Part shown: in pieces, positions 1-64,000 of the stretch
Layout: every line of letters begins with the position of its first letter
How positions within the stretch are numbered: position 1 is the first letter of the stretch
Assembly (NCBI GenBank): GCA_041650615.1
Contig: JBAZKU010000001.1
Coordinates: 185,216 to 249,215 of the forward strand
Length of the DNA stretch: 64,000 bases
Direction of reading: 5' to 3'
Source: Minisyncoccota bacterium
GTDB lineage: Bacteria > Patescibacteriota > Minisyncoccia > Phycocordibacterales > UBA9973
Position numbers and translations under genes: made by a program
The notes under the pieces: generated by a model
The model's database searches: none
The model's input: only the letters and a program-made list of their open reading frames with translations
Told to the model about the DNA's origin: nothing

Positions 1-43
1 CTTAAAAAATTAATTCTTAAATTTTAAATCTTTAAACTGCCAA

Positions 44-1222
<1,179 letters not shown>

Positions 1223-1226
<4 letters not shown>

Positions 1227-1486
1227 ATATTTTTATTTTCTTTATCTTCTTTCTTTATCCTGACTGCATATTTTTTTACAGCTTTTACGATACCATAAGA
1301 TGAAATTAAAAAAGCTAAAATAACAGAGCCTATAAACATCCATGGTTTTGTGCCGTAATGACTATCAAGAGCTTTGCCTCCTATAACCGCTAATATTATC
1401 GGCACTGCAATCCAAGTGGAAATTTCACTAAAAATTTCAAAAGCCGGCTTCCACCAGATTTTGTTGTTATTTTTATTGTTTTCCAT
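1223..1486 (-). CDS. small two-TM membrane protein, AtpI/AtpZ-like (ATP synthase gene 1 family) by position
   Basis: 87 aa with two hydrophobic helices, immediately upstream of atpB in the same orientation. Its start codon directly abuts the tRNA-Ile 3' end. Confidence 0.4.
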
Positions 1487-1487
1487 G

Positions 1488-1560
1488 TGGGCGTGGTAGG
1501 AATCGGACCTACGGCCTCTGTCTTATCAGGACAGCGTTCTACCACTGAACTACACGCCCT
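1488..1560 (-). tRNA. tRNA-Ile (anticodon GAT)
   Basis: Reverse complement GGGCGTGTAGTTCAGTGGTAGAACGCTGTCCTGATAAGACAGAGGCCGTAGGTTCGATTCCTACCACGCCCA. Cloverleaf with anticodon loop CTGATAA. Confidence 0.9.
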
Positions 1561-1567
1561 TATAAAC

Positions 1568-1622
1568 TCGCAGGACAGCATTCGGACTTTATCCGCCTCT
1601 GGCGGAACTGAACTACATGCCC
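1568..1622 (-). pseudogene. truncated 5' copy of tRNA-Ile immediately upstream of the intact gene
   Basis: Minus strand GGGCATGTAGTTCAGT..CTGTCCTG matches the tRNA-Ile acceptor, D-arm and anticodon-stem 5' side. It carries a TCCGCCAGAGGCGGA hairpin insert and has no 3' half. Confidence 0.6.
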
Positions 1623-1696
1623 GAAATCTACACGACCCAATAAAAATATAACAAAAATAGTAATTTTACGCAAATTGCAAAAATTAAAGAACAATA

Positions 1697-1772
1697 TTTT
1701 TGCCGGTACGGATTTTTGAAGCTTAAAAAATCCTGAAATTGGCTCGCCGTCGCTCGCCAAACCCCTTAAAAA
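1697..1772. repeat. ~77-nt intergenic element, copy 1 (hairpin GGATTTTT-N8-AAAAATCC plus direct repeat GGCTCGCC-N3-GCTCGCC)
   Basis: Near-identical to 62539..62615. Both copies lie in the same orientation, upstream on the minus strand of a transcription unit (tRNA-Ile/atp operon here, gap there). Flanks are also similar (about 1684..1790). Confidence 0.8.
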
Positions 1773-1795
1773 CATTATTCTTCACTTTTTTTATA

Positions 1796-1833
1796 GAAAA
1801 AGAGCGGATACTTTCGTATCCACTCTTTTTTGA
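1796..1833. terminator. bidirectional intrinsic terminator downstream of the RRM-protein gene
   Basis: Hairpin AGAGCGGATAC-TTTC-GTATCCACTCT flanked by T-runs on both strands. Confidence 0.7.
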
Positions 1834-1846
1834 AAAACTAAATTAA

Positions 1847-2167
1847 TTAGTATTCTCGGCGTCCACCGCGATTTCCACCGCCGTATCCGCCATTACCTCC
1901 TGTGCGAGGTGGTCTTGCTTCCATTGGGCGAGCCTCATTGACTGTGAGTTTGCGTCCTTCAAATTCTTGGTCATTGAACATTGAGATAGCATTTGCTGCT
2001 TCCTCAGCTGTGGCCATTTCCACGAACCCAAAACCTTTTGAGCGACCAGACATCTTGTCCATAATAATCACAGCTGATGCAACGTTGCCAGCTTGTGCGA
2101 AGAGGTCTTTTAAGGCATCTTCTTGAACACTGTAAGGGAGTCCCCCTACATATAGCTTTGTAGCCAT
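1847..2167 (-). CDS. RNA-binding protein with RRM domain and Gly/Arg-rich tail
   Basis: RNP motifs KLYVGGLPY and KGFGFVEM, with a GGNGGYGGGNRGGRR C-terminal tail. Start trimmed to MATKLYVGG. Confidence 0.75.
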   Translation of the reverse strand: MATKLYVGGLPYSVQEDALKDLFAQAGNVASAVIIMDKMSGRSKGFGFVEMATAEEAANAISMFNDQEFEGRKLTVNEARPMEARPPRTGGNGGYGGGNRGGRREY

Positions 2168-2236
2168 ATTCTTTACTTCTCTCATTTTTCAAAAACGAGC
2201 AAAAATTATTATAATGCCCGCCTTGACTCAGCGAGG

Positions 2237-2260
2237 CAGGCGTAGATACTCTTGTCGCTC
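2237..2260. repeat. GC-rich repeat, family cccgcctWgact..gcgaggcagg (short intergenic copy)
   Basis: cccgccttgactcagcgaggcagg. Related copies at 312..353, 15572..15610 and 62086..62130. Confidence 0.7.
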
Positions 2261-2374
2261 AATGATCTCTTTGATGCTAAAACTAAATCAAAACTCACAA
2301 CTAAAACAAAAAAGCTCTTGGAGAAACTACAAAGACAATGGTAGCATAAATACACTCAAAAAGCAAAAAATATT

Positions 2375-3343
2375 TTATTCTTCTTCATCCCCTGTTTCTC
2401 CAGATTGGAGAGCGTTAATTATATCTTCTATTCCCCCTTCCATTATTTTCGGCAAATTGTGCCAAGATTTTTTGATGCGGTGATCAGTGACCCGGTCTTG
2501 TGAAAAATTATAAGTACGGATTTTTTCGGAGCGGTCGCCGGTACCTATTTGGTCCTTGCGAGTACCAGCATATTTTTTTGCTTCTTTTTCTTCTTCTAAC
2601 TGTTGAAGTTTAGCGGTTAAAATCATCATTGCTTTTTCGCGGTTGGCAAGCTGGCTTCTTTCATTTGTGGAACGCACATCAAGTCCCGTTGGTTTATGAA
2701 TAAGCCGAACAGCGGTTTCTACTTTATTTACATTCTGTCCGCCTTTTCCTCCAGAACGAGAATATTCCATTTCTATATCGGCTGGATTTATTTCAAATAA
2801 AACTTTTTTGCGAATAGGGAGGACAGCTACAGACGCAGTAGAAGTATGCACTCTACCATTTTTTTCCGTCGCCGGAATTCTTTGCACTCTATGCACACCT
2901 GTTTCATAACGCATCAATTTATAAACATCTTTGCCTTTTATTTCAAAACTGGCTTCTTTATATCCGCCCAATTCACTTTTAGATTCATAATTTGTTTTCC
3001 ATTGCCAACCTTTTATAATAGAAAATAATTCATACATATGCGCCAGTTCCCAAGCAAAAAGCGAAGCCTCATCTCCTCCGGCGCCAGCTCGTACCTCTAA
3101 CACTATCTCATTCGCCATTTCTTCTTCCTCTATATCTTTATCTAAAATATCTTGAATTTGTTTTTCCGTCGTTTCTCTTTGTTCTTGAATAGATTTTAAT
3201 TCTCCGTCCACCATTTCTTTCAAAGAAATATCTTTTGCCAGCATCTCTCGCACTTCAACTTCTTCTTTATTCAAGCGCTCTAAAATACCCGCTAAATAGC
3301 TTGTATTGTGATTTTTTTTTAATTCATCTAGATCAAAGTTCAT
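2375..3343 (-). CDS. prfA: peptide chain release factor 1
   Basis: GGQ motif ([24 protein letters not shown]) and the RF1-specific PAT tripeptide ([14 protein letters not shown]). Confidence 0.9.
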
Positions 3344-3357
3344 AAAATTTTATTAAA

Positions 3358-3462
3358 ATAGCGGGATTCTTATTTCTGGGGTCGCTGTCTGGGCTTACTA
3401 GCCCAGCGCTCACTCTCGCGCCGTCGCGCTGCTAGAGTCCCCATAAACAAGAATCCCGCTAT
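3358..3462. repeat. 105-nt hairpin element: 14-bp AT-rich inverted flanks (atagcgggattctt/aagaatcccgctat) around a 75-nt GC-rich core
   Basis: Sits between the prfA start and rpmE stop. The core shares GGGTCGCTG and CTCGCG motifs with the GC core inserted in rplY (5715..5738). Confidence 0.7.
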
Positions 3463-3468
3463 TTTTAC

Positions 3469-3699
3469 TTACTTCTTAGCTTTCTTTACAGCAGATGCAG
3501 AAGCAGCTCGGCGCTTATTAAAGCGTTCTACGCGTCCGGCAGTATCCATAACCTTTTCATTGCCAGTATAGAAAGGGTGACATTTACTACAAATTTCTAC
3601 TTTGATTTCAGGCATTGTTGAACCAACTTCAAAAACCGCTCCGCAGGCGCAAGTAGCTTTGGTATTTATACTATATTTTGGATGTATGTCTTTTTTCAT
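3469..3699 (-). CDS. rpmE: 50S ribosomal protein L31
   Basis: MKKDIHPKY..Cxx[11 protein letters not shown] is a classic L31 zinc-ribbon. Confidence 0.9.
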
Positions 3700-3817
3700 C
3701 CCGTTAGAGATAGGAAATCTTTAGATTTCCGTTTCTTAATTAAATTCTATTAAATAAACAAATTTCAACCTTACATAAAATAAATCCCGCTAATTAACCA
3801 AAGAAATCTCTAACGGG
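3699..3817. mobile_element. MITE-like element with 13-bp TIRs (tcccgttagagat/atctctaacggga) and a TCAT target-site duplication
   Basis: Perfect TIRs at 3699..3711 and 3805..3817. TSD tcat at 3696..3699 and 3820..3823; the left TSD copy contains the rpmE start codon. AT-rich interior. Confidence 0.75.
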
Positions 3818-3846
3818 ATTCATCTCCTCAAAAGATTATCACAATT

Positions 3847-5202
3847 TTAGCTTGAAAGCAAATCTATATTATCTTGGATTGTAGCTTTTAATTTCTGAAC
3901 GCTTTTACTATAAGAACAAGAAGTTCCTCCAGAACCATAATATTTACAAGCTGCTTTATTTTGCGCGCTGGTGCTGCTACCTACTGCCCCTAGATCAGTA
4001 AGATACATAGCCGAGGCCATGAAAGCATCCCTAGGAGACCATGGATTAGCATTGTATCCCAAAATTTCTTTCAAACGATTTTCAAAAATTTTCCAAGTTG
4101 AAGGAATAAATTGCGCGGGTCCCATTGCTCCTCCCCATCCTACAACTCCAGTAATCGGACAAGATACAGCCGTTTTAAAAGCATTAAAACCCAGACTATT
4201 GGTAATATCCAAAAATATAGGCACATCGCGAGTGGGATGCATTACTTTGGTAAAAGGTGTCCCCGTATTTTTACCCACTCCTGCTCCGGTATTCGGATCT
4301 GTTAAATAACATTGGCCAACATTCGCGCCAAGATTGCTTTCTTGAGTAAGAATAGCGAGCAGGAATGCAGGATCAATGCCGAATTTAGTTTTAGCCTCAT
4401 TTGCATATTCCAGCGCTGTTCCAAATTCTATTTTTTGGGAAATACCCGCTAAAGGAAATAAAGCGCTACGAATACTATTTGCTTTTGCTTTTTTTTCAGC
4501 CGCCAATTTTTGATAAGCGGCTTCTTTGTCTTTGGAAATAGCTAAAAGCTCTTTGGTTGTAGCTTCAGTTTGCGCAACTTTTTTTTGAGCATTTTCCAGT
4601 TCTGCTTTAGCGTCTGTTTCCGCATCTTGTTTTTTTTCTAAATCGGTTTTAGCAACTTCAGTCTGCACTTTTACTCCATTAATAAGGTCAACAGAAGTTT
4701 TTATAGCTTGTTGAATAGAATTATAAGATTCCAAATCACTGTAAAAATCGGAAATACTATTATCGGAAAGAATTAAATTTACTAAATTTTGATTATCAAA
4801 TTCATTTGTATTCCTAATAAGTTGAGCTAATGATTCATATTCTCTGTCAATTTTTTTAGAAAGCGACTCAATCGCTTTTACTTTATCATTAATATCCACC
4901 TTTAACTGAGCAATCACCAACGTTCTGGTTTTTATTTTTGTTTTTAAAGTATTAATTTGGCTATTTAAGTAATCAACATCACCTTTTAAGGTCCCGGTTT
5001 GTTTTTGTTGGATTGCCTGTTTTTCCAATAAATCCGCATATTCTGCTTCTAATTGATCAAGTTGGTTCTGACAATATGCCTTATCTGCAGAACTAGAAGA
5101 AGTATTTAAAGTAAGACAGTCAAAAGCAGCGTCTGTTTTGTACGCCACAAAAACCAACATAAAAGAAATAGAAACAAAAACTATGGCAATTTTCTTAACC
5201 AT
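3847..5202 (-). CDS. secreted coiled-coil protein with C-terminal lytic transglycosylase-like (SLT) peptidoglycan hydrolase domain
   Basis: N-terminal signal/TM, long heptad-repeat region, and a C-terminus with ILTQESNLG..QCYLTD..GPAQFIPSTW resembling SLT-domain catalytic motifs. Confidence 0.5.
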   Translation of the reverse strand: MVKKIAIVFVSISFMLVFVAYKTDAAFDCLTLNTSSSSADKAYCQNQLDQLEAEYADLLEKQAIQQKQTGTLKGDVDYLNSQINTLKTKIKTRTLVIAQLKVDINDKVKAIESLSKKIDREYESLAQLIRNTNEFDNQNLVNLILSDNSISDFYSDLESYNSIQQAIKTSVDLINGVKVQTEVAKTDLEKKQDAETDAKAELENAQKKVAQTEATTKELLAISKDKEAAYQKLAAEKKAKANSIRSALFPLAGISQKIEFGTALEYANEAKTKFGIDPAFLLAILTQESNLGANVGQCYLTDPNTGAGVGKNTGTPFTKVMHPTRDVPIFLDITNSLGFNAFKTAVSCPITGVVGWGGAMGPAQFIPSTWKIFENRLKEILGYNANPWSPRDAFMASAMYLTDLGAVGSSTSAQNKAACKYYGSGGTSCSYSKSVQKLKATIQDNIDLLSS

Positions 5203-5222
5203 AGTCTTTATTGTAGCATATT

Positions 5223-5954
5223 TTATTTTTCTTCTCCTTTTTCTTCAGTCGCTTCCGTGGCAACTTCAACTTCTCCTCCTTCTTCCTCTTTCTTGCCTTT
5301 CTTTTCAACTTCAATTTCAGACAAATCCGGAGGTGCTACAACTTCTTCTTTTTCTTCTACTTGAAGAACTATGGAAGCTACAACATCATGCTCATTCGCA
5401 ATAACAATAACTCCGGCTGGTAATTTTATATCGGAAATAAAAATCTGGTTTTCTACTGTTTCAAGTTTGGATATGTCAACTTCCAGACTATGCGGAAGAT
5501 CTTTTGGCAATGCTTCAACTTCCACTTCATGAAGAACCTTAACAAGATTCCCTAATCCATTTTTTACAGCATTGGAAATGCCGATAAATTCAAGCGGAAC
5601 TTTAACTTTTATCTTCTTATTCATATCCACAACCAGAAAATCCACATGTATCGGTTCTTCCGTTACCGGATGCACCTGCACTTCGTGAATAAGCGCGTCA
5701 ACCCCGTTAGAGATAGAGGGTCGCTGCGAGCCCTCGCGATCTCTAACGGGGTCAACATTATTATCACCTATAGCTATTTTTATAGTGGAAGATTCTCCAG
5801 CTTCCCGCCAGATTTTTTTAAAATCAACAATTGATATGGAAATAGAAGTAGCAGTCTTGCCTGTTCCATAAAAAACAGCAGGGATTTCCCCTGTTTTCCT
5901 TAAAGTATCCAAATTAATACCTTCATTTCTCTTTTTAGCCTTGATTACAAACAT
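5223..5954 (-). CDS. rplY: 50S ribosomal protein L25 / general stress protein Ctc, with an 18-aa in-frame insertion and acidic C-terminal tail
   Basis: L25 N-domain (AVFYGTGK..) and beta-barrel motifs (HVDFLVVD). The insertion PVRDREGSQRPSISNGVD is encoded by the palindromic element at 5702..5751. Confidence 0.8.
   Translation of the reverse strand: MFVIKAKKRNEGINLDTLRKTGEIPAVFYGTGKTATSISISIVDFKKIWREAGESSTIKIAIGDNNVDPVRDREGSQRPSISNGVDALIHEVQVHPVTEEPIHVDFLVVDMNKKIKVKVPLEFIGISNAVKNGLGNLVKVLHEVEVEALPKDLPHSLEVDISKLETVENQIFISDIKLPAGVIVIANEHDVVASIVLQVEEKEEVVAPPDLSEIEVEKKGKKEEEGGEVEVATEATEEKGEEK
5702..5751. mobile_element. MITE-like element inside rplY: TIRs ccccgttagagat/atctctaacgggg around a GC core, flanked by a gtcaa/tcaac duplication
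   Basis: 13-bp perfect TIRs at 5702..5714 and 5739..5751. The core agagggtcgctgcgagccctcgcg is GC-rich. Element plus TSD is 54 nt, a multiple of 3, and is translated. Confidence 0.75.
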
Positions 5955-6072
5955 AAAGACAGTATACTTAAAAATTAAAAAATTGCAAATTTAAAAAACT
6001 TTTTTAGTCAAAAAAAATTTGAACGTAACGCAATAAATTTTTAACCATATTAAGAATCTGTGTAAACATTTT

Positions 6073-6945
6073 TTATTTAAAATTATTAAAAAGTTTCAGC
6101 CGCGATTCTACGACTTTTTCTATTGCTTCTACAGCAGGCTGTAATATTTTATAAGGCGTAGTTTCTTTCGGATTATCTTTTAAAAATTTTTCCAGGGCCT
6201 CTCTATAGGCAACACGAATTTCCGTATTAATATGAATTATAGAGATTCCAGCATTAATTGCTTCCTTAAAATCCCCATCAGAAATCCCTGAACCTCCGTG
6301 TAAAACAAGTGGCACACCACAAGCCCGACGAATTTGTTTTATTTTTTCAATGTTAAGTTTTGGATTTCCTCCTTTAACCATTCCATGAATATTTCCTACA
6401 GAAGGTGCAAGTAAATCAATTCCTGTTTTTTCTATAAAATATTTTGCATCTTCTGGTTTAGTCATTGTTGCTTCTCCAACTCCTTCAGGGACTATATCTA
6501 ATAATTTTGAAGAAGTTCCAATAAAACCAAGTTCTGCTTCTATCAAAACATCTTTTCCACTATTTTTTGAAACTTCTTTCGCGTAATCCACACATTTTTT
6601 TGTTAATATAATGTTTTCTTTAAGTGGTAATTTAACAGCATCAATAATTACTGCATCATAACCTATATCAATAACTTCTTTTACTGAATTAAAACTGTAA
6701 TGATGATCAGCGTTCAAAAATATTGGGAAATTATCTTTTTGACGAATTGTTTTAATAAGGGCAATCGCCTCTTCTTTGCCAACAAAAGATTCTTCGCCTT
6801 CTGAAAGACCGATTATCACAGGGACATTCAGCTTCTTGGCTGCATTATAAATACCATGTAAGGCTTCCAAATTTGAAATATTAAAATGCCCAATGGCTAC
6901 TTTTTTTTCTTCCGCTTCTTTTATATATTCGCGTAATGTTTTCAT
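6073..6945 (-). CDS. fba: class II fructose-bisphosphate aldolase
   Basis: Motifs AIGHFN, PVIIGLSEG, HLHGGSG; about 290 aa. Confidence 0.85.
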   Translation of the reverse strand: MKTLREYIKEAEEKKVAIGHFNISNLEALHGIYNAAKKLNVPVIIGLSEGEESFVGKEEAIALIKTIRQKDNFPIFLNADHHYSFNSVKEVIDIGYDAVIIDAVKLPLKENIILTKKCVDYAKEVSKNSGKDVLIEAELGFIGTSSKLLDIVPEGVGEATMTKPEDAKYFIEKTGIDLLAPSVGNIHGMVKGGNPKLNIEKIKQIRRACGVPLVLHGGSGISDGDFKEAINAGISIIHINTEIRVAYREALEKFLKDNPKETTPYKILQPAVEAIEKVVESRLKLFNNFK

Positions 6946-6950
6946 CTATA

Positions 6951-8426
6951 TTATTTTAGCAATTTTTTCAGTGTTTCAATAACAATTTGCGGATTCGCGC
7001 TACCCTTGCTTTCTTTTATAACTTTTCCAACTAGAGACATTATAGCATTTTCTTTGCCAGCTTTATATACGGCAACAACTTCAGAGTTTTCTGAAATTAC
7101 TTTCTCCACGACAGCTTTAATTACACTTTCATCGTTTTTCTGCAATAAACCTTTTTCTGTAGCAATTTTGAGTGGAGACTCATTTTTTAATACAATTATC
7201 GCTAAAATATCTTTCGTTACTCGAGATGAAATTTTACCCTCGGCAGCAAGATTTATCAGTTCGGCAAAGTTTTCAGCATTCGGACGTTGGACGTCTGAAT
7301 TATTCTTTTTAAGACCTAAGTAATCAGAAGTAATGTAATTAGAAGCAAGTTTTACTTTCTCTTGTTCTTTTAAAATTTCAGATACTTCTTCAAACCATTG
7401 ACCCAATTCTTTATCATTAATGTAACTTTCTATATCCTCATCTTTAATTCCAAAATCTTTTTTATATCTCGCGCGTTTTTCTGCCGGTAGTTCCGGTAAT
7501 TCTTCTTTTATTTTTTTCAAATCAAAAGCTTCGTGTAAATACATTTTGGGTAAATCCGGTTCCGGGAAATACCTATAATCATGACTTGATTCTTTTTTTC
7601 TTTGAGAAAATGTTTTTTGCTTCCCATCGTCCCATCCCCTGGTTTCCTGCACTATTTCGTTTTCTTTTCCATCCTCCAAAAGTTTTACCATTCTATCCAA
7701 TTCAAATTTAATCGCTTTTTCAACACTCTTAAACGAATTTAAATTTTTCACTTCTACCTTCGTACCCAATTTATTTTTATCTTCCGAAACTGAAATGTTT
7801 GCTTCCACTCTCATCTCGCCTTTTTCCATATTCGCTTCGGACACTTCTAGATACCAAAGGATAAGCTGTAATTCTTTGGCAAAATCGGATGTGGTTTTAG
7901 CGGCGCTTTCTGCATCATCAAAACTATGAGGCTCAGTAACAAGTTCCATTAATGGCACACCTGCACGATTAAAATCAACAAGAGAATAACCATTTTCCCA
8001 CATGTCAGACATGTGAGTTTCCACATGTCTGACATGTGGGAAATCTATATGTTTATTATTAGCTGTGTCTTCTTCTAAATGAATACGAGTAATGTCAAAA
8101 TCAGCCAATTTTCCGCCGAAAACTATCGGATATTTATATTGTGAAATCTGAAAGCCTTTTGGGATGTCAGGGTAAAAATAATTTTTGCGATCAAATTCGG
8201 TAAAATCCGCAATTTTTCCACCAATAGCCAATCCAACTTTTATGACATTTTCTATCGCTTTTTTATTGATTACCGGCAAAGCCCCTGGGTGAGCCATACA
8301 AACAGGACAAATATTTACATTCGGTTTTTCTTCGTCTGGGTCATTCTTACAATCACAAAACATTTTCGTCTGCGTTTTCAACTCCGCATGTACTTCCAAA
8401 CCAATTGTTGGGTAATACTTACTCAT
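6951..8426 (-). CDS. gatB: Asp-tRNA(Asn)/Glu-tRNA(Gln) amidotransferase subunit B
   Basis: GLEVHAEL, FCDC..CPVC, GYSLVDFNRAGVPLMELV, and a C-terminal GatB/YqeY domain. Contains an in-frame perfect hairpin insert at 7998..8040. Confidence 0.9.
   Translation of the reverse strand: MSKYYPTIGLEVHAELKTQTKMFCDCKNDPDEEKPNVNICPVCMAHPGALPVINKKAIENVIKVGLAIGGKIADFTEFDRKNYFYPDIPKGFQISQYKYPIVFGGKLADFDITRIHLEEDTANNKHIDFPHVRHVETHMSDMWENGYSLVDFNRAGVPLMELVTEPHSFDDAESAAKTTSDFAKELQLILWYLEVSEANMEKGEMRVEANISVSEDKNKLGTKVEVKNLNSFKSVEKAIKFELDRMVKLLEDGKENEIVQETRGWDDGKQKTFSQRKKESSHDYRYFPEPDLPKMYLHEAFDLKKIKEELPELPAEKRARYKKDFGIKDEDIESYINDKELGQWFEEVSEILKEQEKVKLASNYITSDYLGLKKNNSDVQRPNAENFAELINLAAEGKISSRVTKDILAIIVLKNESPLKIATEKGLLQKNDESVIKAVVEKVISENSEVVAVYKAGKENAIMSLVGKVIKESKGSANPQIVIETLKKLLK
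7998..8040. repeat. 43-nt perfect hairpin (two 19-nt arms of cccacatgtcagacatgtg around a 5-nt loop) in frame inside gatB
   Basis: Arms are exact reverse complements, and each arm is also internally palindromic. Encodes about HVRHVETHMSDMWE, which is absent from typical GatB. Confidence 0.8.
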
Positions 8427-8434
8427 ATAACAAA

Positions 8435-9487
8435 TTATACCTTTTTCTTTAAAATTTTCACTAATTCATCTTTGAGAGTTTTTACCGATTTATCGTCATA
8501 TAAAGAAAGCGCAAAAACTTTTTTGGGCCTGCCTGCGCAGGCAGGAATCTTCTCAAATTCTTTTTTCTTTTTGTCTATGATTTTTTCATTTTCTACCATG
8601 TCAGATTTTGTAAGAATAATAATTTCATCTTTTTGGGATAGGCCTTCTTCTCCCAAATCTAAATTCTTGTCATATTTTTCCAATTCCTTTCTTACAACCT
8701 TATAATTTTTCATCATCATAGATAAATTTCCCGCCCCGTAGGAAGCTTGCTTTCCTTCGGGGTCAAACGATATCAGATGCGCAATCATTTTAGTTCGTTT
8801 TATATGTCGTAAAAATTTAACACCAAGTCCCTTTCCCGTATTTGCTCCTTCTATCAACCCTGGGATATCGGCAATCGTGTATCCGTAAAAATCGCCCAAA
8901 TTCGGGTCAAGCGTAGTAAATTCATAATCTCCTATTTTTGCCTCAGCGTTTGTTATGACATTGAGCAATGAAGATTTACCGGCATTGGGCAATCCAACTA
9001 ATCCAATATCCGCAAAAAGTTCCAACTCTATATGAAAATTTCCATGTTCTCCTTCCATTCCCGGCCGCCATTCTTTTGGAGTCGTATTGGTAGAACTTTT
9101 AAAATGTTCATTGCCAAACCCCCCATATCCGCCTTTCAAAAGCAAAACTTTTTGCCCTTCTTCCAGTAATTGCCATTGCTCATCCGTTTCCAGGTTAGTG
9201 ATAATGGATCCTATCGGCAATTCTAAAAAAAAGTCATTCCCTTTTTTGCCGTGTAAACTTTTTTTACCTCCATCTTCTCCTCGTCCGGCGCTAAAACTTT
9301 TTTTGGCTTTGTATTTTGAAAGTATATGCACATCGCGGACAGCTTGCGCATAAAAATCTCCGCCACGTCCACCGTCGCCTCCTGCCGGTCCGCCTTTGGG
9401 CACAAATTTTTCTTGTCGCCAGCGAACTACTCCGTCGCCACCGCGACCCGCTTCTGCGTATATTTTTATTTCATCTATGAAGGCCAT
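8435..9487 (-). CDS. obg: GTPase Obg/CgtA
   Basis: Obg fold N-terminus (GGDGGRGG) and G-domain (GLPNAGKSSL, DIPGLIEGA). Carries two in-frame palindromic inserts at 8528..8545 and 8734..8762. Confidence 0.9.
   Translation of the reverse strand: MAFIDEIKIYAEAGRGGDGVVRWRQEKFVPKGGPAGGDGGRGGDFYAQAVRDVHILSKYKAKKSFSAGRGEDGGKKSLHGKKGNDFFLELPIGSIITNLETDEQWQLLEEGQKVLLLKGGYGGFGNEHFKSSTNTTPKEWRPGMEGEHGNFHIELELFADIGLVGLPNAGKSSLLNVITNAEAKIGDYEFTTLDPNLGDFYGYTIADIPGLIEGANTGKGLGVKFLRHIKRTKMIAHLISFDPEGKQASYGAGNLSMMMKNYKVVRKELEKYDKNLDLGEEGLSQKDEIIILTKSDMVENEKIIDKKKKEFEKIPACAGRPKKVFALSLYDDKSVKTLKDELVKILKKKV
8528..8545. repeat. 18-nt perfect GC palindrome cctgcctgcgcaggcagg in frame in obg
   Basis: Self-complementary. 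Encodes PACAGR near the Obg C-terminus. Confidence 0.7.
8734..8762. repeat. 29-nt imperfect palindrome ccccgtaggaagcttgctttccttcgggg (copy 1) in frame in obg
   Basis: Second copy at 60127..60156. Encodes PEGKQASYG. Confidence 0.75.
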
Positions 9488-9586
9488 GTAAAATTAAGAA
9501 AATAAAAATTTTAAGAGTCGTGGGTTCCCTGTCCTCATGGACTCCGAGGGCGAAGGCTCAAAAATTTTTGATTTTCTTAATTTTAC
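9488..9586. repeat. palindromic element spanning exactly from the stop codon of the upstream gene to the obg start codon: 25-bp AT-rich inverted flanks around a GC core (gtgggttccctgtcct..gactccgagggcgaag)
   Basis: Inverted flanks gtaaaattaagaaaat(a)aaaaatttt and the reverse complement. Core is homologous to the cores at 54223..54273 and 31336..31366. Confidence 0.75.
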
Positions 9587-10479
9587 ACCGAAAGTGCTAA
9601 TTCTGCTAATTTAATAGCTCCTTCTTTGGTTTTTGCCACAGCCATAAAAAGCCCTCTGTGGCAAAATACTGCATCAGAAACACCCGTGATTTTTTGCAAC
9701 TCTTCATCTCGCAACCCCGCCCAAGATTCCGGTAAATTCTTTCTATTTTTAAAAGTTTTCGGGTCCTCTCTAACCGCTTTTATCCCCCAAGTATTAGTGG
9801 TTCTCGGATAAATTATAAAAAAGGGCTCAGGAAAATTATTTAGCATATTCTCGTAAGGATAATCTTCGTCTAAAATAATGATTCTTTTATCTTTCGTATT
9901 TTGGTAAATTGATATTACTTTTTCTTCCGCCAAAATAGAATCTTTAGCTTGGATAATCTCTCTCGACAAAATTTCCTTGGCGAAATTTACACATTTTAAA
10001 AACATTTCATCTTTACTTAAGTCAGTTTCGCGCCAAGTCGGACGCATGGCTAAAAAAAAGTGTTGGATAAAATAAGGAGAAATATTATATTTATTTTCCA
10101 CTAAATCAAAACCGTTATCAAAAGCATCCACAGGAGCAACAAGCCGTGTATCTATTAACTTTGCCGCTTTTTTTGATCCAGTTAATTCTTCACCGAACTT
10201 CTTCCAAACTAAGCCAAAAGATGAATATAGGATTCCGATTTCCCCTTTCTCTTTGAAACCTATTTGATGATGGTCAAATCTATTTGTTTTTTCATCATAA
10301 ATTCCGCCCACATCAAAAACATAATCGCCATTCTTTATTATTTCTTCATCGCGCGTGCGGATTATTTCAAGACTTTCACCTTTTTTTTCTAACATTAAAG
10401 AAAGCGCAGCTGCGGCAAAAATATCATCTGCGTGGAAAGAACCATTATGTGTAATTAATTTTTTACTGTTTGTTTCCAT
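9583..10479 (-). CDS. MYG1/UPF0160 family metal-dependent hydrolase
   Basis: THNGSFHADD N-terminal motif; about 300-aa family with an HD-like fold. Confidence 0.7.
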   Translation of the reverse strand: METNSKKLITHNGSFHADDIFAAAALSLMLEKKGESLEIIRTRDEEIIKNGDYVFDVGGIYDEKTNRFDHHQIGFKEKGEIGILYSSFGLVWKKFGEELTGSKKAAKLIDTRLVAPVDAFDNGFDLVENKYNISPYFIQHFFLAMRPTWRETDLSKDEMFLKCVNFAKEILSREIIQAKDSILAEEKVISIYQNTKDKRIIILDEDYPYENMLNNFPEPFFIIYPRTTNTWGIKAVREDPKTFKNRKNLPESWAGLRDEELQKITGVSDAVFCHRGLFMAVAKTKEGAIKLAELALSV

Positions 10480-11095
10480 TATTATTGTTATCTATAAAAC
10501 CATTTTTAAAATATTCAAAAATTCTATAAGAAAAAGCAACCAATTTATCAAAAAGTAAAAAGATCACAAGAAAAGCAAATATAGCCATAGAAAACTTGCC
10601 TATCTCTTTACTGAAAGAAAGAGCGGTTTGGCTGAAGAAATATCCTAAACACAAAAGCAGAGGCGCCCAGATAATGGTAGAAAATAATTCCGCTTTTAAA
10701 AAAGTTCTTAAATTAATTTTAAGATACCCAGAAAATACGATAACCCAATAATTTACCGACATTATAAATTTTGAAATAAAAATAGACCAAAATGGCTTTT
10801 GCTTGAACCTGGGCACAAAATAAAGTACTCTTTTTTCAAGATATTTCAAAAAATTACATTGATTATATTTTTTATAAAGAAATACTCCTAGATAATACCC
10901 AAAGAAAGTTTTTACCGCTCCTCCGGCTAAAATAAAAGAAAATGATAACCAAAAATCGAGAATTCCTAAGTGAGACAAGACACCCGCAGTAATAACAATT
11001 ATTTCTCCTTCAAAAATAAGTCCTATAAAAATTATCAAATACGCCAATACTTGATGCTCTCCCACTAACTGATTTAGAACTTGTACCGTGTGCAT
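10463..11095 (-). CDS. DedA/SNARE-associated family membrane protein
   Basis: Polytopic protein with a FEGEIIVITAGVL DedA-type motif. Confidence 0.6.
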   Translation of the reverse strand: MHTVQVLNQLVGEHQVLAYLIIFIGLIFEGEIIVITAGVLSHLGILDFWLSFSFILAGGAVKTFFGYYLGVFLYKKYNQCNFLKYLEKRVLYFVPRFKQKPFWSIFISKFIMSVNYWVIVFSGYLKINLRTFLKAELFSTIIWAPLLLCLGYFFSQTALSFSKEIGKFSMAIFAFLVIFLLFDKLVAFSYRIFEYFKNGFIDNNNNGNKQ

Positions 11096-11101
11096 AATAT
11101 A

Positions 11102-11554
11102 TTAGAAGAGGCTGTCAACTACCTCTTTCACCATTCCTCCATCTGCCTTACCTTTTAACTCTTTCATCAATGCCTGCATTAACGCACCCTTTTTTGCGGT
11201 GTCATTAATACCTAATTCTGCTTTTTTGCTTTTCGCTATTTTCTCTATTTCGTCTTTTTCCATCAATTTAGGCAAATAAGTTTCCAATATTACCAATTGT
11301 GCTTCTTCTTCTCTCACTAAATCTTCCCGATTGCCCTTTTTAAACTGTTCTATAGAATCTTTTCTTTGTTTGGCAAGACGATTTATTACCACAAGCGTTT
11401 CTTCGTCAGAAAGTAATTCATTTGGTTTGCGGTTTTTTGAAACAAGTTCGTTGGTAAAACCGGAAACCATAGACCGCAAAGTTTCAAGTAAAACAATATT
11501 TTTTGCCAACATCGCCTCTTTTATACTATTTTTTATTCGTTCATGTAAAAGCAT
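11102..11554 (-). CDS. GatB/YqeY domain-containing protein
   Basis: Helical ~150-aa protein resembling YqeY (MLLHERIKNSIKEAMLAKN..). Start trimmed to an internal Met preceded by TGTTATAAT 6 nt upstream. Confidence 0.7.
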   Translation of the reverse strand: MLLHERIKNSIKEAMLAKNIVLLETLRSMVSGFTNELVSKNRKPNELLSDEETLVVINRLAKQRKDSIEQFKKGNREDLVREEEAQLVILETYLPKLMEKDEIEKIAKSKKAELGINDTAKKGALMQALMKELKGKADGGMVKEVVDSLF

Positions 11555-11590
11555 TGTTCCATTATAACAAAATATGATAAAATAACCAAT

Positions 11591-12316
11591 ATGATTGTAG
11601 AAAAAAAGATCATATTTTTTGATACGGAAACTACGGGCAATACGGAAAAAGATTTTTTGTGCCAAATTGCTTATAAAACGGGCAATGAAAATTTCGTTAG
11701 CCTTTATAAACCTTCAATCAAAGTCCCTCCGGAAACTTCAGCTATACACCATATAACAAATAAAATGTTGGAGGACAAACCTGTTTTCAAAGAAAGCGGT
11801 GATTTTTCAAAAATCAAAGAACTTTTTGAAGATAAAAATTCTGTTATCGTCGCACATAATGCACTTTTTGATTTAATGATTATAAAAAAAGAAGGCATTA
11901 TTCCTGTTAATTTTATTTGCACCCTAAGATTGGCCAGATATTTGGACCCTGAGGAAAAAATAGAAAAATATAATTTGCAATACTTACGATATCTTTTGGA
12001 TATTGAAATAGATGCTACCGCCCATGATGCCCTGGGAGACGTTTTAGTTTTAGAAAAATTATATGAAAGGTTAAAGAAAAAACTGATTGAGCAAGAAAAA
12101 ATAAGTGAAGAAGAAGCGGTGCAAAAAATGATAGAGATTTCTTCCCATCCTTCAATTTTTAAATCCATTAAATTCGGTAAATATAACGGCCGGCAAATAG
12201 AAGAAATAATGAGAGTTGACCGTGGATATCTAGAATGGCTCTTGGCTCAAAAATTGGAAAGCGATCAAATAGATGAGGATTGGATTTATACATTAAAACA
12301 TTACTTAAATAAATAA
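11591..12316 (+). CDS. DEDDh 3'-5' exonuclease (DnaQ-like) with extra C-terminal domain
   Basis: Exo motifs FFDTETTG, VAHNALFDL and HDALGDV. C-terminal FGKYNGRQIEEI..YLEWLL motif. Confidence 0.8.
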   Translation: MIVEKKIIFFDTETTGNTEKDFLCQIAYKTGNENFVSLYKPSIKVPPETSAIHHITNKMLEDKPVFKESGDFSKIKELFEDKNSVIVAHNALFDLMIIKKEGIIPVNFICTLRLARYLDPEEKIEKYNLQYLRYLLDIEIDATAHDALGDVLVLEKLYERLKKKLIEQEKISEEEAVQKMIEISSHPSIFKSIKFGKYNGRQIEEIMRVDRGYLEWLLAQKLESDQIDEDWIYTLKHYLNK

Positions 12317-12317
12317 T

Positions 12318-13367
12318 ATGGAAGCAACTTTAATTTTATTAATTGTAATTATAGTTTTAGTTGGAGGTATTGTTGCCTATTTTTTACTGAGTAAGAAAGA
12401 AAGAAAACCCGAAAATGATACCGGACTTCAGCTTATTCTCCAGCAGTTAAATGAATTATCCAGAACCGTGGATAGTAAGCTTGGAGAATCTCACAAACAA
12501 GTACGGGAAAGCTTGCAATTTCATTCTTCTGAATCAAATAAAATAATAAGAGATGTGACGGAAAGACTTACCAGATTGGATGAGACTAATAAACAAGTTA
12601 TTTCCTTTGCCGACCAATTGCAAAGTTTGGAAAATATTTTAAAAAATCCTAAACAGCGCGGAATATTAGGCGAATACTATCTGGAAACAGTTTTGAAAAA
12701 TGTCCTTCCGCCTGGAAGCTATCAAATGCAATATGAATTTCCAGACAAGACAATTGTGGACGCCGTAGTGTTTGTGAAAGATAAAATTATCCCGATTGAT
12801 TCCAAATTTTCACTGGAAAATTACAATAAAATGGCAGAAGAAAACAACGAGGCGGAAAAGAAAAAATTGGAAACGATTTTTGTAAATGATTTAAAAAACA
12901 GAATTGTGGAAACAGCAAAATATATCCAGCCTTCCAAAGGCACCACTGATTTTGCTTTTATGTTCATTCCGCATGAAGCTATTTATTACGACCTTCTGAC
13001 CAATAAAGTCGGGGTGCTGGAAGAAAATGAAAATCTGATTCAACGCGCTGCCGGAAAATATAAAGTTATCATTACGAGTCCCACTTCTTTTCTTGCCTAT
13101 TTGCAAACTGTTCTTCAAGGATTGAAGGCTTTAAAAATAGAAGAGTCAGCCAAAGAAATAATAAAAAAAGTGGAAGACCTGGGGAAACATTTAAAATCTT
13201 TTGATGAATATTATTTGAAACTTGGTAATGCATTAAGAACTGTTGTAAGTCATTATGATACTTCAGGTAAAGAATTAAAAAAGATAGACAAGGATGTGCT
13301 TCGTATAGCCGGTACTTCGCCGGAACTTTCTACTCTTTCTCTGGAAAAACCAAAACTAGAAGATTAA
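12318..13367 (+). CDS. rmuC: DNA recombination protein RmuC
   Basis: N-terminal TM, coiled coil, and C-terminal RmuC nuclease-like domain (TDFAFMFIPHEAIYY, SPTSFLAYLQTV). Starts 1 nt after the exonuclease gene. Confidence 0.85.
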   Translation: MEATLILLIVIIVLVGGIVAYFLLSKKERKPENDTGLQLILQQLNELSRTVDSKLGESHKQVRESLQFHSSESNKIIRDVTERLTRLDETNKQVISFADQLQSLENILKNPKQRGILGEYYLETVLKNVLPPGSYQMQYEFPDKTIVDAVVFVKDKIIPIDSKFSLENYNKMAEENNEAEKKKLETIFVNDLKNRIVETAKYIQPSKGTTDFAFMFIPHEAIYYDLLTNKVGVLEENENLIQRAAGKYKVIITSPTSFLAYLQTVLQGLKALKIEESAKEIIKKVEDLGKHLKSFDEYYLKLGNALRTVVSHYDTSGKELKKIDKDVLRIAGTSPELSTLSLEKPKLED

Positions 13368-13376
13368 AAGAGTTTA

Positions 13377-13415
13377 CCCCCACACTTACTTTAGTGAGTA
13401 AGTTGTGGGGGTTTT
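13377..13415 (+). terminator. intrinsic terminator after rmuC
   Basis: cccccacacttact-ttag-tgagtaagttgtggggg followed by TTTT. Confidence 0.8.
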
Positions 13416-13426
13416 CCACAGTTTAG

Positions 13427-13454
13427 TTGACAAACATACATAATGGTATATAAT
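13427..13454 (+). promoter_or_regulatory. sigma70-type promoter TTGACA-N16-TATAAT
   Basis: Exact consensus hexamers; drives the two small basic ORFs. Confidence 0.7.
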
Positions 13455-13509
13455 ATTGACGAATTCACTATTCTTTGTTATTGTATCTTTTTCATAAAAG
13501 GAGTTCTTT

Positions 13510-13644
13510 ATGAATGTAAATGGAAAAAGTTATAAATCAAATCTTGAACGTTCTCGTGAAAACAAACAACGACTACGAAAGAAAAATAAGCCTAATAAAT
13601 CATTACATCGGCTTGCTAATAGAAATAAAGTTAATAATTCATAA
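13510..13644 (+). CDS. small highly basic protein (44 aa), possible nucleic-acid-binding or ribosomal-like
   Basis: SD AAAGGAG 7 nt upstream of the ATG. Sequence MNVNGKSYKSNLERSRENKQRLRKKNKPNKSLHRLANRNKVNNS. Below the 60-aa cutoff of the ORF track. Confidence 0.5.
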   Translation: MNVNGKSYKSNLERSRENKQRLRKKNKPNKSLHRLANRNKVNNS

Positions 13645-13722
13645 ACATCTTCTTCTTGATAAATACATATATTTTAAAATCAACTAATTCACTTTTTTAC
13701 CATTAATTATACGAGGTCCACT

Positions 13723-13842
13723 ATGTGTATCCCTGTTAATCTCCGAAATAAAAAACGAAAAATGGAACAACACAGAAAAGAAAGACGAACGCAGAAATTG
13801 GCAGAAAAAGCAGCGAAAAATGGAAAAAGGAAGAGAATCTAG
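13723..13842 (+). CDS. small highly basic protein (39 aa)
   Basis: SD GAGG upstream. Sequence MCIPVNLRNKKRKMEQHRKERRTQKLAEKAAKNGKRKRI. Followed by a terminator at 13876..13909. Confidence 0.45.
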   Translation: MCIPVNLRNKKRKMEQHRKERRTQKLAEKAAKNGKRKRI

Positions 13843-13875
13843 GAACGTTTTAAAAATCAATTTTATTTTAAAGAA

Positions 13876-13909
13876 AAACGCATTCCATAAAATCGGTGAT
13901 GCGTTTTTT
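13876..13909 (+). terminator. intrinsic terminator
   Basis: aacgcat..atgcgtt stem followed by TTTTT. Confidence 0.65.
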
Positions 13910-13943
13910 CATTTTTTATCCAAAAATGTTATATTTTCCACAT

Positions 13944-14017
13944 GGCCCTATCGTCTAACGGCTAGGACGTATCCTTCTCAAGGATAAAATCAGAGTCCGA
14001 TTCTCTGTAGGGTCACA
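13944..14017 (+). tRNA. tRNA-Glu (anticodon CTC)
   Basis: GGCCCTATCGTCTAACGGCTAGGACGTATCCTTCTCAAGGATA..TAGGGTCACA with anticodon loop TTCTCAA. Confidence 0.85.
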
Positions 14018-14227
14018 AAACGCGCAAAGCAAATAAACTGCTTTATTTGCGGGCGATTTGTGAAGGCACAGGCATAATTTTTGAGTACAAAAATTGCCGA
14101 GCCGGGGTCGCGAACACTTACGTATTTTATGATGGTGAGCTTGCCGAATCAGAAATAAAATACTTAGTGATTTGTGACCACATAAACTTAGAATGCGAAG
14201 CATATCAATTTTTGTTATAATTTAAAC

Positions 14228-14800
14228 ATGAAAAACGCCATACTTTTACATGGAAGTTCTTCTACCCCAAATTCTTTTTGGCTACCTTCTATTAAAAAAT
14301 TTTTAGAAGAAAAGGGTTATAGCGTTTGGGCTCCTCAACTTCCATTTCCGGAAGCACCTGATTTAAAAAATCAACTACCTTTTATTTTAAACAATGCAAC
14401 TTTTAATAACGAAACTATAATCATTGGCCACTCTTCTGGTTGCCCATTAATTTTGAGTATTTTAGAAAAGATAAATGTAAAAATTAATAAAGCAATTTTA
14501 GTTGCAGGTTTTGCAAGACTGCTTAGAAAAATGGAAGATAATTCTTTAAAAAAATTAGAGAAAGATGCAGAACCAATATTGCAGAAAACTTATGATTGGG
14601 AAAAAATTAAAAACAATGTTCAAGATATTGTTTTTATAAATTCAGAAAACGATCCATGGGGATGTAATGACAATGAAGGGAAATACATGCAGGAACACTT
14701 GGGAGGAAAACTTATAATAAACAAAGAAGGTCATATGGGGTCAGAAAAATTCAATCAACCATACAAGAATTTTCCACTTCTCGAACAATTATTGTCTTAA
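14228..14800 (+). CDS. RBBP9/YdeN-like serine hydrolase (alpha/beta fold)
   Basis: About 190 aa, with LLHGSSSTP and GHSSGC nucleophile-elbow motifs. Confidence 0.7.
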   Translation: MKNAILLHGSSSTPNSFWLPSIKKFLEEKGYSVWAPQLPFPEAPDLKNQLPFILNNATFNNETIIIGHSSGCPLILSILEKINVKINKAILVAGFARLLRKMEDNSLKKLEKDAEPILQKTYDWEKIKNNVQDIVFINSENDPWGCNDNEGKYMQEHLGGKLIINKEGHMGSEKFNQPYKNFPLLEQLLS

Positions 14801-14860
14801 ACCCCTTTATTTGATTAAAAATCAGGCTCCAATCTCAATGTTTTAATAGCCCCTAAATAC

Positions 14861-14888
14861 TTGACATTTTCGTCAAAAGGTGTATACT
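14861..14888 (+). promoter_or_regulatory. sigma70-type promoter TTGACA-N16-TATACT
   Basis: Consensus hexamers upstream of two small membrane-peptide ORFs. Confidence 0.65.
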
Positions 14889-14948
14889 TATAGTATAAAA
14901 TTGTCCTTTTGATAAAAAAATAATAAATAACCAAGAAAGGAGTTTCTT

Positions 14949-15083
14949 ATGTTGGAAACAATAGGAAAATTCTTACTAGACGTAACTATTGTATTGGCCA
15001 TATTGTTTGTGTTGTATGGAGCCTTCATTGTGTACAAAAGCTGGCCGGAAATTCAGTATCAATGGAGAAGGCTTTGGGAATAA
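14949..15083 (+). CDS. small single-TM membrane peptide (44 aa)
   Basis: SD AAAGGAG 7 nt upstream. Sequence MLETIGKFLLDVTIVLAILFVLYGAFIVYKSWPEIQYQWRRLWE. Confidence 0.45.
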   Translation: MLETIGKFLLDVTIVLAILFVLYGAFIVYKSWPEIQYQWRRLWE

Positions 15084-15124
15084 TTAATACACATACTGAT
15101 AACAAAAGAAACAGGAGATCACCA

Positions 15125-15289
15125 ATGGAATATATAACTAGTTCCCCGAACTTTAAAAAGTCCAAAAAGAATTATGTAATGGGTTATGAACTATCCAGCA
15201 GGACAAAAAGAATTTTACTTTCTTTGTTTACTGCAATAGTTATCGTAATCATTGGGACAATCTTTAGTATTGTCCTTAATGTTCATTAA
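15125..15289 (+). CDS. small membrane peptide (54 aa) with basic N-terminus and C-terminal TM
   Basis: SD AGGAG 8 nt upstream of the ATG. Internal start of track ORF 15062..15289. Followed by a terminator. Confidence 0.45.
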   Translation: MEYITSSPNFKKSKKNYVMGYELSSRTKRILLSLFTAIVIVIIGTIFSIVLNVH

Positions 15290-15350
15290 ATTTTCTTCAG
15301 TAACAAACCCCCACTTCAAAATCCCACCTTTCACTTGGCGCGGCTCTCAA

Positions 15351-15380
15351 GGCGCAGATCATCAAGATCTGCGCTTTTTT
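15351..15380 (+). terminator. intrinsic terminator (convergent with the murF end)
   Basis: ggcgcagatc-atca-agatctgcgc followed by TTTTTT. Confidence 0.7.
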
Positions 15381-16713
15381 ATTTCTTCTCCAACCACTCC
15401 TTATCTTGGCGAACGAGAAGCTCTGATTTTTTTTCTTTGTCAAAAAGTACAGCTTCTACTGCCCGTTCCATGCGCATACCCTGCGAACCTTTAATAAGTA
15501 TAAAATCATTTTTTTGAATAAAGGTTTTCAAGAACTCCCCTGCTTCCCGCGAATTTAAAAATTCAAAAATACCCGCCTTGACTCGCGAAGACTCATCAAC
15601 GCGAGGCAGGTTTTTTTTATTCATTCCTGCTTCCATTGCGCCTTCTTTTATTTTTTCTGCCCGAGGACCAACTGTAATAAGTATGTCAGCATTCTCTTTT
15701 GCAATTTTGCCAATATTTTTATGAGCTTCTTCCGTATGACGACCAAGTTCCAACATGTCACCTAAGACAGCGATTTTTCTCCCCGAACTTTTTAATTCTC
15801 CTAAAGTTTTAAGCGCAAATTCGCAAGCAAAAGGAGAAGAATTATAAGAATCATCTATTATTAAAGAATCATTTACTCCCTTCAAAAGGCGCATACGTCC
15901 AGGCGGAACATTGTAATTTTTAAGTTTATTAATGGCTGTCAACGTGTTTAATTTTAAACCGGAAGAAAGCGCAAGCGCTCCAAGAGATGCGTAAATGTGA
16001 TTTTTGCCGAATACTCCTTCAATAATAACCGGCAAACTGTTTCCTTCTTCATCTATTCTAAAAGTTAAACCTTCCGGTATTCCCTCTCTATTATATAAAA
16101 TACTGTCGCTTGAGCCTTTTATATCGGAACCTTCCTTAAAACCAAAAGTCACAATGCGATTCTTTGTTTTTTCCCTCATTTCAGAAACTATCTCATCGTC
16201 ATTATTTAATATTAAAAGTCCGTCTTTTTTAAGAGTTTTTATGAGTCCACTTTTTTCTTCTACAAGATGTTTGCGCGAATCAAAAAATTCAATATGTACG
16301 GGAGTTTCCCCTATGGCCGTAATTATAACCGCATCAGTTCTAAGCCATGAAGCAGTAGAACGCATATCGCCTGGTTTTCCGATACCTACTTCAAGCACCA
16401 ACCACTTGGGATATTTATGAGGCCAAATAAAAAGCCAAAACCCTTTTAAAATATTTGAAATCCATGTAAGGGGATTATTCCATCCGTTGGGAACACCTAA
16501 AATAGTGAGAGGTAATCCTATTTCACTGTTATAACTTTTTTCACTTTTACGAACATAGGAAATACCGGAAATCACGGCGAAAACCGCATCTTTCGTGGAA
16601 GTCTTGCCGACCGATCCCGTGATAGCAATAATCTTAGGCTTATACTTCCAAAGTACCAGTCGTGATTCTATTCTTAAAATATAAACTAAAGGTTTTTTGA
16701 TTGCAGTTCTCAT
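15379..16713 (-). CDS. murF: UDP-N-acetylmuramoyl-tripeptide--D-alanyl-D-alanine ligase
   Basis: ATP-binding ITGSVGKTSTK and Mur ligase central and C-terminal domains. Carries an in-frame GC-rich insert at 15572..15610. Confidence 0.9.
   Translation of the reverse strand: MRTAIKKPLVYILRIESRLVLWKYKPKIIAITGSVGKTSTKDAVFAVISGISYVRKSEKSYNSEIGLPLTILGVPNGWNNPLTWISNILKGFWLFIWPHKYPKWLVLEVGIGKPGDMRSTASWLRTDAVIITAIGETPVHIEFFDSRKHLVEEKSGLIKTLKKDGLLILNNDDEIVSEMREKTKNRIVTFGFKEGSDIKGSSDSILYNREGIPEGLTFRIDEEGNSLPVIIEGVFGKNHIYASLGALALSSGLKLNTLTAINKLKNYNVPPGRMRLLKGVNDSLIIDDSYNSSPFACEFALKTLGELKSSGRKIAVLGDMLELGRHTEEAHKNIGKIAKENADILITVGPRAEKIKEGAMEAGMNKKNLPRVDESSRVKAGIFEFLNSREAGEFLKTFIQKNDFILIKGSQGMRMERAVEAVLFDKEKKSELLVRQDKEWLEKK
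15572..15610. repeat. GC-rich repeat, family cccgcctWgact..gcgaggcagg, in frame in murF
   Basis: cccgccttgactcgcgaagactcatcaacgcgaggcagg. Encodes about NLPRVDESSRVKAG. Confidence 0.7.
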
Positions 16714-16719
16714 TAAATT

Positions 16720-18441
16720 TTACCGATCCGGCGGAATTTCGTAATAATTAATCAAAAAGTTGGTAATATTTAAAAAATAATCTCCCCATGTTTGAATCGC
16801 ATAAAGTACGCCTTTGGGATTAACTGCATAAAGAAAAACAATGAATTCTGGATCATAAGCGGGGAAATATCCGACAAAGGAATGAATATGCCTATCTTCA
16901 TAATAACCTCCATTTACACTATCTGCAACTTGAGCGGTTCCTGTTTTTGCCGCCACGCTATAGTGCTCCAACTTCCCATTGGTCCCAAGATTTTTATCCA
17001 TAGCGTTCACCAGCATGCGAGTAATCTCTTCCGCGGTTAACTTGGATATTTTCGTGGGCGTCATACTATATGCTATATCTTTCTCTGTGCCATCATCATA
17101 TTTTATCCCTTTGACGATATGCGGAACAACCAAATTTCCACTATTTGAAAGTGAGGCCAGCGCCCGCACCAATTCAATCGGAGTTAAGGCAATACCTTGA
17201 CCAAAAGCAGCATTGGCATATTCAATTTCGCGAGGGCTATTTATTATATTGGAAACCAATCCGCTCGTTTCGTTCGGTAAATCAATCCCGGTCTTATCCT
17301 TAATGCCATAAGAAAGTAAATAATCTCTTACTTTTTCCTTGCCTAATTTTTGTTCCACAAAAACCATTCCGGTATTAAGGGACTGAGTTAAAACATCCTG
17401 CATTGTCGTACCCGGGCCTCTCCCCTTTTTATCAAAATTAAATATTTGATGTTTTTCAACTGTAACCTCCCCTTTGTCATTATATGTCGTAGCCGCTGTC
17501 ACTACTCCCGCATCCAGCGCTCCTGCCATAACCAAAGGTTTTACGACAGATCCAAATTCATATACATTTTCTACAAAGGGATTGGAAAAAATAGAGACGG
17601 TTTCAACTTGGGAAAAATTATTAAGGTCAAAATCGGGCTTGCTGCTAAGCGCATAAATGGAACCATCAGTGGGATTCATAATTATTCCCCCAACGGAATC
17701 AACTTGATATTTTGTTTTCACATTCTCCAATGTTTTTTCTAAAAAATTTTGCACTGTCGGTTCAATGGTCGTTACCACATCTCCTTCTTTTGATTTATCG
17801 CTAAATAATGTTTTATTTATATCAGAAAAAACTTCAGCAAAAAAATTTATATAAGGATTATCCTTATTTCTGGAAAGTTCATCATTATATTGTCTTTCTA
17901 AACCATAGCGACCACCGAGATCATTTCCTTTATAGGCTACAAAACCGAGCGATTGCGAAGCAAGACTGCCGCCAGGATAAAAACGCCATTTCTCTTTATA
18001 AATAGACAGGCCGGGGATTTTTAAAAGAGACACCGCATCAGCTTCCTCTTTTGTCAGACGATTTGCTATTTCTTCATAAGGGTCGTTTTCTTTTCCCGCC
18101 TGCGTTAAAAATTTATCATGGTCAATGGTTATTATTTTTGACAACTCCTGATAAACCGATTCTTTGTCAGTAATTTTAGCGGGATTAATGGCTATTTTGA
18201 ATCCGGTGGTTTGCATAGCCGCGGAAACAAGCTGGCCGTCTTTGCGTGAAAAATAAATAGTTCCGCGTTCAAAGATATTAGATGATGGCGTGGAATACTG
18301 CCTATCCGCTTGCTCGGAATAATCATCGCTATGTACGACTTGCACCAAAAAAAGCTTGCTTATTAAAATTAAGGCAAAAATTGAGATGCAAAAGAAAACA
18401 ATTCTGGTTCTAAAAAGAAAATTATATTTCATTTTTAGCAA
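16720..18441 (-). CDS. ftsI: penicillin-binding protein 2 / FtsI-type transpeptidase
   Basis: N-terminal TM and dimerization domain, plus a transpeptidase domain with SVVK (SxxK) and KTGTA motifs. Confidence 0.85.
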   Translation of the reverse strand: MLKMKYNFLFRTRIVFFCISIFALILISKLFLVQVVHSDDYSEQADRQYSTPSSNIFERGTIYFSRKDGQLVSAAMQTTGFKIAINPAKITDKESVYQELSKIITIDHDKFLTQAGKENDPYEEIANRLTKEEADAVSLLKIPGLSIYKEKWRFYPGGSLASQSLGFVAYKGNDLGGRYGLERQYNDELSRNKDNPYINFFAEVFSDINKTLFSDKSKEGDVVTTIEPTVQNFLEKTLENVKTKYQVDSVGGIIMNPTDGSIYALSSKPDFDLNNFSQVETVSIFSNPFVENVYEFGSVVKPLVMAGALDAGVVTAATTYNDKGEVTVEKHQIFNFDKKGRGPGTTMQDVLTQSLNTGMVFVEQKLGKEKVRDYLLSYGIKDKTGIDLPNETSGLVSNIINSPREIEYANAAFGQGIALTPIELVRALASLSNSGNLVVPHIVKGIKYDDGTEKDIAYSMTPTKISKLTAEEITRMLVNAMDKNLGTNGKLEHYSVAAKTGTAQVADSVNGGYYEDRHIHSFVGYFPAYDPEFIVFLYAVNPKGVLYAIQTWGDYFLNITNFLINYYEIPPDR

Positions 18442-18775
18442 TATCTATACTGCCAAGAGCTTTGCGAGTTACGAATGTTGCCTTTATTTCTTTGAAACCG
18501 AGAGAATAAGCTAGGTTAAGGTCAACTTTTTGAGACAAAGAAAGATATTCTTGTTCCAAATTCCCTACTTCGTTTGATAAGGTAAGAGCATATCCTTCTA
18601 AAGTTTTGCGCTCTACAATATTAAAAACCATACTTGCCAAAAAGAAAAAATACAAAAGCGCTATAACAAAAAGCGTCCCAAGCATGACATTTAAAACTCG
18701 CCTGTTTAAATTACCATTATCAATGATATTTACATTACTTGCATAATTTTTTAGTTTTAAACTTGCTTGTCTCAT
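18422..18775 (-). CDS. cell division protein FtsL-like (single TM plus coiled coil)
   Basis: Located between rsmH and ftsI; about 117-aa bitopic protein. Confidence 0.5.
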   Translation of the reverse strand: MRQASLKLKNYASNVNIIDNGNLNRRVLNVMLGTLFVIALLYFFFLASMVFNIVERKTLEGYALTLSNEVGNLEQEYLSLSQKVDLNLAYSLGFKEIKATFVTRKALGSIDIAKNEI

Positions 18776-19662
18776 ATAATTTTCTCTAAAATCCTCAATT
18801 TTGCGCTTCTTGATCTAGGATTGTTCTTTTTTTCTTCTTCTTTGGCTATTATTGGTTTTTTATTTATTAAAATTGCTTTATTTTCTTTTTGCTTTTCCTT
18901 ATAAAATTTTTTTACGATCCTATCTTCCAAGCTATGAAAAGAAATTACTGCCATTCTTCCTTCTTTATTCAAAACTTTGAATCCCTTTTCTAATCCAATT
19001 TTCAATGTTTCCAATTCATCATTTACTGCTATCCGTAATGCTTGAAATGTTTTTGTGGCAAAATGCAACCTTCCTCTTTTATATACTGCAGGTACGCTGT
19101 TCTCTATCGCTTTTACCAAATCCCCCGTCGTTTCGATTTTTTGTTTTTTCCTCGCTTCCACTATTCCCTTTGCTATTCTTCTTGAAAATCTTTCTTCTCC
19201 GTAACCGTAAATAATATCTGCTAAACTTTTTTCGCTCCAAACATTTACAATATCTTTTGCCGTCAAATCTTCTGGCTGAGGATTTTCTTTCATGGTCATA
19301 AGCAGTGGCTCACTTTTCATAAAAGAAAATCCTCGTCCGGAATTCTCCAATTGGTCGGAACTCAATCCCAAGTCAAAGATAATTGCGTCTGCTCTCTGTC
19401 CGTCCAGTACTTCATCCAAATTTCTGAAATTAATATTTTTAAAAGATATTCTTTTATCCGAAAAACTCTTAAAAACATTTTGGTCCTGGTCTAAGGCGAT
19501 AATCTTTATGTTCGGATATTTTTTTAAAATTTCCTTACTGTGTCCTCCGCCTCCAAAGGTACAATCCAAAACCAAAGATTTACCTTCTAATTTCAAACCT
19601 TCTATTGTTTCATTTAAAAGAACTGTCTTATGTACACTTTCCATCTTATTTCTTGTTTCCAA
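18772..19662 (-). CDS. rsmH: 16S rRNA (cytosine1402-N4)-methyltransferase
   Basis: DCTFGGGGHS SAM motif; conserved mraZ-rsmH-ftsL-ftsI order. Confidence 0.9.
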   Translation of the reverse strand: METRNKMESVHKTVLLNETIEGLKLEGKSLVLDCTFGGGGHSKEILKKYPNIKIIALDQDQNVFKSFSDKRISFKNINFRNLDEVLDGQRADAIIFDLGLSSDQLENSGRGFSFMKSEPLLMTMKENPQPEDLTAKDIVNVWSEKSLADIIYGYGEERFSRRIAKGIVEARKKQKIETTGDLVKAIENSVPAVYKRGRLHFATKTFQALRIAVNDELETLKIGLEKGFKVLNKEGRMAVISFHSLEDRIVKKFYKEKQKENKAILINKKPIIAKEEEKKNNPRSRSAKLRILEKII

Positions 19663-20086
19663 GATTCTCTGCTAATTGATCTGCTTGCTTTTCCACTACT
19701 TCCCTATATTGCAACCATGTTTTATCATTCCAAACTTCCACTCTGTCCTCTACCCCGATAATGGCCGCCGAATTTTTCAGTCCGATTCTTTCTTTCAAAA
19801 AATCAGGAATTAAAATCCTTCCGATAGTATCCACTTCCAATTCTGCCGCTCGGCCAAACATGAATCTGTTGAAACTTCTTTTGTCGGCTTTTAGAAAAGA
19901 AAGATCGGAGTCCGAATCAGAAAGTCGTTTAGAAACTTTTTCCCATTCGGCCGTTGTGAAAATGAACAAACATTGGTCTAGTCCGGGTGTGATAATAATT
20001 TTTTTACCGAGTTCCTTGCGAAATTTTACAGGCAGAGAAACCCGATTTTTTTCGTCTATGGTATGTATGTATTCGCCGATGAGCAT
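19646..20086 (-). CDS. mraZ: transcriptional regulator MraZ
   Basis: Duplicated MraZ/SpoVT-AbrB fold (MLIGEYIHTIDEKNRVSLPVKFR.., ..GRAAELEVDTIGRILIP). Start trimmed to the MLIGEY Met. Confidence 0.85.
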   Translation of the reverse strand: MLIGEYIHTIDEKNRVSLPVKFRKELGKKIIITPGLDQCLFIFTTAEWEKVSKRLSDSDSDLSFLKADKRSFNRFMFGRAAELEVDTIGRILIPDFLKERIGLKNSAAIIGVEDRVEVWNDKTWLQYREVVEKQADQLAENLGNKK

Positions 20087-20185
20087 AAAATTATTTATCC
20101 ACTCGTTTCCCACCTTTTCCCACTTGATATACATTGTAAACCACTGCTTTCCGTAACGCAAAATCCCACCTGTGGATAACTTAGG

Positions 20186-20383
20186 TTGACGTTTTTGTAG
20201 AGCTAAGTTATATTACTTGCTTAGTCACCTAATTGTTCTTTTTCAATACTTACTACTTACTTGATGTGTCCCTTGTATACATCAAAGGACGTGGCATTGC
20301 TTTATTATCACGTCAAAAGGATCAATTTCACCCCGCTGTTATTTCTGATTTATTTTCAATATCAGAATGCGGGGTGTTTTTTT
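20186..20383 (+). ncRNA. candidate small transcript (~165 nt) with its own promoter and intrinsic terminator, antisense to the mraZ upstream region
   Basis: TTGACG-N17-TATATT at 20186..20214. Terminator hairpin caccccgc..gcggggtg plus T7 at 20329..20383. No plausible ORF; internal 8-bp inverted repeat ttgatgt/acatcaa. Confidence 0.35.
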
Positions 20384-20395
20384 ATGTTCAAAAGC

Positions 20396-20424
20396 TTGAC
20401 AAATGGGAATGAATATGCTATACT
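20396..20424 (+). promoter_or_regulatory. sigma70-type promoter TTGACA-N17-TATACT
   Basis: Perfect -35 and near-perfect -10. Drives the small ORF at 20484. Confidence 0.7.
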
Positions 20425-20483
20425 CTATATGGATTAAAATAATGGTTATTTAAATAAATTACCCACATTTCTGGAGAAATATC

Positions 20484-20639
20484 ATGAAAAACTTTATACT
20501 TTATTTCCTTGGTCTTACCTATTCATCTCAGGATGTTATAGCGAAAACTCCAAAATTATTGGGGGGAAGAATCATCAAGGGAAGAAATTGCACGATGTAT
20601 TGCGGGAAAAACAATATGATCGTAGAGTTTCAAAAATAG
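20484..20639 (+). CDS. small protein (51 aa) with hydrophobic N-terminus
   Basis: SD GGAGA 7 nt upstream. Sequence MKNFILYFLGLTYSSQDVIAKTPKLLGGRIIKGRNCTMYCGKNNMIVEFQK. Terminator immediately downstream. Confidence 0.4.
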   Translation: MKNFILYFLGLTYSSQDVIAKTPKLLGGRIIKGRNCTMYCGKNNMIVEFQK

Positions 20640-20660
20640 CCGGCGCCTAAAGTAGCGCAA

Positions 20661-20690
20661 AAGCCTTCTGAAATTAGAAGGCTTTTTTTA
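20661..20690 (+). terminator. intrinsic terminator overlapping the lysS stop codon
   Basis: aagccttct-gaaatt-agaaggctt followed by TTTTT. Confidence 0.7.
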
Positions 20691-22151
20691 TTCCAAATTT
20701 CTGGGACGCATGAGCGGGAAAAATTGAGTTTCGCGAATAGGTTTATCGGCAAGGAAAGCGAAAAGCATTTCACCAAAACCGAAACCGCAAGTCGGTGGCA
20801 TTCCATATTCAAGCATTTCCACAAATTCTTTATCTGGCATCATTGCTTCTTTATCTCCTCTGTCAATCAAAGCTTGTTGTTCTTCAAAACGTTTTCGCTG
20901 ATCAATCGGGTCATTTAGTTCGCTGTATCCATTTCCTACTTCCGTGCCTGCGATAATTATTTGAAATCGTTCCGTTAAATCCGGATTTTTCGGCATTGAT
21001 TTTGAAAGCGGAGAAACAAGCTTCGGGTGCCCGGTCAAAAATACCGGTCCGGAAATTTGCTTTCGGCAATATTTCCAAAGAGTGTCTATCAGACGCTCCA
21101 TTGTATCGCCATCATAAACAATTTTTAATTTTTCCAATTTTTCTTTTACTTCTTCAAAAGTGGTATTCAGCACATCTATGCCCGTTTCTTTTTTAATAAT
21201 TTCTCTGTAATCAATACGTTTCCATTTTTCTCCCAAATCAAATTTATGCCCGCGTGTTTCAAATTTCGTTTTACCAAAAACATCCAGGGCTATTTTTTTA
21301 TAAAGTTCTTCCACCAGTTTCATTCCATCTTCGTAATTCGCATAAGCCCAATAAAATTCCAAATTGGTAAATTCCTGTAAATGATTTGCATCCGAACCTT
21401 CATTTCTGTAAGCTTTGCCGATTTCAAAAGTTTTTGGGAACCCGGCTGCCATCAAACGCTTTTGCCAAAGTTCTCCGACTGAAATACGCAAATATAAAGC
21501 CAATTTGAAATCTTCATTATATGTTTTAAACGGATTAGCTTCGGCGCCACCAGTCGTAATTTCCAAAGCCGGAGTCTCTACTTCTAAAAATCCGTGTTCT
21601 TTCATAAAGACACGCGCAGTATCCCAAAATTTTGTTTTCTTAATAAGAAGCTCTTTAACCTCGGGGTCCATTAAAATATCCAAATATCTTTTTCGAAATC
21701 TTTCTTCCGTGTCTTGCAAGCCGTGCCACTTTTCCGGCAACGGAAGCAAACTTTTGGAAAGCATGGTCCAATCTTTGACTTCTACTGTTTTCTCTCCCCT
21801 TTTGGTAGTAAAGAAACTCCCTGAAACTTCTATAAAATCTCCGATATCAATCACCTCATTGAAAAAATCAAATTTTTCATCTCCAAGAATATCCTTTTTA
21901 AGCAAGCCTTGAAAATGTTCCGTACCGTCATTTAAAGTCACAAAAACAATCGCGCCTTGCCCGCGAATAGACATTATGCGGCCTGCAATCCATTTGATTT
22001 CTTTATTTTTTTCCAGATTTTCAAAATTATCAACGGCGTCTTTAAGGGAGATTTCCCTTTTTGACTCAACAGGATACGGGTTCATCCCTTTATCTTTTAA
22101 GAGTTTAAGTTTTTTTACTCTAGCGTCCCTAATTTCATCAATTGAAGACAT
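20688..22151 (-). CDS. lysS: lysine--tRNA ligase (class II)
   Basis: OB anticodon-binding domain plus class II motifs (FEIGKAYRNEG, GGAEANPF, CGFGFGEMLF). Confidence 0.9.
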   Translation of the reverse strand: MSSIDEIRDARVKKLKLLKDKGMNPYPVESKREISLKDAVDNFENLEKNKEIKWIAGRIMSIRGQGAIVFVTLNDGTEHFQGLLKKDILGDEKFDFFNEVIDIGDFIEVSGSFFTTKRGEKTVEVKDWTMLSKSLLPLPEKWHGLQDTEERFRKRYLDILMDPEVKELLIKKTKFWDTARVFMKEHGFLEVETPALEITTGGAEANPFKTYNEDFKLALYLRISVGELWQKRLMAAGFPKTFEIGKAYRNEGSDANHLQEFTNLEFYWAYANYEDGMKLVEELYKKIALDVFGKTKFETRGHKFDLGEKWKRIDYREIIKKETGIDVLNTTFEEVKEKLEKLKIVYDGDTMERLIDTLWKYCRKQISGPVFLTGHPKLVSPLSKSMPKNPDLTERFQIIIAGTEVGNGYSELNDPIDQRKRFEEQQALIDRGDKEAMMPDKEFVEMLEYGMPPTCGFGFGEMLFAFLADKPIRETQFFPLMRPRNLE

Positions 22152-22177
22152 TTTATTTTATCCCGCCGTAGTGGCGA

Positions 22178-22645
22178 TTAAGACACATCTATAATTTTAT
22201 AATTAACTTCTCCATTCGGAGTTTTAAATGAAATACTGTCTCCTTTTTTTCTTCCGAAAAGCGCTTCACCGAACGGAGACCTATTAGAAATTTTCCCTAG
22301 CGCCATATCGGCTTCTTCGGAGCCTACAATTTGATATTTTCTTTCTTTTTTCTCTCCTTCTTTTAAAACAACAACCTTAGATCCTATTTCTATTTCCTCG
22401 CCTCCACCTCCGGACACAACTTGAGAAGATCGCAAGATTTGTTCTATTTTGTGAATACGTCCTTCAAGTTTTCCTTGTTCTTCGCGAGTTTGATGATATT
22501 CCGCATTTTCGGACAAATCTCCCAAGGATTTTGCATACTCCAAATTTTCCAAAATTTCTTTTCTTTTGGGGCCTTTCAATTCTTTTAATTCTTTTTCCAA
22601 AGCTTTCTTTTTTTCTTCCGTTATATAATCGCCTGCCTGTTTCAT
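22178..22645 (-). CDS. greA: transcription elongation factor GreA
   Basis: Coiled-coil N-domain and FKBP-like C-domain (LGDLSENAEY). Confidence 0.9.
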   Translation of the reverse strand: MKQAGDYITEEKKKALEKELKELKGPKRKEILENLEYAKSLGDLSENAEYHQTREEQGKLEGRIHKIEQILRSSQVVSGGGGEEIEIGSKVVVLKEGEKKERKYQIVGSEEADMALGKISNRSPFGEALFGRKKGDSISFKTPNGEVNYKIIDVS

Positions 22646-22681
22646 AATTTAAATCCTAACCCTTTTTTGCAAAAAAGTCTA

Positions 22682-22789
22682 CTGAAAATTATAAAATAAA
22701 TCTTTCTCACGGCTCGCACTCGAACCTGACAATGGTTCACGAATCTAATATTGCGTATGCCGAAGAAAGACTTACTTTATAATTTTCAG
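22682..22789. repeat. third copy (reverse orientation) of the conserved 55-nt core found twice in leuS, flanked by a different ~25-bp inverted repeat (ctgaaaattataaaataaatctttc / gaaagacttactttataattttcag)
   Basis: Core cacggctcgcactcgaacctgacaatggttcacgaatctaatattgcgtatgccgaa is about 90% identical to the reverse complement of 50508..50562. Confidence 0.8.
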
Positions 22790-22832
22790 AAGCAAGCTTG
22801 CCTATACATTATCTATATGATAATCTACCTAA

Positions 22833-23060
22833 ATGGCAAAAACAGTAATTGAAGTAAATAAAAACGGAAATGAAAACAACGCAAGCATATTGCGCCGTTT
22901 TTCCCGCAGAATACAGGAATCAAATATTATTCAAAAAGTGAAAGGTTCTCGTTTTAACAAAAGAAAGGAATCAAAGCTTAAGGTAAAGAAAGGAACTCTT
23001 AAACACTTGGAAAGAAGGAGAGAAATAGAAAAACTCCGCAAGCTTGGCAAGGTAAAATAA
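22833..23060 (+). CDS. rpsU: 30S ribosomal protein S21-like
   Basis: 75 aa, basic. ILRRFSRRIQE..RFNKRKESKLKVKK resembles S21 (ALRRFKR..EKPTTERKRAK). Confidence 0.55.
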   Translation: MAKTVIEVNKNGNENNASILRRFSRRIQESNIIQKVKGSRFNKRKESKLKVKKGTLKHLERRREIEKLRKLGKVK

Positions 23061-23061
23061 A

Positions 23062-23463
23062 ATGGAATTTGAGAAAATAAAGCAGGATATATTGGGTAAA
23101 GAATATTCTTTGTCTGTTGCTTTTGTGAGTGAAAAAAAATCCAGGGAAATAAATAAAAAATATAGAAATATAGACAAGCCTACTAATGTACTTTCTTTTG
23201 CTTTAGATAAAAATGAAGGTGAAATCATCTTGTGCAAAAGCACAATCAGAAAAGAGTTAAAGAAATTCGGTAGAACTTTTGAGCAATTGGTGGGCTATTT
23301 AGTTATCCACGGAATGCTTCATTTGAAAGGAATGGAACATAGTAGTAGAATGGAGAGAGCAGAGAATAAGTATGATCAGAAATATTTCTATAGGAATAGA
23401 CATGGGGTCCACTACGACCAGAGTCGTAATGGGAGAATTTCTAAAAGGAGAAAAAAATCCTAA
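23062..23463 (+). CDS. ybeY: rRNA maturation endoribonuclease YbeY
   Basis: TNVLSFA and HGMLHLKGMEH metal-binding motifs. The 3' end overlaps ftsA by about 90 nt. Confidence 0.75.
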   Translation: MEFEKIKQDILGKEYSLSVAFVSEKKSREINKKYRNIDKPTNVLSFALDKNEGEIILCKSTIRKELKKFGRTFEQLVGYLVIHGMLHLKGMEHSSRMERAENKYDQKYFYRNRHGVHYDQSRNGRISKRRKKS

Positions 23464-24535
23464 AATTATTGGCATCGGAGAAGCTGAAACAAAAGGTGTT
23501 CGGCATGGATACGTTGTTAATATTCTAGAAGCAGCACTTTCGCTTAAAAATGCAATTGCTTCTGCTGAAAATAATTCCGGTATAAAAATCAAACGCGCTT
23601 TCATTGCAATCGGCGGAGTAACTCTGCGTGGAGATATATCAAGTGGCGTAGGAATTATTTCAAAAGCGGACGGCGAGGTGACTAATTTGGATATAAATAA
23701 AGCACTGCAAGATAGCGAAGATAATTTAAATTTAAATAATAAAAAAGTAATAAAGGTACTACCTATTTCTTTCAAGCTTGACGGCAAAGATATACTGGGC
23801 CGACCGGAGGGTATGCGAGGAACGAAACTTGAAATTAAAGCGCTTTTCATAACTTGTTCCCTTTCGCATTTTGAAGATTTGCTGGAAGTCGTAACTTTGG
23901 CCGGAATAGAACCTATAGATATTATCGCTTCTCCTTTAGCAGGAAGCTCTATTGCAATGTCCCCCAAACAAAAAATAGTAGGAGGAGCTTTGGTCAACAT
24001 CGGATCTGAAACAGCATCGCTTTCCGTATACGAGGACGGAATTCTTGTGTCGCTTCATACGTTTTCCATCGGCGGAGCGGATATTACGAATGATATTGCG
24101 CTGGGTTTGAAAGTTTCGCTTGAAAACGCGGAGCGTTTTAAGCTCGGAAATATGGGAGAAGATTTTTCAAAGAAAAAATTGGATGAGATCGTTGAGGCTC
24201 GACTTTTGGATATTTTTGAATCAATAGAAAATCATTTAAAGAAAATAAAAAGAAATGAATTATTGCCGGCAGGTATTGTATTCATCGGAGGCGCCGCCAA
24301 CACTCCCCTGCTTGAAGAATTTTCAAAATCCGCTCTTAAACTTCCTTCAAGGATTGGCGCAACCGAGATTTTCGGCAATATAAAAACCAAACTCCGCGAC
24401 CCTTCCTGGTTTACCGCTCTTGGTCTGATAATGTCTTCCGATGAAAATAATTCTTACTCCTCCGGTTCACTTCAAAATTTTTTCAAAAACCTAAAAAGAA
24501 TAATAAAATCTAACCTTAAACAGCTAATGCCGTAG
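23372..24535 (+). CDS. ftsA: cell division protein FtsA
   Basis: Actin-like ATPase (IGIDMGSTTTRVV, GGVTLRG); upstream of ftsZ. Confidence 0.85.
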   Translation: MIRNISIGIDMGSTTTRVVMGEFLKGEKNPKIIGIGEAETKGVRHGYVVNILEAALSLKNAIASAENNSGIKIKRAFIAIGGVTLRGDISSGVGIISKADGEVTNLDINKALQDSEDNLNLNNKKVIKVLPISFKLDGKDILGRPEGMRGTKLEIKALFITCSLSHFEDLLEVVTLAGIEPIDIIASPLAGSSIAMSPKQKIVGGALVNIGSETASLSVYEDGILVSLHTFSIGGADITNDIALGLKVSLENAERFKLGNMGEDFSKKKLDEIVEARLLDIFESIENHLKKIKRNELLPAGIVFIGGAANTPLLEEFSKSALKLPSRIGATEIFGNIKTKLRDPSWFTALGLIMSSDENNSYSSGSLQNFFKNLKRIIKSNLKQLMP

Positions 24536-24615
24536 AGTTGCGTACTCTTTATTTTCTGCTATTATAGGGTTTATATAAACCAAATAATTTTATTATTAAA
24601 TAAACATGAAAATAT

Positions 24616-25812
24616 ATGCCTAAATTAAACCCCGAAATAGTAAGTTTTGCCCGTATTATGGTCATCGGAATAGGAGGATCCGGAAAGAATGCGGTCAATC
24701 ATATGATCAACTCTAAAGTTAAAGGCGTGTCTTTTATCTGTATGAATACCGATACGCAGGATCTGCATCATTCTTTGGCTGATAAAAAAATTCATATCGG
24801 GAAAAATCTTACCAAAGGCCTCGGTGCCGGAATGAATCCGGAAATCGGAAAGAAAGCCGCAGAAGAAACAAAATCCGAAATCCAAGATGTGATGAAGGGA
24901 GCCGATATGATTTTCGTCGCTTGCGGAATGGGAGGAGGCACCGGCACAGGCGCAGCTCCTATCGTCGCTCGCGCAGCAAAGGAACAAGGAATACTTACCG
25001 TGGCTGTAGTTACCAAACCTTTCTTCTTTGAAGGCAATCACCGAATGAAAATCGCCGAGAAAGGAATTGAAGATTTGGCCAAGGAGGTGGACGCTATCAT
25101 TATTATTCCAAATGACAAATTAATACAATTAGCCGATAAGAATACGAATTTCAAGGATGCTTTTGCCAGTTGCGACAATGTATTACGTCAAGCAGTAGAA
25201 GGGATTTCCGACCTTATTACCACTCCGGGCATTATAAATGTTGATTTTGCGGACATTAGGGCCATTATGTCAGATGCTGGAAGCGCGCTTATGGGCATAG
25301 GTCTTGCCTCAGGAGACAGCCGGGCTTCAAAAGCAGCGCTTCAGGCCATCAATTCTCCTCTTTTGGAAGTTTCAATCAATGGAGCTAAAGGAGTACTCTT
25401 TGCTATTTCCGGCGGGGATGATATAACCATTCATGAAATACAAGAAGCGGCTAAAATAATTACGGAATCTATAGATAAAGAAGCAAAAGTAATTTTTGGC
25501 ACAATCAGAGATGAAAAATTAAAAAAGGGAGAATTAAAAGTTACCGTGATAGCCTCCAGCTTCACCGGCGACATGCCTCGTAAAAATCTTTTTAGTGGAA
25601 CCAATATTTTGAACCAAACAATATTGAAAGAAGAAAATAAGGCTTCAGCAATAAAAGAAATACATAACACTATCCAAAATTCAAATATGAATAATAATGA
25701 CTCAAATAAAAAAATAGAAAGAAAGCCGGAAGTCAAAGAAGAGATAATCATAGAGGATGATAATGAAGATTGGAGCGCTGTTCCAGCCTTTTTAAGAAGA
25801 AAAAAGAATTAA
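24616..25812 (+). CDS. ftsZ: cell division GTPase FtsZ
   Basis: Tubulin signature GGGTGTG, plus NTDTQ/NTDAQ-like motifs. Confidence 0.95.
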   Translation: MPKLNPEIVSFARIMVIGIGGSGKNAVNHMINSKVKGVSFICMNTDTQDLHHSLADKKIHIGKNLTKGLGAGMNPEIGKKAAEETKSEIQDVMKGADMIFVACGMGGGTGTGAAPIVARAAKEQGILTVAVVTKPFFFEGNHRMKIAEKGIEDLAKEVDAIIIIPNDKLIQLADKNTNFKDAFASCDNVLRQAVEGISDLITTPGIINVDFADIRAIMSDAGSALMGIGLASGDSRASKAALQAINSPLLEVSINGAKGVLFAISGGDDITIHEIQEAAKIITESIDKEAKVIFGTIRDEKLKKGELKVTVIASSFTGDMPRKNLFSGTNILNQTILKEENKASAIKEIHNTIQNSNMNNNDSNKKIERKPEVKEEIIIEDDNEDWSAVPAFLRRKKN

Positions 25813-25840
25813 GACTAGACAGGTATGTTATAATGCCTGA

Positions 25841-26791
25841 ATGACTTACGATTTAATAATTATCGGAGGGGGGCCGGCAGGCTCGGCAGCCGCTGTTTAT
25901 GCTTCCCGCAAAAGACTTAAAACTTTATTCATCACTAAAGAATGGGGTGGGCAATCTGTCGTATCCGAACAGATTTTTAATTGGATTGGCACCTCCTCTA
26001 TTTCCGGAGCAGACCTTGCCAAGAATCTCAAAAATCATGTACTGGCAAATGCAGGAGAAAGTTTAGAAGTTAAAGAGGGTCTTGTTGATACAATTTTAAA
26101 AGCCGAAGGTCCTGAGCTTGTCGAAGGAAAAAATGGCTTATTTAAAATTAAAATTGACACCGGAGAAGAATTTCTAACTGAAACAATATTGATAACTACC
26201 GGCAGCGCGCGAAAAAAATTGCAGGCAAAAAATGCGGACAAACTTGAACATAAGGGCCTTACTTACTGCGCTTCCTGCGACGGTCCCCTTTTTGCCGATA
26301 TGGATGTTGTTGTTGTCGGCGGAGGCAATGCGGCTTTTGAAAGCGCTGCTCAACTTCTCGCCTACTGTAAGTCCGTGACTTTATTGCATCACAGTGAAAA
26401 ATTCCGCGCGGATGAAATTACAGTTGAAAAAGTTTTAAAAAATCCAAAAATGAAAGCAGTAAAAAACGTAGATATTTTAGAAATAAAAGGCGATAAATTC
26501 GTGGAAGGAATAATTTATAAGGATAAAATTACCGGCAAAGAAACTGAATTAAAAGTTGCGGGCATTTTTGTTGAAATAGGACAGATTCCGAATACCGGTT
26601 TTGTTAAAGATATTATTCCGTTGGATGAAAGAGGACGCATTAAAATAAATCCGCTAAATCAAAAAACTGAGGTTCCAGGCATCTGGGCCGCCGGAGATTG
26701 TACAAATGTTTTATATCACCAAAACAATATTGCTGCCGGTGACGCCGTCCGCGCCTTGGAAGATATATACGTGACAATTAGCACGAAATAA
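25841..26791 (+). CDS. trxB: thioredoxin-disulfide reductase
   Basis: FAD motif IIGGGPAG, redox CASCDG, NADPH motif VVGGGNAA. Confidence 0.85.
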   Translation: MTYDLIIIGGGPAGSAAAVYASRKRLKTLFITKEWGGQSVVSEQIFNWIGTSSISGADLAKNLKNHVLANAGESLEVKEGLVDTILKAEGPELVEGKNGLFKIKIDTGEEFLTETILITTGSARKKLQAKNADKLEHKGLTYCASCDGPLFADMDVVVVGGGNAAFESAAQLLAYCKSVTLLHHSEKFRADEITVEKVLKNPKMKAVKNVDILEIKGDKFVEGIIYKDKITGKETELKVAGIFVEIGQIPNTGFVKDIIPLDERGRIKINPLNQKTEVPGIWAAGDCTNVLYHQNNIAAGDAVRALEDIYVTISTK

Positions 26792-26793
26792 AT

Positions 26794-26822
26794 TTGACAA
26801 ATTGTCTTTAATTTGTTATATT
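26794..26822 (+). promoter_or_regulatory. sigma70-type promoter TTGACA-N17-TATATT
   Basis: Consensus hexamers immediately after the trxB stop. Confidence 0.6.
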
Positions 26823-26881
26823 CACTCCAGCTTAGTTCTTTAAAATAATTATCTTTCAAAGATACATAAATGGAGGAAATA

Positions 26882-27043
26882 ATGAGATATCTTTTGGCTC
26901 TTGTTTTAATTGTTGTAATATTTTTTTTGGTTTATTGCATATTCTTGGAAACTGGAACTATTTTCCAAAAAATTGTTATGATGATAGCTGTAATAATTTC
27001 TGTTTGTGGCCTTCTTCCGCGTCTGCTTTGGAAAACACTATAA
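26882..27043 (+). CDS. small two-TM membrane peptide (53 aa)
   Basis: SD GGAGG 5 nt upstream. Sequence MRYLLALVLIVVIFFLVYCIFLETGTIFQKIVMMIAVIISVCGLLPRLLWKTL. Confidence 0.45.
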   Translation: MRYLLALVLIVVIFFLVYCIFLETGTIFQKIVMMIAVIISVCGLLPRLLWKTL

Positions 27044-27055
27044 CAGGAGGACCTA

Positions 27056-27451
27056 TTGAAAAAATTCATTAAGTATTATCTTGGAGGGTCTCCAGGAGCA
27101 TTACTGGGGTATATTATTTTACTTTTTTATGCTCCCAAGGATCCAAAAAATATAGAAGAGATAGTTCTTTTAGTAAAAGTCTCTGCAATAGCTTTTATTA
27201 TAAAAGAAAGTATTAGTTTCATTATATTCAAATGGTGGATTTTTAAAAAACCACTAAATGGAGAAACATTAAAAGAAATATTTTTATATTTCTTTATGAT
27301 GATATTAATATTAGTACCGAATACCCTTTCGTTTTATACTCTCACAATAGGATTGGGTATAAATAGGGTTATATCTCAGATTCTCATAAACTTATGTTTT
27401 GGATATATTGGTTTTTTGGAGACGACAAAAGTTTTCAATGGTAATAAGTAA
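27056..27451 (+). CDS. small polytopic membrane protein (GtrA-like?)
   Basis: TTG start with an AGGAGG SD; four predicted hydrophobic segments. Confidence 0.4.
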   Translation: MKKFIKYYLGGSPGALLGYIILLFYAPKDPKNIEEIVLLVKVSAIAFIIKESISFIIFKWWIFKKPLNGETLKEIFLYFFMMILILVPNTLSFYTLTIGLGINRVISQILINLCFGYIGFLETTKVFNGNK

Positions 27452-27453
27452 AA

Positions 27454-27493
27454 ACTCGGCAATGCGTGAAAATGCGTTGTCCGAGTTTTTTTA
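27454..27493 (+). terminator. intrinsic terminator
   Basis: actcggcaatgcg-tgaaaa-tgcgttgtccgagt followed by TTTTTT. Confidence 0.7.
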
Positions 27494-27509
27494 TTTCTCC
27501 CCTTTGTGT

Positions 27510-27538
27510 TTGACAAAACTCCTTGTTTCTGGTATACT
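27510..27538 (+). promoter_or_regulatory. sigma70-type promoter TTGACA-N17-TATACT
   Basis: Consensus hexamers; SD AAAGGAG before the ATG at 27597. Confidence 0.65.
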
Positions 27539-27596
27539 TATGGAAATCAAAAATTCTTAGTTATTTTGTTAACAATAATATCAAAAGGAGAAAGTC

Positions 27597-27998
27597 ATGC
27601 CATTTAATATCCTTATTGTTGAGAATGACTCTTTTATCATGGATCTTGTGATAAAGAGTTTAAAAAATTTGGAAAAATTTGGAGAAGAAATCCATATCAT
27701 ACCAGCATTTACTCTAAGTCAAGGGTTCTATGCATTTAATAATGTTGGCAAAGATATCTTTTGTTCAATATTAGGAGGACAATTAGATCTTTATACAACA
27801 ACATTGCCTTTAGCAAAAGAAATGAATGAAAATGGTTTCCCGGCTACGCGTATTTCTTTTTCTGGAAATCCTGAACTCCAAAGACAACAAATGGAAGCCG
27901 GTTGCGTTAATAAATTTGACAAAGGTGAAATTGAAAAAATGGCAACTTTTATTGAAGAACAAATTTTAATAAAAGAAAAGAAATTGTCAAAGACTTGA
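27597..27998 (+). CDS. stand-alone CheY-like receiver-domain protein with degenerate acidic pocket
   Basis: ILIVENDS in place of ILIVDDD, with conserved S/T and K positions (FSGNPE, NKFDKG). No output domain. Confidence 0.45.
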   Translation: MPFNILIVENDSFIMDLVIKSLKNLEKFGEEIHIIPAFTLSQGFYAFNNVGKDIFCSILGGQLDLYTTTLPLAKEMNENGFPATRISFSGNPELQRQQMEAGCVNKFDKGEIEKMATFIEEQILIKEKKLSKT

Positions 27999-28132
27999 AT
28001 GAGAGGAATATATGCTGACTTCATTTTTTCTTTTTTATTGGTTAATGTCTTTTTTTCGACGCTACCGAAAAAAATCAAAGGAGTAATTATTAAAAAACCT
28101 CGCGCAATGCACGGGGTTTTTATTTTTGTACT

Positions 28133-28152
28133 TGTGACCCTACCGGGAATCG
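28133..28152 (-). repeat. exact 20-nt duplicate of the tRNA-Glu(TTC) 3' end (T-loop 3' half plus acceptor)
   Basis: tgtgaccctaccgggaatcg is identical to 28300..28319, about 150 nt downstream of the intact tRNA. Confidence 0.8.
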
Positions 28153-28299
28153 CGAGTACGCTTTCGGTCACAAATAATTTTCTGCTGAAAATTTTCGCGA
28201 CCCCGCCTCGGATTCGACAATCCTGCGGCTTTCGATTCTCTCCGTAAGGAGATCACTGGCGATCAAAAATAATTAGCAAAAGCTAAATATTTTAGCTCG

Positions 28300-28373
28300 T
28301 GTGACCCTACCGGGAATCGAACCCGAATTACCGGCTTGAAAAGCCGATGTCCTAACCGTTAGACGATAGGGCC
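28300..28373 (-). tRNA. tRNA-Glu (anticodon TTC)
   Basis: Reverse complement GGCCCTATCGTCTAACGGTTAGGACATCGGCTTTTCAAGCCGGTAATTCGGGTTCGATTCCCGGTAGGGTCACA. Confidence 0.85.
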
Positions 28374-28410
28374 AAAGAAAACTTATGAAAACAACAAATT
28401 GCAATCTCTT

Positions 28411-28467
28411 TCGGCTTTTCAAAAAGCCGATGTCTGCTATATTCTAACTTGGTTAGACGATAGGGCC
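28411..28467 (-). pseudogene. degenerate 5' half of a tRNA-Glu-like gene upstream of the intact tRNA-Glu
   Basis: Minus strand GGCCCTATCGTCTAACCAAGTTAGAAT..ATCGGCTTTTTGAAAAGCCGA. Acceptor and D-arm are conserved; the anticodon region is replaced by a 9-bp hairpin; no T-arm. Confidence 0.55.
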
Positions 28468-28528
28468 ATTGCATCTCATAATATATTATTTTTGAAAAAA
28501 TCGCAAAAAATGTTAGATTACAAGGGAT

Positions 28529-28613
28529 GGAGATGTGGCAGAGTGGTTGAATGCACCGGTTTCGAAAACCGGCATACCGAAAGGTATCGGAGGTTCGAAT
28601 CCTCCCATCTCCG
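28529..28613 (+). tRNA. tRNA-Ser (anticodon CGA)
   Basis: GGAGATGTGGCAGAGTGGTTGAATGCACCGGTTTCGAAAACCGG with a long variable arm (CATACCGAAAGGTATCG) and T-arm GGAGGTTCGAATCCTCC. Confidence 0.85.
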
Positions 28614-28619
28614 CAGAAA

Positions 28620-29372
28620 TTATTCTTTATCTTTAGATTCTTTTTCTATTTCTTCTAAGAGTTTGTCAGCCTCCGATAATTTCCAGCTCCAAAGACGAGT
28701 ATTTAGTTCGGCATCCATCCCCTTTCTGTAAACATATAATCTTCTCTTAAGTGTGTCAAAATATATATCTGTTCTATCGTCAAAAATTAAATGATCTCTT
28801 GGTCCCATAAGAATAATTGGGTCCAATCCCTTAAATTCAGAAAAGGATTCTCGAAGAAAATTTATAGTGTTTTTATATGCGCGCAACGTGCCAAAAACTC
28901 CCCTATCTCTATCTTTTTTATCAACGAACCCGCCAAATATTACAATATCTGTTGTTTTTTCTTTTGAGGATTCTATAAGTCTAGAAGTGCGTCTTTGAAG
29001 TTCTTTTAAGATTCTTTCGGGATCATAAATACTTGTATTCCTTTCCTTGAAATATTCCGTACCGGAAAGATGGGCAAGGAAGGAATTGGGTTTGCCACTT
29101 AATCGTGATTCGCCACATGCCACAATGCCAATGCAATCATAAAAATTAAATGAATACTTTGACCTTTCGTTTATATTGCTAATAATCCCGTCTTCATCTC
29201 CTTTACGGCTAACAAAGGTAACTTGTTGTCCTTCTTTTACAATTTCTTTAATAGCTTTTGCACTTGCGCCATTTTCCCAGTTCTCATCCAATAAACATGT
29301 TTGAATGTAGTTTTTGGAGGGATTTTCGGCTTCTTTTTTATTTTTAAATTCTAATTTATTTTCTGAAAACAT
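28620..29372 (-). CDS. hypothetical protein (250 aa), no recognisable domain
   Basis: Long ORF with coding-like composition and a conserved-looking core ([24 protein letters not shown]). Function unknown. Confidence 0.5.
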
Positions 29373-29478
29373 AATTATTTATATTATACCATTTTAAAAC
29401 AATAAGGGTTGAATCTTTTCTAGATTATTTTACTTCCCCTAGCTTTCTTTGCTTATTAGGTTTATACTATAAAAGTAT

Positions 29479-29496
29479 ACTAAACACGTGTTTAGT
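29479..29496. promoter_or_regulatory. 18-bp perfect palindrome ACTAAACACGTGTTTAGT, candidate operator in a divergent promoter region
   Basis: Just upstream of a TTGATA -35-like hexamer, between the divergent hypothetical gene and the small Cys/PT-repeat ORF. Confidence 0.4.
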
Positions 29497-29542
29497 CGGC
29501 GCGTCTGTTGATACAATTATCATTTAATTAATTTTAAAATGT

Positions 29543-29692
29543 ATGAGTGAAGAAAAATGCCCTGTTTGTGGGAATAACCCTTGCACTTGTCCACCAGCTC
29601 CAGAAACCCCTGTTCAACCAACTCCAGAAACCCCTACCCAACCAACTCCAGAAACCCCTACCCAACCAACTCCAGAAACCCCTATTCAATAG
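29543..29692 (+). CDS. small Cys-rich peptide (49 aa) with four tandem PTPETP(T/V/I)Q repeats
   Basis: Sequence MSEEKCPVCGNNPCTCPPAPETPVQ(PTPETPTQ)x2PTPETPIQ. The DNA carries 4x24-nt tandem repeats at 29594..29689. A clean terminator follows. All three frames are open because of the repeat; this frame has the ATG and the CxxC..CxC motif. Confidence 0.45.
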   Translation: MSEEKCPVCGNNPCTCPPAPETPVQPTPETPTQPTPETPTQPTPETPIQ

Positions 29693-29704
29693 AAAGAAAA
29701 ATAA

Positions 29705-29731
29705 AACAGCCCCTTCAACGGGGCTGTTTTA
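29705..29731 (+). terminator. intrinsic terminator
   Basis: cagcccc-ttcaa-cggggctg followed by TTTT. Confidence 0.8.
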
Positions 29732-29794
29732 TTGAAAATAGAATTTCAGGCAAAAATCTTGCGATAAATATTAAAAAAAGCTAATCTATTATAA

Positions 29795-30544
29795 ATGGAA
29801 AACACACAAATAATAATATTAGCCGGAGGAAAAGGGGTTCGCATGAAATCTGATGAACCGAAGGCACTTGTAATGCTCAAAAATAAACCGCTTATAAAGC
29901 ACATTCTTGATACCATTTCCAGTTTGCACTTATCAATCCGACCAATTATCGTAATAGGCCATATGAAAGAGCGCATGAGGGAAGTGTTGGGAAATGACCA
30001 TTTATATGCAGTACAAGATAAACCATTGGGAACCGGACATGCTGTCGCATCAGCTAAGGATAGTGTTCATCCGAACCATAAAACAGTATTGGTGCTATCT
30101 TCAGACCAACCCCTCATTTCAAAAGAAACTATTGAGCGTTTATTAAAAAAACACAACGAAAAAAAGCCGACTATAACCATAGCCACAGTGCTTGTCCCGG
30201 ACTTTGAGGAGTGGAGGTCTGCTTTGAGACATTTTGGTAGGATAATACGTGGAAATGACGGATCAGTGGAAGGTATTATTGAATTCAAAGACGCCACAGA
30301 AAAAGAAAAACTCATAAAAGAACTTAACCCGGCTGTGTATGCCTTTGATTCAGATTGGCTTTGGAAGAATATCAATTTAATAAAAAATGAAAATATGCAA
30401 GGTGAATATTATTTGACCGACCTTATAAAAATGGCTCGTAATCAAAATAAAAAAATTGAAGCAGTGCCAGTGGCAAACCTTATTGAAGGGCTTCAGCCCA
30501 ATACCAGAGAAGAACTTGAAATATTGGAGAAATTAAATACATAA
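29795..30544 (+). CDS. sugar-phosphate nucleotidyltransferase (GlmU N-terminal-like)
   Basis: ILAGGKGVRMKS..KAL NTP-transferase signature; no acetyltransferase domain. Confidence 0.75.
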   Translation: MENTQIIILAGGKGVRMKSDEPKALVMLKNKPLIKHILDTISSLHLSIRPIIVIGHMKERMREVLGNDHLYAVQDKPLGTGHAVASAKDSVHPNHKTVLVLSSDQPLISKETIERLLKKHNEKKPTITIATVLVPDFEEWRSALRHFGRIIRGNDGSVEGIIEFKDATEKEKLIKELNPAVYAFDSDWLWKNINLIKNENMQGEYYLTDLIKMARNQNKKIEAVPVANLIEGLQPNTREELEILEKLNT

Positions 30545-30549
30545 ATTAT

Positions 30550-30577
30550 GCGCGGTTAGCTCAGTTGTAGCGACGCC
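30550..30577 (+). pseudogene. truncated 5' copy (28 nt) of tRNA-Val, 46 nt upstream of the intact gene
   Basis: gcgcggttagctcagttgtagcgacgcc versus gcgcggttagctcagttggtagagcgaccc. A TATAAT-like box lies between the copy and the gene. Confidence 0.65.
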
Positions 30578-30622
30578 TGAAATACGTAGTAAATATAATT
30601 TGTATGATATCATAAAATCAAT

Positions 30623-30695
30623 GCGCGGTTAGCTCAGTTGGTAGAGCGACCCCTTGACGTGGGGTAGGCCACAGGTTCAAGTCCTGTATCGCGCA
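30623..30695 (+). tRNA. tRNA-Val (anticodon GAC)
   Basis: GCGCGGTTAGCTCAGTTGGTAGAGCGACCCCTTGACGTGGGGTAGGCCACAGGTTCAAGTCCTGTATCGCGCA. The tsaD ATG starts 2 nt after the tRNA 3' end. Confidence 0.9.
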
Positions 30696-30696
30696 C

Positions 30697-31842
30697 ATGA
30701 AAATCTTAAGCATTGAAACATCCTGCGATGACACAGGAATAACTTTGATGGAGGCAAAAGGAAGAGTAAATAATGCTTCTTTTAAAATCTTGGATAATGT
30801 CTCAAATTCGCAAATAAAAATCCATGCGGAATATGGCGGAGTATATCCGATGCTTGCAAAACGAGAACATATAAAAAATTTACCGATACTTTTAGAACAA
30901 GTACTTAAAAAGACTAAGCTTGATAAAAAGAAAAAGCCAGTGGATTTAATAGCTGTAACTTATGGACCGGGATTAGAACCAGCACTTTGGACAGGAATAG
31001 TTTTCGCCAAAGAACTGGCAAAAAAGTGGAATATACCGCTTATACCAGTGAATCATATGGAAGGACATATCCTATCGGCATTTGGAAAACACAAAGGAAA
31101 CTTTAAAATCCCCAAAATGGATTTTCCGGTACTATCTCTCCTTGTTTCCGGCGGACACACGGAACTTGTGCTCATAAAAAAATGGATGCAATATAAAATT
31201 ATCGGCGAAACATTGGATGATGCAGCCGGAGAAGCTTTTGATAAGGTAGCTAGGATGATGGGTTTCCCCTATCCCGGCGGACCAAAAATTTCAGAGTTGG
31301 CAGAAAAAGGGAGGGAGAAAATAGTTTTTAAAGGGACTCCGCAGGGCGACGGCCCGAGGACCGAGCAAATTTTTCAGCAGAGAAATTGCGACCCTTTAAA
31401 AATTGATTTTCTTCCTCCCTTTCTCCCCCGCCCGATGATTTACAGTAAAAATTTTGATTTTTCTTTTTCGGGACTGAAAACCGCCGTGCTTTATTTAATT
31501 AAAAAAATCGAGAAATTGAACGAGGAAACCAAAGAAAAAATCGCTTTGGAATTTGAAAATGCAGTAGTAGAAACTCTTGTCTATAAAACAATAAAGGCAA
31601 AAGAAAAATACAAGGTAAAAACTATCATTGTGGCCGGCGGGGTTTCTTGCAATAAGCACTTGCAAAAACAAATGAAAAAAACTATTGGCAAAGATATTGA
31701 ACTTTTTTTCCCGGAAAAAGAACTAACGGGAGATAATTCAATAATGGTAGGCATAGCCGGATATTTGAATTATCAAAAAAATAAAAATAAAATTCTTAAA
31801 ATAGACGTTATAAAGGCAAAAGGTAATTTACGCTTTAAATAG
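30697..31842 (+). CDS. tsaD: tRNA N6-adenosine threonylcarbamoyltransferase TsaD, with a ~31-aa in-frame insertion
   Basis: MKILSIETSCDDT.. and HMEGH metal motif. The insertion KGTPQGDGPRTEQIFQQRNCDPLKIDFLPPF lies before the conserved LPRPM..DFSFSGLKT. Confidence 0.85.
   Translation: MKILSIETSCDDTGITLMEAKGRVNNASFKILDNVSNSQIKIHAEYGGVYPMLAKREHIKNLPILLEQVLKKTKLDKKKKPVDLIAVTYGPGLEPALWTGIVFAKELAKKWNIPLIPVNHMEGHILSAFGKHKGNFKIPKMDFPVLSLLVSGGHTELVLIKKWMQYKIIGETLDDAAGEAFDKVARMMGFPYPGGPKISELAEKGREKIVFKGTPQGDGPRTEQIFQQRNCDPLKIDFLPPFLPRPMIYSKNFDFSFSGLKTAVLYLIKKIEKLNEETKEKIALEFENAVVETLVYKTIKAKEKYKVKTIIVAGGVSCNKHLQKQMKKTIGKDIELFFPEKELTGDNSIMVGIAGYLNYQKNKNKILKIDVIKAKGNLRFK
31326..31422. repeat. GC-rich insertion in tsaD, related to the gactccgagggcg core family, with flanking ttttaaaggg/ccctttaaaa inverted repeat
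   Basis: ggactccgcagggcgacggcccgagg resembles the cores at 9513..9559 and 54223..54273. Followed by a pyrimidine tract. Confidence 0.5.
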
Positions 31843-31868
31843 CCAATATTCTATGATATTATTTAAGG

Positions 31869-34022
31869 ATGGACGAAAGACTGTTAAAGCCCTACGACCC
31901 AAAAAAAACAGAAAGCAAGATTTACAAACTCTGGGAAAAGAGCGGTTTTTTTAGCCCTGATGTGTGTATGGAAAAAGGAATAGTCAAACCCGATGCGGAG
32001 TCTTTTTCCGTAGTTCTCCCTCCACCGAACGTGACAGGCTATCTTCATACCGGACATGCGCTCATGCTTGTAATAGAAGATATAATGATTCGCCATGCGC
32101 GAATGAAAGGACTTAAAACACTCTGGCTTCCGGGTACAGACCATGCCGCCATAGCTACACAATCAAAAGTTGAAAAATTACTGGAGAAAGAAGGCATTAG
32201 GAAGAATGATATTGGGCGGGAAAAATTTTTAAAACGGGTAGAAAAATATGCGCTAGATTCTCATGACACTATAGTGAATCAAGCAAAAATTATGGGCGCA
32301 TCTTTAGACTGGTCTCGCGAAGCATTCACGCTTGATGAAAAAAGAAATATTGCCGTTAAAACTGCTTTTAAGCGAATGTATGACGATGGCCTTATTTATC
32401 GCGGGAATCGCATGGTGAATTGGGATCCAAAAGGCCAAACAGTTATATCTGATGATGAAATTGTTTATGAAGAAAGAAAAAGCAAGTTTTATACTTTTAA
32501 ATACGGACCGTTTGAAATAAGCACAGCTCGACCTGAAACAAAATTTGGCGATAAGTACGTGGTAATGCATCCAGACGATAAGAAATATAAAGGTTGGAAA
32601 CATCTGCAGAAAATAAAATTGGAATGGATAAACGGCCCGATTGAGGCTACGGTTATAAAAGATGAAATGATTGATATGGAATTCGGAACCGGAGTGATGA
32701 CCATTACCCCTTGGCACTCGCATGAAGACTTTGCTTTAGCAGAAAAATATAAATTGGAAAAGGAACAAATTATTGATAAATACGGAAGGTTGCTTCCTAT
32801 CGCTGGTGAATTTGCCGGAATGAAGATTAGCGAAGCGCGTGAAAAAATCGTGGAAAAATTAAAAACAAAAGGATTGCTTGTCTCTATTGATGAAAATTAT
32901 GTAAATCGAGTAGCCACAGCCGAACGATCCGGAGGTATGATTGAACCGCAGATAATGCTTCAATGGTTTGTTGATGTAAATAAAAAAATTCCCTCCCGTG
33001 ACAATAAATCACTTAAGGAATTAATGCTTGAGCCGGTCCGAGAAGGCAAAATAAAAATTATTCCGAGTCATTTTGAGAAAGTTTATTTTAATTGGATTGA
33101 AAATCTGCGCGATTGGTGTATTTCAAGACAAATTTGGTATGGGCACCGAATCCCTGTTTGGTACCGTAAAGATGAAATATATTGCGGGATAGAAGAACCC
33201 GCCGAAAAAGACTGGGTTCAAGATGAAGATACATTGGATACCTGGTTTTCTTCAGGCCTTTGGACTTTTTCAACATTAGGCTGGCCGGAAAAAACAAAAG
33301 ACCTAGAAACATATCATCCGACAAGCGTACTTGAAACAGGCCACGATATTTTGTTTTTCTGGATTGCGCGAATGATTTTAATGTCGCAATATTTGCTCGG
33401 TGAAATACCTTTTAAGAATGTTTATCTGCATGGCATGGTCCGCGCGGCGGATGGCAAGAAAATGTCTAAATCACTCGGGGATAAAGCCATTGACCCATTG
33501 GATATTATTGAGAAATACGGCAATGACGCGCTTCGTCTGGCTATGATTATCGGCAATACTCCGGGCAATGATTTGAAATTAAATGAAAATGATATTCGCG
33601 GTTATAAAAAATTTGCCAATAAGATTTGGAACGCATCCAGATTTGTTTTTGAGCAAACAAAAGATCTTGATATATCAACCTTGCCCAGCTTGGACGAAGA
33701 AGACAAGGCAAGCGATAAAGAATTGCAAAATTTAGTGACCGAAATTTCAAAAGAAATGAATGAGTTCAGATTTTCTATCGTCGCCGAAAAACTTTATCAC
33801 TATTTTTGGCACACCTTTGCTGATATTGTTATTGAAAGGTCAAAAGCAAAAATATTAAAAAATCAAAATGCCTCTTCGGCCAAAGCGCTTCTTTTTACCC
33901 ACTTAAGAACGCTTCTGATAGTTCTTCATCCCTTTATGCCTTTCGTTACCGAAGAAATCTGGTCAATATTTCCTAATCATAAAAATCTTTTAATAGTAGA
34001 ATCTTGGCCAAAATACAAATAA
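31869..34022 (+). CDS. valS: valine--tRNA ligase (short form)
   Basis: PPPNVTGYLHTGHA (HIGH-type) and KMSKSLGN motifs. 717 aa. Confidence 0.85.
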   Translation: MDERLLKPYDPKKTESKIYKLWEKSGFFSPDVCMEKGIVKPDAESFSVVLPPPNVTGYLHTGHALMLVIEDIMIRHARMKGLKTLWLPGTDHAAIATQSKVEKLLEKEGIRKNDIGREKFLKRVEKYALDSHDTIVNQAKIMGASLDWSREAFTLDEKRNIAVKTAFKRMYDDGLIYRGNRMVNWDPKGQTVISDDEIVYEERKSKFYTFKYGPFEISTARPETKFGDKYVVMHPDDKKYKGWKHLQKIKLEWINGPIEATVIKDEMIDMEFGTGVMTITPWHSHEDFALAEKYKLEKEQIIDKYGRLLPIAGEFAGMKISEAREKIVEKLKTKGLLVSIDENYVNRVATAERSGGMIEPQIMLQWFVDVNKKIPSRDNKSLKELMLEPVREGKIKIIPSHFEKVYFNWIENLRDWCISRQIWYGHRIPVWYRKDEIYCGIEEPAEKDWVQDEDTLDTWFSSGLWTFSTLGWPEKTKDLETYHPTSVLETGHDILFFWIARMILMSQYLLGEIPFKNVYLHGMVRAADGKKMSKSLGDKAIDPLDIIEKYGNDALRLAMIIGNTPGNDLKLNENDIRGYKKFANKIWNASRFVFEQTKDLDISTLPSLDEEDKASDKELQNLVTEISKEMNEFRFSIVAEKLYHYFWHTFADIVIERSKAKILKNQNASSAKALLFTHLRTLLIVLHPFMPFVTEEIWSIFPNHKNLLIVESWPKYK

Positions 34023-34032
34023 TGACTACTGA

Positions 34033-34713
34033 CCCAAAAATTTTAGGTTAGCGCTTTTAGCAGGAGTTGTCCCCGCCCTTTTTTGGCTCTGGTTCTGGCT
34101 TAGAGAAGATAACCAAAAACCGGAACCGAGGGGGCTGATTGCTTCAATATTTTTTATTGGTATGGTTTGCGTTATTATTGTCATCCCGCTCCAAAAATTT
34201 ATCCAAAATAATGTAACTTCAAATGTGTGGCAAATCATTGGCTGGGCAAGCATAGAAGAATTGATAAAATATTTAGGCGTAGTAATTCTTCTTTATAAAA
34301 CAAACCGAGTTGATGAACCTATAGACTGGCCAATTTTCTTAATTACCGCTGCCTTAGGATTCGCAGCCCTTGAAAATACTTTGTATTTAACCAAGTCGTT
34401 TTCTCTAGATCAAGCTACAGCGGGTTTGCTCACTGGACAGCTCAGATATCTGGGATCTACCCTTCTGCATGCCGTATCATCCGGTATAATAGGAATTTCC
34501 TTGGGCCTTTCTTATTATATGGGGAAATATGTAAAGAGAATGTATCTTTTTATGGGTATTATATTGGCTATCGCCTTGCATAGTAGCTTTAATTTTTTTA
34601 TAATGGAGAATAGCGGAAGTAATTTTTTAGGAGTGTTAGGTTTCTTGTGGGTCGTTACAATTATTATTATGTTACTTTTTGAAAAATTAAGAAGAATGGG
34701 TCTAAGCAATTAA
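34033..34713 (+). CDS. PrsW-family intramembrane protease-like protein (N-terminal region conserved but lacking a canonical start codon in frame)
   Basis: EExxK (IEELIKY), H..xxH (LLHAVSSG) and HxxxN (LHSSFNF) motifs. The in-frame region 34033..34161 encodes LALLAGVVPALFWLWFWLREDNQKPEPRGL, homologous to the PrsW N-terminus. The first ATG in frame is at 34162. Confidence 0.55.
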   Translation, partial: PKNFRLALLAGVVPALFWLWFWLREDNQKPEPRGLIASIFFIGMVCVIIVIPLQKFIQNNVTSNVWQIIGWASIEELIKYLGVVILLYKTNRVDEPIDWPIFLITAALGFAALENTLYLTKSFSLDQATAGLLTGQLRYLGSTLLHAVSSGIIGISLGLSYYMGKYVKRMYLFMGIILAIALHSSFNFFIMENSGSNFLGVLGFLWVVTIIIMLLFEKLRRMGLSN

Positions 34714-34715
34714 TT

Positions 34716-35189
34716 ATGAATACACAAAATAAAAAAAGGAGTTTTTTTGATAGACTGACGGGAAGTATCCATGCCGAAGAAGAAGACGAGAATGTAAAAA
34801 ATATACAGATTAAAGGAGATAAGAAAAATGGCAATGGCTGGATGGAAGAGGAAAATGAAGAATTAGAGTTGACTGTGGATGTTTATCAAACACCGACAGA
34901 CATTATCCTGCAAACTATGGTTGCCGGCGTTAAACCGGAGGATTTGGAAATTACCATTGCTAGAGATATGATCACCATCAGAGGCAAAAGAGAAGAAAAT
35001 AGAAATGTGGATGAAGAAAATTATTTTATCAAGGAGCTTTATTGGGGAAAATTTTCTCGCTCCGTGCTTCTTCCCCAAGAAGTGGAACCGGAAGAAGTTG
35101 AAGCCACAGAAAGGCATGGTTTATTGACCATCAAAATACAAAAAGTAGATAAGGAAAAAAGAAATAGTATTAAAGTTAAATCTATTTAG
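34716..35189 (+). CDS. small heat-shock protein (Hsp20/alpha-crystallin)
   Basis: Alpha-crystallin domain (LTVDVYQTPTD..ITIARDMITIRGKRE..GLLTIKI). Confidence 0.85.
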   Translation: MNTQNKKRSFFDRLTGSIHAEEEDENVKNIQIKGDKKNGNGWMEEENEELELTVDVYQTPTDIILQTMVAGVKPEDLEITIARDMITIRGKREENRNVDEENYFIKELYWGKFSRSVLLPQEVEPEEVEATERHGLLTIKIQKVDKEKRNSIKVKSI

Positions 35190-35196
35190 AAAATTG

Positions 35197-35269
35197 TGCT
35201 TGGGGGCAGGATTGCACTGCCGACCCTTCCCTCTTCAGGGGAATGCTCTACTAACTGAGCTACCCAAGC
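35197..35269 (-). tRNA. tRNA-Phe (anticodon GAA)
   Basis: Reverse complement GCTTGGGTAGCTCAGTTAGTAGAGCATTCCCCTGAAGAGGGAAGGGTCGGCAGTGCAATCCTGCCCCCAAGCA. Confidence 0.8.
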
Positions 35270-35276
35270 ATTTGTT

Positions 35277-35579
35277 TTATAAATTTTTCAATAAATCTTG
35301 AAGCGGACTGTTGTTTATTTCTTTTTGTATTCCGGTAACAGAATTATACATATCCATTATTTTATTTAAATAGGGCTCCACATAATAAAAAGCCCCAAAG
35401 GCAATTCCCAGTATTAAAAGATATTTAAGTACTTGGTAAACAACTCCTCTTCTTTGAACACCTCTAATCTTGTGAAGCATTTTGTTATTTTCTTCGGCAA
35501 GCGCCAGTGTATTTTGAAGCAATTGCTTAGATTCTGGATCCATAAGCCATATTTTAGCATAGCTTTTTCTAAAAGCCAA
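35277..35579 (-). CDS. hypothetical small membrane protein (100 aa)
   Basis: One hydrophobic helix; no motif recognised. Confidence 0.4.
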   Translation of the reverse strand: MAFRKSYAKIWLMDPESKQLLQNTLALAEENNKMLHKIRGVQRRGVVYQVLKYLLILGIAFGAFYYVEPYLNKIMDMYNSVTGIQKEINNSPLQDLLKNL

Positions 35580-35627
35580 TTTTTAAATTTGTATTTTTTG
35601 TGTTAGATTATATAGGTTTACCGATAA

Positions 35628-35699
35628 GTCTTCGTAGTTAAATGGATATAACGACTCTGTCCTAAAGAGTAATTGCAGGTTCGATTCCTGCCGAGGACA
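35628..35699 (+). tRNA. tRNA-Arg (anticodon CCT)
   Basis: GTCTTCGTAGTTAAATGGATATAACGACTCTGTCCTAAAGAGTAATTGCAGGTTCGATTCCTGCCGAGGACA. Confidence 0.75.
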
Positions 35700-35701
35700 C
35701 C

Positions 35702-35938
35702 TTAAACAAGCCCAAGCGCTTTTACTATTACAGGCTTATCAAATCCTACGATAAGTTCATCCCCTATTATAATAACAGGCACACCCATTTGTCCGCTTTT
35801 TTCTACCATCTCTTTTCTTTTTTCAAGGTCGCTGGCTACATTGTATTCCGTATAAACCACTTTGTTCGCTTTAAAAAAATCTTTTGCCATTTGGCAAAAA
35901 TGACAGGACGGGGTTGAATAAATCGTTACATTTTTCAT
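35702..35938 (-). CDS. glutaredoxin-like protein (NrdH/Grx family)
   Basis: 78 aa, thioredoxin fold, active site TPSCHFC, GVPVIIIGDELI. Confidence 0.7.
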   Translation of the reverse strand: MKNVTIYSTPSCHFCQMAKDFFKANKVVYTEYNVASDLEKRKEMVEKSGQMGVPVIIIGDELIVGFDKPVIVKALGLV

Positions 35939-36005
35939 AATGTTTTAAAAAGGATTAATTATTAATTACTTATATTATATCATACCCATCAAGCGACACA
36001 AAACG

Positions 36006-36076
36006 TGCGGGATGGGGTAATCGAAACCCCGTCTAATCCTTGGGAAGGACTTATTCTGCCACTAAACTAATCCCGC
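36006..36076 (-). tRNA. tRNA-Gly (anticodon CCC)
   Basis: Reverse complement GCGGGATTAGTTTAGTGGCAGAATAAGTCCTTCCCAAGGATTAGACGGGGTTTCGATTACCCCATCCCGCA. Confidence 0.8.
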
Positions 36077-36227
36077 AATATCATAACTTTATCATATTTT
36101 TATTATATATAGAAAACATAATCTAGCTCTTGCTTTTTTATCTATTTTGTTGTAATCTATTATCCAGAAAACAAAGATTAACTTTGTTAATTGTACATTT
36201 AAAACCAATAATAAGGAGAAAAACGAT

Positions 36228-37058
36228 ATGGGTGACAGGAATTTCAAAGAAATGTTGGAGGCCAAATGGGCTCAAGACAAATTTGTCTGTGTCGGGCTGG
36301 ACAGTGAAATCAGTAAGATTCCCATGTGTTTACAACGCAATATTGGCGGTAATAGGATTACTGCATTTAATCGATTAATCGTGGAAGCGACAAAAGATCT
36401 TGTATGCGCTTATAAACCGAACATAGCTTTTTACGAAGGGCACGGTACTGAGGGCATAGCGGCTTTACATCGAACCGTTGTTGATATCCACGAGATTGCA
36501 CCGGATATTCCGGTCATTCTTGACGCAAAGCGTGCGGATATAGGAAACACCAATAACGGTTATGTACAGATGGCATTTGATTTTTTACAAGTAGATGCAA
36601 TTACTGTCAATCCATACTTGGGGCGGGAAGCATTGCAACCGTTTTTGGACTGTAAGAACAAAGGAATTATTGTTCTTTGTCGTACTTCCAATCCAGGCGC
36701 TGATGAATTTCAGGATTTGCGTATAAGCGGTGAACCACTTTATCGCTATGTTGCCCGTCGTGTCGTAAGTGAATGGAATAAAAATGATAATTGCGCGCTT
36801 GTAGTCGGTGCAACATGGCCTAAAGAACTCAATGAAATTCGTACTCTCGTCGGCGATATGCCAATTCTAATTCCAGGCATCGGCGCACAAGGCGGTGATG
36901 TGCAACAAACCGTTGTCGCAGGTAAAGATAGTCGCGGGCAAGGCATGATTATTAATTCATCCCGCGGTATTATTTTCGCTTCAAAGGGAAGAGATTTTGC
37001 AGAGGCGGCCCACCGTGAGACAGAAAAACTTCACAACCTTATTAACCAGTATCGATAA
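36228..37058 (+). CDS. pyrF: orotidine 5'-phosphate decarboxylase (type 2, long form)
   Basis: VGLD, LDAKRADIGNT, and a C-terminal region typical of about 275-aa OMPdecase. Confidence 0.85.
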   Translation: MGDRNFKEMLEAKWAQDKFVCVGLDSEISKIPMCLQRNIGGNRITAFNRLIVEATKDLVCAYKPNIAFYEGHGTEGIAALHRTVVDIHEIAPDIPVILDAKRADIGNTNNGYVQMAFDFLQVDAITVNPYLGREALQPFLDCKNKGIIVLCRTSNPGADEFQDLRISGEPLYRYVARRVVSEWNKNDNCALVVGATWPKELNEIRTLVGDMPILIPGIGAQGGDVQQTVVAGKDSRGQGMIINSSRGIIFASKGRDFAEAAHRETEKLHNLINQYR

Positions 37059-37071
37059 AAGGAGAAAAAAC

Positions 37072-37102
37072 ACAGCCTCGTTATAATGACGAGGCTTTTT
37101 TA
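37072..37102. terminator. bidirectional intrinsic terminator between pyrF and the convergent YtxH-like gene
   Basis: agcctcg-ttataatga-cgaggct with T/A runs on both sides. Confidence 0.75.
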
Positions 37103-37115
37103 TTACAAATTATTT

Positions 37116-37433
37116 TTAAAGATGTTTCTTTAAGTGTTTCCAGGAAGCGTGCGCTTCCTTGGCTAATTTTTTAAAATCTTCTGCGTCAAATTTTTTATTC
37201 TTTTTATAATCAGCCAGAGCTTTATTAATGAATATTTTATATTCCTTTTCTCCCATTTTTTTGGCATTTTTCAGCTTCGGAGCAACTGTTTTATAAAACT
37301 CTGCCATTTTATTTTTCATTTCTCTCCTTACTTCCTTCCCTGTTTCCGATTCGGCAAAAATCCCTGCCGCTACTCCTAAAGCTGCTCCTATTAATGCCCC
37401 GCTTAAAAACTTTGAACTCTTTTTCTTTGCCAT
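37116..37433 (-). CDS. YtxH-like protein (general stress/DUF948-type)
   Basis: N-terminal FLSGALIGAALGVAAGIF helix, then a lysine-rich helical region. Confidence 0.5.
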   Translation of the reverse strand: MAKKKSSKFLSGALIGAALGVAAGIFAESETGKEVRREMKNKMAEFYKTVAPKLKNAKKMGEKEYKIFINKALADYKKNKKFDAEDFKKLAKEAHASWKHLKKHL

Positions 37434-37438
37434 ATATT

Positions 37439-37648
37439 TTATTTTTTATTACTAAATGAACTAATAATCTTTTTTACATTCCTTTTCATTTTATGATAAG
37501 TCTGACTGATATCGTCAGAAATATTACGAGTATTTCTCAAAATACATATTAGATAATATATTAAAATCACCAACAACACACCAACGACTATTATTACAAG
37601 TGACGATACTATATAGAAAATTGTTTGAGATATTATAAGCGTACTCAT
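37439..37648 (-). CDS. small membrane protein (69 aa)
   Basis: Single long hydrophobic segment; overlaps the ppsA start by 4 nt. Confidence 0.4.
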   Translation of the reverse strand: MSTLIISQTIFYIVSSLVIIVVGVLLVILIYYLICILRNTRNISDDISQTYHKMKRNVKKIISSFSNKK

Positions 37649-40056
37649 TGATTTTTCCCAAGCGCCATTATAATTTTAATAACCGTATCCGGATTAAGCG
37701 ACATACTTTCTATCCCTTCATCTACAAGAAACTGCGCAAATTCCGGATAGTCTGATGGAGCCTGTCCGCAAATGCCGATATATTTCCCTTTCTCTCTGCA
37801 TTTATGAATAATTTCAGCTATAACTTTTTTAACTGCCGGATTATTTTCATTCGCAATGTGAGTAACTATTCCGGAATCGCGGTCCAATCCTAAAGTAAGC
37901 TGGGTTAAGTCATTGGAACCTATAGACATACCGTCAAAAATTTCAAGAAATTCATCACCTAGAATAATATTCGAAGGAATTTCGCACATTACGTAAACTT
38001 TTAAATTTTTATCTTTGGTTCGGTCTAATCCATGCTCTATCATTACTTCTATCACCTGTTTTGCCTCTTCGGGCGTCCTGCAAAACGGAATCATAGGAAC
38101 CACATTGGTAAAACCCATTTCTTCTCGCACTCGTTTTAATGCTTTGCATTCCAAGCCGAAAGCTACTTTGAATTTCGGGTCATAATAACGAGAAGCGCCT
38201 CGCCAGCCCAGCATTGGATTTTCTTCATGGGGTTCGTATAATTCTCCCCCGATAAGTGTGCGATATTCATTGGTTTTAAAATCGGAAAAACGAATAATAA
38301 CCTCGTGCGGATAAAAAGTAGCGGCAATTTTCGCTATTCCTAAAGCAAGGTTATCAACATAATAATCTTCTTTATTTTTATAGAGAGGCGTTAAATTATC
38401 AATTTCTTTAAGCAGTTTTTGGATATAAGAAGTTTTCTTTCCTTTTTTTAATTTTTCATAGTCAATTAGAGCATTCGGATGAAGGCGAATATGCGAGGCA
38501 ATAATAAATTCCAGTCTTCCCAGTCCCACTCCTTGCGCCGGCAAAGAATGATTTTTAAAAGCTTCATCCGGAGAACCGATATTGACCATAATTTTTGTTT
38601 TTACTTTGGGTATTTTATCCAAGCGATGTTCTATTATTTTAAATGGAATGATACCATCATAGACATTGCCGACTTGCCCGGAGGAATCTACGGTTACCCC
38701 TTGACCGTTTTTTAATATTTTTGTTGCATTATTTGATCCCACAATGCAAGGAATACCGAGTTCGCGCGAAACAATAGCGGCATGAGAAGTACGCCCGCCT
38801 TTGTCCGTCACTATAGCCGACGCAATTTTCATAATCGGTTCCCAATCCGGGTCGGTAATTTCTGTCACCAGCACTTCACCTTTTTTAAATTGATTAATAT
38901 TTTTTGCGCTGCGTAAAATACGAACCCCTCCATTGCCAATTTTTGAACCGACTGCAATACCACTTACCAATACTTTGCTTTTTTTCTCCAATTGATATTC
39001 TTTCAATACATTTTTGTCCTCTCCGGAAATAACCGTTTCGGGACGCGCCTGCACGATAAAAAGCTCACCTGTTTTGCCATCTTTCGCCCACTCAATATCC
39101 ATCGGCTGATAGCGATTATGCTTTTTTGAAAAATATTTTTCTATTTCATAGCACCACTTGGCTAGTTTTATGGCTTCTTCATCCGTCAAACAGAATTTTT
39201 GCTGGTCTTGCAAAGAAACACTTTGCTTTTTAGTACCATCTTTCGCGTAAATGAGTTTTATGTTTTTCTTGCCGATGTTTTTGCCAATAATAGGGCTTTT
39301 ATTGTTTTCTAAAGAAGGCTTGAAAATTATAAATTCATCGGGAATAACTTCGCCCTGCACAATAAATTCACCTAAGCCGTAAACACCGTTTATAACCACA
39401 ACTTTATCAAAACCCGTTTCTGTATCAATGGTAAATGCCACCCCCGAAGAAGAAAGGTCGGAACGAACCATACATTGAATCCCGACCGAAAGAGCGGTAT
39501 CAAAATGCGAAAATCCTTTATCTGCCCGATACGAAATTGCCCTATCGGTAAAAAGTGAAGCGATACATTTCTTGGTCGCAATAAGCACATTTTCAATGCC
39601 ATGTATATTCAAATAAGTTTCTTGCTGTCCAGCGAATGAAGCGCCCGGAAGGTCCTCAGCGGTTGCCGATGAACGAACCGCCACATCTCTTCCCTTTCCA
39701 TACTTTTTTTCCAATTCTTCATACGCTTTGGCAATTGCATCCTGAAGGTCTTGCGGTAAAATTGATTTTAAAATTTCTCCCCGAACTTTCTTCCCGCGAA
39801 TTTGAAGATTGCGAATATCTTTCGTATTGAGATCGGAGAGAATTTCTTTTATTTTTTCATCTAAACCCGTTCTCTTAAAAAAATGGCGATAGGCATCCGC
39901 CGTCAAAGCAAAACCATCCGGCACATTTACACCAAGAGGCACTAGATTGGAATACATTTCTCCCAGAGCTGCATTTTTGCCTCCAACCGATGAAACATCG
40001 GTGATTCCCACCTCATTAAACCATTTCACAAAATTTTCTTTTTTTTCTTCTATCAT
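37645..40056 (-). CDS. ppsA: phosphoenolpyruvate synthase / pyruvate, water dikinase
   Basis: ATP-grasp N-domain, phosphohistidine domain GGRTSHAAIVSRELGIPCIVG, and PEP-utilizing C-domain. Confidence 0.9.
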   Translation of the reverse strand: MIEEKKENFVKWFNEVGITDVSSVGGKNAALGEMYSNLVPLGVNVPDGFALTADAYRHFFKRTGLDEKIKEILSDLNTKDIRNLQIRGKKVRGEILKSILPQDLQDAIAKAYEELEKKYGKGRDVAVRSSATAEDLPGASFAGQQETYLNIHGIENVLIATKKCIASLFTDRAISYRADKGFSHFDTALSVGIQCMVRSDLSSSGVAFTIDTETGFDKVVVINGVYGLGEFIVQGEVIPDEFIIFKPSLENNKSPIIGKNIGKKNIKLIYAKDGTKKQSVSLQDQQKFCLTDEEAIKLAKWCYEIEKYFSKKHNRYQPMDIEWAKDGKTGELFIVQARPETVISGEDKNVLKEYQLEKKSKVLVSGIAVGSKIGNGGVRILRSAKNINQFKKGEVLVTEITDPDWEPIMKIASAIVTDKGGRTSHAAIVSRELGIPCIVGSNNATKILKNGQGVTVDSSGQVGNVYDGIIPFKIIEHRLDKIPKVKTKIMVNIGSPDEAFKNHSLPAQGVGLGRLEFIIASHIRLHPNALIDYEKLKKGKKTSYIQKLLKEIDNLTPLYKNKEDYYVDNLALGIAKIAATFYPHEVIIRFSDFKTNEYRTLIGGELYEPHEENPMLGWRGASRYYDPKFKVAFGLECKALKRVREEMGFTNVVPMIPFCRTPEEAKQVIEVMIEHGLDRTKDKNLKVYVMCEIPSNIILGDEFLEIFDGMSIGSNDLTQLTLGLDRDSGIVTHIANENNPAVKKVIAEIIHKCREKGKYIGICGQAPSDYPEFAQFLVDEGIESMSLNPDTVIKIIMALGKNQ

Positions 40057-40076
40057 ATTTGATTATTATAGCATAT

Positions 40077-41324
40077 TTAAAAAAATTTATTTTTTGAAAT
40101 TTTGATTAGTCTATCGTATTTCACCTTCCTTTCCGGTTTTAATGGAGCGCCGGATTTTAAGCCAAAACAGCCAAAAGCGTAGGCGAGATCAGCGATAAAA
40201 TCATCGTCTGTCTCCCCGCTTCGATGAGAAATAATCAGTTCAATCCCGTTTTCTTTAGCCAATTTCATTGTTTCAAGTGTTTCGGAAAGTGTGCCGATTT
40301 GATTTGGTTTTATAATCATGGCATTGATGCTTCCTTTTTCTATCGCTTTTGCTAAAAGATTTCTATTAGTGACAGTTAAATCATCTCCTACTACCAAAAG
40401 ACCTTTCTTCAATCCAAATAAAGTTCTATTACTTTCCTTCAATTTTCTGAAACTTTCAAAATTTTCTTCATCAAAAGGGTCCTCAATGGAAAACAGTTTG
40501 AATTCATCAATCAAAGAGCCATAAATTTTTATTAATTCTTCTTTTAAAATATACTCACCATCAATTTTATATTTTCCATTCTCATAAAAAGATGAAGCGG
40601 CCACATCCAGAGCAAGTTTTACTTTTTTTTCTAAATTATTTTCTTTAATCGCTCTTTTTAAGAATTCCAACGGTTTTTTTATATCATCTATCTTTGGCGC
40701 AAAACCTCCTTCATCTCCCAAAATAATTGATTCCACGCCCAATTCTTCTAAAATTATTTCTTTCAGAGAATTTTGTATTTTGATTCCTATTTCAACCGCT
40801 TTGTCCGCATCGTTAACAATAGGCACAACATGATATTCTTGAAAGGCCAGATTATTATCAGTATGCTTCCCCCCTTCTATTAAATTCATATATAAATAAG
40901 GGATTTTTCTGGAAAATTTTATTTTAGCAAGCGTTCTCAGGTATTCAAAAGTTTCCAGATTAAAAACTTTAGCTGCCACTTTGGCGCAAGCAATACTTAC
41001 ACCAATAATTGCATTTCCACCTAAATTGTCTTTATTGGAAGTCCCATCTAATTTAATCATGATTCCATCAATCACTTCTTGATTCAGCACATTCTGGCCA
41101 ACCAAGGCGGGAGCAATTATATTATTTACTTTCTCTATGGCTCCTTTTATTCCTTTCCCATCCGCATCTCTCAATTCATGCGCTTCGTGAGTACCTGTAC
41201 TTGCCCCCGACGGCACAGCAAAACTACCGTATTTATCGCCAGCCCACATTGTTACTTTAATAGTCGGATTCCCTCGTGAATCTTTTATTTCTTCTGCTAT
41301 AATTTTAGTGATTTTTTTATCCAT
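40077..41324 (-). CDS. eno: enolase
   Basis: Full-length enolase (SGASTGTHEA, IKPNQIGTLSET). Start codon lies within the TSD of the upstream MITE. Confidence 0.95.
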   Translation of the reverse strand: MDKKITKIIAEEIKDSRGNPTIKVTMWAGDKYGSFAVPSGASTGTHEAHELRDADGKGIKGAIEKVNNIIAPALVGQNVLNQEVIDGIMIKLDGTSNKDNLGGNAIIGVSIACAKVAAKVFNLETFEYLRTLAKIKFSRKIPYLYMNLIEGGKHTDNNLAFQEYHVVPIVNDADKAVEIGIKIQNSLKEIILEELGVESIILGDEGGFAPKIDDIKKPLEFLKRAIKENNLEKKVKLALDVAASSFYENGKYKIDGEYILKEELIKIYGSLIDEFKLFSIEDPFDEENFESFRKLKESNRTLFGLKKGLLVVGDDLTVTNRNLLAKAIEKGSINAMIIKPNQIGTLSETLETMKLAKENGIELIISHRSGETDDDFIADLAYAFGCFGLKSGAPLKPERKVKYDRLIKISKNKFF

Positions 41325-41403
41325 CCCGTTAGAAATTTATGCTTAATTATTAATACTCAACTTTAATATCCCGTTTTCAGTATTTGTGTTATTTCTAACG
41401 GGA
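41324..41403. mobile_element. MITE-like element with TIRs tcccgttagaaat/atttctaacggga and a 5-bp TCCAT target-site duplication
   Basis: TIRs at 41324..41336 and 41391..41403. TSD tccat at 41320..41324 and 41404..41408; the left copy contains the eno start codon. Confidence 0.75.
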
Positions 41404-41412
41404 TCCATTTTT

Positions 41413-42687
41413 TTATTTTTTCGTTAAAAGAATCATTAGGTCTGAAACATTTGAACCGGTGGAACCCGTCATAATCAAATCGCCGGATTTCTGGAAAATT
41501 GAATAGGAGTCAAAGCGTTCCAAGTAATCTGAAACATTTAAATCTAATTTATTTATTTTTTTTATGGTATTTTTATCCACTATCGTTCCCGCTGCATTAC
41601 TATTATCCATTCCATCGGAAGCAAATGATATAAAAACAGAATTGTCACCAATCAGTTTCATTTTTATCGCTTTCAATCCCATATGAAGATTTCTTCCCCC
41701 CTTACCCTCATTATTCTTAACTACAATGCGAGGCTCCCCGGCAACCAAGACAACAGAATCACTTTTTTGAGCTGAAAATATTTTTTTAAGCGCTCTTCCT
41801 ACTTCATCATATAAATTGGTTGAGAGAATGTTTATCCCCAGATTAAATTCTTGCGCTTTTTTTGTCATCGCCTCCACGGCGGTTTTATTTGAAACAAGAA
41901 TAAAATTGTGAACATTTTCAAAATATTTATCTTCTTTGGGTGTTTCTATCAACTCAAACTTTCCTAAATTATTTTCTGTAATAATTTTTTCTGCATCAGC
42001 TATAGTGGTATTATCTTTATAGGTCGGTCCGGAAGCGACATTTTCAAAATTATCTCCTGGAATATCTGAAAAAATAAGGCTGATAACCGTAGCTGGATAA
42101 GCGATTTTGGCTAAACCTCCGCCCTTTAAAAGAGATAAATGTTTCCTAACGGTATTTATTTCAGCTATTGTTTTGCCAGATTTTAAAAATGCATCATATA
42201 GCTTAGCACCTTCCACGCATTCATTTTCCGGATAGCAAAGAAGGGCGGAACCGCCGCCAGAAACAATAACAATAACAAGGTCTTCTTCATTTGATTCTTT
42301 TGCCAATTCATATATTTTTTTTCCGGCTTCCATATTCACTTCAGAAGGTCTTGGATGCGTACCGGCAAAAATTTTTATATATTTACTGTCAACTTTATTA
42401 AGGTCAATGACAGCTCCCTCACTTACTCTTCGCCCTAAAATTTTCTCCAGCGCTAAGGCTGCTTCACTGGCGGATTTGCCGAAACCGAGAATTTTTATTT
42501 TTTTATATTTCGCTAAGTTGAACGATTCCCCTTTTATAAATAAAATGTTATCTGCCACAGATATAAAAGATTTTATAACTTTCTCTGTATTTATAGCATT
42601 CAGCCCAGCCTCCATTATTTCCAACGCTATTTCACGATTTGAAGTTGTGGCAAGCTCGTCAAAATTTTTAATGGATCGTTTTTCCAT
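41413..42687 (-). CDS. glycerate kinase (MOFRL family)
   Basis: MOFRL N- and C-domains (VIVSGGGSALL, GKGGRNLHMGL). Confidence 0.75.
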   Translation of the reverse strand: MEKRSIKNFDELATTSNREIALEIMEAGLNAINTEKVIKSFISVADNILFIKGESFNLAKYKKIKILGFGKSASEAALALEKILGRRVSEGAVIDLNKVDSKYIKIFAGTHPRPSEVNMEAGKKIYELAKESNEEDLVIVIVSGGGSALLCYPENECVEGAKLYDAFLKSGKTIAEINTVRKHLSLLKGGGLAKIAYPATVISLIFSDIPGDNFENVASGPTYKDNTTIADAEKIITENNLGKFELIETPKEDKYFENVHNFILVSNKTAVEAMTKKAQEFNLGINILSTNLYDEVGRALKKIFSAQKSDSVVLVAGEPRIVVKNNEGKGGRNLHMGLKAIKMKLIGDNSVFISFASDGMDNSNAAGTIVDKNTIKKINKLDLNVSDYLERFDSYSIFQKSGDLIMTGSTGSNVSDLMILLTKK

Positions 42688-42693
42688 ATTTTT

Positions 42694-43614
42694 CTATAAA
42701 TATTGTTTGATTACCTCAGCCGATTTTTTTAATTTTTCTTTTTCTTCGGCAGTCAATTCAATCGGCCAGGACTTAATGATACCGGCACTTCCGACAACTG
42801 CCGGAATTCCGAGGCAAACACCGCTAATTCCATTCCCCTCATCTAAGCGATGAGAAGCGGGAAGAATCTTGTTTTGATTGAATAATATCGCTTCAACAAT
42901 ATCTGCCACCACCATGGCAATACCATAATAAGTTGCCCCTTTTCTGTTGATTATTTCATAAGCCTCTTTTTTAACCATTTCTTCTATATTATTTCTTTCT
43001 TCTTCTGTAAGCATATCTTTTGCCATTTTTCCTCCGATACTGACGGTGCTCCAGGCGATAAATTCACTATCCCCATGTTCGCCAAGAACAAAACCTTCTA
43101 TCTGATTGCTGTCTGTGTCAAAATGCCGAGCTAAATTTAAATGGAGTCTTGCCGTATCCAAACCCGTCCCAGTACCAAAAACTTGCCCCTTTGGCAAACC
43201 GGAAATTTCTTGAGCCAAATAAGTAATGATATCTACCGGATTGCTTACAACCACTATGACAGTGGACGATTTAATTTGTCCTATCTCTTTAAAAATAGAA
43301 GAAACAATATTTTTATTTTTTGCCACCAAATCCAATCTTGTTTCTCCGGGTTTTTGCGCTACTCCGGCTGTTAAAATTATAATATCCGCATCGGCAGCCT
43401 CTTTTAAACTGCCCACTTTTACGTTTTCTGTTTCTGAAAAAGACAATCCGTCGCCAATATCCAAAACCTCGCCTTTAACTTTTTCACTATTTATATCTAC
43501 CAACGATATTTCAGACCCCAGATTCTTAACCATAAGTGTATAGGCAACAGTTGAACCGACAGCCCCGGCGCCGATAATAGTTATTTTTTGTTTTAAATTG
43601 TTTTTATCATTCAT
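42694..43614 (-). CDS. L-lactate/malate dehydrogenase
   Basis: NAD motif IIGAGAVGST; substrate-binding and catalytic His region (GEHGDS). Confidence 0.85.
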   Translation of the reverse strand: MNDKNNLKQKITIIGAGAVGSTVAYTLMVKNLGSEISLVDINSEKVKGEVLDIGDGLSFSETENVKVGSLKEAADADIIILTAGVAQKPGETRLDLVAKNKNIVSSIFKEIGQIKSSTVIVVVSNPVDIITYLAQEISGLPKGQVFGTGTGLDTARLHLNLARHFDTDSNQIEGFVLGEHGDSEFIAWSTVSIGGKMAKDMLTEEERNNIEEMVKKEAYEIINRKGATYYGIAMVVADIVEAILFNQNKILPASHRLDEGNGISGVCLGIPAVVGSAGIIKSWPIELTAEEKEKLKKSAEVIKQYL

Positions 43615-43634
43615 GTTGTCTATATAATACCATA

Positions 43635-44012
43635 TTATTCAAACAAATTCTTTAAAAAAGAGAAGAAACTTTCCTCGTCAGTCTTTGGCTGTATTGCTGT
43701 AGAATTCTTGTCATCAGTAATCATAATCATATTCTCGCCCTCTTTGGCTACGCCATAATTTTCCCTAATGACTTCCTCTATCCCTTTTTCTGTTTTTAAT
43801 TTATTAATTTCCGAGCTGAGTTCCGTTTTTGATTTCTCTAATTCTATAATCTTATCTTCCACTATTTTTCTATTTTTTATGGTTTCTTTCATTTTACTCA
43901 TAAAACTGAAGGTGCTGAAAATAAAAACAAGTATCACGATACTCAAAAATATCAAAAAAGGTTTAGATTGCACTATATGTTTTAGCCTCTCCTTTTTTTG
44001 AAAATTTCTCAT
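43635..44012 (-). CDS. FtsB/DivIC-like septum formation initiator
   Basis: Bitopic protein with a coiled coil followed by a IEEVIRENYGVAKEGE motif. Confidence 0.5.
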   Translation of the reverse strand: MRNFQKKERLKHIVQSKPFLIFLSIVILVFIFSTFSFMSKMKETIKNRKIVEDKIIELEKSKTELSSEINKLKTEKGIEEVIRENYGVAKEGENMIMITDDKNSTAIQPKTDEESFFSFLKNLFE

Positions 44013-44150
44013 ATATATGATAATATCATTATTATATGTTTTTCAATAAAAAACACCAAAAGAAAATACAGATGATTTGGGCAGTGATTTGCGTATTGAT
44101 TATAATAAGTATGATTTTGCTTTATTCTCCTATTTTCCAATTGAAATAAA

Positions 44151-45992
44151 TTAATTGTTTTCCGTGCGCATCATTTTTAGGAACACGTCTTGCGGGATGT
44201 TTACTCGCCCGCGTTCTTTCATTTTCTTTTTACCTTTCTTTTGTTTTTCGCGAAGTTTCATTTTGCGAGTGATATCTCCTCCATACATATGCTGAGTAAC
44301 GTCTTTTTTCATACCGGAAAGAGTGCGAGAAGAAATAATCCGCCCTAAAGCTTTGCCTTGGATTTTCAAAGTAAACATTTGCCGAGGTAAGATACTTTCT
44401 AATTTAATAACTGCTTTTTCTGCTTCCTCCCCTGCTCTCTTTTTAGCGATAACTCTGGAAAAAGCCGGTATAACTTCATTGGCCACCAGAAGATCAAGCC
44501 GAGTGACATTTGCCTCGCGCATGTCATCCATTTCATAAGAGATAGACCCATAACCGGATGAAACACTTTTTAATTCATCAAAAAAATTGCGCATAAGCTC
44601 GCGCAACGGCATCTTGACGGAAATGGACGAGCGATTATTTCCAAAATTATCTGTTTCGCCTATCTCCGCTTCGTGATCAAAAAGAAGTTGCATAATATTA
44701 CCGAGATATTTTACCGGGGTGATTATTTTTAATTTTACCCATGGTTCCATTACGGTTTCTATCTCTCCATCATCTGGAAAGTGATATGGAGAATAGACTT
44801 TTTCTTTTTTGCCTTTTTTTGTCGTGACTTCGTAAGTGATAGAAGGCGTAGTTATGACCAATTTTAAATTAAATTCTCGTTTCAATCTCTCCGTAATAAT
44901 TTCCAAATGAAGCATTCCCAAGAAACCACACCTGAAACCGCGTCCGAGAGACCCGCTTGATTCTTCTTCATAAGAAAAAGAAGAGTCAGAAAGTTTTAAT
45001 TTTCCCAAAGCCAGTTTGAGTTCTGAAAAATCGTCCGCATTTTCTGGAAAAACAGATGCCCAAACAACAGGCATAGGCTGCATATACCCCGGCAGCGCAG
45101 GCAACGGATTTTTTTCTTTGGTAATAGTATCTCCGACAGAAGCTATTCCGGGTCTTTTTATGCCCGTAACAATATAGCCTGTATCCCCCGCTGAAAGAAA
45201 ATCGCGCAGAGTTTCTTCCGGCGAAAAAGTGCCAACTTCCAAAGAATTGAATTTTTCGCCCGAGACTGAAAAAATCAAACTTTCTCCTTTTCTGACTGTG
45301 CCGTCCAATAATCTGATAAAAATTATCACTCCTCTATGATTTGAATATTTAAAATCAAAAACAAGCGCGCGTAAAATGTTGTCCCTCGACGAGTTCGCCT
45401 CGCTTCCGCTAAGGTGAAGCGGGTAACTTTCCCTGGGAGATGGAATACGTTTTACAATTTCATTTAAAAGATTTTCCACTCCCTCGCCTGTGCGTCCGGA
45501 AACTAGAAGTATCTCATTAGGATTGCAACCTAGAAGGTCTATGACCTCTTTTTTTACCTCTTCTACCCGAGCCAATGGCGAATCAATTTTAGAGAGCACT
45601 GGGATGATTTTAAGGCCTCCCTCGCGCGCCATATTAAGCGTAGTAAGGGTTTGAGCCTGCACACCCTGTGTTGCATCAACCAGTAAAATAGAGCCTTCTA
45701 CGGCCTTTAAAGCGCGAGAAACTTCGTAAGAAAAATCTATATGCCCAGGGGTATCTATAAGGTTTAAAACGAAGGATGGTCCTTCGTTTTTAGGTGTATA
45801 TTCCATTCTGACAGGTTGCATTTTAATAGTAATCCCGCGTTCGCGTTCAAGTTCCATAGTATCAAGAACTTGGTCCCGCATTTTACGTTCAGGAATGGTA
45901 TGCGTAATTTCCAACATCCTGTCCGCCAAAGTGCTTTTTCCATGATCTATGTGCGCTATAATACTAAAATTTCTGATATGCCTTAAATCCAT
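44151..45992 (-). CDS. lepA: elongation factor 4 (LepA)
   Basis: IRNFSIIAHIDHGKSTL G-domain and LepA-specific C-terminal domain. Confidence 0.95.
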   Translation of the reverse strand: MDLRHIRNFSIIAHIDHGKSTLADRMLEITHTIPERKMRDQVLDTMELERERGITIKMQPVRMEYTPKNEGPSFVLNLIDTPGHIDFSYEVSRALKAVEGSILLVDATQGVQAQTLTTLNMAREGGLKIIPVLSKIDSPLARVEEVKKEVIDLLGCNPNEILLVSGRTGEGVENLLNEIVKRIPSPRESYPLHLSGSEANSSRDNILRALVFDFKYSNHRGVIIFIRLLDGTVRKGESLIFSVSGEKFNSLEVGTFSPEETLRDFLSAGDTGYIVTGIKRPGIASVGDTITKEKNPLPALPGYMQPMPVVWASVFPENADDFSELKLALGKLKLSDSSFSYEEESSGSLGRGFRCGFLGMLHLEIITERLKREFNLKLVITTPSITYEVTTKKGKKEKVYSPYHFPDDGEIETVMEPWVKLKIITPVKYLGNIMQLLFDHEAEIGETDNFGNNRSSISVKMPLRELMRNFFDELKSVSSGYGSISYEMDDMREANVTRLDLLVANEVIPAFSRVIAKKRAGEEAEKAVIKLESILPRQMFTLKIQGKALGRIISSRTLSGMKKDVTQHMYGGDITRKMKLREKQKKGKKKMKERGRVNIPQDVFLKMMRTENN

Positions 45993-46026
45993 ATTTCAAA
46001 TATAACAGAACTCTCTTCCCCACACC

Positions 46027-46060
46027 AGTGGGGGTTGTTAAAGTTCCTCCTGAGGAGCAA
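46027..46060. repeat. paired hairpins ccccacaccagtggggg and ctcctgaggag covering the murJ stop and C-terminal codons
   Basis: GC-rich palindromes in an AT-rich context. The second encodes the murJ C-terminal APQEEL. Confidence 0.5.
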
Positions 46061-47717
46061 CAAGAACTTTCGTGCGCCAAAATTTTGTCTTGAAAACTTT
46101 TATAATATCTCTTAATTCTTCACTCTTCAAAAGATACAAGACCAAAACACCGGCGCCAATACCTAAAATTCCGGAAATAAATCCCTGTAAGAAAATTCCC
46201 CAACCGGTGGTAGTGTCAAAAATCGGTGAAAAAATGTTCAAACCTATATAAGTTACAAGCCCGATAAAAAACGAAGCACCCAAACTTTGGAAAGAGGTTT
46301 TAGAGATAAAAGATTCGTGTTCCATAAAATCTCTTCTGACAAAATACCAATGCAAAATAAAATTCAAAATAGTACCGATAGAATATGCCAGCGGCAACAT
46401 TAACATTTCCGTGCCAACAATATCTGAAACTTTCAGTAAAGATTCTATAAAATAACGGAAAAGAGCAAAAGTTTCAAAGAGATAGAGAAGTATATAAGCT
46501 AAAAATATAATTAAAATAGAACAAAATAAATTAACCATTAACGGACGCTTGGTATCCCCAGCCGCATAATAAACGCGGGATAAAAGAGCGGTCATCCCTT
46601 GCGCCACAGTTGAGACAGCAAAAATCGCTAGAGCTGCTGCCACCAGACGGGTATCGTCCCAAGAAAAAGATCCGGAACCAAGCAATACACGTACAATCTG
46701 AGCGCGAAGGACGATAAATAAAAATGTTACGGGAAGCGACCAAAATATTATTTGCCTGGCCGTGGATTTTAAATGTTTTTTAAATTCATCTTTTTTTTCA
46801 CAAGCAAAAGATTTTACCAATGTTGGAAAAGCGGCTACGGCAAAAGATATTCCAATTATATTAAGTGGTACTGATTGAAGATTAAAGGAAAAATTAAAAA
46901 TTGAAATTGAACCGCTCGGCAAATAAGAAGCAAAGGCAATGATTGAAATAAGAGCAATACTGTTAAAAGCAAGACCTAAAGTTCTGGGAAGTGAAATAAG
47001 TGCTACACGTTTGATTTCTTTAAAGTTTATAGAAAAAGAAAATTTTGGTACAAATCCGCACCCAAAGGAAGCAAACACTTGCACTAGACAATGCATAAAC
47101 GCTCCCAAAACAACGCCTAAGACCAAACCGTTGATTCCAAAAATCGGATACAAAAAAACAACTCCTGCGATGATGCCAAGATTATAAAAAATAGGGCTTA
47201 AAGAATATACAAAAAACTTGTGAAAAAGTTGAGTAACCGTACCAAAAAGACCTGAAAGACCCATCAAAATCGGGGAAAGCAACATTATCCTTGAGAGTAA
47301 AACTACTTTTGCCTGCATTACTGGCGTAAACCCCGGCGCAATAAAAGATGTTAAAAAAGGCATAATAAAAAAAGCGATAATAGCCGCAAAAACCATAGTT
47401 GCAAAAAAAACAGTAAAAATATTATTAAAGAATTTGCGTGCGCTGTCTGTAATTTCTTCTCCATTCATTTTTTCCACAATGAATGGAATAATCACGGTTA
47501 TAGAAGCAAGAGAGGCGACGGAAATAAAGATTAAATCCGGTACACGAAAAGCGGCATAATAAGCATCAAGTTGTGGCGATGGACCGATAAAGTGCGCAAT
47601 ATTTCTATCACGAAAAAGCGCTAAAATTTGAGAAAGAAGAGTAAAACAACCCATTAGGAGCGCCGCTTGGTTTATATTCCCATATTCCTTACTGAAAATT
47701 TTCAAGATCTTCTGCAT
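46038..47717 (-). CDS. murJ: lipid II flippase MurJ (MviN)
   Basis: 14-TM MOP-superfamily protein with a typical MurJ N-terminus (NINQAALLMGCFTLLSQILALFRDRNIAHFIG). Confidence 0.85.
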   Translation of the reverse strand: MQKILKIFSKEYGNINQAALLMGCFTLLSQILALFRDRNIAHFIGPSPQLDAYYAAFRVPDLIFISVASLASITVIIPFIVEKMNGEEITDSARKFFNNIFTVFFATMVFAAIIAFFIMPFLTSFIAPGFTPVMQAKVVLLSRIMLLSPILMGLSGLFGTVTQLFHKFFVYSLSPIFYNLGIIAGVVFLYPIFGINGLVLGVVLGAFMHCLVQVFASFGCGFVPKFSFSINFKEIKRVALISLPRTLGLAFNSIALISIIAFASYLPSGSISIFNFSFNLQSVPLNIIGISFAVAAFPTLVKSFACEKKDEFKKHLKSTARQIIFWSLPVTFLFIVLRAQIVRVLLGSGSFSWDDTRLVAAALAIFAVSTVAQGMTALLSRVYYAAGDTKRPLMVNLFCSILIIFLAYILLYLFETFALFRYFIESLLKVSDIVGTEMLMLPLAYSIGTILNFILHWYFVRRDFMEHESFISKTSFQSLGASFFIGLVTYIGLNIFSPIFDTTTGWGIFLQGFISGILGIGAGVLVLYLLKSEELRDIIKVFKTKFWRTKVLVAPQEEL

Positions 47718-47778
47718 TTGATTAGGTTCTAGATTCTAGGTTCTAGCAACTAGTCACTAACACCTAGAAACCAATTTG

Positions 47779-49971
47779 TTATTGTTCTTTTTTAGTATTA
47801 TTTTTATCAGAAGTAATGGCAGAGGTAGCATTAGAACTTCCACTCTTTAAAGAATTAACATACTGCACTATGTCTTTATTGTCGGGGGCAAGAGATAAAG
47901 CCTCTTCTGCGTAAGCAAGAGCATTAGTATTGTTGCCATTGCTTTTCTCTATCTGAGAAATTGCAATTAAGGCATCTATATAATCGGGCTTCAAAGTAAG
48001 AGCCTCTTTCACAGAATTTTTTGCATCATTTACTTTTCCATTGGCAAAAAATACACGTGCCATGGCAAGTTTTATTCCAGGATTTAATGGATTAAGAGTT
48101 GAGGCTGTTTCATATGCCTCAATCGCTTTTTCAAAGGAATCTTCTATCCCCAATAAGGCAATTGTACTATACACAGTTCCTAAGGAGTCGTAATTTAAAT
48201 AATTTGTATTATTGTATGCCACCGCCAGTTGTGCGCCATTTATCGCTTGGCTAAAACTTGCTTGCAAATTAGCTTTATCTGTTTCAGTCAAAGAAGACCC
48301 TTTAGTAGATATAGAATTAATCTTTGCAAGGTAAACTTGCGCATAAGTGCGTAAATATAAATCGTTTTGATATAGCGAAACGGCTTTATTGATGGAATCT
48401 TCAGCTATGGGAATAGTAGAAGCAGAAAGTGTTTTTCCAAAATATATGACAGAGGCTAATCGTTCTATATATTTTACTCCGGCAGCGATAGAAGCAATCA
48501 TTATTACCACCAGGAAAAGTATGGAGAAAAAACTTTTTCTAGGGTCATCCAAAAACGAAAATGACATTTCTTTATTGAGATGACTGGAAGAAGATAAGCC
48601 TATAAACACTCCAGTGAAAGCAAAAGCCAATAAAAATATAACCCCACCCGTAGAATAGAAGAAAGATGCAGCAAACAAATAAAGGGACGCTACAAAGAAT
48701 ACCACCACTTCCCAATTTGTGTTGTTTTTAATACTAAAAAAAATAGATTTTATACCGGCAATTATAAATAAAACAAAAAACACAAGCCAAGCCAGGATAC
48801 CTAAATATCCGGTAGTGGAAGCAAAGGTTGGCAATAATCCCGAACCAGAATCAAAAGAAGCATTCCAAAATTGAGTAGAATTAATGACTTGAGGTTTATA
48901 CATTGCCCATACTTCTCCAAATTTATTCGGACCTGCACCTAGAATCGGATTTTTAATAAGAACATCTTTTGTCACTGACATTGTAGCTCCAAAAGAAGGC
49001 CTAATCTCAATATTTGACAAGCCTAAGCGATCCGGTAAAAATCCTCCGATAAATTGACTGGACATAAAAAACAAAAGTGAAAATAAAACTATAACGAAAG
49101 AAAACATCGGAAAACGTTTTTTCATTCCTTCTACTTCTATCTCTTCGGCAGGCAAGCTTTCTTGTCCGAGAGGCAGACGTTTTCCGCCAAAAGAAAAAGA
49201 GACTTTATAAACAAAAATAATTAAAGCAAAAATTCCAAGAAGTTCCCAAACTAACGGAAAATTCACCGCCACAGCCAGTATAATTGAAAATGTAATTAAA
49301 ATTCCCAGTAGCCATTTGGCTGTTTTTGAGATAGAAAAAAATTCAATTATAAAAAGGGGCATAATGACAGAAAAACCGGCAAAGAGTCCGAATGAATTCC
49401 AAGACCCCAAAATATTATCGGTCTTTCCACTTAAAACTCCTAACGACAAAAATTCAGGTATAAAAAAACGAAAAGTCTGAAATATAAACAAAATAGCAGA
49501 AGATAAAATTAGGCCTAAAAAAACTGCCATAGCTTTTCTTTTATCTTTTAAAACAATAGAAGAAATCAACATCAAAAGAATAGCTCCTAGCATAAAATAA
49601 AAAGTGCCAATATCAAACATTGTGCCAAAAAGAGATACTTTCAAAGCCGAGGAAAATAAAGCAGAAGCAAGAAACACTAAGAGAATTCCGAAAACAGAAA
49701 ACAAGAGCCAAGATTTTGGTAAATTAATCTTTCCATCTAAAAATCGAGCTGCTATCCAAGAAACTATTGAAATAACCAAACCTACCACTAAAAGCAAACC
49801 TTTTGAAGTTTCAGTCGGAATTTGAGTGAAAGGCAGAAAGAAAATCGGTAATAACACTATCACTGTAAAAAGCGACCAAAAAGAGATTCTATCTAAAATA
49901 TTTGATAACATATTATTTTCGCTCAAGGCGAATCCGCCCATGGCGGAAAGAATATTAATAAAAACTTTCAA
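47779..49971 (-). CDS. O-antigen ligase-like polytopic membrane protein with C-terminal TPR repeats
   Basis: About 12 TM segments followed by about 5 TPR-like repeats. Confidence 0.55.
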   Translation of the reverse strand: MKVFINILSAMGGFALSENNMLSNILDRISFWSLFTVIVLLPIFFLPFTQIPTETSKGLLLVVGLVISIVSWIAARFLDGKINLPKSWLLFSVFGILLVFLASALFSSALKVSLFGTMFDIGTFYFMLGAILLMLISSIVLKDKRKAMAVFLGLILSSAILFIFQTFRFFIPEFLSLGVLSGKTDNILGSWNSFGLFAGFSVIMPLFIIEFFSISKTAKWLLGILITFSIILAVAVNFPLVWELLGIFALIIFVYKVSFSFGGKRLPLGQESLPAEEIEVEGMKKRFPMFSFVIVLFSLLFFMSSQFIGGFLPDRLGLSNIEIRPSFGATMSVTKDVLIKNPILGAGPNKFGEVWAMYKPQVINSTQFWNASFDSGSGLLPTFASTTGYLGILAWLVFFVLFIIAGIKSIFFSIKNNTNWEVVVFFVASLYLFAASFFYSTGGVIFLLAFAFTGVFIGLSSSSHLNKEMSFSFLDDPRKSFFSILFLVVIMIASIAAGVKYIERLASVIYFGKTLSASTIPIAEDSINKAVSLYQNDLYLRTYAQVYLAKINSISTKGSSLTETDKANLQASFSQAINGAQLAVAYNNTNYLNYDSLGTVYSTIALLGIEDSFEKAIEAYETASTLNPLNPGIKLAMARVFFANGKVNDAKNSVKEALTLKPDYIDALIAISQIEKSNGNNTNALAYAEEALSLAPDNKDIVQYVNSLKSGSSNATSAITSDKNNTKKEQ

Positions 49972-50030
49972 CGACTTTATTGATACTCACATCATACTAT
50001 AAATCGGCTGCATTTAACAAGCATATTAGG

Positions 50031-52619
50031 CTAACTTAGTATGTTAATAACCCTATTTTTTACATAAATGACTCTTTTTATATCTTTATTCAGATGTTTT
50101 AAAACATTTTCATCTGTAAGAGCTTTTTTCTTCACTTCATCTTCTATCTCATCCATTTGGATCAAAATTTCAGATCTGACTCTACCATTTACTTGCACGG
50201 CAATTTTTATTTCCTGGTCTTTTACTAAATCCTCATCCCATTTTGGCCAAGCTGAAAGATGAATACTTTTTTTCTCTCCTAAATCATACCAAATATTTTC
50301 AGTAATGTGTGGAGCAAATGGAGCTAAAATTTGCAAGAATTTTTTGTAATCTTCCGCGTCTATATTTTCCACTTTTTCCATTTCTGTCGCGAGTATCATC
50401 ATGGCGGAAATCGCAGTATTAAAACGCATATTTTCTATATCTTCCGAAACTTTTTTAATTGTTTTGTGTAGTAGCTTTTTCAAAGATTGCGAAGCAGAAC
50501 TTTTTTCGGCATACGCAATATTAGGTTCGTGAACCACATTCAGGTTCGAGTGCGAGCCGTGAAAAAGTTGCTGCTTCGCAATCTTTTCTGCTATTCTCCA
50601 AACTTTTTCTATAAATCTTCTAGAACCAATAATACTTTCCGTGCTCCAGGCAACTGCTTCCTCAAACGGTCCCATAAACATTTCATAGACACGCAAAGTG
50701 TCTGCGCCGTAAGTTTTAACAATATCGTCTGGATTTACGACATTACCTAAAGATTTTGACATTTTTACCCCTCCTTCGCCCAAAATCATCCCATGAGAAG
50801 TTCTTTTCTGATAAGGTTCTACTGTTGGCACAAGTTTTAAATCATATAAAAACTTATGCCAAAAACGTGAATACAATAAATGAAGAGTGGTGTGTTCCAT
50901 TCCCCCGTTATACCAATCAATCGGCGTCCAATATTTTAATTTTTTCTTATCTGCAAAGATTTTATTATTTTTAGGGTCCGTATATCTTAAATAATACCAA
51001 GAGCTTCCAGCCCAGTTCGGCATCGTGTCTGTTTCCCTTTTTGCTTTGCCGCCGCATTTCGGACATTTTGTATTTACCCATTTTGAAATGGAGGCAAGCG
51101 GAGATTCGCCCGTATCTGTCGGTTTATAACTTTTTACTTCTGGTAATTTTATCGGCAAGTCCTTATCCGGCACCGGTACCAGTCCGCATTTTTCGCAATT
51201 AACCAACGGTATCGGTTCACCCCAGTATCTCTGTCTTGAAAAGACCCAATCTCTTAATTTGAATTTTGTGACAATTTTCCCACCGACAAATTCCGTGATT
51301 TTTTTTCGGGCTTCTTCAGAACCCATGTAATCAAATTGTTTAGAAGAATGTATTAAAATACCTTCCCCATCATAAAAATCTTTTGGTTCTCCTTCCAATA
51401 AATCTGCATCAGTAATAACCTGTCTTATCGGCAAATTGTATTTCTTAGCAAAAGCAAAATCTCTTTCATCATGAGCAGGAACTGCCATAATGGCGCCTGT
51501 GCCATAATCCGGCAATACATAGTCAGCAATAAAAACAGGCACTTCTTCATCATTTGCCGGATTTATTGCTTTAATGCCTTTTAACTCCACCCCCGTTTTT
51601 TCTTTTTCATCAGCCGTTCTTTCAATTTCAGATTTTTTCTTTGCCTTTTTTATATATTCTTCAACTTCTTTTTTATTTTTAACTTGCCCTAAAAATTTTG
51701 TCACCAACGGATGTTCAGGAGCAAGTACGACATAAGTCGCTCCAAAAAGCGTATCCGCGCGCGTGGTGAATACTTTTATTTTAAAAGATTGCGAAGCAGT
51801 GCTTTTTTCGGCATACGCAATATTAGGTTCGTTAACCATATTCAGGTTCGAGTGCGAGCCGTGAAAAAGCATCTGCTTCGCAATCTTTATCTTAAAAACA
51901 ATCTCGCTTCCTTCCGACTTTCCTATCCAGTTTCTTTGCTGAATTTTTACCCGCTCCGGATAGTCAACCAAATCCAAATCTTTATCCAATCTATCCGCGT
52001 ATTTTGTAATTGCCAGCATCCATTGTTCTTTTTCTCTCTTTTCCGTCTTACTTCCGCAACGTTCGCAAATTCCGCCTGACGCCTCCTCGTTCGCCAAGCC
52101 GATTTTACAGGAAGGGCACCAATTTATATAAGATTTCGCTTTATATGCCAAACCTTTTTTGAAAAATTGCAAAAATATCCATTGCGTCCATTTATAATAT
52201 TTAGGGTCGGTAGTATTTATTTCCCGGGTCCAATCAAAAGAAATGCCAAGCATTTTTATTTGCCTACGGAAATTGTCCGTATTTTTTTTAGTTACAATTG
52301 CCGGATGAATACCTGTTTTAATAGCATAATTTTCTGTTGGTAAACCAAAGGCATCCCAACCGATAGGATAAAGTACATTTAAACCTTCCATTCTTTTTTT
52401 TCTAGAAATAACATCCATTCCGATATATGGCCTCGGATGTCCTACGTGCAGTCCATCGCCGGATGGATAAGGAAATTCAATTAGGGCGTAAAATTTACGC
52501 CCTAATCGCCCCGTAGCGAGTTTTGCTCCACTACCGGGGCTCGTGGTATTGTAAATTCCGCTCTTCTCCCATTCTTTTTGAACCCTTAATTCGATTTTTT
52601 TATGATCATATTCCTTCAT
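50031..52619 (-). CDS. leuS: leucine--tRNA ligase carrying two 35-aa in-frame copies of a repeat element plus an N-terminal insert
   Basis: HVGH (PYPSGDGLHVGHP) and KMSKS motifs. Start trimmed to MKEYDHKK. Two near-identical segments ..LFHGSHSNLN(V/M)V(H/N)EPNIAYAEKS.. disrupt conserved blocks. Confidence 0.9.
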   Translation of the reverse strand: MKEYDHKKIELRVQKEWEKSGIYNTTSPGSGAKLATGRLGRKFYALIEFPYPSGDGLHVGHPRPYIGMDVISRKKRMEGLNVLYPIGWDAFGLPTENYAIKTGIHPAIVTKKNTDNFRRQIKMLGISFDWTREINTTDPKYYKWTQWIFLQFFKKGLAYKAKSYINWCPSCKIGLANEEASGGICERCGSKTEKREKEQWMLAITKYADRLDKDLDLVDYPERVKIQQRNWIGKSEGSEIVFKIKIAKQMLFHGSHSNLNMVNEPNIAYAEKSTASQSFKIKVFTTRADTLFGATYVVLAPEHPLVTKFLGQVKNKKEVEEYIKKAKKKSEIERTADEKEKTGVELKGIKAINPANDEEVPVFIADYVLPDYGTGAIMAVPAHDERDFAFAKKYNLPIRQVITDADLLEGEPKDFYDGEGILIHSSKQFDYMGSEEARKKITEFVGGKIVTKFKLRDWVFSRQRYWGEPIPLVNCEKCGLVPVPDKDLPIKLPEVKSYKPTDTGESPLASISKWVNTKCPKCGGKAKRETDTMPNWAGSSWYYLRYTDPKNNKIFADKKKLKYWTPIDWYNGGMEHTTLHLLYSRFWHKFLYDLKLVPTVEPYQKRTSHGMILGEGGVKMSKSLGNVVNPDDIVKTYGADTLRVYEMFMGPFEEAVAWSTESIIGSRRFIEKVWRIAEKIAKQQLFHGSHSNLNVVHEPNIAYAEKSSASQSLKKLLHKTIKKVSEDIENMRFNTAISAMMILATEMEKVENIDAEDYKKFLQILAPFAPHITENIWYDLGEKKSIHLSAWPKWDEDLVKDQEIKIAVQVNGRVRSEILIQMDEIEDEVKKKALTDENVLKHLNKDIKRVIYVKNRVINILS
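50482..50586. mobile_element. 105-nt palindromic element in leuS, copy 1: 25-bp inverted flanks aaagattgcgaagcag.. around a 55-nt conserved core
   Basis: 16-bp perfect IR aaagattgcgaagcag/ctgcttcgcaatcttt. Length is a multiple of 3 and is translated. Confidence 0.85.
51784..51888. mobile_element. 105-nt palindromic element in leuS, copy 2 (same orientation, about 1.3 kb from copy 1)
   Basis: About 93% identical to 50482..50586, with the same IR flanks. Confidence 0.85.
52490..52545. repeat. GC-rich imperfect palindrome (ccccggtag..ctacgggg) encoding an extra SPGSGAKLATGRLGRK segment near the LeuS N-terminus
   Basis: A GC island in frame. The segment is absent from canonical LeuS N-termini. 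Confidence 0.45.
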
Positions 52620-52639
52620 AAAATCACTTAACAATATTT

Positions 52640-53674
52640 TTATCTTACTGCAGATTTTGAATACGGCGGATAAATATCTTTATCTATGGTGCGCTCAAAA
52701 CAAGTTCGCCCGGATTGGTGGTCCCAAGATTCATTTATTCCTCCTCTGTATGGATAAGACACAGCAGATGTTTCTTTGGTGTCATAAGCAACCATCGGTA
52801 TTATTCCTCCACCATTACTGCTACCGTACTCCCTCCAACCTTGCGGCATCGGCAAAGCGAAAGTGGCGCAAAGTTCAAATTTTAGTTCATCCTTTATGAA
52901 ATATTCATATATATTCCCCTTTTCAAATTCCGGGTCAACAGGCAATGAATACCCTGTCAGAGGATTGGAGAGATCAGAAAGCTTAGCTGGTAATTTTTCT
53001 TTTTGCTGCCAATAATTTATTACCTGATATTGAATACTTTGGAGATCATCTATTCGTTTATCATCCAAGCGAAGCGATCTTTGTTTTGCTGGGCTACCCA
53101 TAATTAAGAAACTGAAAGAGATTGCCGCGATAACTAAAATAAAACTAACGGAAGAAAAAATCAGACCGCTTCTTCTTATATTAAAACCAAATATTTTATT
53201 GTCTTTGAGATCCAGAATGTAATATTTACCAACAACCAAAGCGGTTACCAATACCACAACAACCTTTAGTATGAATCTGGTAGTAATTTCACCGGAGATA
53301 AAATATCTTATAAGCGCAACCAAATCCACCATGAGAACCATCGCGGATAAAAATAAAATAATATATATAACCCATTTTCTAATAATATGGTCCGTGGTTC
53401 CCATTTCTCCTTTGGTAAATTTTTTCCAAAAATAAGAAATTATAAGAAAAACGGGGAAAAATATAATGAGAGTAGCGAGCGCCATACGGATATTTTCATA
53501 ATCATAAGTTAAATACCCATATTGGTAACTTGCGTTTAAAACATCCGGGAAACGTTTATTTAGCGTCTCAAAAACAAGGTTAAGAAAAGATGTTACCGAA
53601 GTTATTAATGTTATTAATAATCCCAAACACAAAAAGAAAAAACCTATATTTAGTCTTTGTTTATTTGTTTCCAT
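52640..53674 (-). CDS. hypothetical polytopic membrane protein (344 aa)
   Basis: About 6 TM helices, then a soluble C-terminal domain. Immediately upstream of leuS. Confidence 0.45.
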   Translation of the reverse strand: METNKQRLNIGFFFLCLGLLITLITSVTSFLNLVFETLNKRFPDVLNASYQYGYLTYDYENIRMALATLIIFFPVFLIISYFWKKFTKGEMGTTDHIIRKWVIYIILFLSAMVLMVDLVALIRYFISGEITTRFILKVVVVLVTALVVGKYYILDLKDNKIFGFNIRRSGLIFSSVSFILVIAAISFSFLIMGSPAKQRSLRLDDKRIDDLQSIQYQVINYWQQKEKLPAKLSDLSNPLTGYSLPVDPEFEKGNIYEYFIKDELKFELCATFALPMPQGWREYGSSNGGGIIPMVAYDTKETSAVSYPYRGGINESWDHQSGRTCFERTIDKDIYPPYSKSAVR

Positions 53675-53685
53675 ATCTTTTTATT

Positions 53686-54651
53686 TTAGCACCAAATAGC
53701 CGTATTTGAAAGCGGAATAATGCGATTGTTTGATTTTTCAAGCAAGCATAATTCACCGGCTGAAACTTCCCCTTTCAAGCCAGTCATAATATTTTCCAGC
53801 GCATAACCTAAAGAGAATGAAGACAAATCTGTCGCATAAGAATTTAAAATAATAAAAAGCGGTTTGTCGCTTAAAATTTTTCGCACCCCTTCTAGAAGCT
53901 TCGGCAAATCTTTTTCTATGTCCCAAGTTTCCCCTTTTGGTCCGCGGCCGAATTTCGGCGGGTCCATTATCACAGCATCATACTTGTTTCCCCTTTTTTC
54001 TTCACGTTCAATAAATTTTAAAACATCTTCACAGATAATTCGCATTGGCATATCTCCCAATCCAGAAATTTTTTGATTTTCTTTTGCCCATTCGGTGGAA
54101 GATTTTGAAGCGTCTATGTGTGTGACTTCCGCGCCGGCACGAAGAGCAAAAAGACTGGCCACCCCGGTGTAACCGAATAAATTTAAGAATTTAATTCTAG
54201 GCGAGCTTGAGGAAGAATTTTTTAGAAACGTGTGGGTCCCCTGTCCTTTTGACTCCGAGGGCGCAGTTTCAGAAAAATTCTTCCTCAAGCTCGCCATTCC
54301 GATTTTTTCTTCTATAAAATCCCAATGAACTGCCTGTTCGGGGAAAAAACCTAAATGTCTGAAAGGTGTAGGTGAAGCCAAAAATTTGATACCTTTATAC
54401 GACATTCCCCATTTATCTCCAATTTTTTTGTTCATTTTCCAGCCACTCTTAGCGCCAGTCTTAGAACTCCAAAACTTTCCGTCTGCTTTTCCCCACTCTT
54501 TGCTTCCCAGAGTTTTATTCCAAACAGCCTCCTCATAAGGACGTATAAAAGTATATGGACCAAACTTTTCTAATTTCTCTCCCTCTCCTGTATCCAGAAG
54601 CTTATAATCAACCCAATCTTTTGCACAAAAAATTTTAATTTCTTTTTTCAT
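53686..54651 (-). CDS. class I SAM-dependent RNA methyltransferase (RlmI/YccW-like) with a 32-aa in-frame insertion
   Basis: SAM-binding LNLFGYTGVASLFALRAGA..VTHIDAS, with a PUA-like N-terminus. The insertion ASLRKNFSETAPSESKGQGTHTFLKNSSSSSP is encoded by the palindromic element at 54200..54295. Confidence 0.65.
   Translation of the reverse strand: MKKEIKIFCAKDWVDYKLLDTGEGEKLEKFGPYTFIRPYEEAVWNKTLGSKEWGKADGKFWSSKTGAKSGWKMNKKIGDKWGMSYKGIKFLASPTPFRHLGFFPEQAVHWDFIEEKIGMASLRKNFSETAPSESKGQGTHTFLKNSSSSSPRIKFLNLFGYTGVASLFALRAGAEVTHIDASKSSTEWAKENQKISGLGDMPMRIICEDVLKFIEREEKRGNKYDAVIMDPPKFGRGPKGETWDIEKDLPKLLEGVRKILSDKPLFIILNSYATDLSSFSLGYALENIMTGLKGEVSAGELCLLEKSNNRIIPLSNTAIWC
54200..54295. mobile_element. 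96-nt palindromic element in the methyltransferase gene: 23-bp perfect inverted flanks ggcgagcttgaggaagaattttt around a GC core gtgggtcccctgtcct..gactccgagggcgcag
   Basis: Flanks are exact reverse complements. The core is about 85% identical to the core at 9513..9559. 96 nt = 32 codons. Confidence 0.8.
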
Positions 54652-54655
54652 TATT

Positions 54656-55474
54656 TTATATTAAAAATTCTATTACGTCGCCATCTTTGACTATATAATC
54701 CTTGCCTTCGGTTCGCACCCAACCTTTTTCTCTGGCTTTTACGAAAGAACCAGCTTCTATAAGCTTCTCATAAGCTACTACTTCTGCTCGAATAAATTTA
54801 TCTCGAAAATCGGTATGAATAGATTTACCGGCAATGGGCGCTGTGGCTCCACGAATCGTAGTCCAGGCACGAGATTCATCTTCTCCAGTGGTAAAAAACG
54901 TAATTAAATTTAATAAATCATAACCAGCCTGAATAAGTTTATCTAACCCTGTGCCGAAAATTGGGTCCACTTCTATATAGGGTCCGGGAAGTTTGGAAAT
55001 GAAATCTTTTTTTATATTTTCCGCCGCTTCGGAAGTGTTTAAAACATAAAGCGTCGGTTTTTTAATCCCCGCTTGTTCCAATTCAAAGTTTATCACTTCT
55101 ATATCAAAAAGCGGATCAATTTTGTCGTGCACATGAATCATCGTTTTATCTTCAAAAATTCGCACCACTTCAATAATTGCATCCACTTCGCGAATATGCG
55201 AGAGAAATTTATTGCCAAGCCCCGCGCCCTCTGATGCTCCCTTTACCAAGCCGGCAATATCCACAAATTCAACTACTGCCGGAATGGTTTTTTTTGATTT
55301 GGACATTTCTGAAAGTTTGATTAAACGTTCATCCGGCACCGGCACAATGCCCACTGACGGGTCAATGGTGCAAAAAGGATAATTCTCCGCCGGGACACTT
55401 TTTTTTGTCAGCGCGTTAAAAAGCGTGGATTTTCCGACGTTCGGTAAACCTACAATTCCTATACTTAATGACAT
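54656..55474 (-). CDS. ychF: ribosome-binding ATPase YchF (short form)
   Basis: [28 protein letters not shown]. Confidence 0.8.
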
Positions 55475-55513
55475 AATATGGTTTATTTTATCACAAAAAT
55501 CTATAAATCCTTA

Positions 55514-56971
55514 TTATTCATCTATTATCTCAAAATCGCTTCCTGGTATACTTGAAACAGATTTTCTATTGCGATTGCGGATAAAATAGGTTGCGCTTGC
55601 ACTAATTCCAAGAAAAGCAAATAAGCCGAAAATTCCGTATATAAAATTATCTTTCGCATTGGAAATATTCTCTTCACTCTTTACAGCTACTGCTCCTAAA
55701 TTTTCAGAAGAAACTTGCGGAGTTTCTTTGGGTGTTTCTATTGTTGGTTTAGCCACTGCAATGTTTTTATTGGTATTTGACTCCGATATTTTTGATGTAG
55801 GGGGTAAATAATTAAAGATAATTTCCCCTTGCGGATTTAGTAATTTTAAAGCGTTTTTATCAAAAACAGAAAAACCGGTAATTTTAGACGATAAAATGAT
55901 TTTCTTTTTTGGCCCTAAAATTGTGTTATTAGGTAAAGTAAAAATTTTTCCATTTCCCGCAAGAATCCATTTTGAAAGATCGGCATCATATGAAGTATTA
56001 TTTAAAATTTCCACAAAGAAATCTTTTTCATCCCCGACGCTGGATATTGAAATATCCGCCTTTATCACTTTAATAATTATCTTGTCGGACGCGTCAGGAT
56101 TTAGAGAATTATTATTTTGAAAATATTCCAAGGCGACAGTATATTCTCCTTCATAGAGAAAGATATGCGTGAGTTTTGTCGGATTATTGACTCCTGTTTC
56201 TTTTGAATCACCATCTCCAAAATTCCAGAAATATTTGCCATAAGAAAGCGGTTCGTTAGAATATCCGGTAGCAGTGGCACTAAACTCTATCGGTATTCCC
56301 ATAAAAGAAAACGTTTTGGTGGAAATTTTTGTTTTAATTTTTGAAGTTTCAGTAGTCTTTGTTTTTGCAGTTATTGTTGAATCTGAGGAATCGGCATTTC
56401 CGGCCACATAATTATCGCTTGATGTTGCGCTGTCATCAGTTGTATTATTATCGGTACTATTTGTTTGCGAAATTTGATTTTCCGCTTTTGGCGTAGGAGA
56501 AGAAACAGTCCAACTGCTTCCTATCTTTTGAATACTTTCCCCAACAATTGGATTAGGCGCGCAAGTTCCATCACAATCACTGGCACTTCCCCAACCAATT
56601 TTATCAACTATTTCTTGATCTGAATTCTTTAATTGAATTGTATTTGATTCGGTAAGGGTTAAATTATCCAAAATAATATCGGCATTATCCATTGCACTTT
56701 TTGAAATTAAAAAATAGCTATTAGCATTTATTGTCTTACTTTCAAAATGAGTTTTTGAAACGAGAGAACCAAAACTACTACCTGTCTGAGTTTTTCTTTG
56801 AATATACCAATTAGTTAAATCAACTACTGAATCACCTGAATTATAAAGTTCAATAAATCTTTCTTCTGTGGGATTTAATTGAACCTCATTAATTATCACA
56901 CTTGCTTGGGCAATAGTGCACCCAAAAAACAAAAAAATTCCTGTCAAAATAGGGATTATCTTCCTAGGCAT
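55514..56971 (-). CDS. secreted lamin-tail-domain (LTD) protein with C-terminal membrane anchor
   Basis: Signal peptide; VIINEVQLNP..FIELYN LTD signature (a second LTD near FVEILNNTSY); Ser/Thr-rich linker; C-terminal TM helix. Confidence 0.6.
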   Translation of the reverse strand: MPRKIIPILTGIFLFFGCTIAQASVIINEVQLNPTEERFIELYNSGDSVVDLTNWYIQRKTQTGSSFGSLVSKTHFESKTINANSYFLISKSAMDNADIILDNLTLTESNTIQLKNSDQEIVDKIGWGSASDCDGTCAPNPIVGESIQKIGSSWTVSSPTPKAENQISQTNSTDNNTTDDSATSSDNYVAGNADSSDSTITAKTKTTETSKIKTKISTKTFSFMGIPIEFSATATGYSNEPLSYGKYFWNFGDGDSKETGVNNPTKLTHIFLYEGEYTVALEYFQNNNSLNPDASDKIIIKVIKADISISSVGDEKDFFVEILNNTSYDADLSKWILAGNGKIFTLPNNTILGPKKKIILSSKITGFSVFDKNALKLLNPQGEIIFNYLPPTSKISESNTNKNIAVAKPTIETPKETPQVSSENLGAVAVKSEENISNAKDNFIYGIFGLFAFLGISASATYFIRNRNRKSVSSIPGSDFEIIDE

Positions 56972-57012
56972 AGTTTATTTAAATTATTTTTATAATATGA
57001 TATGATTATAGC

Positions 57013-58014
57013 ATGAAAAAAATAGATTTTCTTGCTATTGGGGATATTGTGGTAGACGCATTTATAAAAATAAAAGACGCGCATGTAAATTGCAAATTGG
57101 ACACAAATGCCTGCGAACTCTGTTTTCGTTTTAGAGATAAAGTGCCTTATGAATCGGTAAATGTAATTCCGGCTGTCGGCAATAGCGCAAATGCCGCAGT
57201 TTGCGCTGCTAGGCTCGGGCTGAATACGGCTTTTATGACAAATATGGGCGATGATCAGAATGGAAAAGACTGCTTGGCAGTATTGGAAAAAGAAAAAATT
57301 GACACAACGTTTGTAAAAATAGAAAAAAATAAAAGTACGAATTACCACTATGTCCTTTGGTATGATATTGACCGCACTATTTTGGTAAAACATCAAGAAT
57401 ATGAACGCGAATGGCCAGACACTAAAGAAGCCAACACTCCAGCTTGGATTTATTTAACTTCTTTAGGAGAAGATTCCCTGCCTTTTCATAATGAGATATC
57501 AAATTATTTAAAAAAACATCTGGAAGTAAAATTAGCTTTTCAACCGGGCACTTATCAAATGAAATTTGGCACCGAAAATTTAAAAGATATTTATGCGTGT
57601 ACGGAAATCTTCTTTTGCAATCTTGAGGAGGCTGAAAGAATCTTGAAAATTGAAAATAAAGATGTTTTAACACTATCAAAAGGCATTGCGGCTTTGGGCC
57701 CCAAAATGGTTGTAATAAGTGACGGACCGAAAGGCGCTTATTTTTATAAAGATGGAGAATTATGGCATAATCCCATTTATCCGGATATTGCTCCACCCAC
57801 AGACCGCACCGGAGCCGGAGATGCTTTTTCTTCCACTTTTACCGCAGCTTTGGCTTTAGGAAAATCACCCCTTGAGGCATTTTCTTGGGGACCGATAAAT
57901 TCAATGTCCGTAATCCAATATGTCGGAGCGCGAGAAGGATTGCTAAATCGTGAAAAATTGGAAGAGTATTTAAGGACCGCCCCGGAAAGTTATAAGGTTA
58001 AAAAAATAAGCTAA
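57013..58014 (+). CDS. PfkB-family carbohydrate kinase
   Basis: Ribokinase-like fold with the C-terminal DRTGAGDAF motif. Confidence 0.8.
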   Translation: MKKIDFLAIGDIVVDAFIKIKDAHVNCKLDTNACELCFRFRDKVPYESVNVIPAVGNSANAAVCAARLGLNTAFMTNMGDDQNGKDCLAVLEKEKIDTTFVKIEKNKSTNYHYVLWYDIDRTILVKHQEYEREWPDTKEANTPAWIYLTSLGEDSLPFHNEISNYLKKHLEVKLAFQPGTYQMKFGTENLKDIYACTEIFFCNLEEAERILKIENKDVLTLSKGIAALGPKMVVISDGPKGAYFYKDGELWHNPIYPDIAPPTDRTGAGDAFSSTFTAALALGKSPLEAFSWGPINSMSVIQYVGAREGLLNREKLEEYLRTAPESYKVKKIS

Positions 58015-58018
58015 TTTT

Positions 58019-58249
58019 ATGCAAGAAGCATTACCCAAAACAGAAGAAGAAAAAATTATAGGCGAATTATTAAAGAAAAGTTCTGAACTTTATCTTGAGA
58101 CAAAAGAGCTTGAAAAAAAATTAAATAAAACAAACAGCGAAGAAACTAAAACGCTTATTAAAGAAGAAATTTTCAAATTAACAAAAGAAAAAAATAAAAT
58201 AAATATTCAAATCGGAAAAATACAATCTGACTTAAGAAATAAAAATTAA
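58019..58249 (+). CDS. small coiled-coil protein (76 aa)
   Basis: Charged heptad-repeat sequence; co-oriented with the kinase gene. Confidence 0.35.
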   Translation: MQEALPKTEEEKIIGELLKKSSELYLETKELEKKLNKTNSEETKTLIKEEIFKLTKEKNKINIQIGKIQSDLRNKN

Positions 58250-59250
58250 CCGGTAATTTTTCTTTTTAATATTTTCTCCACTGCCAGTATAATATCGGAT
58301 ACTTCCATTTTATAATGTTTTATCAATTCATTTGACGTACCTGATTGACCAAAATTATTATGAACACCGATAAATTCCATAGATACGGGATAATTTTGCG
58401 CTAAAACTTCGGCAACCGCAGAGCCCATTCCTCCGGCTATTTGATGGTCTTCTACAGTTATAATTGCCTTAGTTTCTTTCGCCAGACTTATTATTGCTTC
58501 TTTATCTATCGGATTTATGGAAGATAAATTCATCACTTTAGCTTTTATTCCCTTGGCTTCTAATTCTTTGGCTGCAAGCATTGCACGATAAATAAGATTG
58601 CCTGTGACTATAATTCCTACTTGCGCCAGTCCCGTATCTGGTAGCCAATAAATCTGCGCCTTGCCTATTTCAAAAGGAGTTTCTTCCGTAGTGATAATCG
58701 GCGTTTTTTCGCGAGCTAAACGCAAATATGCCGGCTTGCCTGTTTTAACCAAAGCAAGAGTCGCCTTTTTTGCCTCCCCCGCGTCACAAGGGGAAATAAC
58801 ATCCATATTAGGAAGCACTCTCATTAAAGCAATATCTTCAAGCGCTTGATGACTTCCACCATCTTCTCCTACTGAAATACCTGTGTGCGAACCCACTATT
58901 TTGACGGGCCTATTGTTGTAAGCTATGGTCGTTCTTATTTGTTCCCAATTTCTGCCCGGAGAAAAAATGGCAAAAGAAGCGCAGAAAGGAATTTTACCCA
59001 TCGCTGCCATTCCTGAAGCGACGGTAACCAAATTTTGTTCAGCTACTCCCATTTCTATAAATCTTTTCGGAAATTTTTCGGCAAATAAATTCATTTGTGT
59101 TGATTCTGTCAAATCCGCGCAAAGTCCAATAACATTTTTTTCATTCTCGCCTGCCAGCACCAATCCTTGCCCAAAACCCTTTCGGATCGGTTCCTGTTCA
59201 CAATCTGAATTAAATATTTTTGGATTTAATTTTAATTTTGGATTTAACAT
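58246..59250 (-). CDS. transketolase, C-terminal subunit (split form)
   Basis: Pyrimidine-binding and C-terminal domains (EMGVAEQN..). Confidence 0.85.
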   Translation of the reverse strand: MLNPKLKLNPKIFNSDCEQEPIRKGFGQGLVLAGENEKNVIGLCADLTESTQMNLFAEKFPKRFIEMGVAEQNLVTVASGMAAMGKIPFCASFAIFSPGRNWEQIRTTIAYNNRPVKIVGSHTGISVGEDGGSHQALEDIALMRVLPNMDVISPCDAGEAKKATLALVKTGKPAYLRLAREKTPIITTEETPFEIGKAQIYWLPDTGLAQVGIIVTGNLIYRAMLAAKELEAKGIKAKVMNLSSINPIDKEAIISLAKETKAIITVEDHQIAGGMGSAVAEVLAQNYPVSMEFIGVHNNFGQSGTSNELIKHYKMEVSDIILAVEKILKRKITG

Positions 59251-59255
59251 AAAAT

Positions 59256-60104
59256 TTAAACCAGTCTATGATTTTGTAATTCTTTTAAAGCCATCTCGCC
59301 TTCTTCTTTATTTGGTGTTTTACCATGCCATTTGTAATCTCTTTCAAATTCTTTTACTCCTTTACCGGGAATTGTATGCGCAATAATAACCACTGGTTTT
59401 TCAGACACTTTTTGCGCTTCTTCTATCGCTTTATCCAGGGCTCGAAAATCATGCCCTCCCACTTCTATCACCTGCCAATTAAAAACTCGCCATTTATCTG
59501 CTAAAGGTTCAAGCGGCATAATGTGTTCAGTATTCCCATCTATTTGAATATTATTTCTGTCCACGATGGCAATTAAATTTTGTAATTTATTTTTCCCGGC
59601 AAGCATTATCGCTTCCCAAGTATTTCCTTCGTCTAATTCTCCATCGGACATAAAACAATAGATAAATCTATCTTCGTTTTTTTCATCCATTTTGTCTGCT
59701 AACGCCATTCCTATTGCTTGGGAAAGTCCGGAACCCAACGGCCCGGAAGAAGTTTCAATGAACGGTAAATATTCTCTATGGGGGTGTCCTTGTAATCTTG
59801 ACCCAAACTTGCGCAAGGTTTTTAATTCTTCAATTGGAAAATATCCGCTGTGCGCCATAGCCGCATATAACACCGGACAAATATGCCCATTGGAAAGGAC
59901 CAATCTGTCCCTTTCTGCCCAAAGTGGATCTTTTGGATTATGTTTTAAAATGTGAAAATAAAAAAGCGTAAAAATATCAGCCATACCAAGCGGTCCTGCT
60001 GTATGTCCGCTTTTTGCTTCCACCAGCATTTCAATAATACTCTGACGAATATCATTTGCTTTCTGTTCTAACTCTAAAATTTTTTGTTCACTTAATAAAG
60101 ACAT
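59256..60104 (-). CDS. transketolase, N-terminal (TPP-binding) subunit (split form)
   Basis: TPP-binding GHxG.. and GDGE motifs. Start trimmed to MSLLSEQK; the longer ORF to 60173 would translate the palindrome at 60127..60156. Confidence 0.8.
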   Translation of the reverse strand: MSLLSEQKILELEQKANDIRQSIIEMLVEAKSGHTAGPLGMADIFTLFYFHILKHNPKDPLWAERDRLVLSNGHICPVLYAAMAHSGYFPIEELKTLRKFGSRLQGHPHREYLPFIETSSGPLGSGLSQAIGMALADKMDEKNEDRFIYCFMSDGELDEGNTWEAIMLAGKNKLQNLIAIVDRNNIQIDGNTEHIMPLEPLADKWRVFNWQVIEVGGHDFRALDKAIEEAQKVSEKPVVIIAHTIPGKGVKEFERDYKWHGKTPNKEEGEMALKELQNHRLV

Positions 60105-60126
60105 CCTTTTTTTTCTTTGATTCTTG

Positions 60127-60156
60127 CCCCGTAGGAAGCTTGGCTTTCCTTCGGGG
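60127..60156. repeat. 30-nt imperfect palindrome ccccgtaggaagcttggctttccttcgggg (copy 2), just upstream of the tkt N-subunit start
   Basis: Near-identical to 8734..8762 in obg. Confidence 0.75.
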
Positions 60157-60174
60157 TTAGAATCAGTCAACATA

Positions 60175-60879
60175 TTATAGATTCCTAAATTCTTCTATTG
60201 TTCCAATTATATCATCAGTATTAAAAATCGCTGAACCAATAATGAGTTTTGTCGCACCTGTTTTAATCAAAAGAGGGGCGGTTTCAAAATTTACTCCTCC
60301 GTCAATTGATATTGTAAGGTCTCCAAATTTTTCTTTCAGTGTTTTTACATTTTCCAAAACTTTTTTATCAAATTCTTGCCCTTGAAAGCCAACCTTATCT
60401 ATGCCCATTAATTGCACAAAATCAACATCATTAATCAAGGGGGAAATTTGCTCCAGGGATGTTTTTATATTTAAAGATATGCCTATTTCTATCATCTCTC
60501 TGATATATACATCTATCCCTTCCAAGAAATTTTTGAATTCTTTTAAATCACCCACAGCTTCAATGTGAAAAATAATCTTCTTGGCTCCCAGCTTGGTGTA
60601 AATATCAAAATTTTCTATTGCATCCGCGACCATCAGGTCCAGTTCAAAATCAACATCTTCCCAAAAAGGCATCCCCTCTTCTTCGTTTAAAATCTTTCTA
60701 AAATGTTCTTCCAAAAAAGGTTTACCCTGATTAAAATCAAATGGCCAAGTTTTAGAAGGCACAAAAATCCCGTCGCAAATATCTATCTGCACAATAGGAG
60801 CTATTCCGCGAACAAGCGCGATTTTATTTTTTAAATCCTCGTAGTTTTTCGGCAATATTGCTGGAATTATTTCAGCCAT
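60175..60879 (-). CDS. rpe: ribulose-phosphate 3-epimerase
   Basis: TIM-barrel with IQIDICDG, H-x-H and ISIDGG motifs. Confidence 0.85.
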   Translation of the reverse strand: MAEIIPAILPKNYEDLKNKIALVRGIAPIVQIDICDGIFVPSKTWPFDFNQGKPFLEEHFRKILNEEEGMPFWEDVDFELDLMVADAIENFDIYTKLGAKKIIFHIEAVGDLKEFKNFLEGIDVYIREMIEIGISLNIKTSLEQISPLINDVDFVQLMGIDKVGFQGQEFDKKVLENVKTLKEKFGDLTISIDGGVNFETAPLLIKTGATKLIIGSAIFNTDDIIGTIEEFRNL

Positions 60880-60956
60880 CCCATTAAAAAATTAAACTAA
60901 TAAAAAACTTCTCCAGAATATCTAACCCCGCTGATTTTTTAACGGGACAAGTATTT

Positions 60957-61433
60957 TTAGTCTATTTTGATTGCATCTATTTTCCCTAAACGGCGAATAT
61001 GCCTTTCTGCTCCGCTAAAAAGAGTATTAAGCCAAAGGTTGACGGCTTCCATCATTTTTTCTTCTGTTAAATATCTGGCGCCAAGAGAAAGAATATTTGT
61101 ATTGTTATGTTGCCTTGACCTGACTATAACATCTGCTTCGTCATCTACCACACTTTGTGATTGTCCATAATAAGCAACTGCTCTGACGTGAGGAAATTTA
61201 TTTGCCGCTATTGCTTCTCCTTCCCCTGTCGCCCCTAAAATAATCCCTTTAACATTATTTGGGTCTTTTGAAACTTCACGAGCAACGGGAACAACAAAGT
61301 CCGGATAGTCATCTCCTTCGTCATATTTAAAAGCACCTTTGTCTACGACTTCATATCCTTGAGCTTTTAAAGAAGACACAAGTTTTTCTTTTAATACATA
61401 ACCGGCATGGTCCGTACCAATAAAAATTTTCAT
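60957..61433 (-). CDS. rpiB: ribose-5-phosphate isomerase B
   Basis: MKIFIGTDHAGY.. LacAB/RpiB fold. Confidence 0.85.
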   Translation of the reverse strand: MKIFIGTDHAGYVLKEKLVSSLKAQGYEVVDKGAFKYDEGDDYPDFVVPVAREVSKDPNNVKGIILGATGEGEAIAANKFPHVRAVAYYGQSQSVVDDEADVIVRSRQHNNTNILSLGARYLTEEKMMEAVNLWLNTLFSGAERHIRRLGKIDAIKID

Positions 61434-61437
61434 AATA

Positions 61438-62529
61438 TTAAATAGTTCCTCCTGTTTTTATAACATGCTCGACCAATGTATAGGCATACCCCATTTCATT
61501 ATCATACCAACCCAATACTTTTACCAAATTGCCATCAACTACGCGGGTCATTTCCAAGTCGGCAATGGATGCATGCGATTCCCCTAAAATATCAGAAGAA
61601 ACCAATGGTTCCTTGGTAACAGCAAATACTTTTTCCCAACGCTTGTCTTTTGACGCTTTTTCTAAAATCGCATTAACTTCTTCTTTGGTGGTATTTTTCT
61701 TTGAAATAAAAGTGACATCTACAATTGACCCAGCTACTACCGGCACGCGAACAGAAATACCATCAAATAATCCTTTTAATTCCGGAAAAGCCTCCGTCAC
61801 AGCGATAGCTGCACCGGTTGAACTTGGAACTATGTTTTGCGCAGCCGCGCGTCCCTCGCGCAAATCCTTTTTACTTGGCCCGTCCACAAGCGCTTGAGAA
61901 GCTGTATATCCATGAACTGTATTTAAAATCGCTTTTTCTATCCCCAAAGCTTCATGTAAAATTGCAATTAGAGGGCTTGCGGCATTGGTGGTACAAGATG
62001 CATTAGAAGTAATATCGCAAGTACCGAATTTATTTTCATTAATTCCCAACAATATTGTTTCTCCTTTTACACTTCCCTCATTTCCCCCGCCTAGACTCGC
62101 GCTAGTCGAGGCTGGTTTAGAAGGCGCAGAGATCACAACTTTTTTTGCACCTTGTTCAATATGAAATTTTGCCTTGTCATAAGAAGTAAACAGTCCGGTT
62201 GATTCAACCACCACATCAATATTCAAATCTTTCCAAGGAAGTTTCGTGGTGTCTTTTTCAGAAATGAATTTAATCTTTTTTCCGTCAATTATCAAATCAG
62301 CGCCGGAAACTTCTACGGAATGATTCCAATTTCGGTAAACAGTATCATGACGCAATAAGTAAGCTAAACTTTCTATGGAACCTAAATCATTTACTGCCAC
62401 TATCTCAAGCTCGGGTTTTTCCCAGGCTACTTTTAAAAATGCCCTGCCTATCCTGCCAAAACCATTAATAGATATTTTGATCTTTTTCATAATAATATTA
62501 TAGCACATAATATATGTCCAAAAAGGCAA
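61438..62529 (-). CDS. gap: glyceraldehyde-3-phosphate dehydrogenase with an ~18-aa in-frame insertion
   Basis: NGFGRIGR Rossmann motif and catalytic SNASCTTN. The insertion PASTSASLGGGNEGSVKG before the conserved block is encoded by the repeat at 62086..62130. Confidence 0.9.
   Translation of the reverse strand: MPFWTYIMCYNIIMKKIKISINGFGRIGRAFLKVAWEKPELEIVAVNDLGSIESLAYLLRHDTVYRNWNHSVEVSGADLIIDGKKIKFISEKDTTKLPWKDLNIDVVVESTGLFTSYDKAKFHIEQGAKKVVISAPSKPASTSASLGGGNEGSVKGETILLGINENKFGTCDITSNASCTTNAASPLIAILHEALGIEKAILNTVHGYTASQALVDGPSKKDLREGRAAAQNIVPSSTGAAIAVTEAFPELKGLFDGISVRVPVVAGSIVDVTFISKKNTTKEEVNAILEKASKDKRWEKVFAVTKEPLVSSDILGESHASIADLEMTRVVDGNLVKVLGWYDNEMGYAYTLVEHVIKTGGTI
62086..62130. repeat. 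GC-rich repeat, family cccgcctWgact.., in frame in gap
   Basis: cccgcctagactcgcgctagtcgaggctggt matches 312..342 (in the atpB tail) at 28 of 31 positions. Confidence 0.8.
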
Positions 62530-62538
62530 AGAATCAAA

Positions 62539-62615
62539 TTTTTGCCGGTACGGATTTTTTGAAGCTTAAAAAATCCTGAAATTGGCTCGCCGTCGCTCGC
62601 CAAACCCCTTAAAAA
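62539..62615. repeat. ~77-nt intergenic element, copy 2 (hairpin plus GGCTCGCC direct repeats), between gap and dnaE
   Basis: About 97% identical to 1697..1772. Followed on the minus strand by TGTGCTATAAT 6 nt before the gap ATG. Confidence 0.8.
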
Positions 62616-62650
62616 TTTATTCTTTGCCTTTTTATGTTAATATAGTAAAA

Positions 62651-64000
62651 ATGGAAAAAACAGAAACAAGCTTTATACATCTGCATACACACAGCCATTA
62701 TTCCCTATTGGACGGGCTTTCCAAGCTTAAGGACTTGGTTGAATTAGCTAAAAAAAATAAAATGCCTGCCTTGGCCATTACTGACCATGGCAATATGTAC
62801 GGAGCTATTGAATTTTATAAACTAGCCAAAAAAGAGGGTATAAAACCCATCATTGGAGTGGAGGCGTATATTGCGGAGAGGTCCCGTCTGGATAAGGAAT
62901 ATGGCATAGATAATAAACGCTACCACCTTACCCTCTTGGCAAAAAATTTAGAAGGATATAAAAATTTAATAAGACTTGTAACGATCTCCAATATGGATGG
63001 ATATTATTACAAACCTAGAATGGATAGAGAAATACTGCGAAAGTATTCCGGAGGGATTGTTGCCCTTTCCGGCTGTTTGGGCGGAGAACTCCCGCGTGCC
63101 ATCGCAAATAAAGATAATGAAAAAGCCGAAAAAATAATAAAAGAATATTTGGATATTTTCGGCAAAGAAAATTATTTCATAGAAATTCAATGTCATCCGC
63201 ATGTGGAAAATGACAAATATGTGCGCGAATCATTGATTAAACTTGCAAAAAAAAATAATATTCAAATTGTGGCAACCCAAGATTCTCATTATCCATGCAG
63301 TGAAGACCGCGAAGCGCACCACACTTTACTCCAAATAAATACAGCCAGTGATGTTAAAGAAGGGTCAAAATTTGAGTTTTCAGATGATGATTTTTCTTTT
63401 CTGAGCACTGAAAAAGCAATGGAAATTTTTGAAGATATCCCGGAAGCTGTCACCAATACGGGGAAAATTGCGGAAATGTGCAATCTTAAACTGGAATTGG
63501 GAAGCTGGGTTTTCCCGGATTTTAAAATTGAAGAAGGAAAAACTTATGATGAAAAATTGCGCGAACTCACTTATGCTGGTTTCAAAAATCTGGGATTGGA
63601 AAAGACGCCAGAAATTATAAAAAGAGTGGAATATGAGCTAGAAATTATTTTTAAAAAGGGTTATTCTCCGTATTTTTTGGTAGTCGGCGATTTACTCCAT
63701 TATGCTAGGGAAAATGGAATATTAACCACCATTAGAGGCTCGGTCGCAGGTTCAATGGCAACTTACCTTCTCGGTATTACCAATGTAAATCCTATAGAAT
63801 ACAAACTTCCCTTTGAAAGATTCTTGAATCCATTCCGCCCGTCGCCTCCGGATATTGATATGGATTACGCCGACAATAGACGGGATGAAATGATAGAGTA
63901 TGCCAAGAAAAAATATGGAGAAGATAAAGTAGCGCAGATTGGAACTTTCGGCACTATGATGGCGCGGGGTGCAGTGCGCGATGTTGCTCGCGCCTTGGGT
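62651..64000 (+). CDS. dnaE: DNA polymerase III alpha subunit, N-terminal part (PHP domain), truncated by the window edge
   Basis: SFIHLHTHSHYSLLDG PHP motif, then the polymerase core. The ORF runs to the window edge. Confidence 0.85.
   Translation, partial: MEKTETSFIHLHTHSHYSLLDGLSKLKDLVELAKKNKMPALAITDHGNMYGAIEFYKLAKKEGIKPIIGVEAYIAERSRLDKEYGIDNKRYHLTLLAKNLEGYKNLIRLVTISNMDGYYYKPRMDREILRKYSGGIVALSGCLGGELPRAIANKDNEKAEKIIKEYLDIFGKENYFIEIQCHPHVENDKYVRESLIKLAKKNNIQIVATQDSHYPCSEDREAHHTLLQINTASDVKEGSKFEFSDDDFSFLSTEKAMEIFEDIPEAVTNTGKIAEMCNLKLELGSWVFPDFKIEEGKTYDEKLRELTYAGFKNLGLEKTPEIIKRVEYELEIIFKKGYSPYFLVVGDLLHYARENGILTTIRGSVAGSMATYLLGITNVNPIEYKLPFERFLNPFRPSPPDIDMDYADNRRDEMIEYAKKKYGEDKVAQIGTFGTMMARGAVRDVARALG

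Follow-up and report, generated by a model that had tools for sequence, protein, structure and literature searches.

This study shows that three intact tRNA genes, those for tRNA-Ile(GAT), tRNA-Glu(TTC) and tRNA-Val(GAC), are accompanied by truncated copies of themselves in the window, that is, the whole 64,000-nt stretch of a Minisyncoccota bacterium that was analysed. In the reading that we lean towards, the 5' copies are non-functional relics of small local rearrangements, and the exact copy of the tRNA-Glu 3' end would be the boundary of a trailer element that we call type B. On comparative sequence grounds, the 148 nt behind tRNA-Glu is a conserved structured element and not random remnant DNA. 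In annotation practice, partial tRNA copies are routinely read as markers of integrated islands; tRNA gene fragments are reportedly found at the ends of integrated elements, where the att repeat is said commonly to span the region from the T-loop to the tRNA end. Here neither cargo nor integrase is present, and the fragments were therefore not filed as att scars.

Partial copies of three tRNA genes in the window

The window has a G+C content of 36%. Its AtpB protein is identical to the one in a MAG labelled Candidatus Paceibacterota, and its nearest TsaD relatives belong to Nomurabacteria/Paceibacteria MAGs (74% identity). Eight tRNAs were identified in it with ARAGORN and Rfam, and each was locally aligned to its own 400-nt flanks, the scores being compared with those of shuffled flanks. 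Upstream direct copies were obtained for tRNA-Ile (nt 1-16, with 15/16 matches; score 27 against a shuffle mean of 15.6, sd 2.4), tRNA-Val (nt 1-32; 42 against 14.6, sd 2.2) and tRNA-Glu (nt 1-42; 48 against 15.0, sd 1.9), and a downstream exact copy of nt 55-73 was obtained for tRNA-Glu (38 against 15.7, sd 2.3). These scores lie 4.5 to 15.7 sd beyond the shuffled flanks, and the same alignment yielded no such copies at the other five tRNAs of the window. The truncated copies reported in the initial annotation are thus confirmed, with coordinates that hold after slight refinement (Table 1), and so are the exact 20-nt copy of the tRNA-Glu 3' end, which is 148 nt away where about 150 had been claimed, and the hairpin insert in the Ile copy. 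None of the partial copies was recognised as a tRNA by ARAGORN or by Rfam. All three 5' copies lie on the same strand as the gene, adjacent to it and head-to-tail, begin at tRNA +1, and break off within or close to the anticodon loop (Ile at about nt 33-38, Val at about nt 32-40, Glu at nt 42-48). The fragments carry indels, and that of Ile a hairpin insertion as well.

Both the Glu region (621 nt) and the Val region (152 nt) recur with 100% identity in the ENA and JGI assemblies, and a Logan contig is 100% identical over its reach (271 nt for Glu, 124 nt for Val). At the Ile locus, the ENA contig holds the full arrangement, the JGI contig begins within the partial copy, and the Logan contig begins within the tRNA, so that the partial copy is outside its reach. 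The identical sequence in other assemblies excludes both an assembly artefact and a polymorphism within the population.

Table 1. Features of the Ile, Glu and Val loci and of the second type B element; positions are those of the window
Feature	Position	Strand	Remarks
87-aa ATPase_gene1/AtpI-like ORF	1486 (ATG)		ATG directly adjoins the 3' end of tRNA-Ile
Intact tRNA-Ile(GAT)	1487..1559	-	ARAGORN, Rfam
Spacer CGAGTTTATAA	1560..1570	-	11 nt, Ile partial copy to intact gene
Ile partial copy B	1571..1622	-	tRNA nt 1-16 (GGGCATGTAGTTCAGT) + 24-nt insert + AATGCTGTCCTG
GC-rich mini-hairpin TCCGCCAGAGGCGGATAAA	1588..1606	-	inserted at the D-loop position of Ile partial copy B
Older 5' partial copy or leader GGGTCGTGTAGATTTC	1623..1638	-	16 nt; overlooked in the initial annotation
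Promoter-like TTGCGT-17-TATATT	1645..1673	-	upstream of both Ile partial copies
Second type B trailer element	14017..14187	+	directly after tRNA-Glu(CTC) 13944-14016; CTGC-loop hairpin 14029-14050, core, end GTGACCACATAAAC; no direct 3' copy
Intrinsic-terminator-like hairpin and T-run	28092..28126	-	just downstream of the Glu 3' copy
Exact direct copy of tRNA-Glu nt 55-73 and next base	28133..28152	-	T-loop to 3' end
Type B core	28153..28228	-	P1 (G-N-C/G-N'-C, GGA/GA internal loop), hairpin 1, P3 (GGTC/GACC, carrying AT-rich hairpin 2), linker GAAAGCGTACTCG
Degenerate inverted tRNA-Glu 3'-end copy GTGATCTCCTTACGGAGAGAATCGAAAG	28229..28256	-	5' edge of the type B element
Weak AT-rich hairpin	28280..28298	-	immediately after tRNA-Glu
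Intact tRNA-Glu(TTC)	28301..28373	-	ARAGORN, Rfam
AT-rich spacer	28374..28411	-	38 nt, Glu partial copy to gene; no promoter-like site called on the minus strand
Glu 5' partial copy	28412..28467	-	nt 1-16 + inverted ~nt 5-16 (hairpin) + anticodon-arm-like perfect hairpin
tRNA-Glu promoter TTGCGA-17-TATTAT	28478..28506	-	upstream of the Glu partial copy
Promoter region TTGAAA-18-CATAAA	30516..30546	+	within the 3' end of the upstream gene
Val 5' partial copy	30550..30586	+	tRNA nt 1-32, 3-nt deletion, running into CCTGAAATACG; core 30550-30578, arguably to 30586
AT-rich Val spacer	30587..30622	+	TATAAT (30594-30599), no -35
Intact tRNA-Val(GAC)	30623..30696	+	3' end adjoins the tsaD ATG at 30697

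At the Ile locus, the block AATGCTGTCCTG of the larger partial copy matches about nt 22-33 of the tRNA by eye. The mini-hairpin TCCGCCAGAGGCGGATAAA recurs in a tRNA-Ser pseudo-fragment of the related locus L061 (0 of 5000 shuffles were as good), in frame within tsaD of L082 and in two IMG/VR contigs, and judged from this recurrence it is a member of a dispersed family of GC-rich hairpins. A derivation of the insert from the 3' half of tRNA-Ile was rejected, the similarity not being significant (P = 0.10). The larger partial copy was absent in all five relatives examined (L095, L097, L098, L100 and L102) and therefore appears specific to the species of the window. The Glu fragment contains two hairpins in which tRNA stems have been extended to perfect palindromes; its homologues in L013 and L061 have the same spacing (94-96 nt) and the same fragment-specific rearrangement of the D-arm. 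The Val fragment, with its junction of GACGCC and TGAAATACG, is common to the window and L001 and was found only in these two, while Val fragments elsewhere have a different period.

Promoters, leaders and recurrence in relatives

The initial annotation had placed a promoter-like region between each partial copy and its gene. This did not hold for Glu and Ile, where the promoter lies upstream of the partial copy, and it is ambiguous for Val, where the spacer holds a TATAAT that lacks a -35 and a conserved TTGAAA motif lies upstream of the fragment; this -35 is conserved in L001-L004, and the -10 of the window is degraded. On the minus strand at Glu, the promoter scan called a single promoter-like site, TTGCGA-17-TATTAT, upstream of the fragment, and this motif is kept upstream of tRNA-Glu(TTC) in most relatives. 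Sites without the fragment are found among the relatives in L002 for Glu and L095 for Ile. In L002, an identical 36 nt of promoter and leader adjoin the intact tRNA-Glu, and in the window the same 36 nt adjoin the fragment. At Ile, the TTGCGT-17-TATATT motif, which is below the threshold of the promoter scan, is kept in L095 and L097 and present as a variant in L102; in L095 the promoter and the same 16-nt leader GGGTCGTGTAGATTTC stand directly before the intact tRNA-Ile, as do the promoter and a diverged variant of the leader in L097. The window has this L095 arrangement of promoter and leader, then 63 extra nt, then the gene. Since the Glu and Ile fragments sit by the promoter where relatives have the intact gene, they are probably part of the transcribed pre-tRNA leader.

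The comparison set consisted of 105 related loci (given here as L numbers), 94 of them around tsaD from genomes and metagenomes and the others around atpB, and a scan of tRNA flanks covered 149 non-redundant tRNA loci, with the copies tested against shuffles. Upstream direct partial copies were present at 11 of 146 tRNA loci (~7%), where 0.4 were expected from shuffles, and downstream partial copies at 9 of 148 (~6%), where 0.2 were expected. The spacings of the copies in relatives range from 41 to 134 nt, and the tRNAs affected are Val, Phe, Ser, Glu, Arg and Gly. The excess of copies, the several tRNAs and the many spacings show a recurrent process in the clade and not three coincidences.

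When the spacers were compared with the sequence upstream of the fragments, the tRNA-Val of L051 proved to be a clean tandem unit including 12 nt of leader (shuffle P = 0.018, marginal), and the Glu spacer of L013 was also marginal (P = 0.05). The spacers of window Val (P = 0.74), window Glu (P = 0.48) and L061 (P = 0.61) gave no significant similarity, and a simple tandem duplication of the leader plus the 5' half of the gene is therefore not demonstrated for window Val and Glu. The impression, gained by eye, that the promoter belongs to the duplicated unit at Val and Glu was dropped as evidence, because the similarity was at the chance level of AT-rich sequence in the shuffle test.

A structured element behind tRNA-Glu

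A profile search disclosed 14 non-redundant copies of type B, a folded element of ~110 nt, in 1.2 Mb. They are placed 11-228 nt downstream of a tRNA on the same strand or at the edge of a locus, with one case in which the tRNA is lost, and the farther copies are second units of tandem arrays. The structure was tested on an alignment of 11 sequences with 500 shuffles and slid controls: 93.4% of cells were paired, against 78.8% in the shuffles and at most 52% in the slid controls, and 10 pairs have changed on both sides, with 0 of 500 shuffles as good. The G-U pairs lie on the tRNA-sense strand. Against Rfam 15, only tRNAs were obtained at gathering score in the window and eight loci, and by E-value three element copies also gave only tRNAs, the sub-threshold matches being inconsistent or absent. 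By eye, none of the H/ACA-like, box C/D-like, K-turn, hammerhead and SRP candidates fits the covarying pairs of the core. A loose type B pattern run on viral contigs gave mostly chance matches, with only L113 real and accompanied by housekeeping genes, and a stricter pattern gave none there; a literature search returned nothing on such elements in CPR or Patescibacteria.

A second kind of element, type A, has a different core with the same overall layout and is found behind tRNA-Arg, Val, Ser and Phe in four other genomes. The order in the fullest copies is tRNA, terminator, inverted X', GAAAG, core, direct X and terminator, where X is the tRNA's own 3' end and X' is in many cases interrupted by a CTGC-loop hairpin. 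This layout was seen at L063 Val-TAC (with a perfect 19-nt X' and X), L018 Phe, L020 Glu, L010 Arg, L049 Val, L061 Ser, L019 Phe and window Glu, and arrays of the form X-term-X'-core-X-term-X' are also present. Inverted copies occur at 7 loci, where 0.2 were expected. In X' and X the decay is uncompensated (window, L019), whereas the core is conserved and covaries. Two further ideas on the inverted repeats were set aside: that the window copy derives from an L020-type tRNA-Glu and not from its own tRNA, which rests on 1-2 bases and was not used, and that the repeats come from a second full tRNA copy, since L020 reads GTGACCCTA, the reverse complement of the 3' strand including the discriminator, and not the 5' strand GGCCCTA.

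The element can be read as a structured trailer RNA of the host, whose surroundings would have grown by palindrome extension at the terminator and tandem duplication, or as a miniature integrative element; both readings fit. In E. coli, 3'ETS-leuZ is a small RNA from a tRNA 3' external transcribed spacer. Type B would resemble it as a structured RNA immediately 3' of a tRNA that could be freed by tRNA processing, with its G-U pairs on the tRNA-sense strand, but several copies lie past a strong terminator, and there is neither a sequence relation nor an Rfam match.

Origin and meaning of the fragments

Among the three options raised in the initial annotation, repeated tandem duplication and decay fits the 5' partial copies best, as the copies are same-strand, head-to-tail and degenerate, though the spacer homology is not significant in window Val and Glu. 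We propose that tRNA flanks in this Paceibacterota lineage would be hot spots for partial head-to-tail duplication or one-sided illegitimate recombination that spares the working gene. At Glu and Ile, the fragment would take the promoter-proximal place of the intact gene (at Ile after the short older leader copy), and it would be transcribed in a longer pre-tRNA leader and discarded at the RNase P cut at the 5' end of the intact tRNA. Lacking constraint, the fragment would then decay through indels, the turning of stems into perfect hairpins and, at Ile, the insertion of the mini-hairpin. The Glu 3' copy would be the distal boundary of the type B element, as a displaced copy of the segment from the T-loop to the 3' end. 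Because relatives share them, the Glu and Val events must be old, and the fragments are dispensable, since 10 of the 13 tRNA-Glu(TTC) loci lack the Glu partial copy, which is present in 3, and most Val loci lack theirs.

As a process, the nearest analogue of the 5' fragments appears to be the duplication and decay known from animal mitochondrial genomes, where pseudo-tRNA remnants arise from tandem duplication and random loss. Common to both are head-to-tail duplication at a tRNA, decay of one copy and a compact genome. The units here differ in being sub-genic (41-134 nt) and in usually starting from the exact tRNA +1, and homology of the spacer to the upstream flank is not shown for window Val and Glu.

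Rather unlikely, in our view, is that the stretches separating the repeats, and types A, B and C in particular, are gene-less miniature integrative elements in tRNA genes. Such an element would insert at the T-loop (or D-arm), and the gene would be rebuilt from the element's own copy of the tRNA end; this might proceed through a single-stranded circle [X-terminator-X'-core], folded so that its X:X' stem mimics a duplex target, and the copy at 28133-28152 would be the displaced original tRNA-Glu 3' end. This would account for the single architecture of the fullest copies and the excess of inverted ones, for the same cores behind different tRNAs, each with matching X' and X, and for the X-term-X'-core-X-term-X' arrays, which are the expected product of a circle integrating into X. 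Moreover, orthologous sites differ in whether an element is present, tRNA-Val adjoining tsaD in the window, L002, L003, L005 and L006 but carrying an element in L014, L020, L049 and L061, and the uncompensated decay of X' and X around a covarying core is what insertion footprints around a functional core would look like. On the other hand, no recombinase or transposase is linked to the elements, other assemblies of the species showed neither a free or circular form nor an empty/filled polymorphism, and at any one locus the copies of different genomes look like orthologues, suggesting vertical descent. Growth of terminator palindromes by template switching, with tandem duplication afterwards, could give the same layout, and a conserved core is missing from the 5' spacers of Ile, Val and Glu (11-44 nt). 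A bolder form, in which types A and B, and perhaps type C and the 5' spacers, would be undescribed gene-less miniature integrative elements of Patescibacteria that target tRNA ends with a recombinase acting in trans and leave the truncated copies as footprints, is unlikely.

The nearest analogues of the trailer elements appear to be small palindromic mobile elements and, formally, folded single-strand recombination sites. Rickettsia palindromic elements, REPINs and the GC clusters of yeast mitochondria, all from compact AT-rich genomes, are short GC-rich hairpins that are intergenic or even in frame within genes, and the mini-hairpin TCCGCCnnnGGCGGA behaves like them. Types A and B share with such elements that they are multi-copy, about 100-170 nt long and hairpin-rich; they differ in lying only directly 3' of tRNA genes, in taking their X'/X repeats from the adjacent tRNA and in having no linked transposase. 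The attP hairpin of CTXphi, used with XerCD, and the integron attC are folded single-strand recombination sites. The X/X' pair could likewise fold to mimic a duplex target, and the integrated order X-loop-X'-rest-X is as strand exchange with a hairpin would give, but the likeness is purely formal: the target here is a tRNA 3' end, and no recombinase, circle or dif-/attI-like site was identified.

That the 5' fragments are functional tRNA-like leaders, serving in RNase P recruitment or titration, in the tuning of maturation or as decoys for tRNA-binding factors, is distinctly improbable. The fragments do lie downstream of conserved promoters and are probably transcribed, and a fragment-specific 19-nt block of the Glu copy, TAACCAAGTTAGAATATAG, is identical in the window and L013, where TsaD is only 66% identical and the spacers cannot be aligned; this identity hints at constraint, gene conversion or transfer. 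Multi-base changes in L013 perfect the first hairpin of the Glu fragment, and the Val and Phe fragments of five genomes share a derived D-loop variant, GCTGTTTTGGTAG, which suggests convergence. In the predicted fold of leader plus tRNA-Glu, the 5' strand of the fragment pairs with the 3' strand of the real tRNA, so that the fragment may not be neutral. The shared block, the D-loop variant and this pairing also speak against the reading as relics. However, most relatives lack the fragments at the orthologous loci, and no fold is common to the leaders: the three Glu leaders fold differently, and the energy z-scores (Glu -1.2, -3.7 and -1.1; Ile -1.7; Val +1.1) are insignificant except in L013. 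On these two counts the earlier proposal of a leader that recruits RNase P found no support. Again, L061 has not retained the Glu hairpins, the dispersed mini-hairpin interrupts the Ile fragment, and tRNA models do not recognise the fragments. Template switching at quasi-palindromes is also known to yield hairpin-perfecting multi-base changes without selection.

The initial annotation had compared the Glu 3' copy with the attL/attR footprint of site-specific integration. Classic att scars, from a phage or island once integrated in the tRNA and since lost by almost complete deletion, are very improbable here. The pattern shares with attL/attR fragments a partial direct tRNA copy beside the intact one, and the Glu 3' copy spans everything between the T-loop and the end of the tRNA, which is the usual extent of the att repeat (van der Gulik et al. 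2022, 10.1101/2022.07.05.498093). Genuine small cargo was seen in L004, with a GIY-YIG ORF (395-nt insert) between tRNA-Phe and a 37-nt 3' copy. In contrast, a Pfam search of the neighbouring ORFs found no integrase, recombinase, phage or cargo genes near the Ile, Glu and Val loci. The neighbours are housekeeping genes, namely an RRM protein, the AtpI-like ORF and atpB at Ile, and thioredoxin-reductase-like, GtrA-like and NTP-transferase genes, tsaD and valS at Glu and Val. The documented integrated elements bounded by tRNA copies have these 9-23 kb apart (van der Gulik et al. 2022, 10.1101/2022.07.05.498093), against gaps of only 11-148 nt here, in which the ORFs between the repeats are spurious. 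Furthermore, the 148 nt form a conserved structured element, present in many relatives, and are not decayed island DNA, the fragments are mostly 5' ones that adjoin a host promoter with only a short spacer, and relatives offer more than 15 independent cases, every one of them tiny. The 105 related loci showed no full-length element bounded by these repeats. Finally, chance similarity or assembly artefact is already refuted: short-read contigs do break within repeated tRNA segments (L104, L230 and L233), but the copies score far above shuffles, are identical in other assemblies, long contigs included, and have homologous fragments in other genomes.

With the 5' fragments read as relics of small local rearrangements, they are ordinary relics in unusual abundance, and the trailer elements with target-derived repeats are the part worth follow-up. 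Partial copies at about 6-7% of the tRNA loci of the clade without an island mean that the rule by which a partial tRNA copy marks an island would mislead here. The fragments probably lengthen the pre-tRNA leaders where tRNAs are single-copy and essential, providing a natural test of how much junk RNase P tolerates. Type B, which lies outside Rfam, would be a new small RNA linked to tRNA operons, or else a minimal mobile element of a new kind whose inverted repeats derive from its target, and on either reading it may serve as an entry point to the poorly known non-coding and mobile DNA of Patescibacteria.

Trailer elements and the insertion in tRNA-Ser

A second copy of type B, the conserved, folded and covarying element 3' of tRNA genes, was observed in the window. 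It includes a CTGC-loop hairpin (14029-14050), and over its initial 27 nt, AAAACGCGCAAAGCAAATAAACTGCTT, it exactly matches the tRNA-Glu(TTC) trailer of L002, one of the related loci from genomes and metagenomes compared here. A direct copy of the tRNA 3' end is absent from this element. The type B array of L113 lies on a contig labelled viral by IMG/VR, yet carrying housekeeping genes, and since this contig is GC-richer, the range of type B reaches past the AT-rich Nomurabacteria-like genomes.

Type A elements, which have a different core, were found behind four different tRNAs, namely Arg, Val, Ser and Phe (L010, L049, L061 and L019). They are arranged in the order of a CTGC-loop hairpin, an inverted copy of the tRNA T-arm, GAAAG, a stem in which CTTTTC pairs with GAAAAG, then ACC and a small hairpin that covaries, followed by the tRNA's 3' end in direct copy. 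The conserved type C element (about 122-130 nt in L055 and L061), which also has a CTGC-loop hairpin at its start, interrupts tRNA-Ser(CGA) behind nt 12, and nt 1-12 of that tRNA are duplicated. Type C mirrors on the 5' side what the trailer elements are on the 3' side.

Coordinates of the elements and insertions in the window and related loci
Feature	Locus	Position	Strand	Context
Type B, second window copy	window	14017-14187	+	directly 3' of tRNA-Glu(CTC)
Type B tandem array	L113	2880-3319	-	flanked by inverted and direct tRNA 3'-end copies (CAAATCCCTCCCTCTCCG)
Type A	L010	6565-6674		3' of tRNA
Type A	L049	774-891		3' of tRNA
Type A	L061	666-820		3' of tRNA
Type A	L019			downstream of tRNA-Phe 14422-14495
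Type C	L055	about 7320-7453	-	inside tRNA-Ser(CGA)
Type C	L061	about 440-577	+	inside tRNA-Ser(CGA)
Small GIY-YIG (URI-type) ORF insertion	L004	about 15270-15744	-
GC-rich mini-hairpin TCCGCCnnnGGCGGA	window	49933-49947
GC-rich mini-hairpin TCCGCCnnnGGCGGA	L082	2150-2177
GC-rich mini-hairpin TCCGCCnnnGGCGGA	L061	429-442
GC-rich mini-hairpin TCCGCCnnnGGCGGA	L226
GC-rich mini-hairpin TCCGCCnnnGGCGGA	L227

Mini-hairpins and partial tRNA copies

GC-rich mini-hairpins were detected in pseudo-tRNA fragments, the degenerate partial copies beside intact tRNA genes, as well as in coding regions, a behaviour resembling that of Rickettsia palindromic elements and yeast mitochondrial GC clusters. The window copy falls close to the N-terminus of an ORF of 730 aa, and tsaD of L082 harbors two tandem in-frame copies coding for SARGGSALGG.

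In five genomes, the upstream 5' fragments of two tRNAs, tRNA-Val (L040, L049, L051) and tRNA-Phe (L010, L013), have one and the same derived D-loop, with GCTCAGTTGGTAGAGC replaced by GCTGTTTT(G/A)GTAG(G)TA. These fragments differ in spacing, and one of them comes from the very distant L040, whose TsaD is 40% identical. At L004, the GIY-YIG ORF separates an intact tRNA-Phe from a displaced copy of tRNA nt 37-73. In the degenerate upstream part of this copy, the anticodon loop bears a GC hairpin (CCCCGCCCATTACGGGCGGGG). The arrangement resembles a homing-endonuclease-like insertion by which tRNA-Phe was rebuilt.

Three short-read contigs of the window's own species begin or stop within repeated tRNA segments: the first base of L104 is tRNA-Ile nt 19, and L230 and L233 stop inside tRNA-Glu and tRNA-Val, respectively; these ends look like repeat-caused assembly breaks.

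Junctions of tRNA genes with start codons

It was also observed that the ATG of tsaD starts directly at the tRNA-Val 3' end (window 30696/30697), and that of an AtpI-like ORF directly at the tRNA-Ile 3' end (window 1487/1486). Neither junction has a spacer or a Shine-Dalgarno sequence. The former is kept in L002, L003, L005 and L006, and the latter in L097. Such spacerless, Shine-Dalgarno-free and conserved junctions suggest that each tRNA is co-transcribed with its downstream gene and that tRNA 3' processing releases a leaderless mRNA, similar to mitochondrial tRNA punctuation.

Follow-up and report, generated by a model that had tools for sequence, protein, structure and literature searches.

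The window analysed here is the whole 64-kb stretch of DNA, taken from a 598-kb genome of Paceibacterota (CPR), and it contains three short elements with perfect 13-nt inverted ends, YCCCGTTAGARAT, each flanked by a 4-nt target duplication. As Table 1 shows, two of these lie at gene starts, those of rpmE and eno, and the third is found in frame within rplY (L25, 5223-5954). The 12-nt arms CCCGTTAGARAT and ATYTCTAACGGG are exact in all three copies, with 12/12 positions complementary. There are six exact half-sites in the 64 kb, which make up the three pairs with no others left over, and matches with one or two mismatches are present at chance level. The original prediction of three inverted-repeat copies, two on start codons and one in frame in rplY, therefore holds for this window, although some boundaries needed adjustment. 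Copy 1 had been placed at 3699..3817, which has the left end right and the right end one base short of 3818. Similarly, the duplications given as TCAT, TCCAT and gtcaa/tcaac do exist but were slightly out of register, the correct versions being TTCA, TCCA and TCAA, respectively.

Table 1. Coordinates of the three elements of the window and of their target duplications.
Feature	Position	Strand	Description
Copy 1, element	3699..3818	-	120 nt; AT-rich interior; ends TCCCGTTAGAGAT / ATCTCTAACGGGA; rpmE start; non-autonomous
Copy 1, gene-proximal target duplication	3695..3698	.	TTCA on the + strand, TGAA on the coding strand
Copy 1, distal target duplication	3819..3822	.	TTCA; with 3823, holds the original rpmE ATG (3823-3821)
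Copy 2, element	5702..5751	-	50 nt; ends CCCCGTTAGAGAT / ATCTCTAACGGGG; core CGCGAGGGCTCGCAGCGACCCTCT (coding strand); in frame in rplY
Copy 2, first target duplication	5698..5701	.	TCAA on the + strand, TTGA on the coding strand
Copy 2, second target duplication	5752..5755	.	TCAA
Copy 3, element	41324..41403	-	80 nt; ends TCCCGTTAGAAAT / ATTTCTAACGGGA; eno start
Copy 3, first target duplication	41320..41323	.	TCCA on the + strand, TGGA on the coding strand
Copy 3, distal target duplication	41404..41407	.	TCCA; with 41408, holds the original eno ATG

At both gene starts the present initiation codon is shared between element and target. The A of the rpmE ATG (3699) is the terminal base of copy 1 and the A of the eno ATG (41324) that of copy 3, the TG being provided in each case by the duplicated target. 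The original start codons now open upstream ORFs. That of rpmE has nine codons, MNPVRDFFG followed by a stop, while that of eno, whose original ATG lies four bases past the stop codon of the upstream gene (41413-41415), runs for 21 codons and terminates within copy 3. The interior of copy 3 contains a partial internal right end, AACGGGAT, in the orientation of the gene. In rplY, copy 2 is read as PVRDREGSQRPSISNG, and this peptide together with a repeated VD accounts for the 18 extra residues foreseen from the sequence; structure prediction suggests that they form a disordered loop between two strands. Empty sites are seen in syntenic relatives for all three copies, in L001 for rplY and rpmE and in L136 for eno. 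At the rpmE site the sequence of the window recurs unchanged in three further assemblies, with no strain polymorphism seen there.

When the two start-codon copies of the window were scanned with a simple sigma-70 model, no promoter was detected, and the idea that the elements deliver promoters was dropped. The result would fit read-through from host signals. Searches of the window and of 18 loci against Rfam 15 at the gathering score matched only tRNAs and rRNAs and none of the elements, ruling out a known RNA family. One further suggestion, that the rplY copy shares modular GC cores with the 105-nt hairpin at 3358-3462, is weak: it comes down to a single 9-mer, GGGTCGCTG, of a kind seen in around 2% of shuffles (p about 0.02). 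What the rplY copy has at its centre is rather the core conserved throughout the 50-nt subfamily to which it belongs.

Many further copies are found beyond the window. At least 120 genomes, spread over many Patescibacteria classes, Planctomycetota, Omnitrophota and other phyla, carry the same ends, the count being of at least 120 stretches in one-genome-per-species contigs set against a chance expectation that we estimate at around 17. The ends comprise YCCCGTTAGA and three variable but mutually complementary bases. Position 13 is complementary in 120/129 copies and, in the same 129 copies, the flanks match each other in 74-81% at four positions compared with 43-44% at the two outer ones. Together, the pairing of position 13 and the flank profile define a 13-nt inverted repeat with a 4-nt duplication, and the low outer values rule out duplications of 5 or 6 nt. 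The catalogued target duplications have the consensus TNNA. Element sizes range from 27 to 140 nt, including minimal copies of 27-36 nt, and copies nested in one another occur. Near-identical copies are also seen at numerous separate sites, where every insertion has a duplication of its own. The 50-nt subfamily to which the rplY copy belongs occupies at least 107 unique loci with differing 4-nt duplications. At positions 10-12 of its ends, nine complementary triplet pairs account for 88/107 copies, and the inner stem positions vary only in compensating pairs.

Terminal inverted repeats, duplications with corresponding empty sites and numerous small non-coding copies at different sites are thus all seen, as expected of MITEs. 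The insertions in the window do belong to a family of miniature mobile elements that is very widespread, and the MITE-like family originally proposed is supported. A conserved three-way-junction structure is not a trait of the family as a whole, since only some 17% of copies beat shuffles in interior stability; it is rather a subfamily trait. Carriage by phages was also discarded, IMG/VR yielding only five matches. The literature held nothing specific on the end sequence, the core, the peptide or GIY-YIG transposons in CPR.

Only one coding unit is bounded by these ends. It is 277 nt long, was first seen at 5508-5784 of L194 and has as its sole ORF an 85-aa single-domain GIY-YIG nuclease. The protein matches the Pfam GIY-YIG entry (PF01541) with E = 3e-15 over residues 1-66 of 85, its nearest solved chain is UPF0213 BH0048 (E = 2.5e-8), and the GIY-YIG catalytic residues are invariant among the nucleases. 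At the DNA level, 5/5 coding units sit on a host ATGA(A/G) start with the duplication TGA(A/G), flanked on both sides by the ends. Element and protein are also connected through the coding sequence: 5794 homologues were found and 105 of the best 120 end in S[L/R]TG, the C-terminus that the right end encodes, while 94-aa forms begin MNPVRD or MNPERD. Nuclease subgroups and end variants pair 73:0 and 0:16, a co-variation without exception. Among the matches listed, the GIY-YIG homologues bear Patescibacteria names only, and the short elements are found in other phyla also.

There is no GIY-YIG gene in the 64-kb window. As the window encodes no enzyme for the family, mobilization must be in trans, as originally envisaged. 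Each of the checks originally suggested was borne out, with many further copies, duplications that could be catalogued, relatives with empty sites and a coding element with matching ends. That element encodes a GIY-YIG nuclease in place of a classical transposase. The interiors of copies 1 and 3 have no significant similarity to the nuclease gene, and the notion that the window copies are recognizable deletion derivatives of it was abandoned. The last codons of copy 1 before its right end read ..DFLSLTG, resembling the GIY-YIG C-terminus, a likeness that is not significant alone.

Taken as a whole, the data are best explained if the window copies are non-autonomous members of a family of tiny mobile elements for which the GIY-YIG nuclease is the mobilizer in trans, a reading to which we assign a probability of roughly 70%. 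The 85-aa nuclease would be the mobilizing enzyme of the family and would act in trans on the short copies. Like the Ssn nucleases, which recognize their own repeats in this way (see below), it may bind the hairpin that the paired ends form when the DNA is single-stranded (or cruciform), and recognition of a hairpin would explain why the inner stem changes only in compensating fashion.

A more ambitious proposal, which we consider an even bet, is that this is a previously unrecognized class of minimal transposon. Its autonomous 277-nt form would have an Ssn-related 85-residue GIY-YIG nuclease as its sole protein, would move as hairpin-ended DNA with a 4-nt duplication and, possessing neither promoter nor ribosome-binding site, would insert at ATGA(A/G) starts and hand translation back at an ATGA overlap. 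Under the preferred reading too, the coding unit would lack expression signals of its own and would insert into ATGA(A/G) in the orientation of the host gene, so that the host ribosome-binding site and ATG would start a frame that crosses the left end (MNPVRD...) and continues as the nuclease gene. Its TGA stop codon would come from the duplicated target, and the last base of the element, A or G, would rebuild an ATG or GTG at which the host gene is re-initiated. Stop codons as such are not targeted: apart from the ATGA overlap and a TAG that lies within the end itself, the distance distribution shows nothing.

Some considerations count against the nuclease as mobilizer. A 4-nt duplication with inverted ends is the classical signature of a DDE transposase, and GIY-YIG nucleases are hydrolytic, none being known to join DNA strands. 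Both would be accommodated if these were MITEs of the usual sort, mobilized by a conventional DDE transposase making 4-bp staggered cuts (e.g. IS1380/piggyBac-like, IS701 or IS5-like), the GIY-YIG gene being a passenger or itself inserted between the ends. The ends also start CC(C) and contain TAGA, resembling those of ISEcp1 and piggyBac. Against this, the 1.7 Mb of DNA flanking about 250 loci yielded neither a DDE transposase gene near the elements or bounded by their ends nor any long element that combines such ends with a matching duplication, and there is no recurring transposase-like ORF among the 775 ORFs of the loci. Furthermore, the 277-nt unit has space for the nuclease gene alone, the perfect co-variation of nuclease subgroups with end variants ties the protein to the ends, and compensating changes in the arms are not expected where a protein reads duplex ends. 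We therefore regard this explanation as unlikely.

The placement of the elements in host genes is distinctive. Start codons host 41/132 copies (~30%), the last base of the element regenerating the codon, and a further 33/132 (~25%) lie in frame within housekeeping genes, including those for IF-2, GatB, UvrC and PepA. Insert lengths are divisible by three in 87/133 cases (65%, p = 8e-14). Among non-coding TNNA sites, start codons make up 38% of those occupied, compared with an expectation of 3-4%, an approximately ten-fold excess. Orientation is biased too: an internal motif is oriented with the gene in a ratio of 21:3, and for start-codon copies of the 50-nt subfamily the ratio is 15:0. Start-codon placement, with its orientation bias, is thus a trait of the family, and the landing of two copies on start codons in the window is real and no accident of those two. 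Short copies would persist where their imprecise loss kills the gene, namely at start codons and in in-frame surface loops read PVR...SNG; such survival would explain the enrichment at both kinds of site as well as the lengths divisible by three.

The same enrichment exactly at start codons, with its orientation bias, is what might be expected of host regulatory hairpins kept by selection rather than selfishly, whether they served at gene 5' ends as targets of RNase III, as controls of translation or as signals for transcription. In addition, the end variant ..AGGTCTAACGGG sets GGAGGT eight bases ahead of the ATG, and there is a precedent in the RNase III cleavage of Correia hairpins (PMC10969869). 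This is nevertheless very improbable as an account of the family, given that the same genes have empty sites in their closest relatives, that a quarter of copies are in frame within unrelated proteins, that copies are nested and have target duplications, that no Rfam family matches and that the interior is unstructured in most copies. Individual copies may have been co-opted, yet this would leave the family itself unexplained.

L25 is a hot spot, in which the same permissive codon has been occupied repeatedly and independently in diverged lineages. The L25 inserts of L133 and L134 are near-identical, yet the duplication is TTGA in one and TAGA in the other, in each case agreeing with the sequence of the host concerned. 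When codons for identical amino acids are compared between these two genes, the DNA differs at 2/22 inside the insert and at 71/124 outside it. GIY-YIG enzymes are classical homing endonucleases, and near-identical inserts in the same codon of several diverged lineages might recall homing, in which the nuclease would make a site-specific cut in an allele lacking the element and recombination with a filled allele would then copy it in, without transposition to new sites; we find this scarcely credible given the more than 100 insertion sites, with differing 4-nt duplications, of the 50-nt subfamily and the fact that each host has its own tetranucleotide on both sides of the L25 insert (TTGA, TAGA or TGGA), which co-conversion from a donor would not give.

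Few unexplained genes are as common in CPR genomes as those for small GIY-YIG proteins. The present family supplies genetic evidence of mobility, in the form of duplications, empty sites, near-identical bursts and the co-variation of nuclease and ends, and with a protein of 85 residues and a substrate of 50 nt the idea of a GIY-YIG nuclease as transposase becomes open to direct testing. It also illustrates a means by which selfish DNA survives in genomes of 0.6 Mb that have hardly any DNA to spare, by way of rebuilt start codons and in-frame loops of ribosomal and repair proteins. In practical terms, gene-caller proteins that are MNPVRD-extended or contain PVR...SNG reflect biological insertions, not assembly artefacts, and the elements are useful for tracing where genes have recently passed between uncultured phyla.

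Several known systems invite comparison. Hairpin recognition in preference to duplex sequence, as proposed here, and co-varying stem positions recall both IS200/IS605 elements with REP/RAYT and integron attC sites. The former, however, rely on HUH tyrosine enzymes and insert 3' of a fixed tetranucleotide without duplicating the target, and IS200/IS605-derived elements and REPs are ruled out because the tetranucleotide is here variable and duplicated. The attC sites, served by a tyrosine recombinase, have their AAC...GTT boxes (RYYYAAC 5', GTTRRRY 3') in the reverse order to the GTTAGAR...YTCTAAC seen here on either strand, and are likewise ruled out. Correia elements of Neisseria and other bacterial MITEs are also short and non-autonomous with inverted ends and a target duplication, lie near gene starts and are co-transcribed with the gene. 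Correia inverted ends are, however, around 26 bp long and TA is duplicated, unlike the 13-nt ends, TNNA duplication and start codon rebuilt by a terminal base described here. They are also longer (204 bp as first described), with strong sigma-70-like promoters and an IHF-binding site (PMC10969869), whereas the two start-codon copies of the window have no consensus promoter; with the defining features absent, identity with Correia elements is ruled out.

Rickettsia palindromic elements (RPEs; Ogata et al. 2000, 2002, summarised in PMC10969869) are about 150 bp long and form ten families in Rickettsia. They too are palindromic selfish repeats, in frame in unrelated housekeeping genes with the peptide in a tolerated loop, that spread and decay in reduced genomes. 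Set against them by description, the present elements differ in their size of 27-140 nt, in having one conserved 13-nt end across several phyla, and in their clear 4-nt duplication, coding partner and strong start-codon habit.

Of the systems known, the one that comes nearest is that of the Ssn nuclease and the SRM hairpin repeats associated with it (Chenal et al. 2025, Nat Commun, PMC11893778), the comparison being by GIY-YIG domain and repeat layout, with cd10448 (which contains SsnA) and UPF0213 as candidate clades. According to that paper, Ssn nucleases are GIY-YIG proteins of ~94 aa, flanked by hairpins, that cut single-stranded DNA beside the hairpin but neither duplex DNA nor RNA; the NTS-ssnA-NTS arrangement was noted as insertion-sequence-like, and the role of Ssn-type nucleases outside Neisseria was stated to be open. 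The published SRM motif, HGTCWYN(0-2)YYVSBRHN(0-5)WNVSBRGN(0-2)RNCYNB with its conserved 5' GTC flank, has no match in the window and matches 0/178 copies, the NTS control being positive, so membership of that motif is ruled out. There are other differences. Here a single inverted repeat encloses the gene, with one half on either side, in place of the two complete hairpins of the Ssn case, and the hosts are Patescibacteria and other uncultured phyla. The 4-nt duplications, empty sites, nesting, in-frame copies and start-codon placement are, within the text consulted, features not described for Ssn. The likenesses include a single-domain GIY-YIG protein of about 85-94 residues, a gene bracketed on both sides by a repeat dispersed genome-wide in many copies, repeats that pair into a hairpin with the outer stem (T)TCCCG...CGGGA(A), and nuclease subgroups that go with differing repeat variants. 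If the minimal-transposon reading is true, spread of the same kind may also account for the repeats of Ssn type in Neisseria, Wolbachia and Rickettsia.

The window, with a G+C content of about 36%, contains six mismatch-free occurrences of CCCGTTAGARAT, which form three inverted pairs; one- or two-mismatch hits occur about as often as chance predicts, and a window search for any CCCG...CGGG inverted pair recovers only the same three copies. Their positions are collected in the table below together with those of related features. Two copies were predicted to lie on start codons, and for both rpmE and eno this proves exact to the base. Copy 2 is, again as predicted, read in frame within rplY, whose product, L25, gains PVRDREGSQRPSISNG and a repeated VD. 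In an AlphaFold model of this protein (mean pLDDT 66.6), the insert falls in a loop of low confidence that joins two strands. An extended -10 box, TGTGATAAT (3838-3846, minus strand), followed by GAGGAG, lies directly 5' of the original rpmE ATG. Both are retained upstream of copy 1, so that transcription and the first translation start of rpmE are probably still host-driven. A 10-mer of the core of copy 2 also occurs at 17229-17238, outside any recognised element.

Coordinates and target duplications of the elements, genes, coding units and hairpins discussed (L numbers denote loci in other genomes or metagenomes; other positions refer to the window)
Feature	Position	Length	Target duplication	Remarks
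Copy 1	3699-3818	120 nt	TTCA (+ strand), 3695-3698 and 3819-3822	base-by-base reading
Copy 2	5702-5751	50 nt	TCAA (+ strand), 5698-5701 and 5752-5755	base-by-base reading
Copy 3	41324-41403	80 nt	TCCA (+ strand), 41320-41323 and 41404-41407	base-by-base reading
rpmE	3469-3699, minus			A of ATG is last base of copy 1, TG is duplicated target
eno	40077-41324, minus			A of ATG is last base of copy 3, TG is duplicated target
L25 insert, window			TTGA	24-nt core
L25 insert, L002			TGGA	45-nt core
L25 insert, L133			TTGA	other 45-nt core, as in L134
L25 insert, L134			TAGA	other 45-nt core, as in L133
L25 insert, L004			decayed	interior decayed
prfA element, L004	4183-4256		TGGA	exactly on prfA ATG
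Coding unit, L194	5508-5784	277 nt	TGAA	on host ATG
Coding unit, L255				before TrmB-like gene
Coding unit, L263				between tpiA and pgk
Coding unit, L271				before beta-CASP gene
Coding unit, L272				between T2SS-E and T2SS-F
Palindromic element	3355-3465 (hairpin 3358-3462)	111 nt		rpmE stop to prfA start, GC-rich core
Long hairpins	54200-54295; 9487-9587			common GC core
Hairpins	50482-50586; 51784-51888; 22679-22792 (reverse strand)			common CGGCATACGCAATATTAGGTTCG..CAGGTTCGAGTGCGAGCCGTG core
Hairpins	31303-31425; 62520-62633	about 115-123 nt		long arms, GC-rich centres
gatB palindrome	7994-8043			perfect, 22-nt arms; gatB at 6951-8426, minus

Relatives retain the empty sites. In L001, a syntenic locus with the order gatB-fba-rplY-SLT-rpmE-prfA, both the rplY site (AAT ATT GAC GCT) and the rpmE site (..CACG ATG AAA AAA GAA) carry the tetranucleotide once and lack the element. 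At eno, L136 reads ..AAATT ATGGA TAAAAAAATTAC.. against ..ATGGA[element]TGGA TAAAAAAATCAC in the window. The L25 insert is absent from all 17 of the 17 closest aligned orthologues (80-86% identity), so that the empty rplY site anticipated in close relatives is found. No insertion polymorphism was seen, three other same-strain assemblies being identical over the region.

The ends also recur far beyond the window, as the original prediction had envisaged. Scanning a single genome for each species with CCCGTTAGANNT N(24-54) ANNTCTAACGGG, we obtained at least 120 matching stretches, against a chance expectation that we estimate at about 17. Hosts among the matches listed include many Patescibacteria classes, Planctomycetota, Omnitrophota, Nitrospirota, Desulfobacterota-type MAGs and others; we found no description of the family in the literature searched. 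The elements insert with a 4-nt duplication. In 129 copies among the matches listed, flank identity is 74-81% at four positions but 43-44% one position further to either side, and cataloguing the duplicated tetranucleotides gives the consensus TNNA (T 72%, A 79%). Outside CCCG the element has C or T, and in 120 of the 129 copies this base is complementary to the one outside GGG. Together, this pairing and the four matching positions define an inverted repeat of 13 nt and a duplication of 4 nt; the inverted ends and 4-bp duplication first proposed are retained, while the 5-bp reading is rejected, duplications of 5 or 6 nt being ruled out by the 43-44% match at adjacent positions. In many cases an 8-kb locus contains two or three copies; nesting of one copy within another also occurs, and the smallest versions measure 27-36 nt.

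Placement with respect to genes is far from even. Among the matches listed, 41 of 132 copies have a last base that, together with TG, starts an ORF 60 or more codons long, and 33 of 132 are read through in frame by a long ORF. Start-codon sites account for 40 of the 104 cases observed, whereas of the TNNA sites that these loci have outside long ORFs they make up only 3-4%. Counting one duplication with the element, insert length is a multiple of three in 87 of 133 copies (p = 8e-14). In-frame copies yield the peptides PVR...SNG (n = 29) or PLE...LTG (n = 8), their host proteins including IF-2, GatB, UvrC, an M17 aminopeptidase, a glycosyltransferase and, identified by eye, SecA, DnaE and UvrA. 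Close to the left end of start-codon copies a partial internal right end (CGGGR) is found, in gene orientation in 21 copies and reversed in three. Some of these copies contain their own Shine-Dalgarno sequence and in-frame ATG, and the end variant ..AGGTCTAACGGG has GGAGGT eight bases 5' of the ATG. Alongside a PVRSHARAKGTSPKDLGEDTSNG insert, the UvrC ORF of L061 (4662-6119, minus strand) has a second Gly/Pro/Arg-rich stretch, RVLGPSSGGGPAQRGDRRDWSPGSGAKGS, which looks like another in-frame GC-rich insertion.

Repeated recent movement is visible at a single L25 codon, occupied in five genes by inserts with differing duplications and interiors. The L25 proteins of L133 and L134 are only 73% identical; of the codons for an amino acid common to both genes, 2 of 22 differ in DNA inside the insert versus 71 of 124 outside, and each locus has duplicated its own host tetranucleotide. 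Two nearly identical elements have therefore inserted here independently and recently; a single old insertion does not account for them. Scanning metagenomes with CCCGTT N6 CGCGAGGGCTCGCAGCG, we found near-identical 50-nt elements with the core of copy 2 (the rplY-type subfamily) at no fewer than 107 unique loci, the duplications among the matches listed being TTGA (13), TGAA (6), TAAA (6), TCAA (5), TGGG (5), TAGA (4) and others. The arms change in compensating pairs: in 88 of 107 copies among the matches listed, positions 10-12 of the ends are filled by one of nine complementary triplet pairs, whereas positions 1-9 and the core do not vary. Such changes are expected if the arms pair with each other, and unexpected if a protein reads duplex ends separately. 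Among the matches listed, rplY-type copies on start codons have the core on the sense strand 15:0, giving an open, hydrophilic 18-codon extension from the old ATG to the new.

Mobilisation had been attributed to a transposase acting in trans. Clustering 775 ORFs from the loci revealed no transposase-like ORF recurring near elements, nor an IS transposase with matching ends, and no long element with family ends and matching duplication was found in 1.7 Mb. The sole coding unit found with family ends encodes a GIY-YIG nuclease. Mobility in trans of a non-autonomous element is thus kept from the original prediction, with a GIY-YIG unit replacing the transposase IS as the proposed partner. The unit in L194 has perfect ends, TCCCGTTAGAGAT and ATCTCTAACGGGA, and a single 85-codon ORF that begins nine bases past the left end; the right end encodes its final residues (..F L S L T G), and the duplicated target supplies its TGA stop. 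Pfam identifies the protein as a GIY-YIG domain (E = 3e-15), and UPF0213 BH0048 is the nearest solved chain (1ZG2, E = 2.5e-8). Almost all of its 5794 homologs have 85 or 94 residues and Patescibacteria names, and the catalytic Tyr, Tyr-x-Gly, Arg, His and Glu are invariant across 40 homologs. Among the best 120 of the 5794, 105 end in S[L/R]TG, the 94-residue forms open with MNPVRD or MSPVRD (host ATG, duplicated target and left end in frame), and an MNPERD opening derives from an end variant. Nuclease subgroups and end variants co-vary, ARSRE occurring with SLTG 73:0 and ARQRE with SRTG 16:0 in the same 120. The prfA element of L004 has variant ends CCCGTACGAAAT (TCCCGTACGAAAT / ATTTCGTACGGGA) that also flank the ARQRE-subgroup gene of L263. 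All five units examined at the DNA level occupy a host start codon, ATGA(A/G), sharing frame with its ATG and orientation with the host gene, and carry duplication TGAA or TGAG. No GIY-YIG gene of this kind is present within the 64-kb window. At L094 (5362-5660) a GIY-YIG ORF begins 5 nt after a left end, has an apparent frameshift after about 43 residues and lacks a right end; it is probably a coding unit in decay. A more distant small GIY-YIG gene (L123, 1929-2165; 40% identical) is without CCCGTTAGA ends and has other GC-rich hairpins just upstream, and so may represent another nuclease-repeat pair.

We infer that the nuclease moves both its own unit and the short copies, recognising the stem that the ends form by pairing when the DNA is single-stranded or cruciform. 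The unit would be translated from host start signals, the host gene being re-initiated at the ATGA overlap. Short copies would build up on start codons and in frame since these positions tolerate precise loss only, spacer copies being free to decay. The 4-nt duplication might arise from symmetric cuts at the cruciform base followed by host ligation and fill-in or, alternatively, from some host partner acting with the hydrolytic nuclease.

The window holds at least ten long palindromic insertions with GC-rich centres. The element between rpmE and prfA is a separate insertion of another family, absent from L001, where the rpmE TAA abuts the prfA ATG. The case for a GC core shared with the rplY copy is weak, the common 9-mer arising in about 2% of shuffles. 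The arms of the two differ. Its arms, TAGCGGGATTC / GAATCCCGCTA, resemble the dRS3/NTS stem ATTCCCGC...GCGGGAAT and also the internal AGCGGGAT motif of the start-codon copies. One hairpin pair shares the core GTGGGTyCCCTGTCCT..GACTCCGAGGGCG between unrelated AT-rich arms of about 30 nt. Of the three CGGCATACGCAATATTAGGTTCG-core hairpins, which have no Rfam match, the arms of two are alike (AAAGATTGCGAAGCAG..) apart from compensating changes, and those of the third differ from them. The gatB palindrome (TTTCCCACATGTCAGACATGTG..) is read in frame; GatB of L001 has different sequence there and an 18-residue insert elsewhere. In L136, a different 37-nt hairpin, CCTTACAAACTGGAGTTTGTAAGG, lies between the upstream-gene stop and the eno ATG (about 1465-1500). 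In this lineage, several kinds of small palindrome are drawn to gene junctions.

IS200/IS605-type elements, attC sites and Rfam families are ruled out on their defining features. The in-frame habit is shared with Rickettsia palindromic elements (PMC10969869) and the position near gene starts with Correia elements. The closest known system is Ssn/SRM (Chenal 2025, PMC11893778). That paper describes single-domain GIY-YIG nucleases of roughly 94 residues that cleave single-stranded DNA adjacent to a hairpin repeat; the repeat also flanks their genes on both sides, an arrangement its authors call IS-like in appearance. The repeats number in the hundreds in Neisseria, Wolbachia, Rickettsia and others, and the text consulted makes no mention of Patescibacteria, target sites or duplications. 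None of 178 family copies fits the published SRM search motif, the NTS control being positive, and the family is therefore not filed as SRM. By analogy it appears to work like an Ssn-repeat pair. Through this family, the mobile-element hypothesis for Ssn-like nucleases becomes directly testable.

Follow-up and report, generated by a model that had tools for sequence, protein, structure and literature searches.

The palindromes that lie in frame in housekeeping genes of the window (the whole 64-kb stretch of DNA analyzed here) are probably copies of REP/REPIN-type hairpin elements, which are small and non-autonomous. The explanation that we consider likely is a REP/REPIN-RAYT-like system whose copies survive in frame, as Rickettsia palindromic elements do, and the likely mobilizer in trans would be a putative RAYT-like single-strand-DNA tyrosine (Y1, HUH) transposase encoded in the same genome. 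REP units are imperfect palindromes of 19 to 36 nt, two of which in inverted orientation make up a REPIN and form one long hairpin, and REP/REPIN-RAYT systems are found in Escherichia, Pseudomonas, and Stenotrophomonas. The genomes of Patescibacteria are among the smallest and most gene dense of all bacteria, and mobile DNA is generally said to be scarce in them. The locus described here, with its tiny hairpin-repeat families and a matching candidate transposase in an ultra-small groundwater bacterium, would add a new phylum to the known range of REP/RAYT biology, along with a lifestyle that is mainly intragenic.

The longest of the hairpins was found in gatB, where two sites were identified:

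6951..8426, minus strand: gatB, Asp/Glu-tRNA amidotransferase subunit B (Pfam GatB_N and GatB_Yqey)
7994..8043, minus strand: gatB site-1 hairpin, a perfect 22+6+22 inverted repeat
7280..7298, minus strand: gatB site-2 single palindromic unit TCGGACGTTGGACGTCTGA, peptide SDVQRP (fold z = -2.5)

The sequence-only reading had described the site-1 hairpin as a perfect 19+5+19 structure at 7998..8040; the hairpin was real, but its size had been underestimated. Its predicted fold (-40.1 kcal/mol, z = -10.2) was equalled by 0 of 200 shuffled sequences, and it was built as a REPIN-like inverted doublet of the small palindromic unit CACATGTC[A/T]GACATGTG. The hairpin, which encodes the peptide DFPHVRHVETHMSDMWEN, lay in frame in a variable loop 3' of EEDTANNKH. 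GatB of the window had 491 aa, compared to about 473 to 476 aa in most relatives, and 28 of 40 orthologues were gapped at site 1. The insert mapped to a loop that was variable relative to structure 3AL0_B. In an AF2 model of GatB, the hairpin segment had a pLDDT below 50 and the remaining fold was mostly confident, with low confidence limited to residues 124-152 (the insert) and a small number of other short stretches.

When four orthologous hairpin sequences (including those of L220, L221, and L016) were compared, 97.7% of the cells in the 22 pairs were paired, and five pairs had compensatory changes on both sides. Doublets were also present in gatB of L006, L046, L016, and L221 and in uvrA of L127, and in L006 and L046 the arms of the site-1 doublets consisted of the site-2 unit TCGGACGTTGGACGTCTGA. 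Many relatives had gatB site-2 hairpins with other stems. About 25 to 30 of 80 Nomurabacteria carried different insertions in one shared gatB loop, at least seven of these insertions were perfect or near-perfect 18- to 25-bp hairpins, and the gatB ORF was open across the insertion site in 79 of 80 relatives (the full-length ones). Filled and empty gatB alleles were found in near-identical strains of another lineage. These alleles were 98% identical, and nearly all of the differences lay in a patch of about 125 nt around the hairpin, which shows a recombination patch rather than a clean insertion footprint. In gatB of L033, a hairpin copy had decayed, with one arm lost. A search for strains nearly identical to the window, in which its own gatB site might be empty, found no GatB closer than 81% identity, and the 77 kb searched contained no second copy of the window's gatB hairpin.

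A second type of element was found in obg and next to the transketolase gene:

8435..9487, minus strand: obg, GTPase (Pfam GTP1_OBG and MMR_HSR1)
8730..8762, minus strand: obg site-1 33-nt element, CCCCGAAGGAAAGCAAGCTTCCTACGGGG plus a sense-strand CGGG tail, encoding PEGKQASYGAG (57 bits)
8528..8545, minus strand: obg site-2 exact 18-nt palindrome CCTGCCTGCGCAGGCAGG, peptide PACAGR (fold z = -1.8)
60123..60156, minus strand: second obg-type element, 34 nt with a CAAG tail, between rpe and the transketolase N-subunit gene (fold z = -6.3)

The site-1 element contained the 29-nt palindrome CCCCGTAGGAAGCTTGCTTTCCTTCGGGG at 8734..8762, of which zero copies were expected in shuffled sequences. Removal of the 33 nt restored the conserved F-E-N-L-S, as expected of a precise in-frame insertion, and exact removal of 33 nt from gatB of L020 likewise restored the ancestral peptide. 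In obg of L002, the element was present in a decayed, uncorrected form. The twin of the palindrome that had been reported at 60127..60156 was found there; it was 30 nt long, with one G more than the obg element. Its distance from the transketolase start, previously given as 20 nt, was 22 nt when measured to the ATG at 60104, and yet the twin also lay inside the open frame from the ATG at 60173, where the public gene call for the N-subunit (305 aa) starts. The transketolase start is ambiguous, and the twin may lie in a 5' UTR or in an N-terminal extension. The flanks of this copy contributed seven extra base pairs, and such flank pairing was an outlier among the copies. The obg site-2 18-mer was exactly as described and is weak on its own, as about 4.7 perfect stems of at least 9 bp are expected by chance per 64 kb. 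Its family is uncertain. The length of site 2 varied between species, and L001 and L042 had a CCCCG..CGGGGCAAG element in antisense orientation at this site.

The obg/transketolase element was widely dispersed. More than 120 exact-pattern copies were found in AT-rich metagenome contigs, and 77 of them had distinct flanks. In the window, the copy number looks low, with two obg-family copies per 64 kb. Fifty-nine of 81 copies lay inside ORFs of at least 150 aa; 56 of these were in sense orientation and 3 in antisense orientation, and 50 of the 56 sense copies had one of the two commonest lengths, 33 or 36 nt. The sense and frame bias could stem from protein-level selection instead of the insertion mechanism. 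The host genes were unrelated housekeeping genes (topA, smc, pnp, glmS, dnaG, gatB, cysS, ligA, uvrA, uvrC, tsaD, and tig) and included several tRNA synthetase genes. Among the 77 copies, neither target-site duplication nor flank complementarity was above chance; all that the flanks shared was a bias toward A at position -1 and a conserved CARG on the 3' side. Members of the family often had apical loops of UUCG, UACG, or UCCG, closed by C-G, and such loops are especially stable in RNA. These UNCG-type loops hint that the RNA is under selection, something that a selfish-DNA model can do without.

Other repeats were shared between genes as well. For example, fmt of the window's genome and gatB of L001 both contained ACTTGGAGGCCTTGCCTCCAAGT, identical at 23 of 23 nt and read in different frames. 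A GTC-S-GAC core was common to units that recurred in gatB, uvrA, and other genes, and such units and ..GGCCTTGCC.. hairpins were found in several genes and genomes. Scans of viral contigs yielded no matches to AGACGTTGGAC..GTCCAACGTCT and 17 matches to CCCCGTAGG..CCTTCGGGG, most of them attributable to chance in GC-rich contigs. As the common factor, a conserved functional peptide motif was rejected because the copies used all three sense frames and noncoding sites, and CRISPR or DNA-uptake repeats were rejected because there were no arrays and the sequences were variable.

Two further genes in the window carried hairpins of this kind:

52480..52540, minus strand: leuS N terminus, two adjacent hairpins (fold z = -6.3)
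5701..5752, minus strand: hairpin ACCCCGTTAGAGAT..ATCTCTAACGGGGT in the gene for ribosomal protein bL25, encoding VDPVRDREGSQRPSISNG (fold z = -7.4)

The GC island that had been noted in the leuS N terminus (at 52490..52545) corresponded to the two hairpins listed above, namely a CCCCGGTAGT..GCTACGGGG element with the head CCCCGTAGC and a hairpin with a 13-bp stem (TTAGGGCGTAAA/TTTACGCCCTAA). They encode SPGSGAKLATGRLGR, about 10 aa more than are present here in solved LeuRS structures, with a 10-residue gap in 3ZIU_A. A covariance model of the obg element found just the two known copies in the window; its training had been too narrow for it to detect the leuS variant. The bL25 hairpin was flagged as a lineage-specific insertion among 53 orthologues, and Pfam L25p aligned 103 residues of the protein to 82 profile positions.

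The gatB, obg site-1, leuS, and bL25 palindromes were in-frame insertions, and most orthologues were without them. When 78 lineage-specific insertions were folded, 24% had z scores below -3, compared to 3% of the control segments. With about a quarter of the sampled insertions being hairpins, these elements offer a concrete and testable source for many unexplained short insertions in Patescibacteria proteins, and annotators and structure predictors should be aware that such loops may be repeat derived. An inverted-repeat scan of the window also revealed more perfect stems than shuffled sequences did (16 versus 4.7 of at least 9 bp, 5 versus 0.47 of at least 11 bp, and 3 versus 0.03 of at least 13 bp). 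The sequence-only reading had spoken of a large fraction of housekeeping genes; the palindromes in genes were real, and the fraction amounted to about 7 of roughly 55 genes. What that reading had missed was that the palindromes are dispersed repeats tied to a transposase.

Genes with Pfam Y1_Tnp matches above the Pfam cutoff were present in L012, L013, L048, L125, L130, L131, and L168. The candidate ORFs were located with a transposase probe, and the conclusions rest on the ORFs that were then found. The best NCBIfam match of the proteins was NF047646 REP_Tyr_transpos (REP-associated tyrosine transposase; E = 3e-20 to 2e-9), with scores of 37 to 73 bits against a curated cutoff of 80 bits; the NCBIfam IS200 model matched with only E = 0.008. 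A profile search of the PDB with the transposase gave weak matches to ISDra2 TnpA (E = 0.006) and E. coli TnpA-REP (4ER8; E = 0.2), and a PDB search with the single sequence gave nothing. Five of the seven Y1 genes (those of L012, L013, L048, L130, and L168) had copies of one hairpin on both sides, and the two copies were opposite in orientation wherever loop asymmetry allowed this to be told.

One candidate transposase gene, P0172, and the window's GatB share a single 598,563-bp contig. Positions 1-7526 of L222 were 100% identical to positions 56475-64000 of the window, which placed the P0172 gene at window-equivalent positions 66475-67128, 2.5 kb past the right end of the window. The gene was flanked by TACCCCATAGGTCTTGCCTATGGGGTA and CCCCATAGGCAAGACCTATGGGG, i.e., CCCCATAGGTCTTGCCTATGGGG and its inverse. 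The obg, transketolase, and leuS elements and these flanking hairpins had a CCCC[AG]TAGG head in common; the three elements read CCCC-GTAG-G/C on the antisense strand, and the transposase-flanking copies read CCCC-ATAG-G. Six occurrences of the head were found in 77 kb, all within the hairpin elements, and about 0.3 were expected by a rough estimate. The GTAG/ATAG tag was largely paired, inside a CCCC/GGGG clamp, and the gatB hairpin had no GTAG. Direct similarity between the gatB hairpin and the transposase-flanking hairpin of the same genome is only suggestive. The gatB hairpin was tied to transposase-flanking hairpins via its orthologues and other genomes: the hairpin flanking the L130 transposase gene, CGAGGTTCGACCTCG, was nearly identical to the uvrA unit GAGGTCGGACCTC and grouped with the gatB units of L016 and L221. 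An autonomous IS200/IS605 insertion sequence was rejected because P0172 had no tnpB-like neighbor (the adjacent ORFs, of 131 and 90 aa, had no Pfam match) and because the flanking hairpins were the same sequence inverted, not distinct ends.

In the mechanism that we propose, a P0172-type transposase would move these hairpins, and most insertions would fall inside genes because the genome is almost entirely coding. Copies that persist would be divisible by three in length, free of stop codons in their reading frame, and placed in a tolerant surface loop, linker, or gene end, and they would be transcribed and translated as short loop peptides. Short-patch homologous recombination could carry an established copy from strain to strain or delete it, and coordinated changes would keep its arms perfectly complementary. 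Copies would decay via point mutation or the loss of one arm, leaving an ordinary-looking loop insertion.

One rival explanation is that template switching during replication (quasipalindrome correction) creates, perfects, and extends hairpins in place from imperfect inverted repeats in unconstrained loops, as a by-product of the lineage's DNA maintenance and with no transposase involved. This could account for main stems that are perfectly Watson-Crick over 18 to 25 bp, with no G.T pairs, even though the sequences differ between lineages, for changes that are coordinated on both arms and at times across all four quarter-arms, and for the palindrome-within-palindrome structure that is expected from inverted self-copying. 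The perfect lepA hairpin, which changes the length of the gene almost not at all, also fits, and the same argument has been applied to Nematomorpha mitochondria, whose coding palindromes are perfect (PMC6649704). However, local copying cannot put near-identical sequences into unrelated genes and different genomes, and it leaves the hairpins bracketing a transposase gene unexplained. Moreover, both arms of the gatB insert were foreign to the empty site, and some copies, such as that of L002, had decayed without correction. We therefore regard template switching as an unlikely source of the hairpins, but it may still keep the arms of existing copies perfect. It is improbable, too, that the hairpins are functional mRNA structures (stabilizers, RNase III sites, or translation-pausing signals) that spread by recruitment for regulation rather than by selfish mobility. 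The compensatory changes that maintain pairing, the UNCG-type apical loops, the strong sense-strand bias, and the copy just upstream of a start codon would all fit RNA function. On the other hand, the hairpins were patchy among close relatives and polymorphic between near-identical strains, one loop held different elements depending on the lineage, and one element occurred at unrelated positions in unrelated genes. In addition, decayed copies existed (L002 obg and L033 gatB), an Rfam scan of the window returned only tRNAs and no family that matched the hairpins, and the main stems were without the G.U pairs that are tolerable under RNA-level selection.

We give almost no credence to the idea that the segments are removed or skipped (as an intron, an intein, or by translational bypass) or are assembly artifacts such as chimeric hairpin reads. 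Hairpin artifacts are known from amplified DNA, and a related contig, L116, had a 93-nt palindromic insert with an in-frame TGA. However, all insertions that were examined kept the frame, had no stop codons, and had lengths that were multiples of three, and inteins and group I/II introns are much longer than these segments. Segments that are removed or skipped would be unconstrained in length and stop codons, and sense copies of 33 and 36 nt predominated here. As for artifacts, the same protein was present on two contigs (NCBI, JGI, and ENA sources), the 7.5-kb identity noted above was with L222 from another assembly, and hairpins were found at one and the same codon in independent assemblies from different studies. 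These readings are thus already largely refuted. The earlier proposal that the palindromes are read through in housekeeping genes was supported by these data and by the orthologues that are without the segments; as frame conservation suggests, the inserts are probably translated as extra surface loops. It is translation that would allow the repeats to survive within essential genes for translation and replication. A bolder version of the REP/REPIN-RAYT-like explanation is that the hairpins and Y1 transposase are a long-standing resident system of Patescibacteria, mainly in coding sequence, that is a principal source of new loops inserted into essential proteins and whose arms are kept by active arm-to-arm conversion or by mRNA-hairpin selection (UNCG-capped stems affecting mRNA decay or translation), rather than mere passively tolerated junk. 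We hold this version to be possible but rather doubtful.

The REP/REPIN-RAYT-like reading rests on several shared features. As in the known systems, short imperfect palindromic units occurred at dispersed loci, families differed by compensatory stem changes, inverted doublets formed one long hairpin (as in gatB), there was no target-site duplication, and a Y1/HUH transposase gene was bracketed by two inverted units, with P0172 on the window's own contig. In contrast to classical REP elements, in which the GTAG tag (or CGTC) is unpaired and terminal, the GTAG/ATAG tag was inside the stem here and was absent from the gatB type. REP elements are mainly extragenic and have a high copy number, whereas most of the sampled copies here were in ORFs and their number looks low. 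The candidate transposases (217-242 aa) fell below the curated RAYT cutoff, and the host differs from the known ones in being a Patescibacteria (Ca. Paceibacterota) genome with a 598-kb contig. Among the papers searched, none linked RAYT or REPIN with Patescibacteria. Occasional intragenic copies of REP elements have been reported (PMC3733652).

Rickettsia palindromic elements are dispersed, lie in frame in protein-coding genes (including essential ones), and decay over time, and their tolerance has been put down to the surface loops that they form (PMC3733652, PMC6649704). The elements described here were similar in being dispersed, in-frame palindromes in functional genes at positions that the fold tolerates. 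RPE-1 is about 100 to 150 bp, whereas the elements here were 19 to 51 nt and came from another phylum (a comparison by size and taxon), and in the present case we found a candidate transposase whose flanking hairpins match. Further reports describe small GC-rich hairpin elements in AT-rich compact genomes, sometimes in coding regions (PMC2800124), and Magnusiomyces 'byp' elements that interrupt the frame and are skipped (PMC6649704). Unlike byps, the elements here keep the frame, and unlike all of these, they are not organellar. Mitochondrial GC clusters, double-hairpin elements, and sponge repetitive hairpin-forming elements are small GC-rich invaders of AT-rich compact genomes, and we know of no transposase for organellar GC clusters, hairpin elements, or byps.

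Mitochondrial genes of Nematomorpha contain long perfect inverted repeats that are translated, and their perfection has been argued to need active arm-to-arm conversion; their gain and loss are dynamic, and a parasitic character has been suggested (PMC6649704). In those palindromes, each arm codes for conserved protein without lengthening it, whereas the gatB, obg, leuS, and bL25 hairpins were insertions in variable loops and belonged to dispersed families tied to a transposase. The window offers a natural system for studying how perfect palindromes are maintained in coding DNA.

The last two hairpin loci in the window were as follows:

46018..46063, minus strand: murJ 3' end, two hairpins, with 46018..46034 after the stop codon and 46035..46063 overlapping the last codons
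45766..45790, minus strand: lepA 11-bp perfect hairpin AAAACGAAGGA-TGG-TCCTTCGTTTT, peptide KNEGPSFVL, with little or no length change

The murJ hairpins had been assigned to the C terminus (46027..46060), which was correct for the second hairpin and incorrect for the first. The lepA hairpin may be of the Nematomorpha type, and fmt of the same genome had a similar hairpin, ACGAAGGA..TCCTTCGT, at its end.

The palindromes that the sequence-only reading had reported inside housekeeping genes were all present in the window, which is AT-rich (32-40% GC). The sequence belongs to a Candidatus Paceibacterota/Nomurabacteria (Patescibacteria) genome, and its closest relatives bear the names Nomurabacteria or Paceibacterota. 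The host genes, hairpins and families considered here were as follows.

6951..8426, minus strand: gatB, host gene
7280..7298: gatB site 2, a single unit
7994..8043: gatB hairpin (site 1), perfect, 22+6+22
8435..9487, minus strand: obg, host gene
8528..8545: obg 18-mer, an exact palindrome
8730..8762, minus strand: obg element, 33 nt, comprising the 29-nt palindrome at 8734..8762 and a tail
60127..60156: twin of the obg element near transketolase, 30 nt
Repeat families recognised: CCCC[AG]TAGG-headed; GTC-S-GAC units and doublets; ..GGCCTTGCC..; ACGAAGGA..TCCTTCGT
Predicted hairpin-encoded peptides: ..FDPEGKQASYGAGNLS..; ..HVRHVETHMSDMWENGY..

The gatB hairpin was indeed perfect, but it had been described as smaller than it is; its predicted fold was very stable (-40.1 kcal/mol, z = -10.2). 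The obg 18-mer folded weakly when it was taken alone (z = -1.8). The proposed twin of the 29-nt element was confirmed, and no such match was expected by chance (0 expected). In the window as a whole, perfect stems of at least 9, 11 and 13 bp numbered 16, 5 and 3, compared to 4.7, 0.47 and 0.03 in shuffled sequence, and local folds of -18 kcal/mol or lower were in excess (62 windows versus 8.5 expected).

To place the hairpins within their host proteins, we aligned proteins from 80 related genomes with gatB, in most of which obg was the adjoining gene. GatB in most relatives read ...EEDTANNKH-DRGD-FSL..., and the GatB of the window carried 18 additional residues at that point. Other insertions were found at the same spot in about 25-30 lineages of this alignment, and those of eight related loci (L002, L006, L009, L016, L046, L218, L220 and L221) were perfect or near-perfect hairpins of 18-25 bp with differing sequences. 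Compared with Thermotoga GatB (3AL0_B), the insertion site fell in a variable loop, and an AlphaFold model gave pLDDT values below 50 for residues 124-152, which correspond to the insert, with most of the remaining fold confident. In obg, deletion of exactly 33 nt restored the conserved F-E-N-L-S. The bL25 hairpin at 5701..5752 was an insertion specific to the lineage (53 orthologues compared), and the leuS element added about 10 residues beyond solved LeuRS structures. Of 78 lineage-specific insertions with at least 6 amino acids, drawn from nine gene families in the 80 genomes, 24% folded at z < -3, compared to 3% of control segments.

A scan of metagenomes with the obg-element pattern matched at least 120 contigs; the 80 matching loci listed ranged from 26% to 56% GC, and most were AT-rich (33-47%). 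Among the matches listed, the sense-strand consensus was (A)CCCCGAAGGAAAGC-[loop]-GCTTCCTACGGGG-CARG, with a conserved A.A mismatch and a bulged A, and the apical parts varied with compensatory change. Within ORFs of at least 150 amino acids, 56 of the 59 listed copies were in the sense orientation, and 50 of the 56 sense copies were 33 or 36 nt long. The hosts among these matches were unrelated housekeeping genes, namely those for topoisomerase I, SMC, PNPase, GlmS, DnaG, GatB, several aminoacyl-tRNA synthetases, LigA, UvrA, UvrC, TsaD and trigger factor. Because the family used all three sense frames (PEGK..SYGAG, PKES..LPTGQ and PRRK..FLRG) and also occupied non-coding sites, conservation was at the nucleotide level. 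We found neither target duplication nor complementarity in the flanks of the listed matches, where the sole bias was towards A at position -1. The transketolase copy, whose 34 nt are not a multiple of three, may lie outside the ORF of the public gene calls, in a 5' UTR.

Other hairpins were dispersed as well. Units with a GTC-S-GAC core recurred in gatB, uvrA and other genes, and the unit at gatB site 2 was the one that makes up both arms of the doublets in L006 and L046. The sequence ACTTGGAGGCCTTGCCTCCAAGT was identical between fmt of the window's genome and gatB of the related locus L001, in differing frames. A double hairpin, TCCGCCnAAGGCGGA-CCAGCCTCnGGCTGG, encoding SA[KEQ]GGPASGW, was common to two unrelated genes.

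gatB, about residues 290-305: loci L012, L039, L011, L046
MYG1, residues 37-46: loci L023, L020

The window itself contained a half-site of this element, TCCGCCnnnGGCGGA, at positions 1592 and 49933. In the window's genome, perfect ACGAAGGA-nnn-TCCTTCGT hairpins occurred twice, in lepA (window 45766-45790), where the copy added almost no length, and at the end of fmt (15135-15155 of L222, the locus that extends the window past its right end to give 77 kb).

Candidate transposase ORFs were found with a rough probe, and Pfam assigned them to Y1_Tnp. Their best NCBIfam match, REP-associated tyrosine transposase, was below the curated cut-off. Seven of the fetched loci contained a Y1_Tnp gene, and at L012, L013, L048, L130 and L168 one hairpin was copied on both sides of the gene, in opposite orientation wherever loop asymmetry allowed this to be told. 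The flanking hairpin of L130, CGAGGTTCGACCTCG, was nearly the uvrA unit and grouped with the L016 and L221 units in gatB. When the L012 protein served as query, more than 7,500 homologues were returned, and all organism-named matches came from Patescibacteria lineages. One homologue, P0172, was encoded on a 598,563-bp contig that also encodes a protein identical to the GatB of the window. Since positions 1-7526 of its locus, L222, were 100% identical to window 56475-64000, the P0172 gene (L222 10001-10654) lies at window-equivalent 66475-67128, 2.5 kb beyond the right end. The gene was located between dnaE and pth, with inverted hairpins on either side (TACCCCATAGGTCTTGCCTATGGGGTA 21 nt upstream of the ATG and CCCCATAGGCAAGACCTATGGGG 6 nt past the stop) and no tnpB beside it at the locus. 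The CCCC[AG]TAGG head occurred six times in the 77 kb, compared to a rough expectation of 0.3; the occurrences were in obg, the transketolase copy and, on both strands, the two P0172-flanking hairpins. The leuS element had CCCCGTAGC. In the related locus L131, a small stand-alone GIY-YIG nuclease ORF lay on each side (1323-1577 and 3967-4224; 84-85 aa) of the region holding the Y1 transposase gene and an obg-type element copy.

The hairpins and the Y1 gene together matched the anatomy of a REP/REPIN-RAYT system, and from the sequences we infer transposition of the hairpins, their translation and any effect on RNA. With almost no intergenic DNA in the genome, only translatable copies would survive. 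The same concept of copies tolerated in frame applies to Rickettsia palindromic elements and to REPs lying inside genes in other bacteria (PMC3733652). However, the tag differed from the unpaired GTAG of classical REPs, the transposases were distant from curated RAYTs, copy number looked low and most copies were intragenic, so we did not file the system as a plain REP/REPIN-RAYT member. No report tying a RAYT or REPIN to Patescibacteria appeared in the literature searched.

The gatB hairpin was an inverted doublet, each arm of which, CACATGTC[A/T]GACATGTG, was itself a small palindrome, and the 77 kb searched held no second copy. The window's hairpin and its orthologues in L220, L221 and L016 formed an alignment free of gaps; over 22 pairs, 97.7% of cells were paired, and five pairs had changed on both sides. 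The main stems contained zero G.T pairs, which speaks for young copies or for a process acting on DNA rather than for selection on RNA alone. For perfect coding palindromes in Nematomorpha mitochondria, template switching that converts one arm to match the other has been proposed (PMC6649704), and it is the best candidate for what keeps the arms perfect here, but the dispersal of the hairpins is beyond its reach.

The hairpins may also have an RNA-level role, in keeping with their UNCG-like apical loops and strong sense bias. Against a required function stand their positional promiscuity, the decay of copies (L033 retained a single arm of the L009 gatB hairpin, and the L002 obg element had two uncompensated substitutions) and their polymorphism. 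Two Hainich groundwater contigs carried GatB alleles 98% identical in DNA, one with a 51-nt perfect palindrome and the other with GATAGAGGAAAT, and nearly all remaining differences fell within a patch of about 125 nt around the palindrome site. This patch is a short tract converted from a diverged donor sequence. Hairpin presence and absence are exchanged by recombination, the direction of change not being read from the allele pair, and such short-tract recombination explains the patchy phylogenetic distribution of the hairpins.

Several further repeats were observed. A GC-rich motif with hairpin potential, CCCGCCTTGACTC..GAGGCAGG, occurred at window 305-352, 2213-2260, 15565-15612, 62086-62116 and 62750-62777, with one pair being G.U on the minus-strand transcript only. 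Two distant stretches, window 1679-1790 and 62521-62633, shared a repeat of roughly 110 nt at 77-90% identity, which contained the hairpin GGATTTTTTGAAGCTTAAAAAATCC. Within leuS, a 110-nt direct repeat (93% identical; 50477-50586 and 51779-51888) was in frame and placed about 36 aa (AKQ[MQ]LFHGSHSNLN..EPNIAYAEKS..ASQS) at two separate protein positions; it resembled a larger repeat element, nearer in size to Rickettsia palindromic elements. At 29593-29712, a 24-nt tandem repeat in four copies, ACCAACTCCAGAAACCCCTACCCA, would encode P/T/E-rich repeats and ended at a strong terminator hairpin (29700-29733).

In the related locus L116, the start of an exonuclease III gene was tandemly triplicated with an obg-type element copy (520-760; 106-nt unit), and the same gene contained a 93-nt palindromic insert (1059-1151) that had inverted ends of 19 nt (ATTCCCCTCTTGAGGGGTG) and included a TGA in frame. 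This may indicate a pseudogene or an organism that decodes TGA as an amino acid. Three AT-rich loci from giant-virus metagenome bins (L086, L089 and L094; 32-34% GC) carried GC-rich palindromes, such as CCCCGTAGGGGCGGCGGACCCCTTCGGGG, that were unrelated to the obg family. A hairpin conserved in many relatives, AATAAAAaCTATGg..cCATAGtTTTTATT, sequestered the start codon of one gene and may be a translational control element. Its positions in the related loci were as follows.

L002, 8709
L009, 9723
L016, 11783
L033, 11067
L034, 11402
L038, 11630
L041, 11397
L055, 11995
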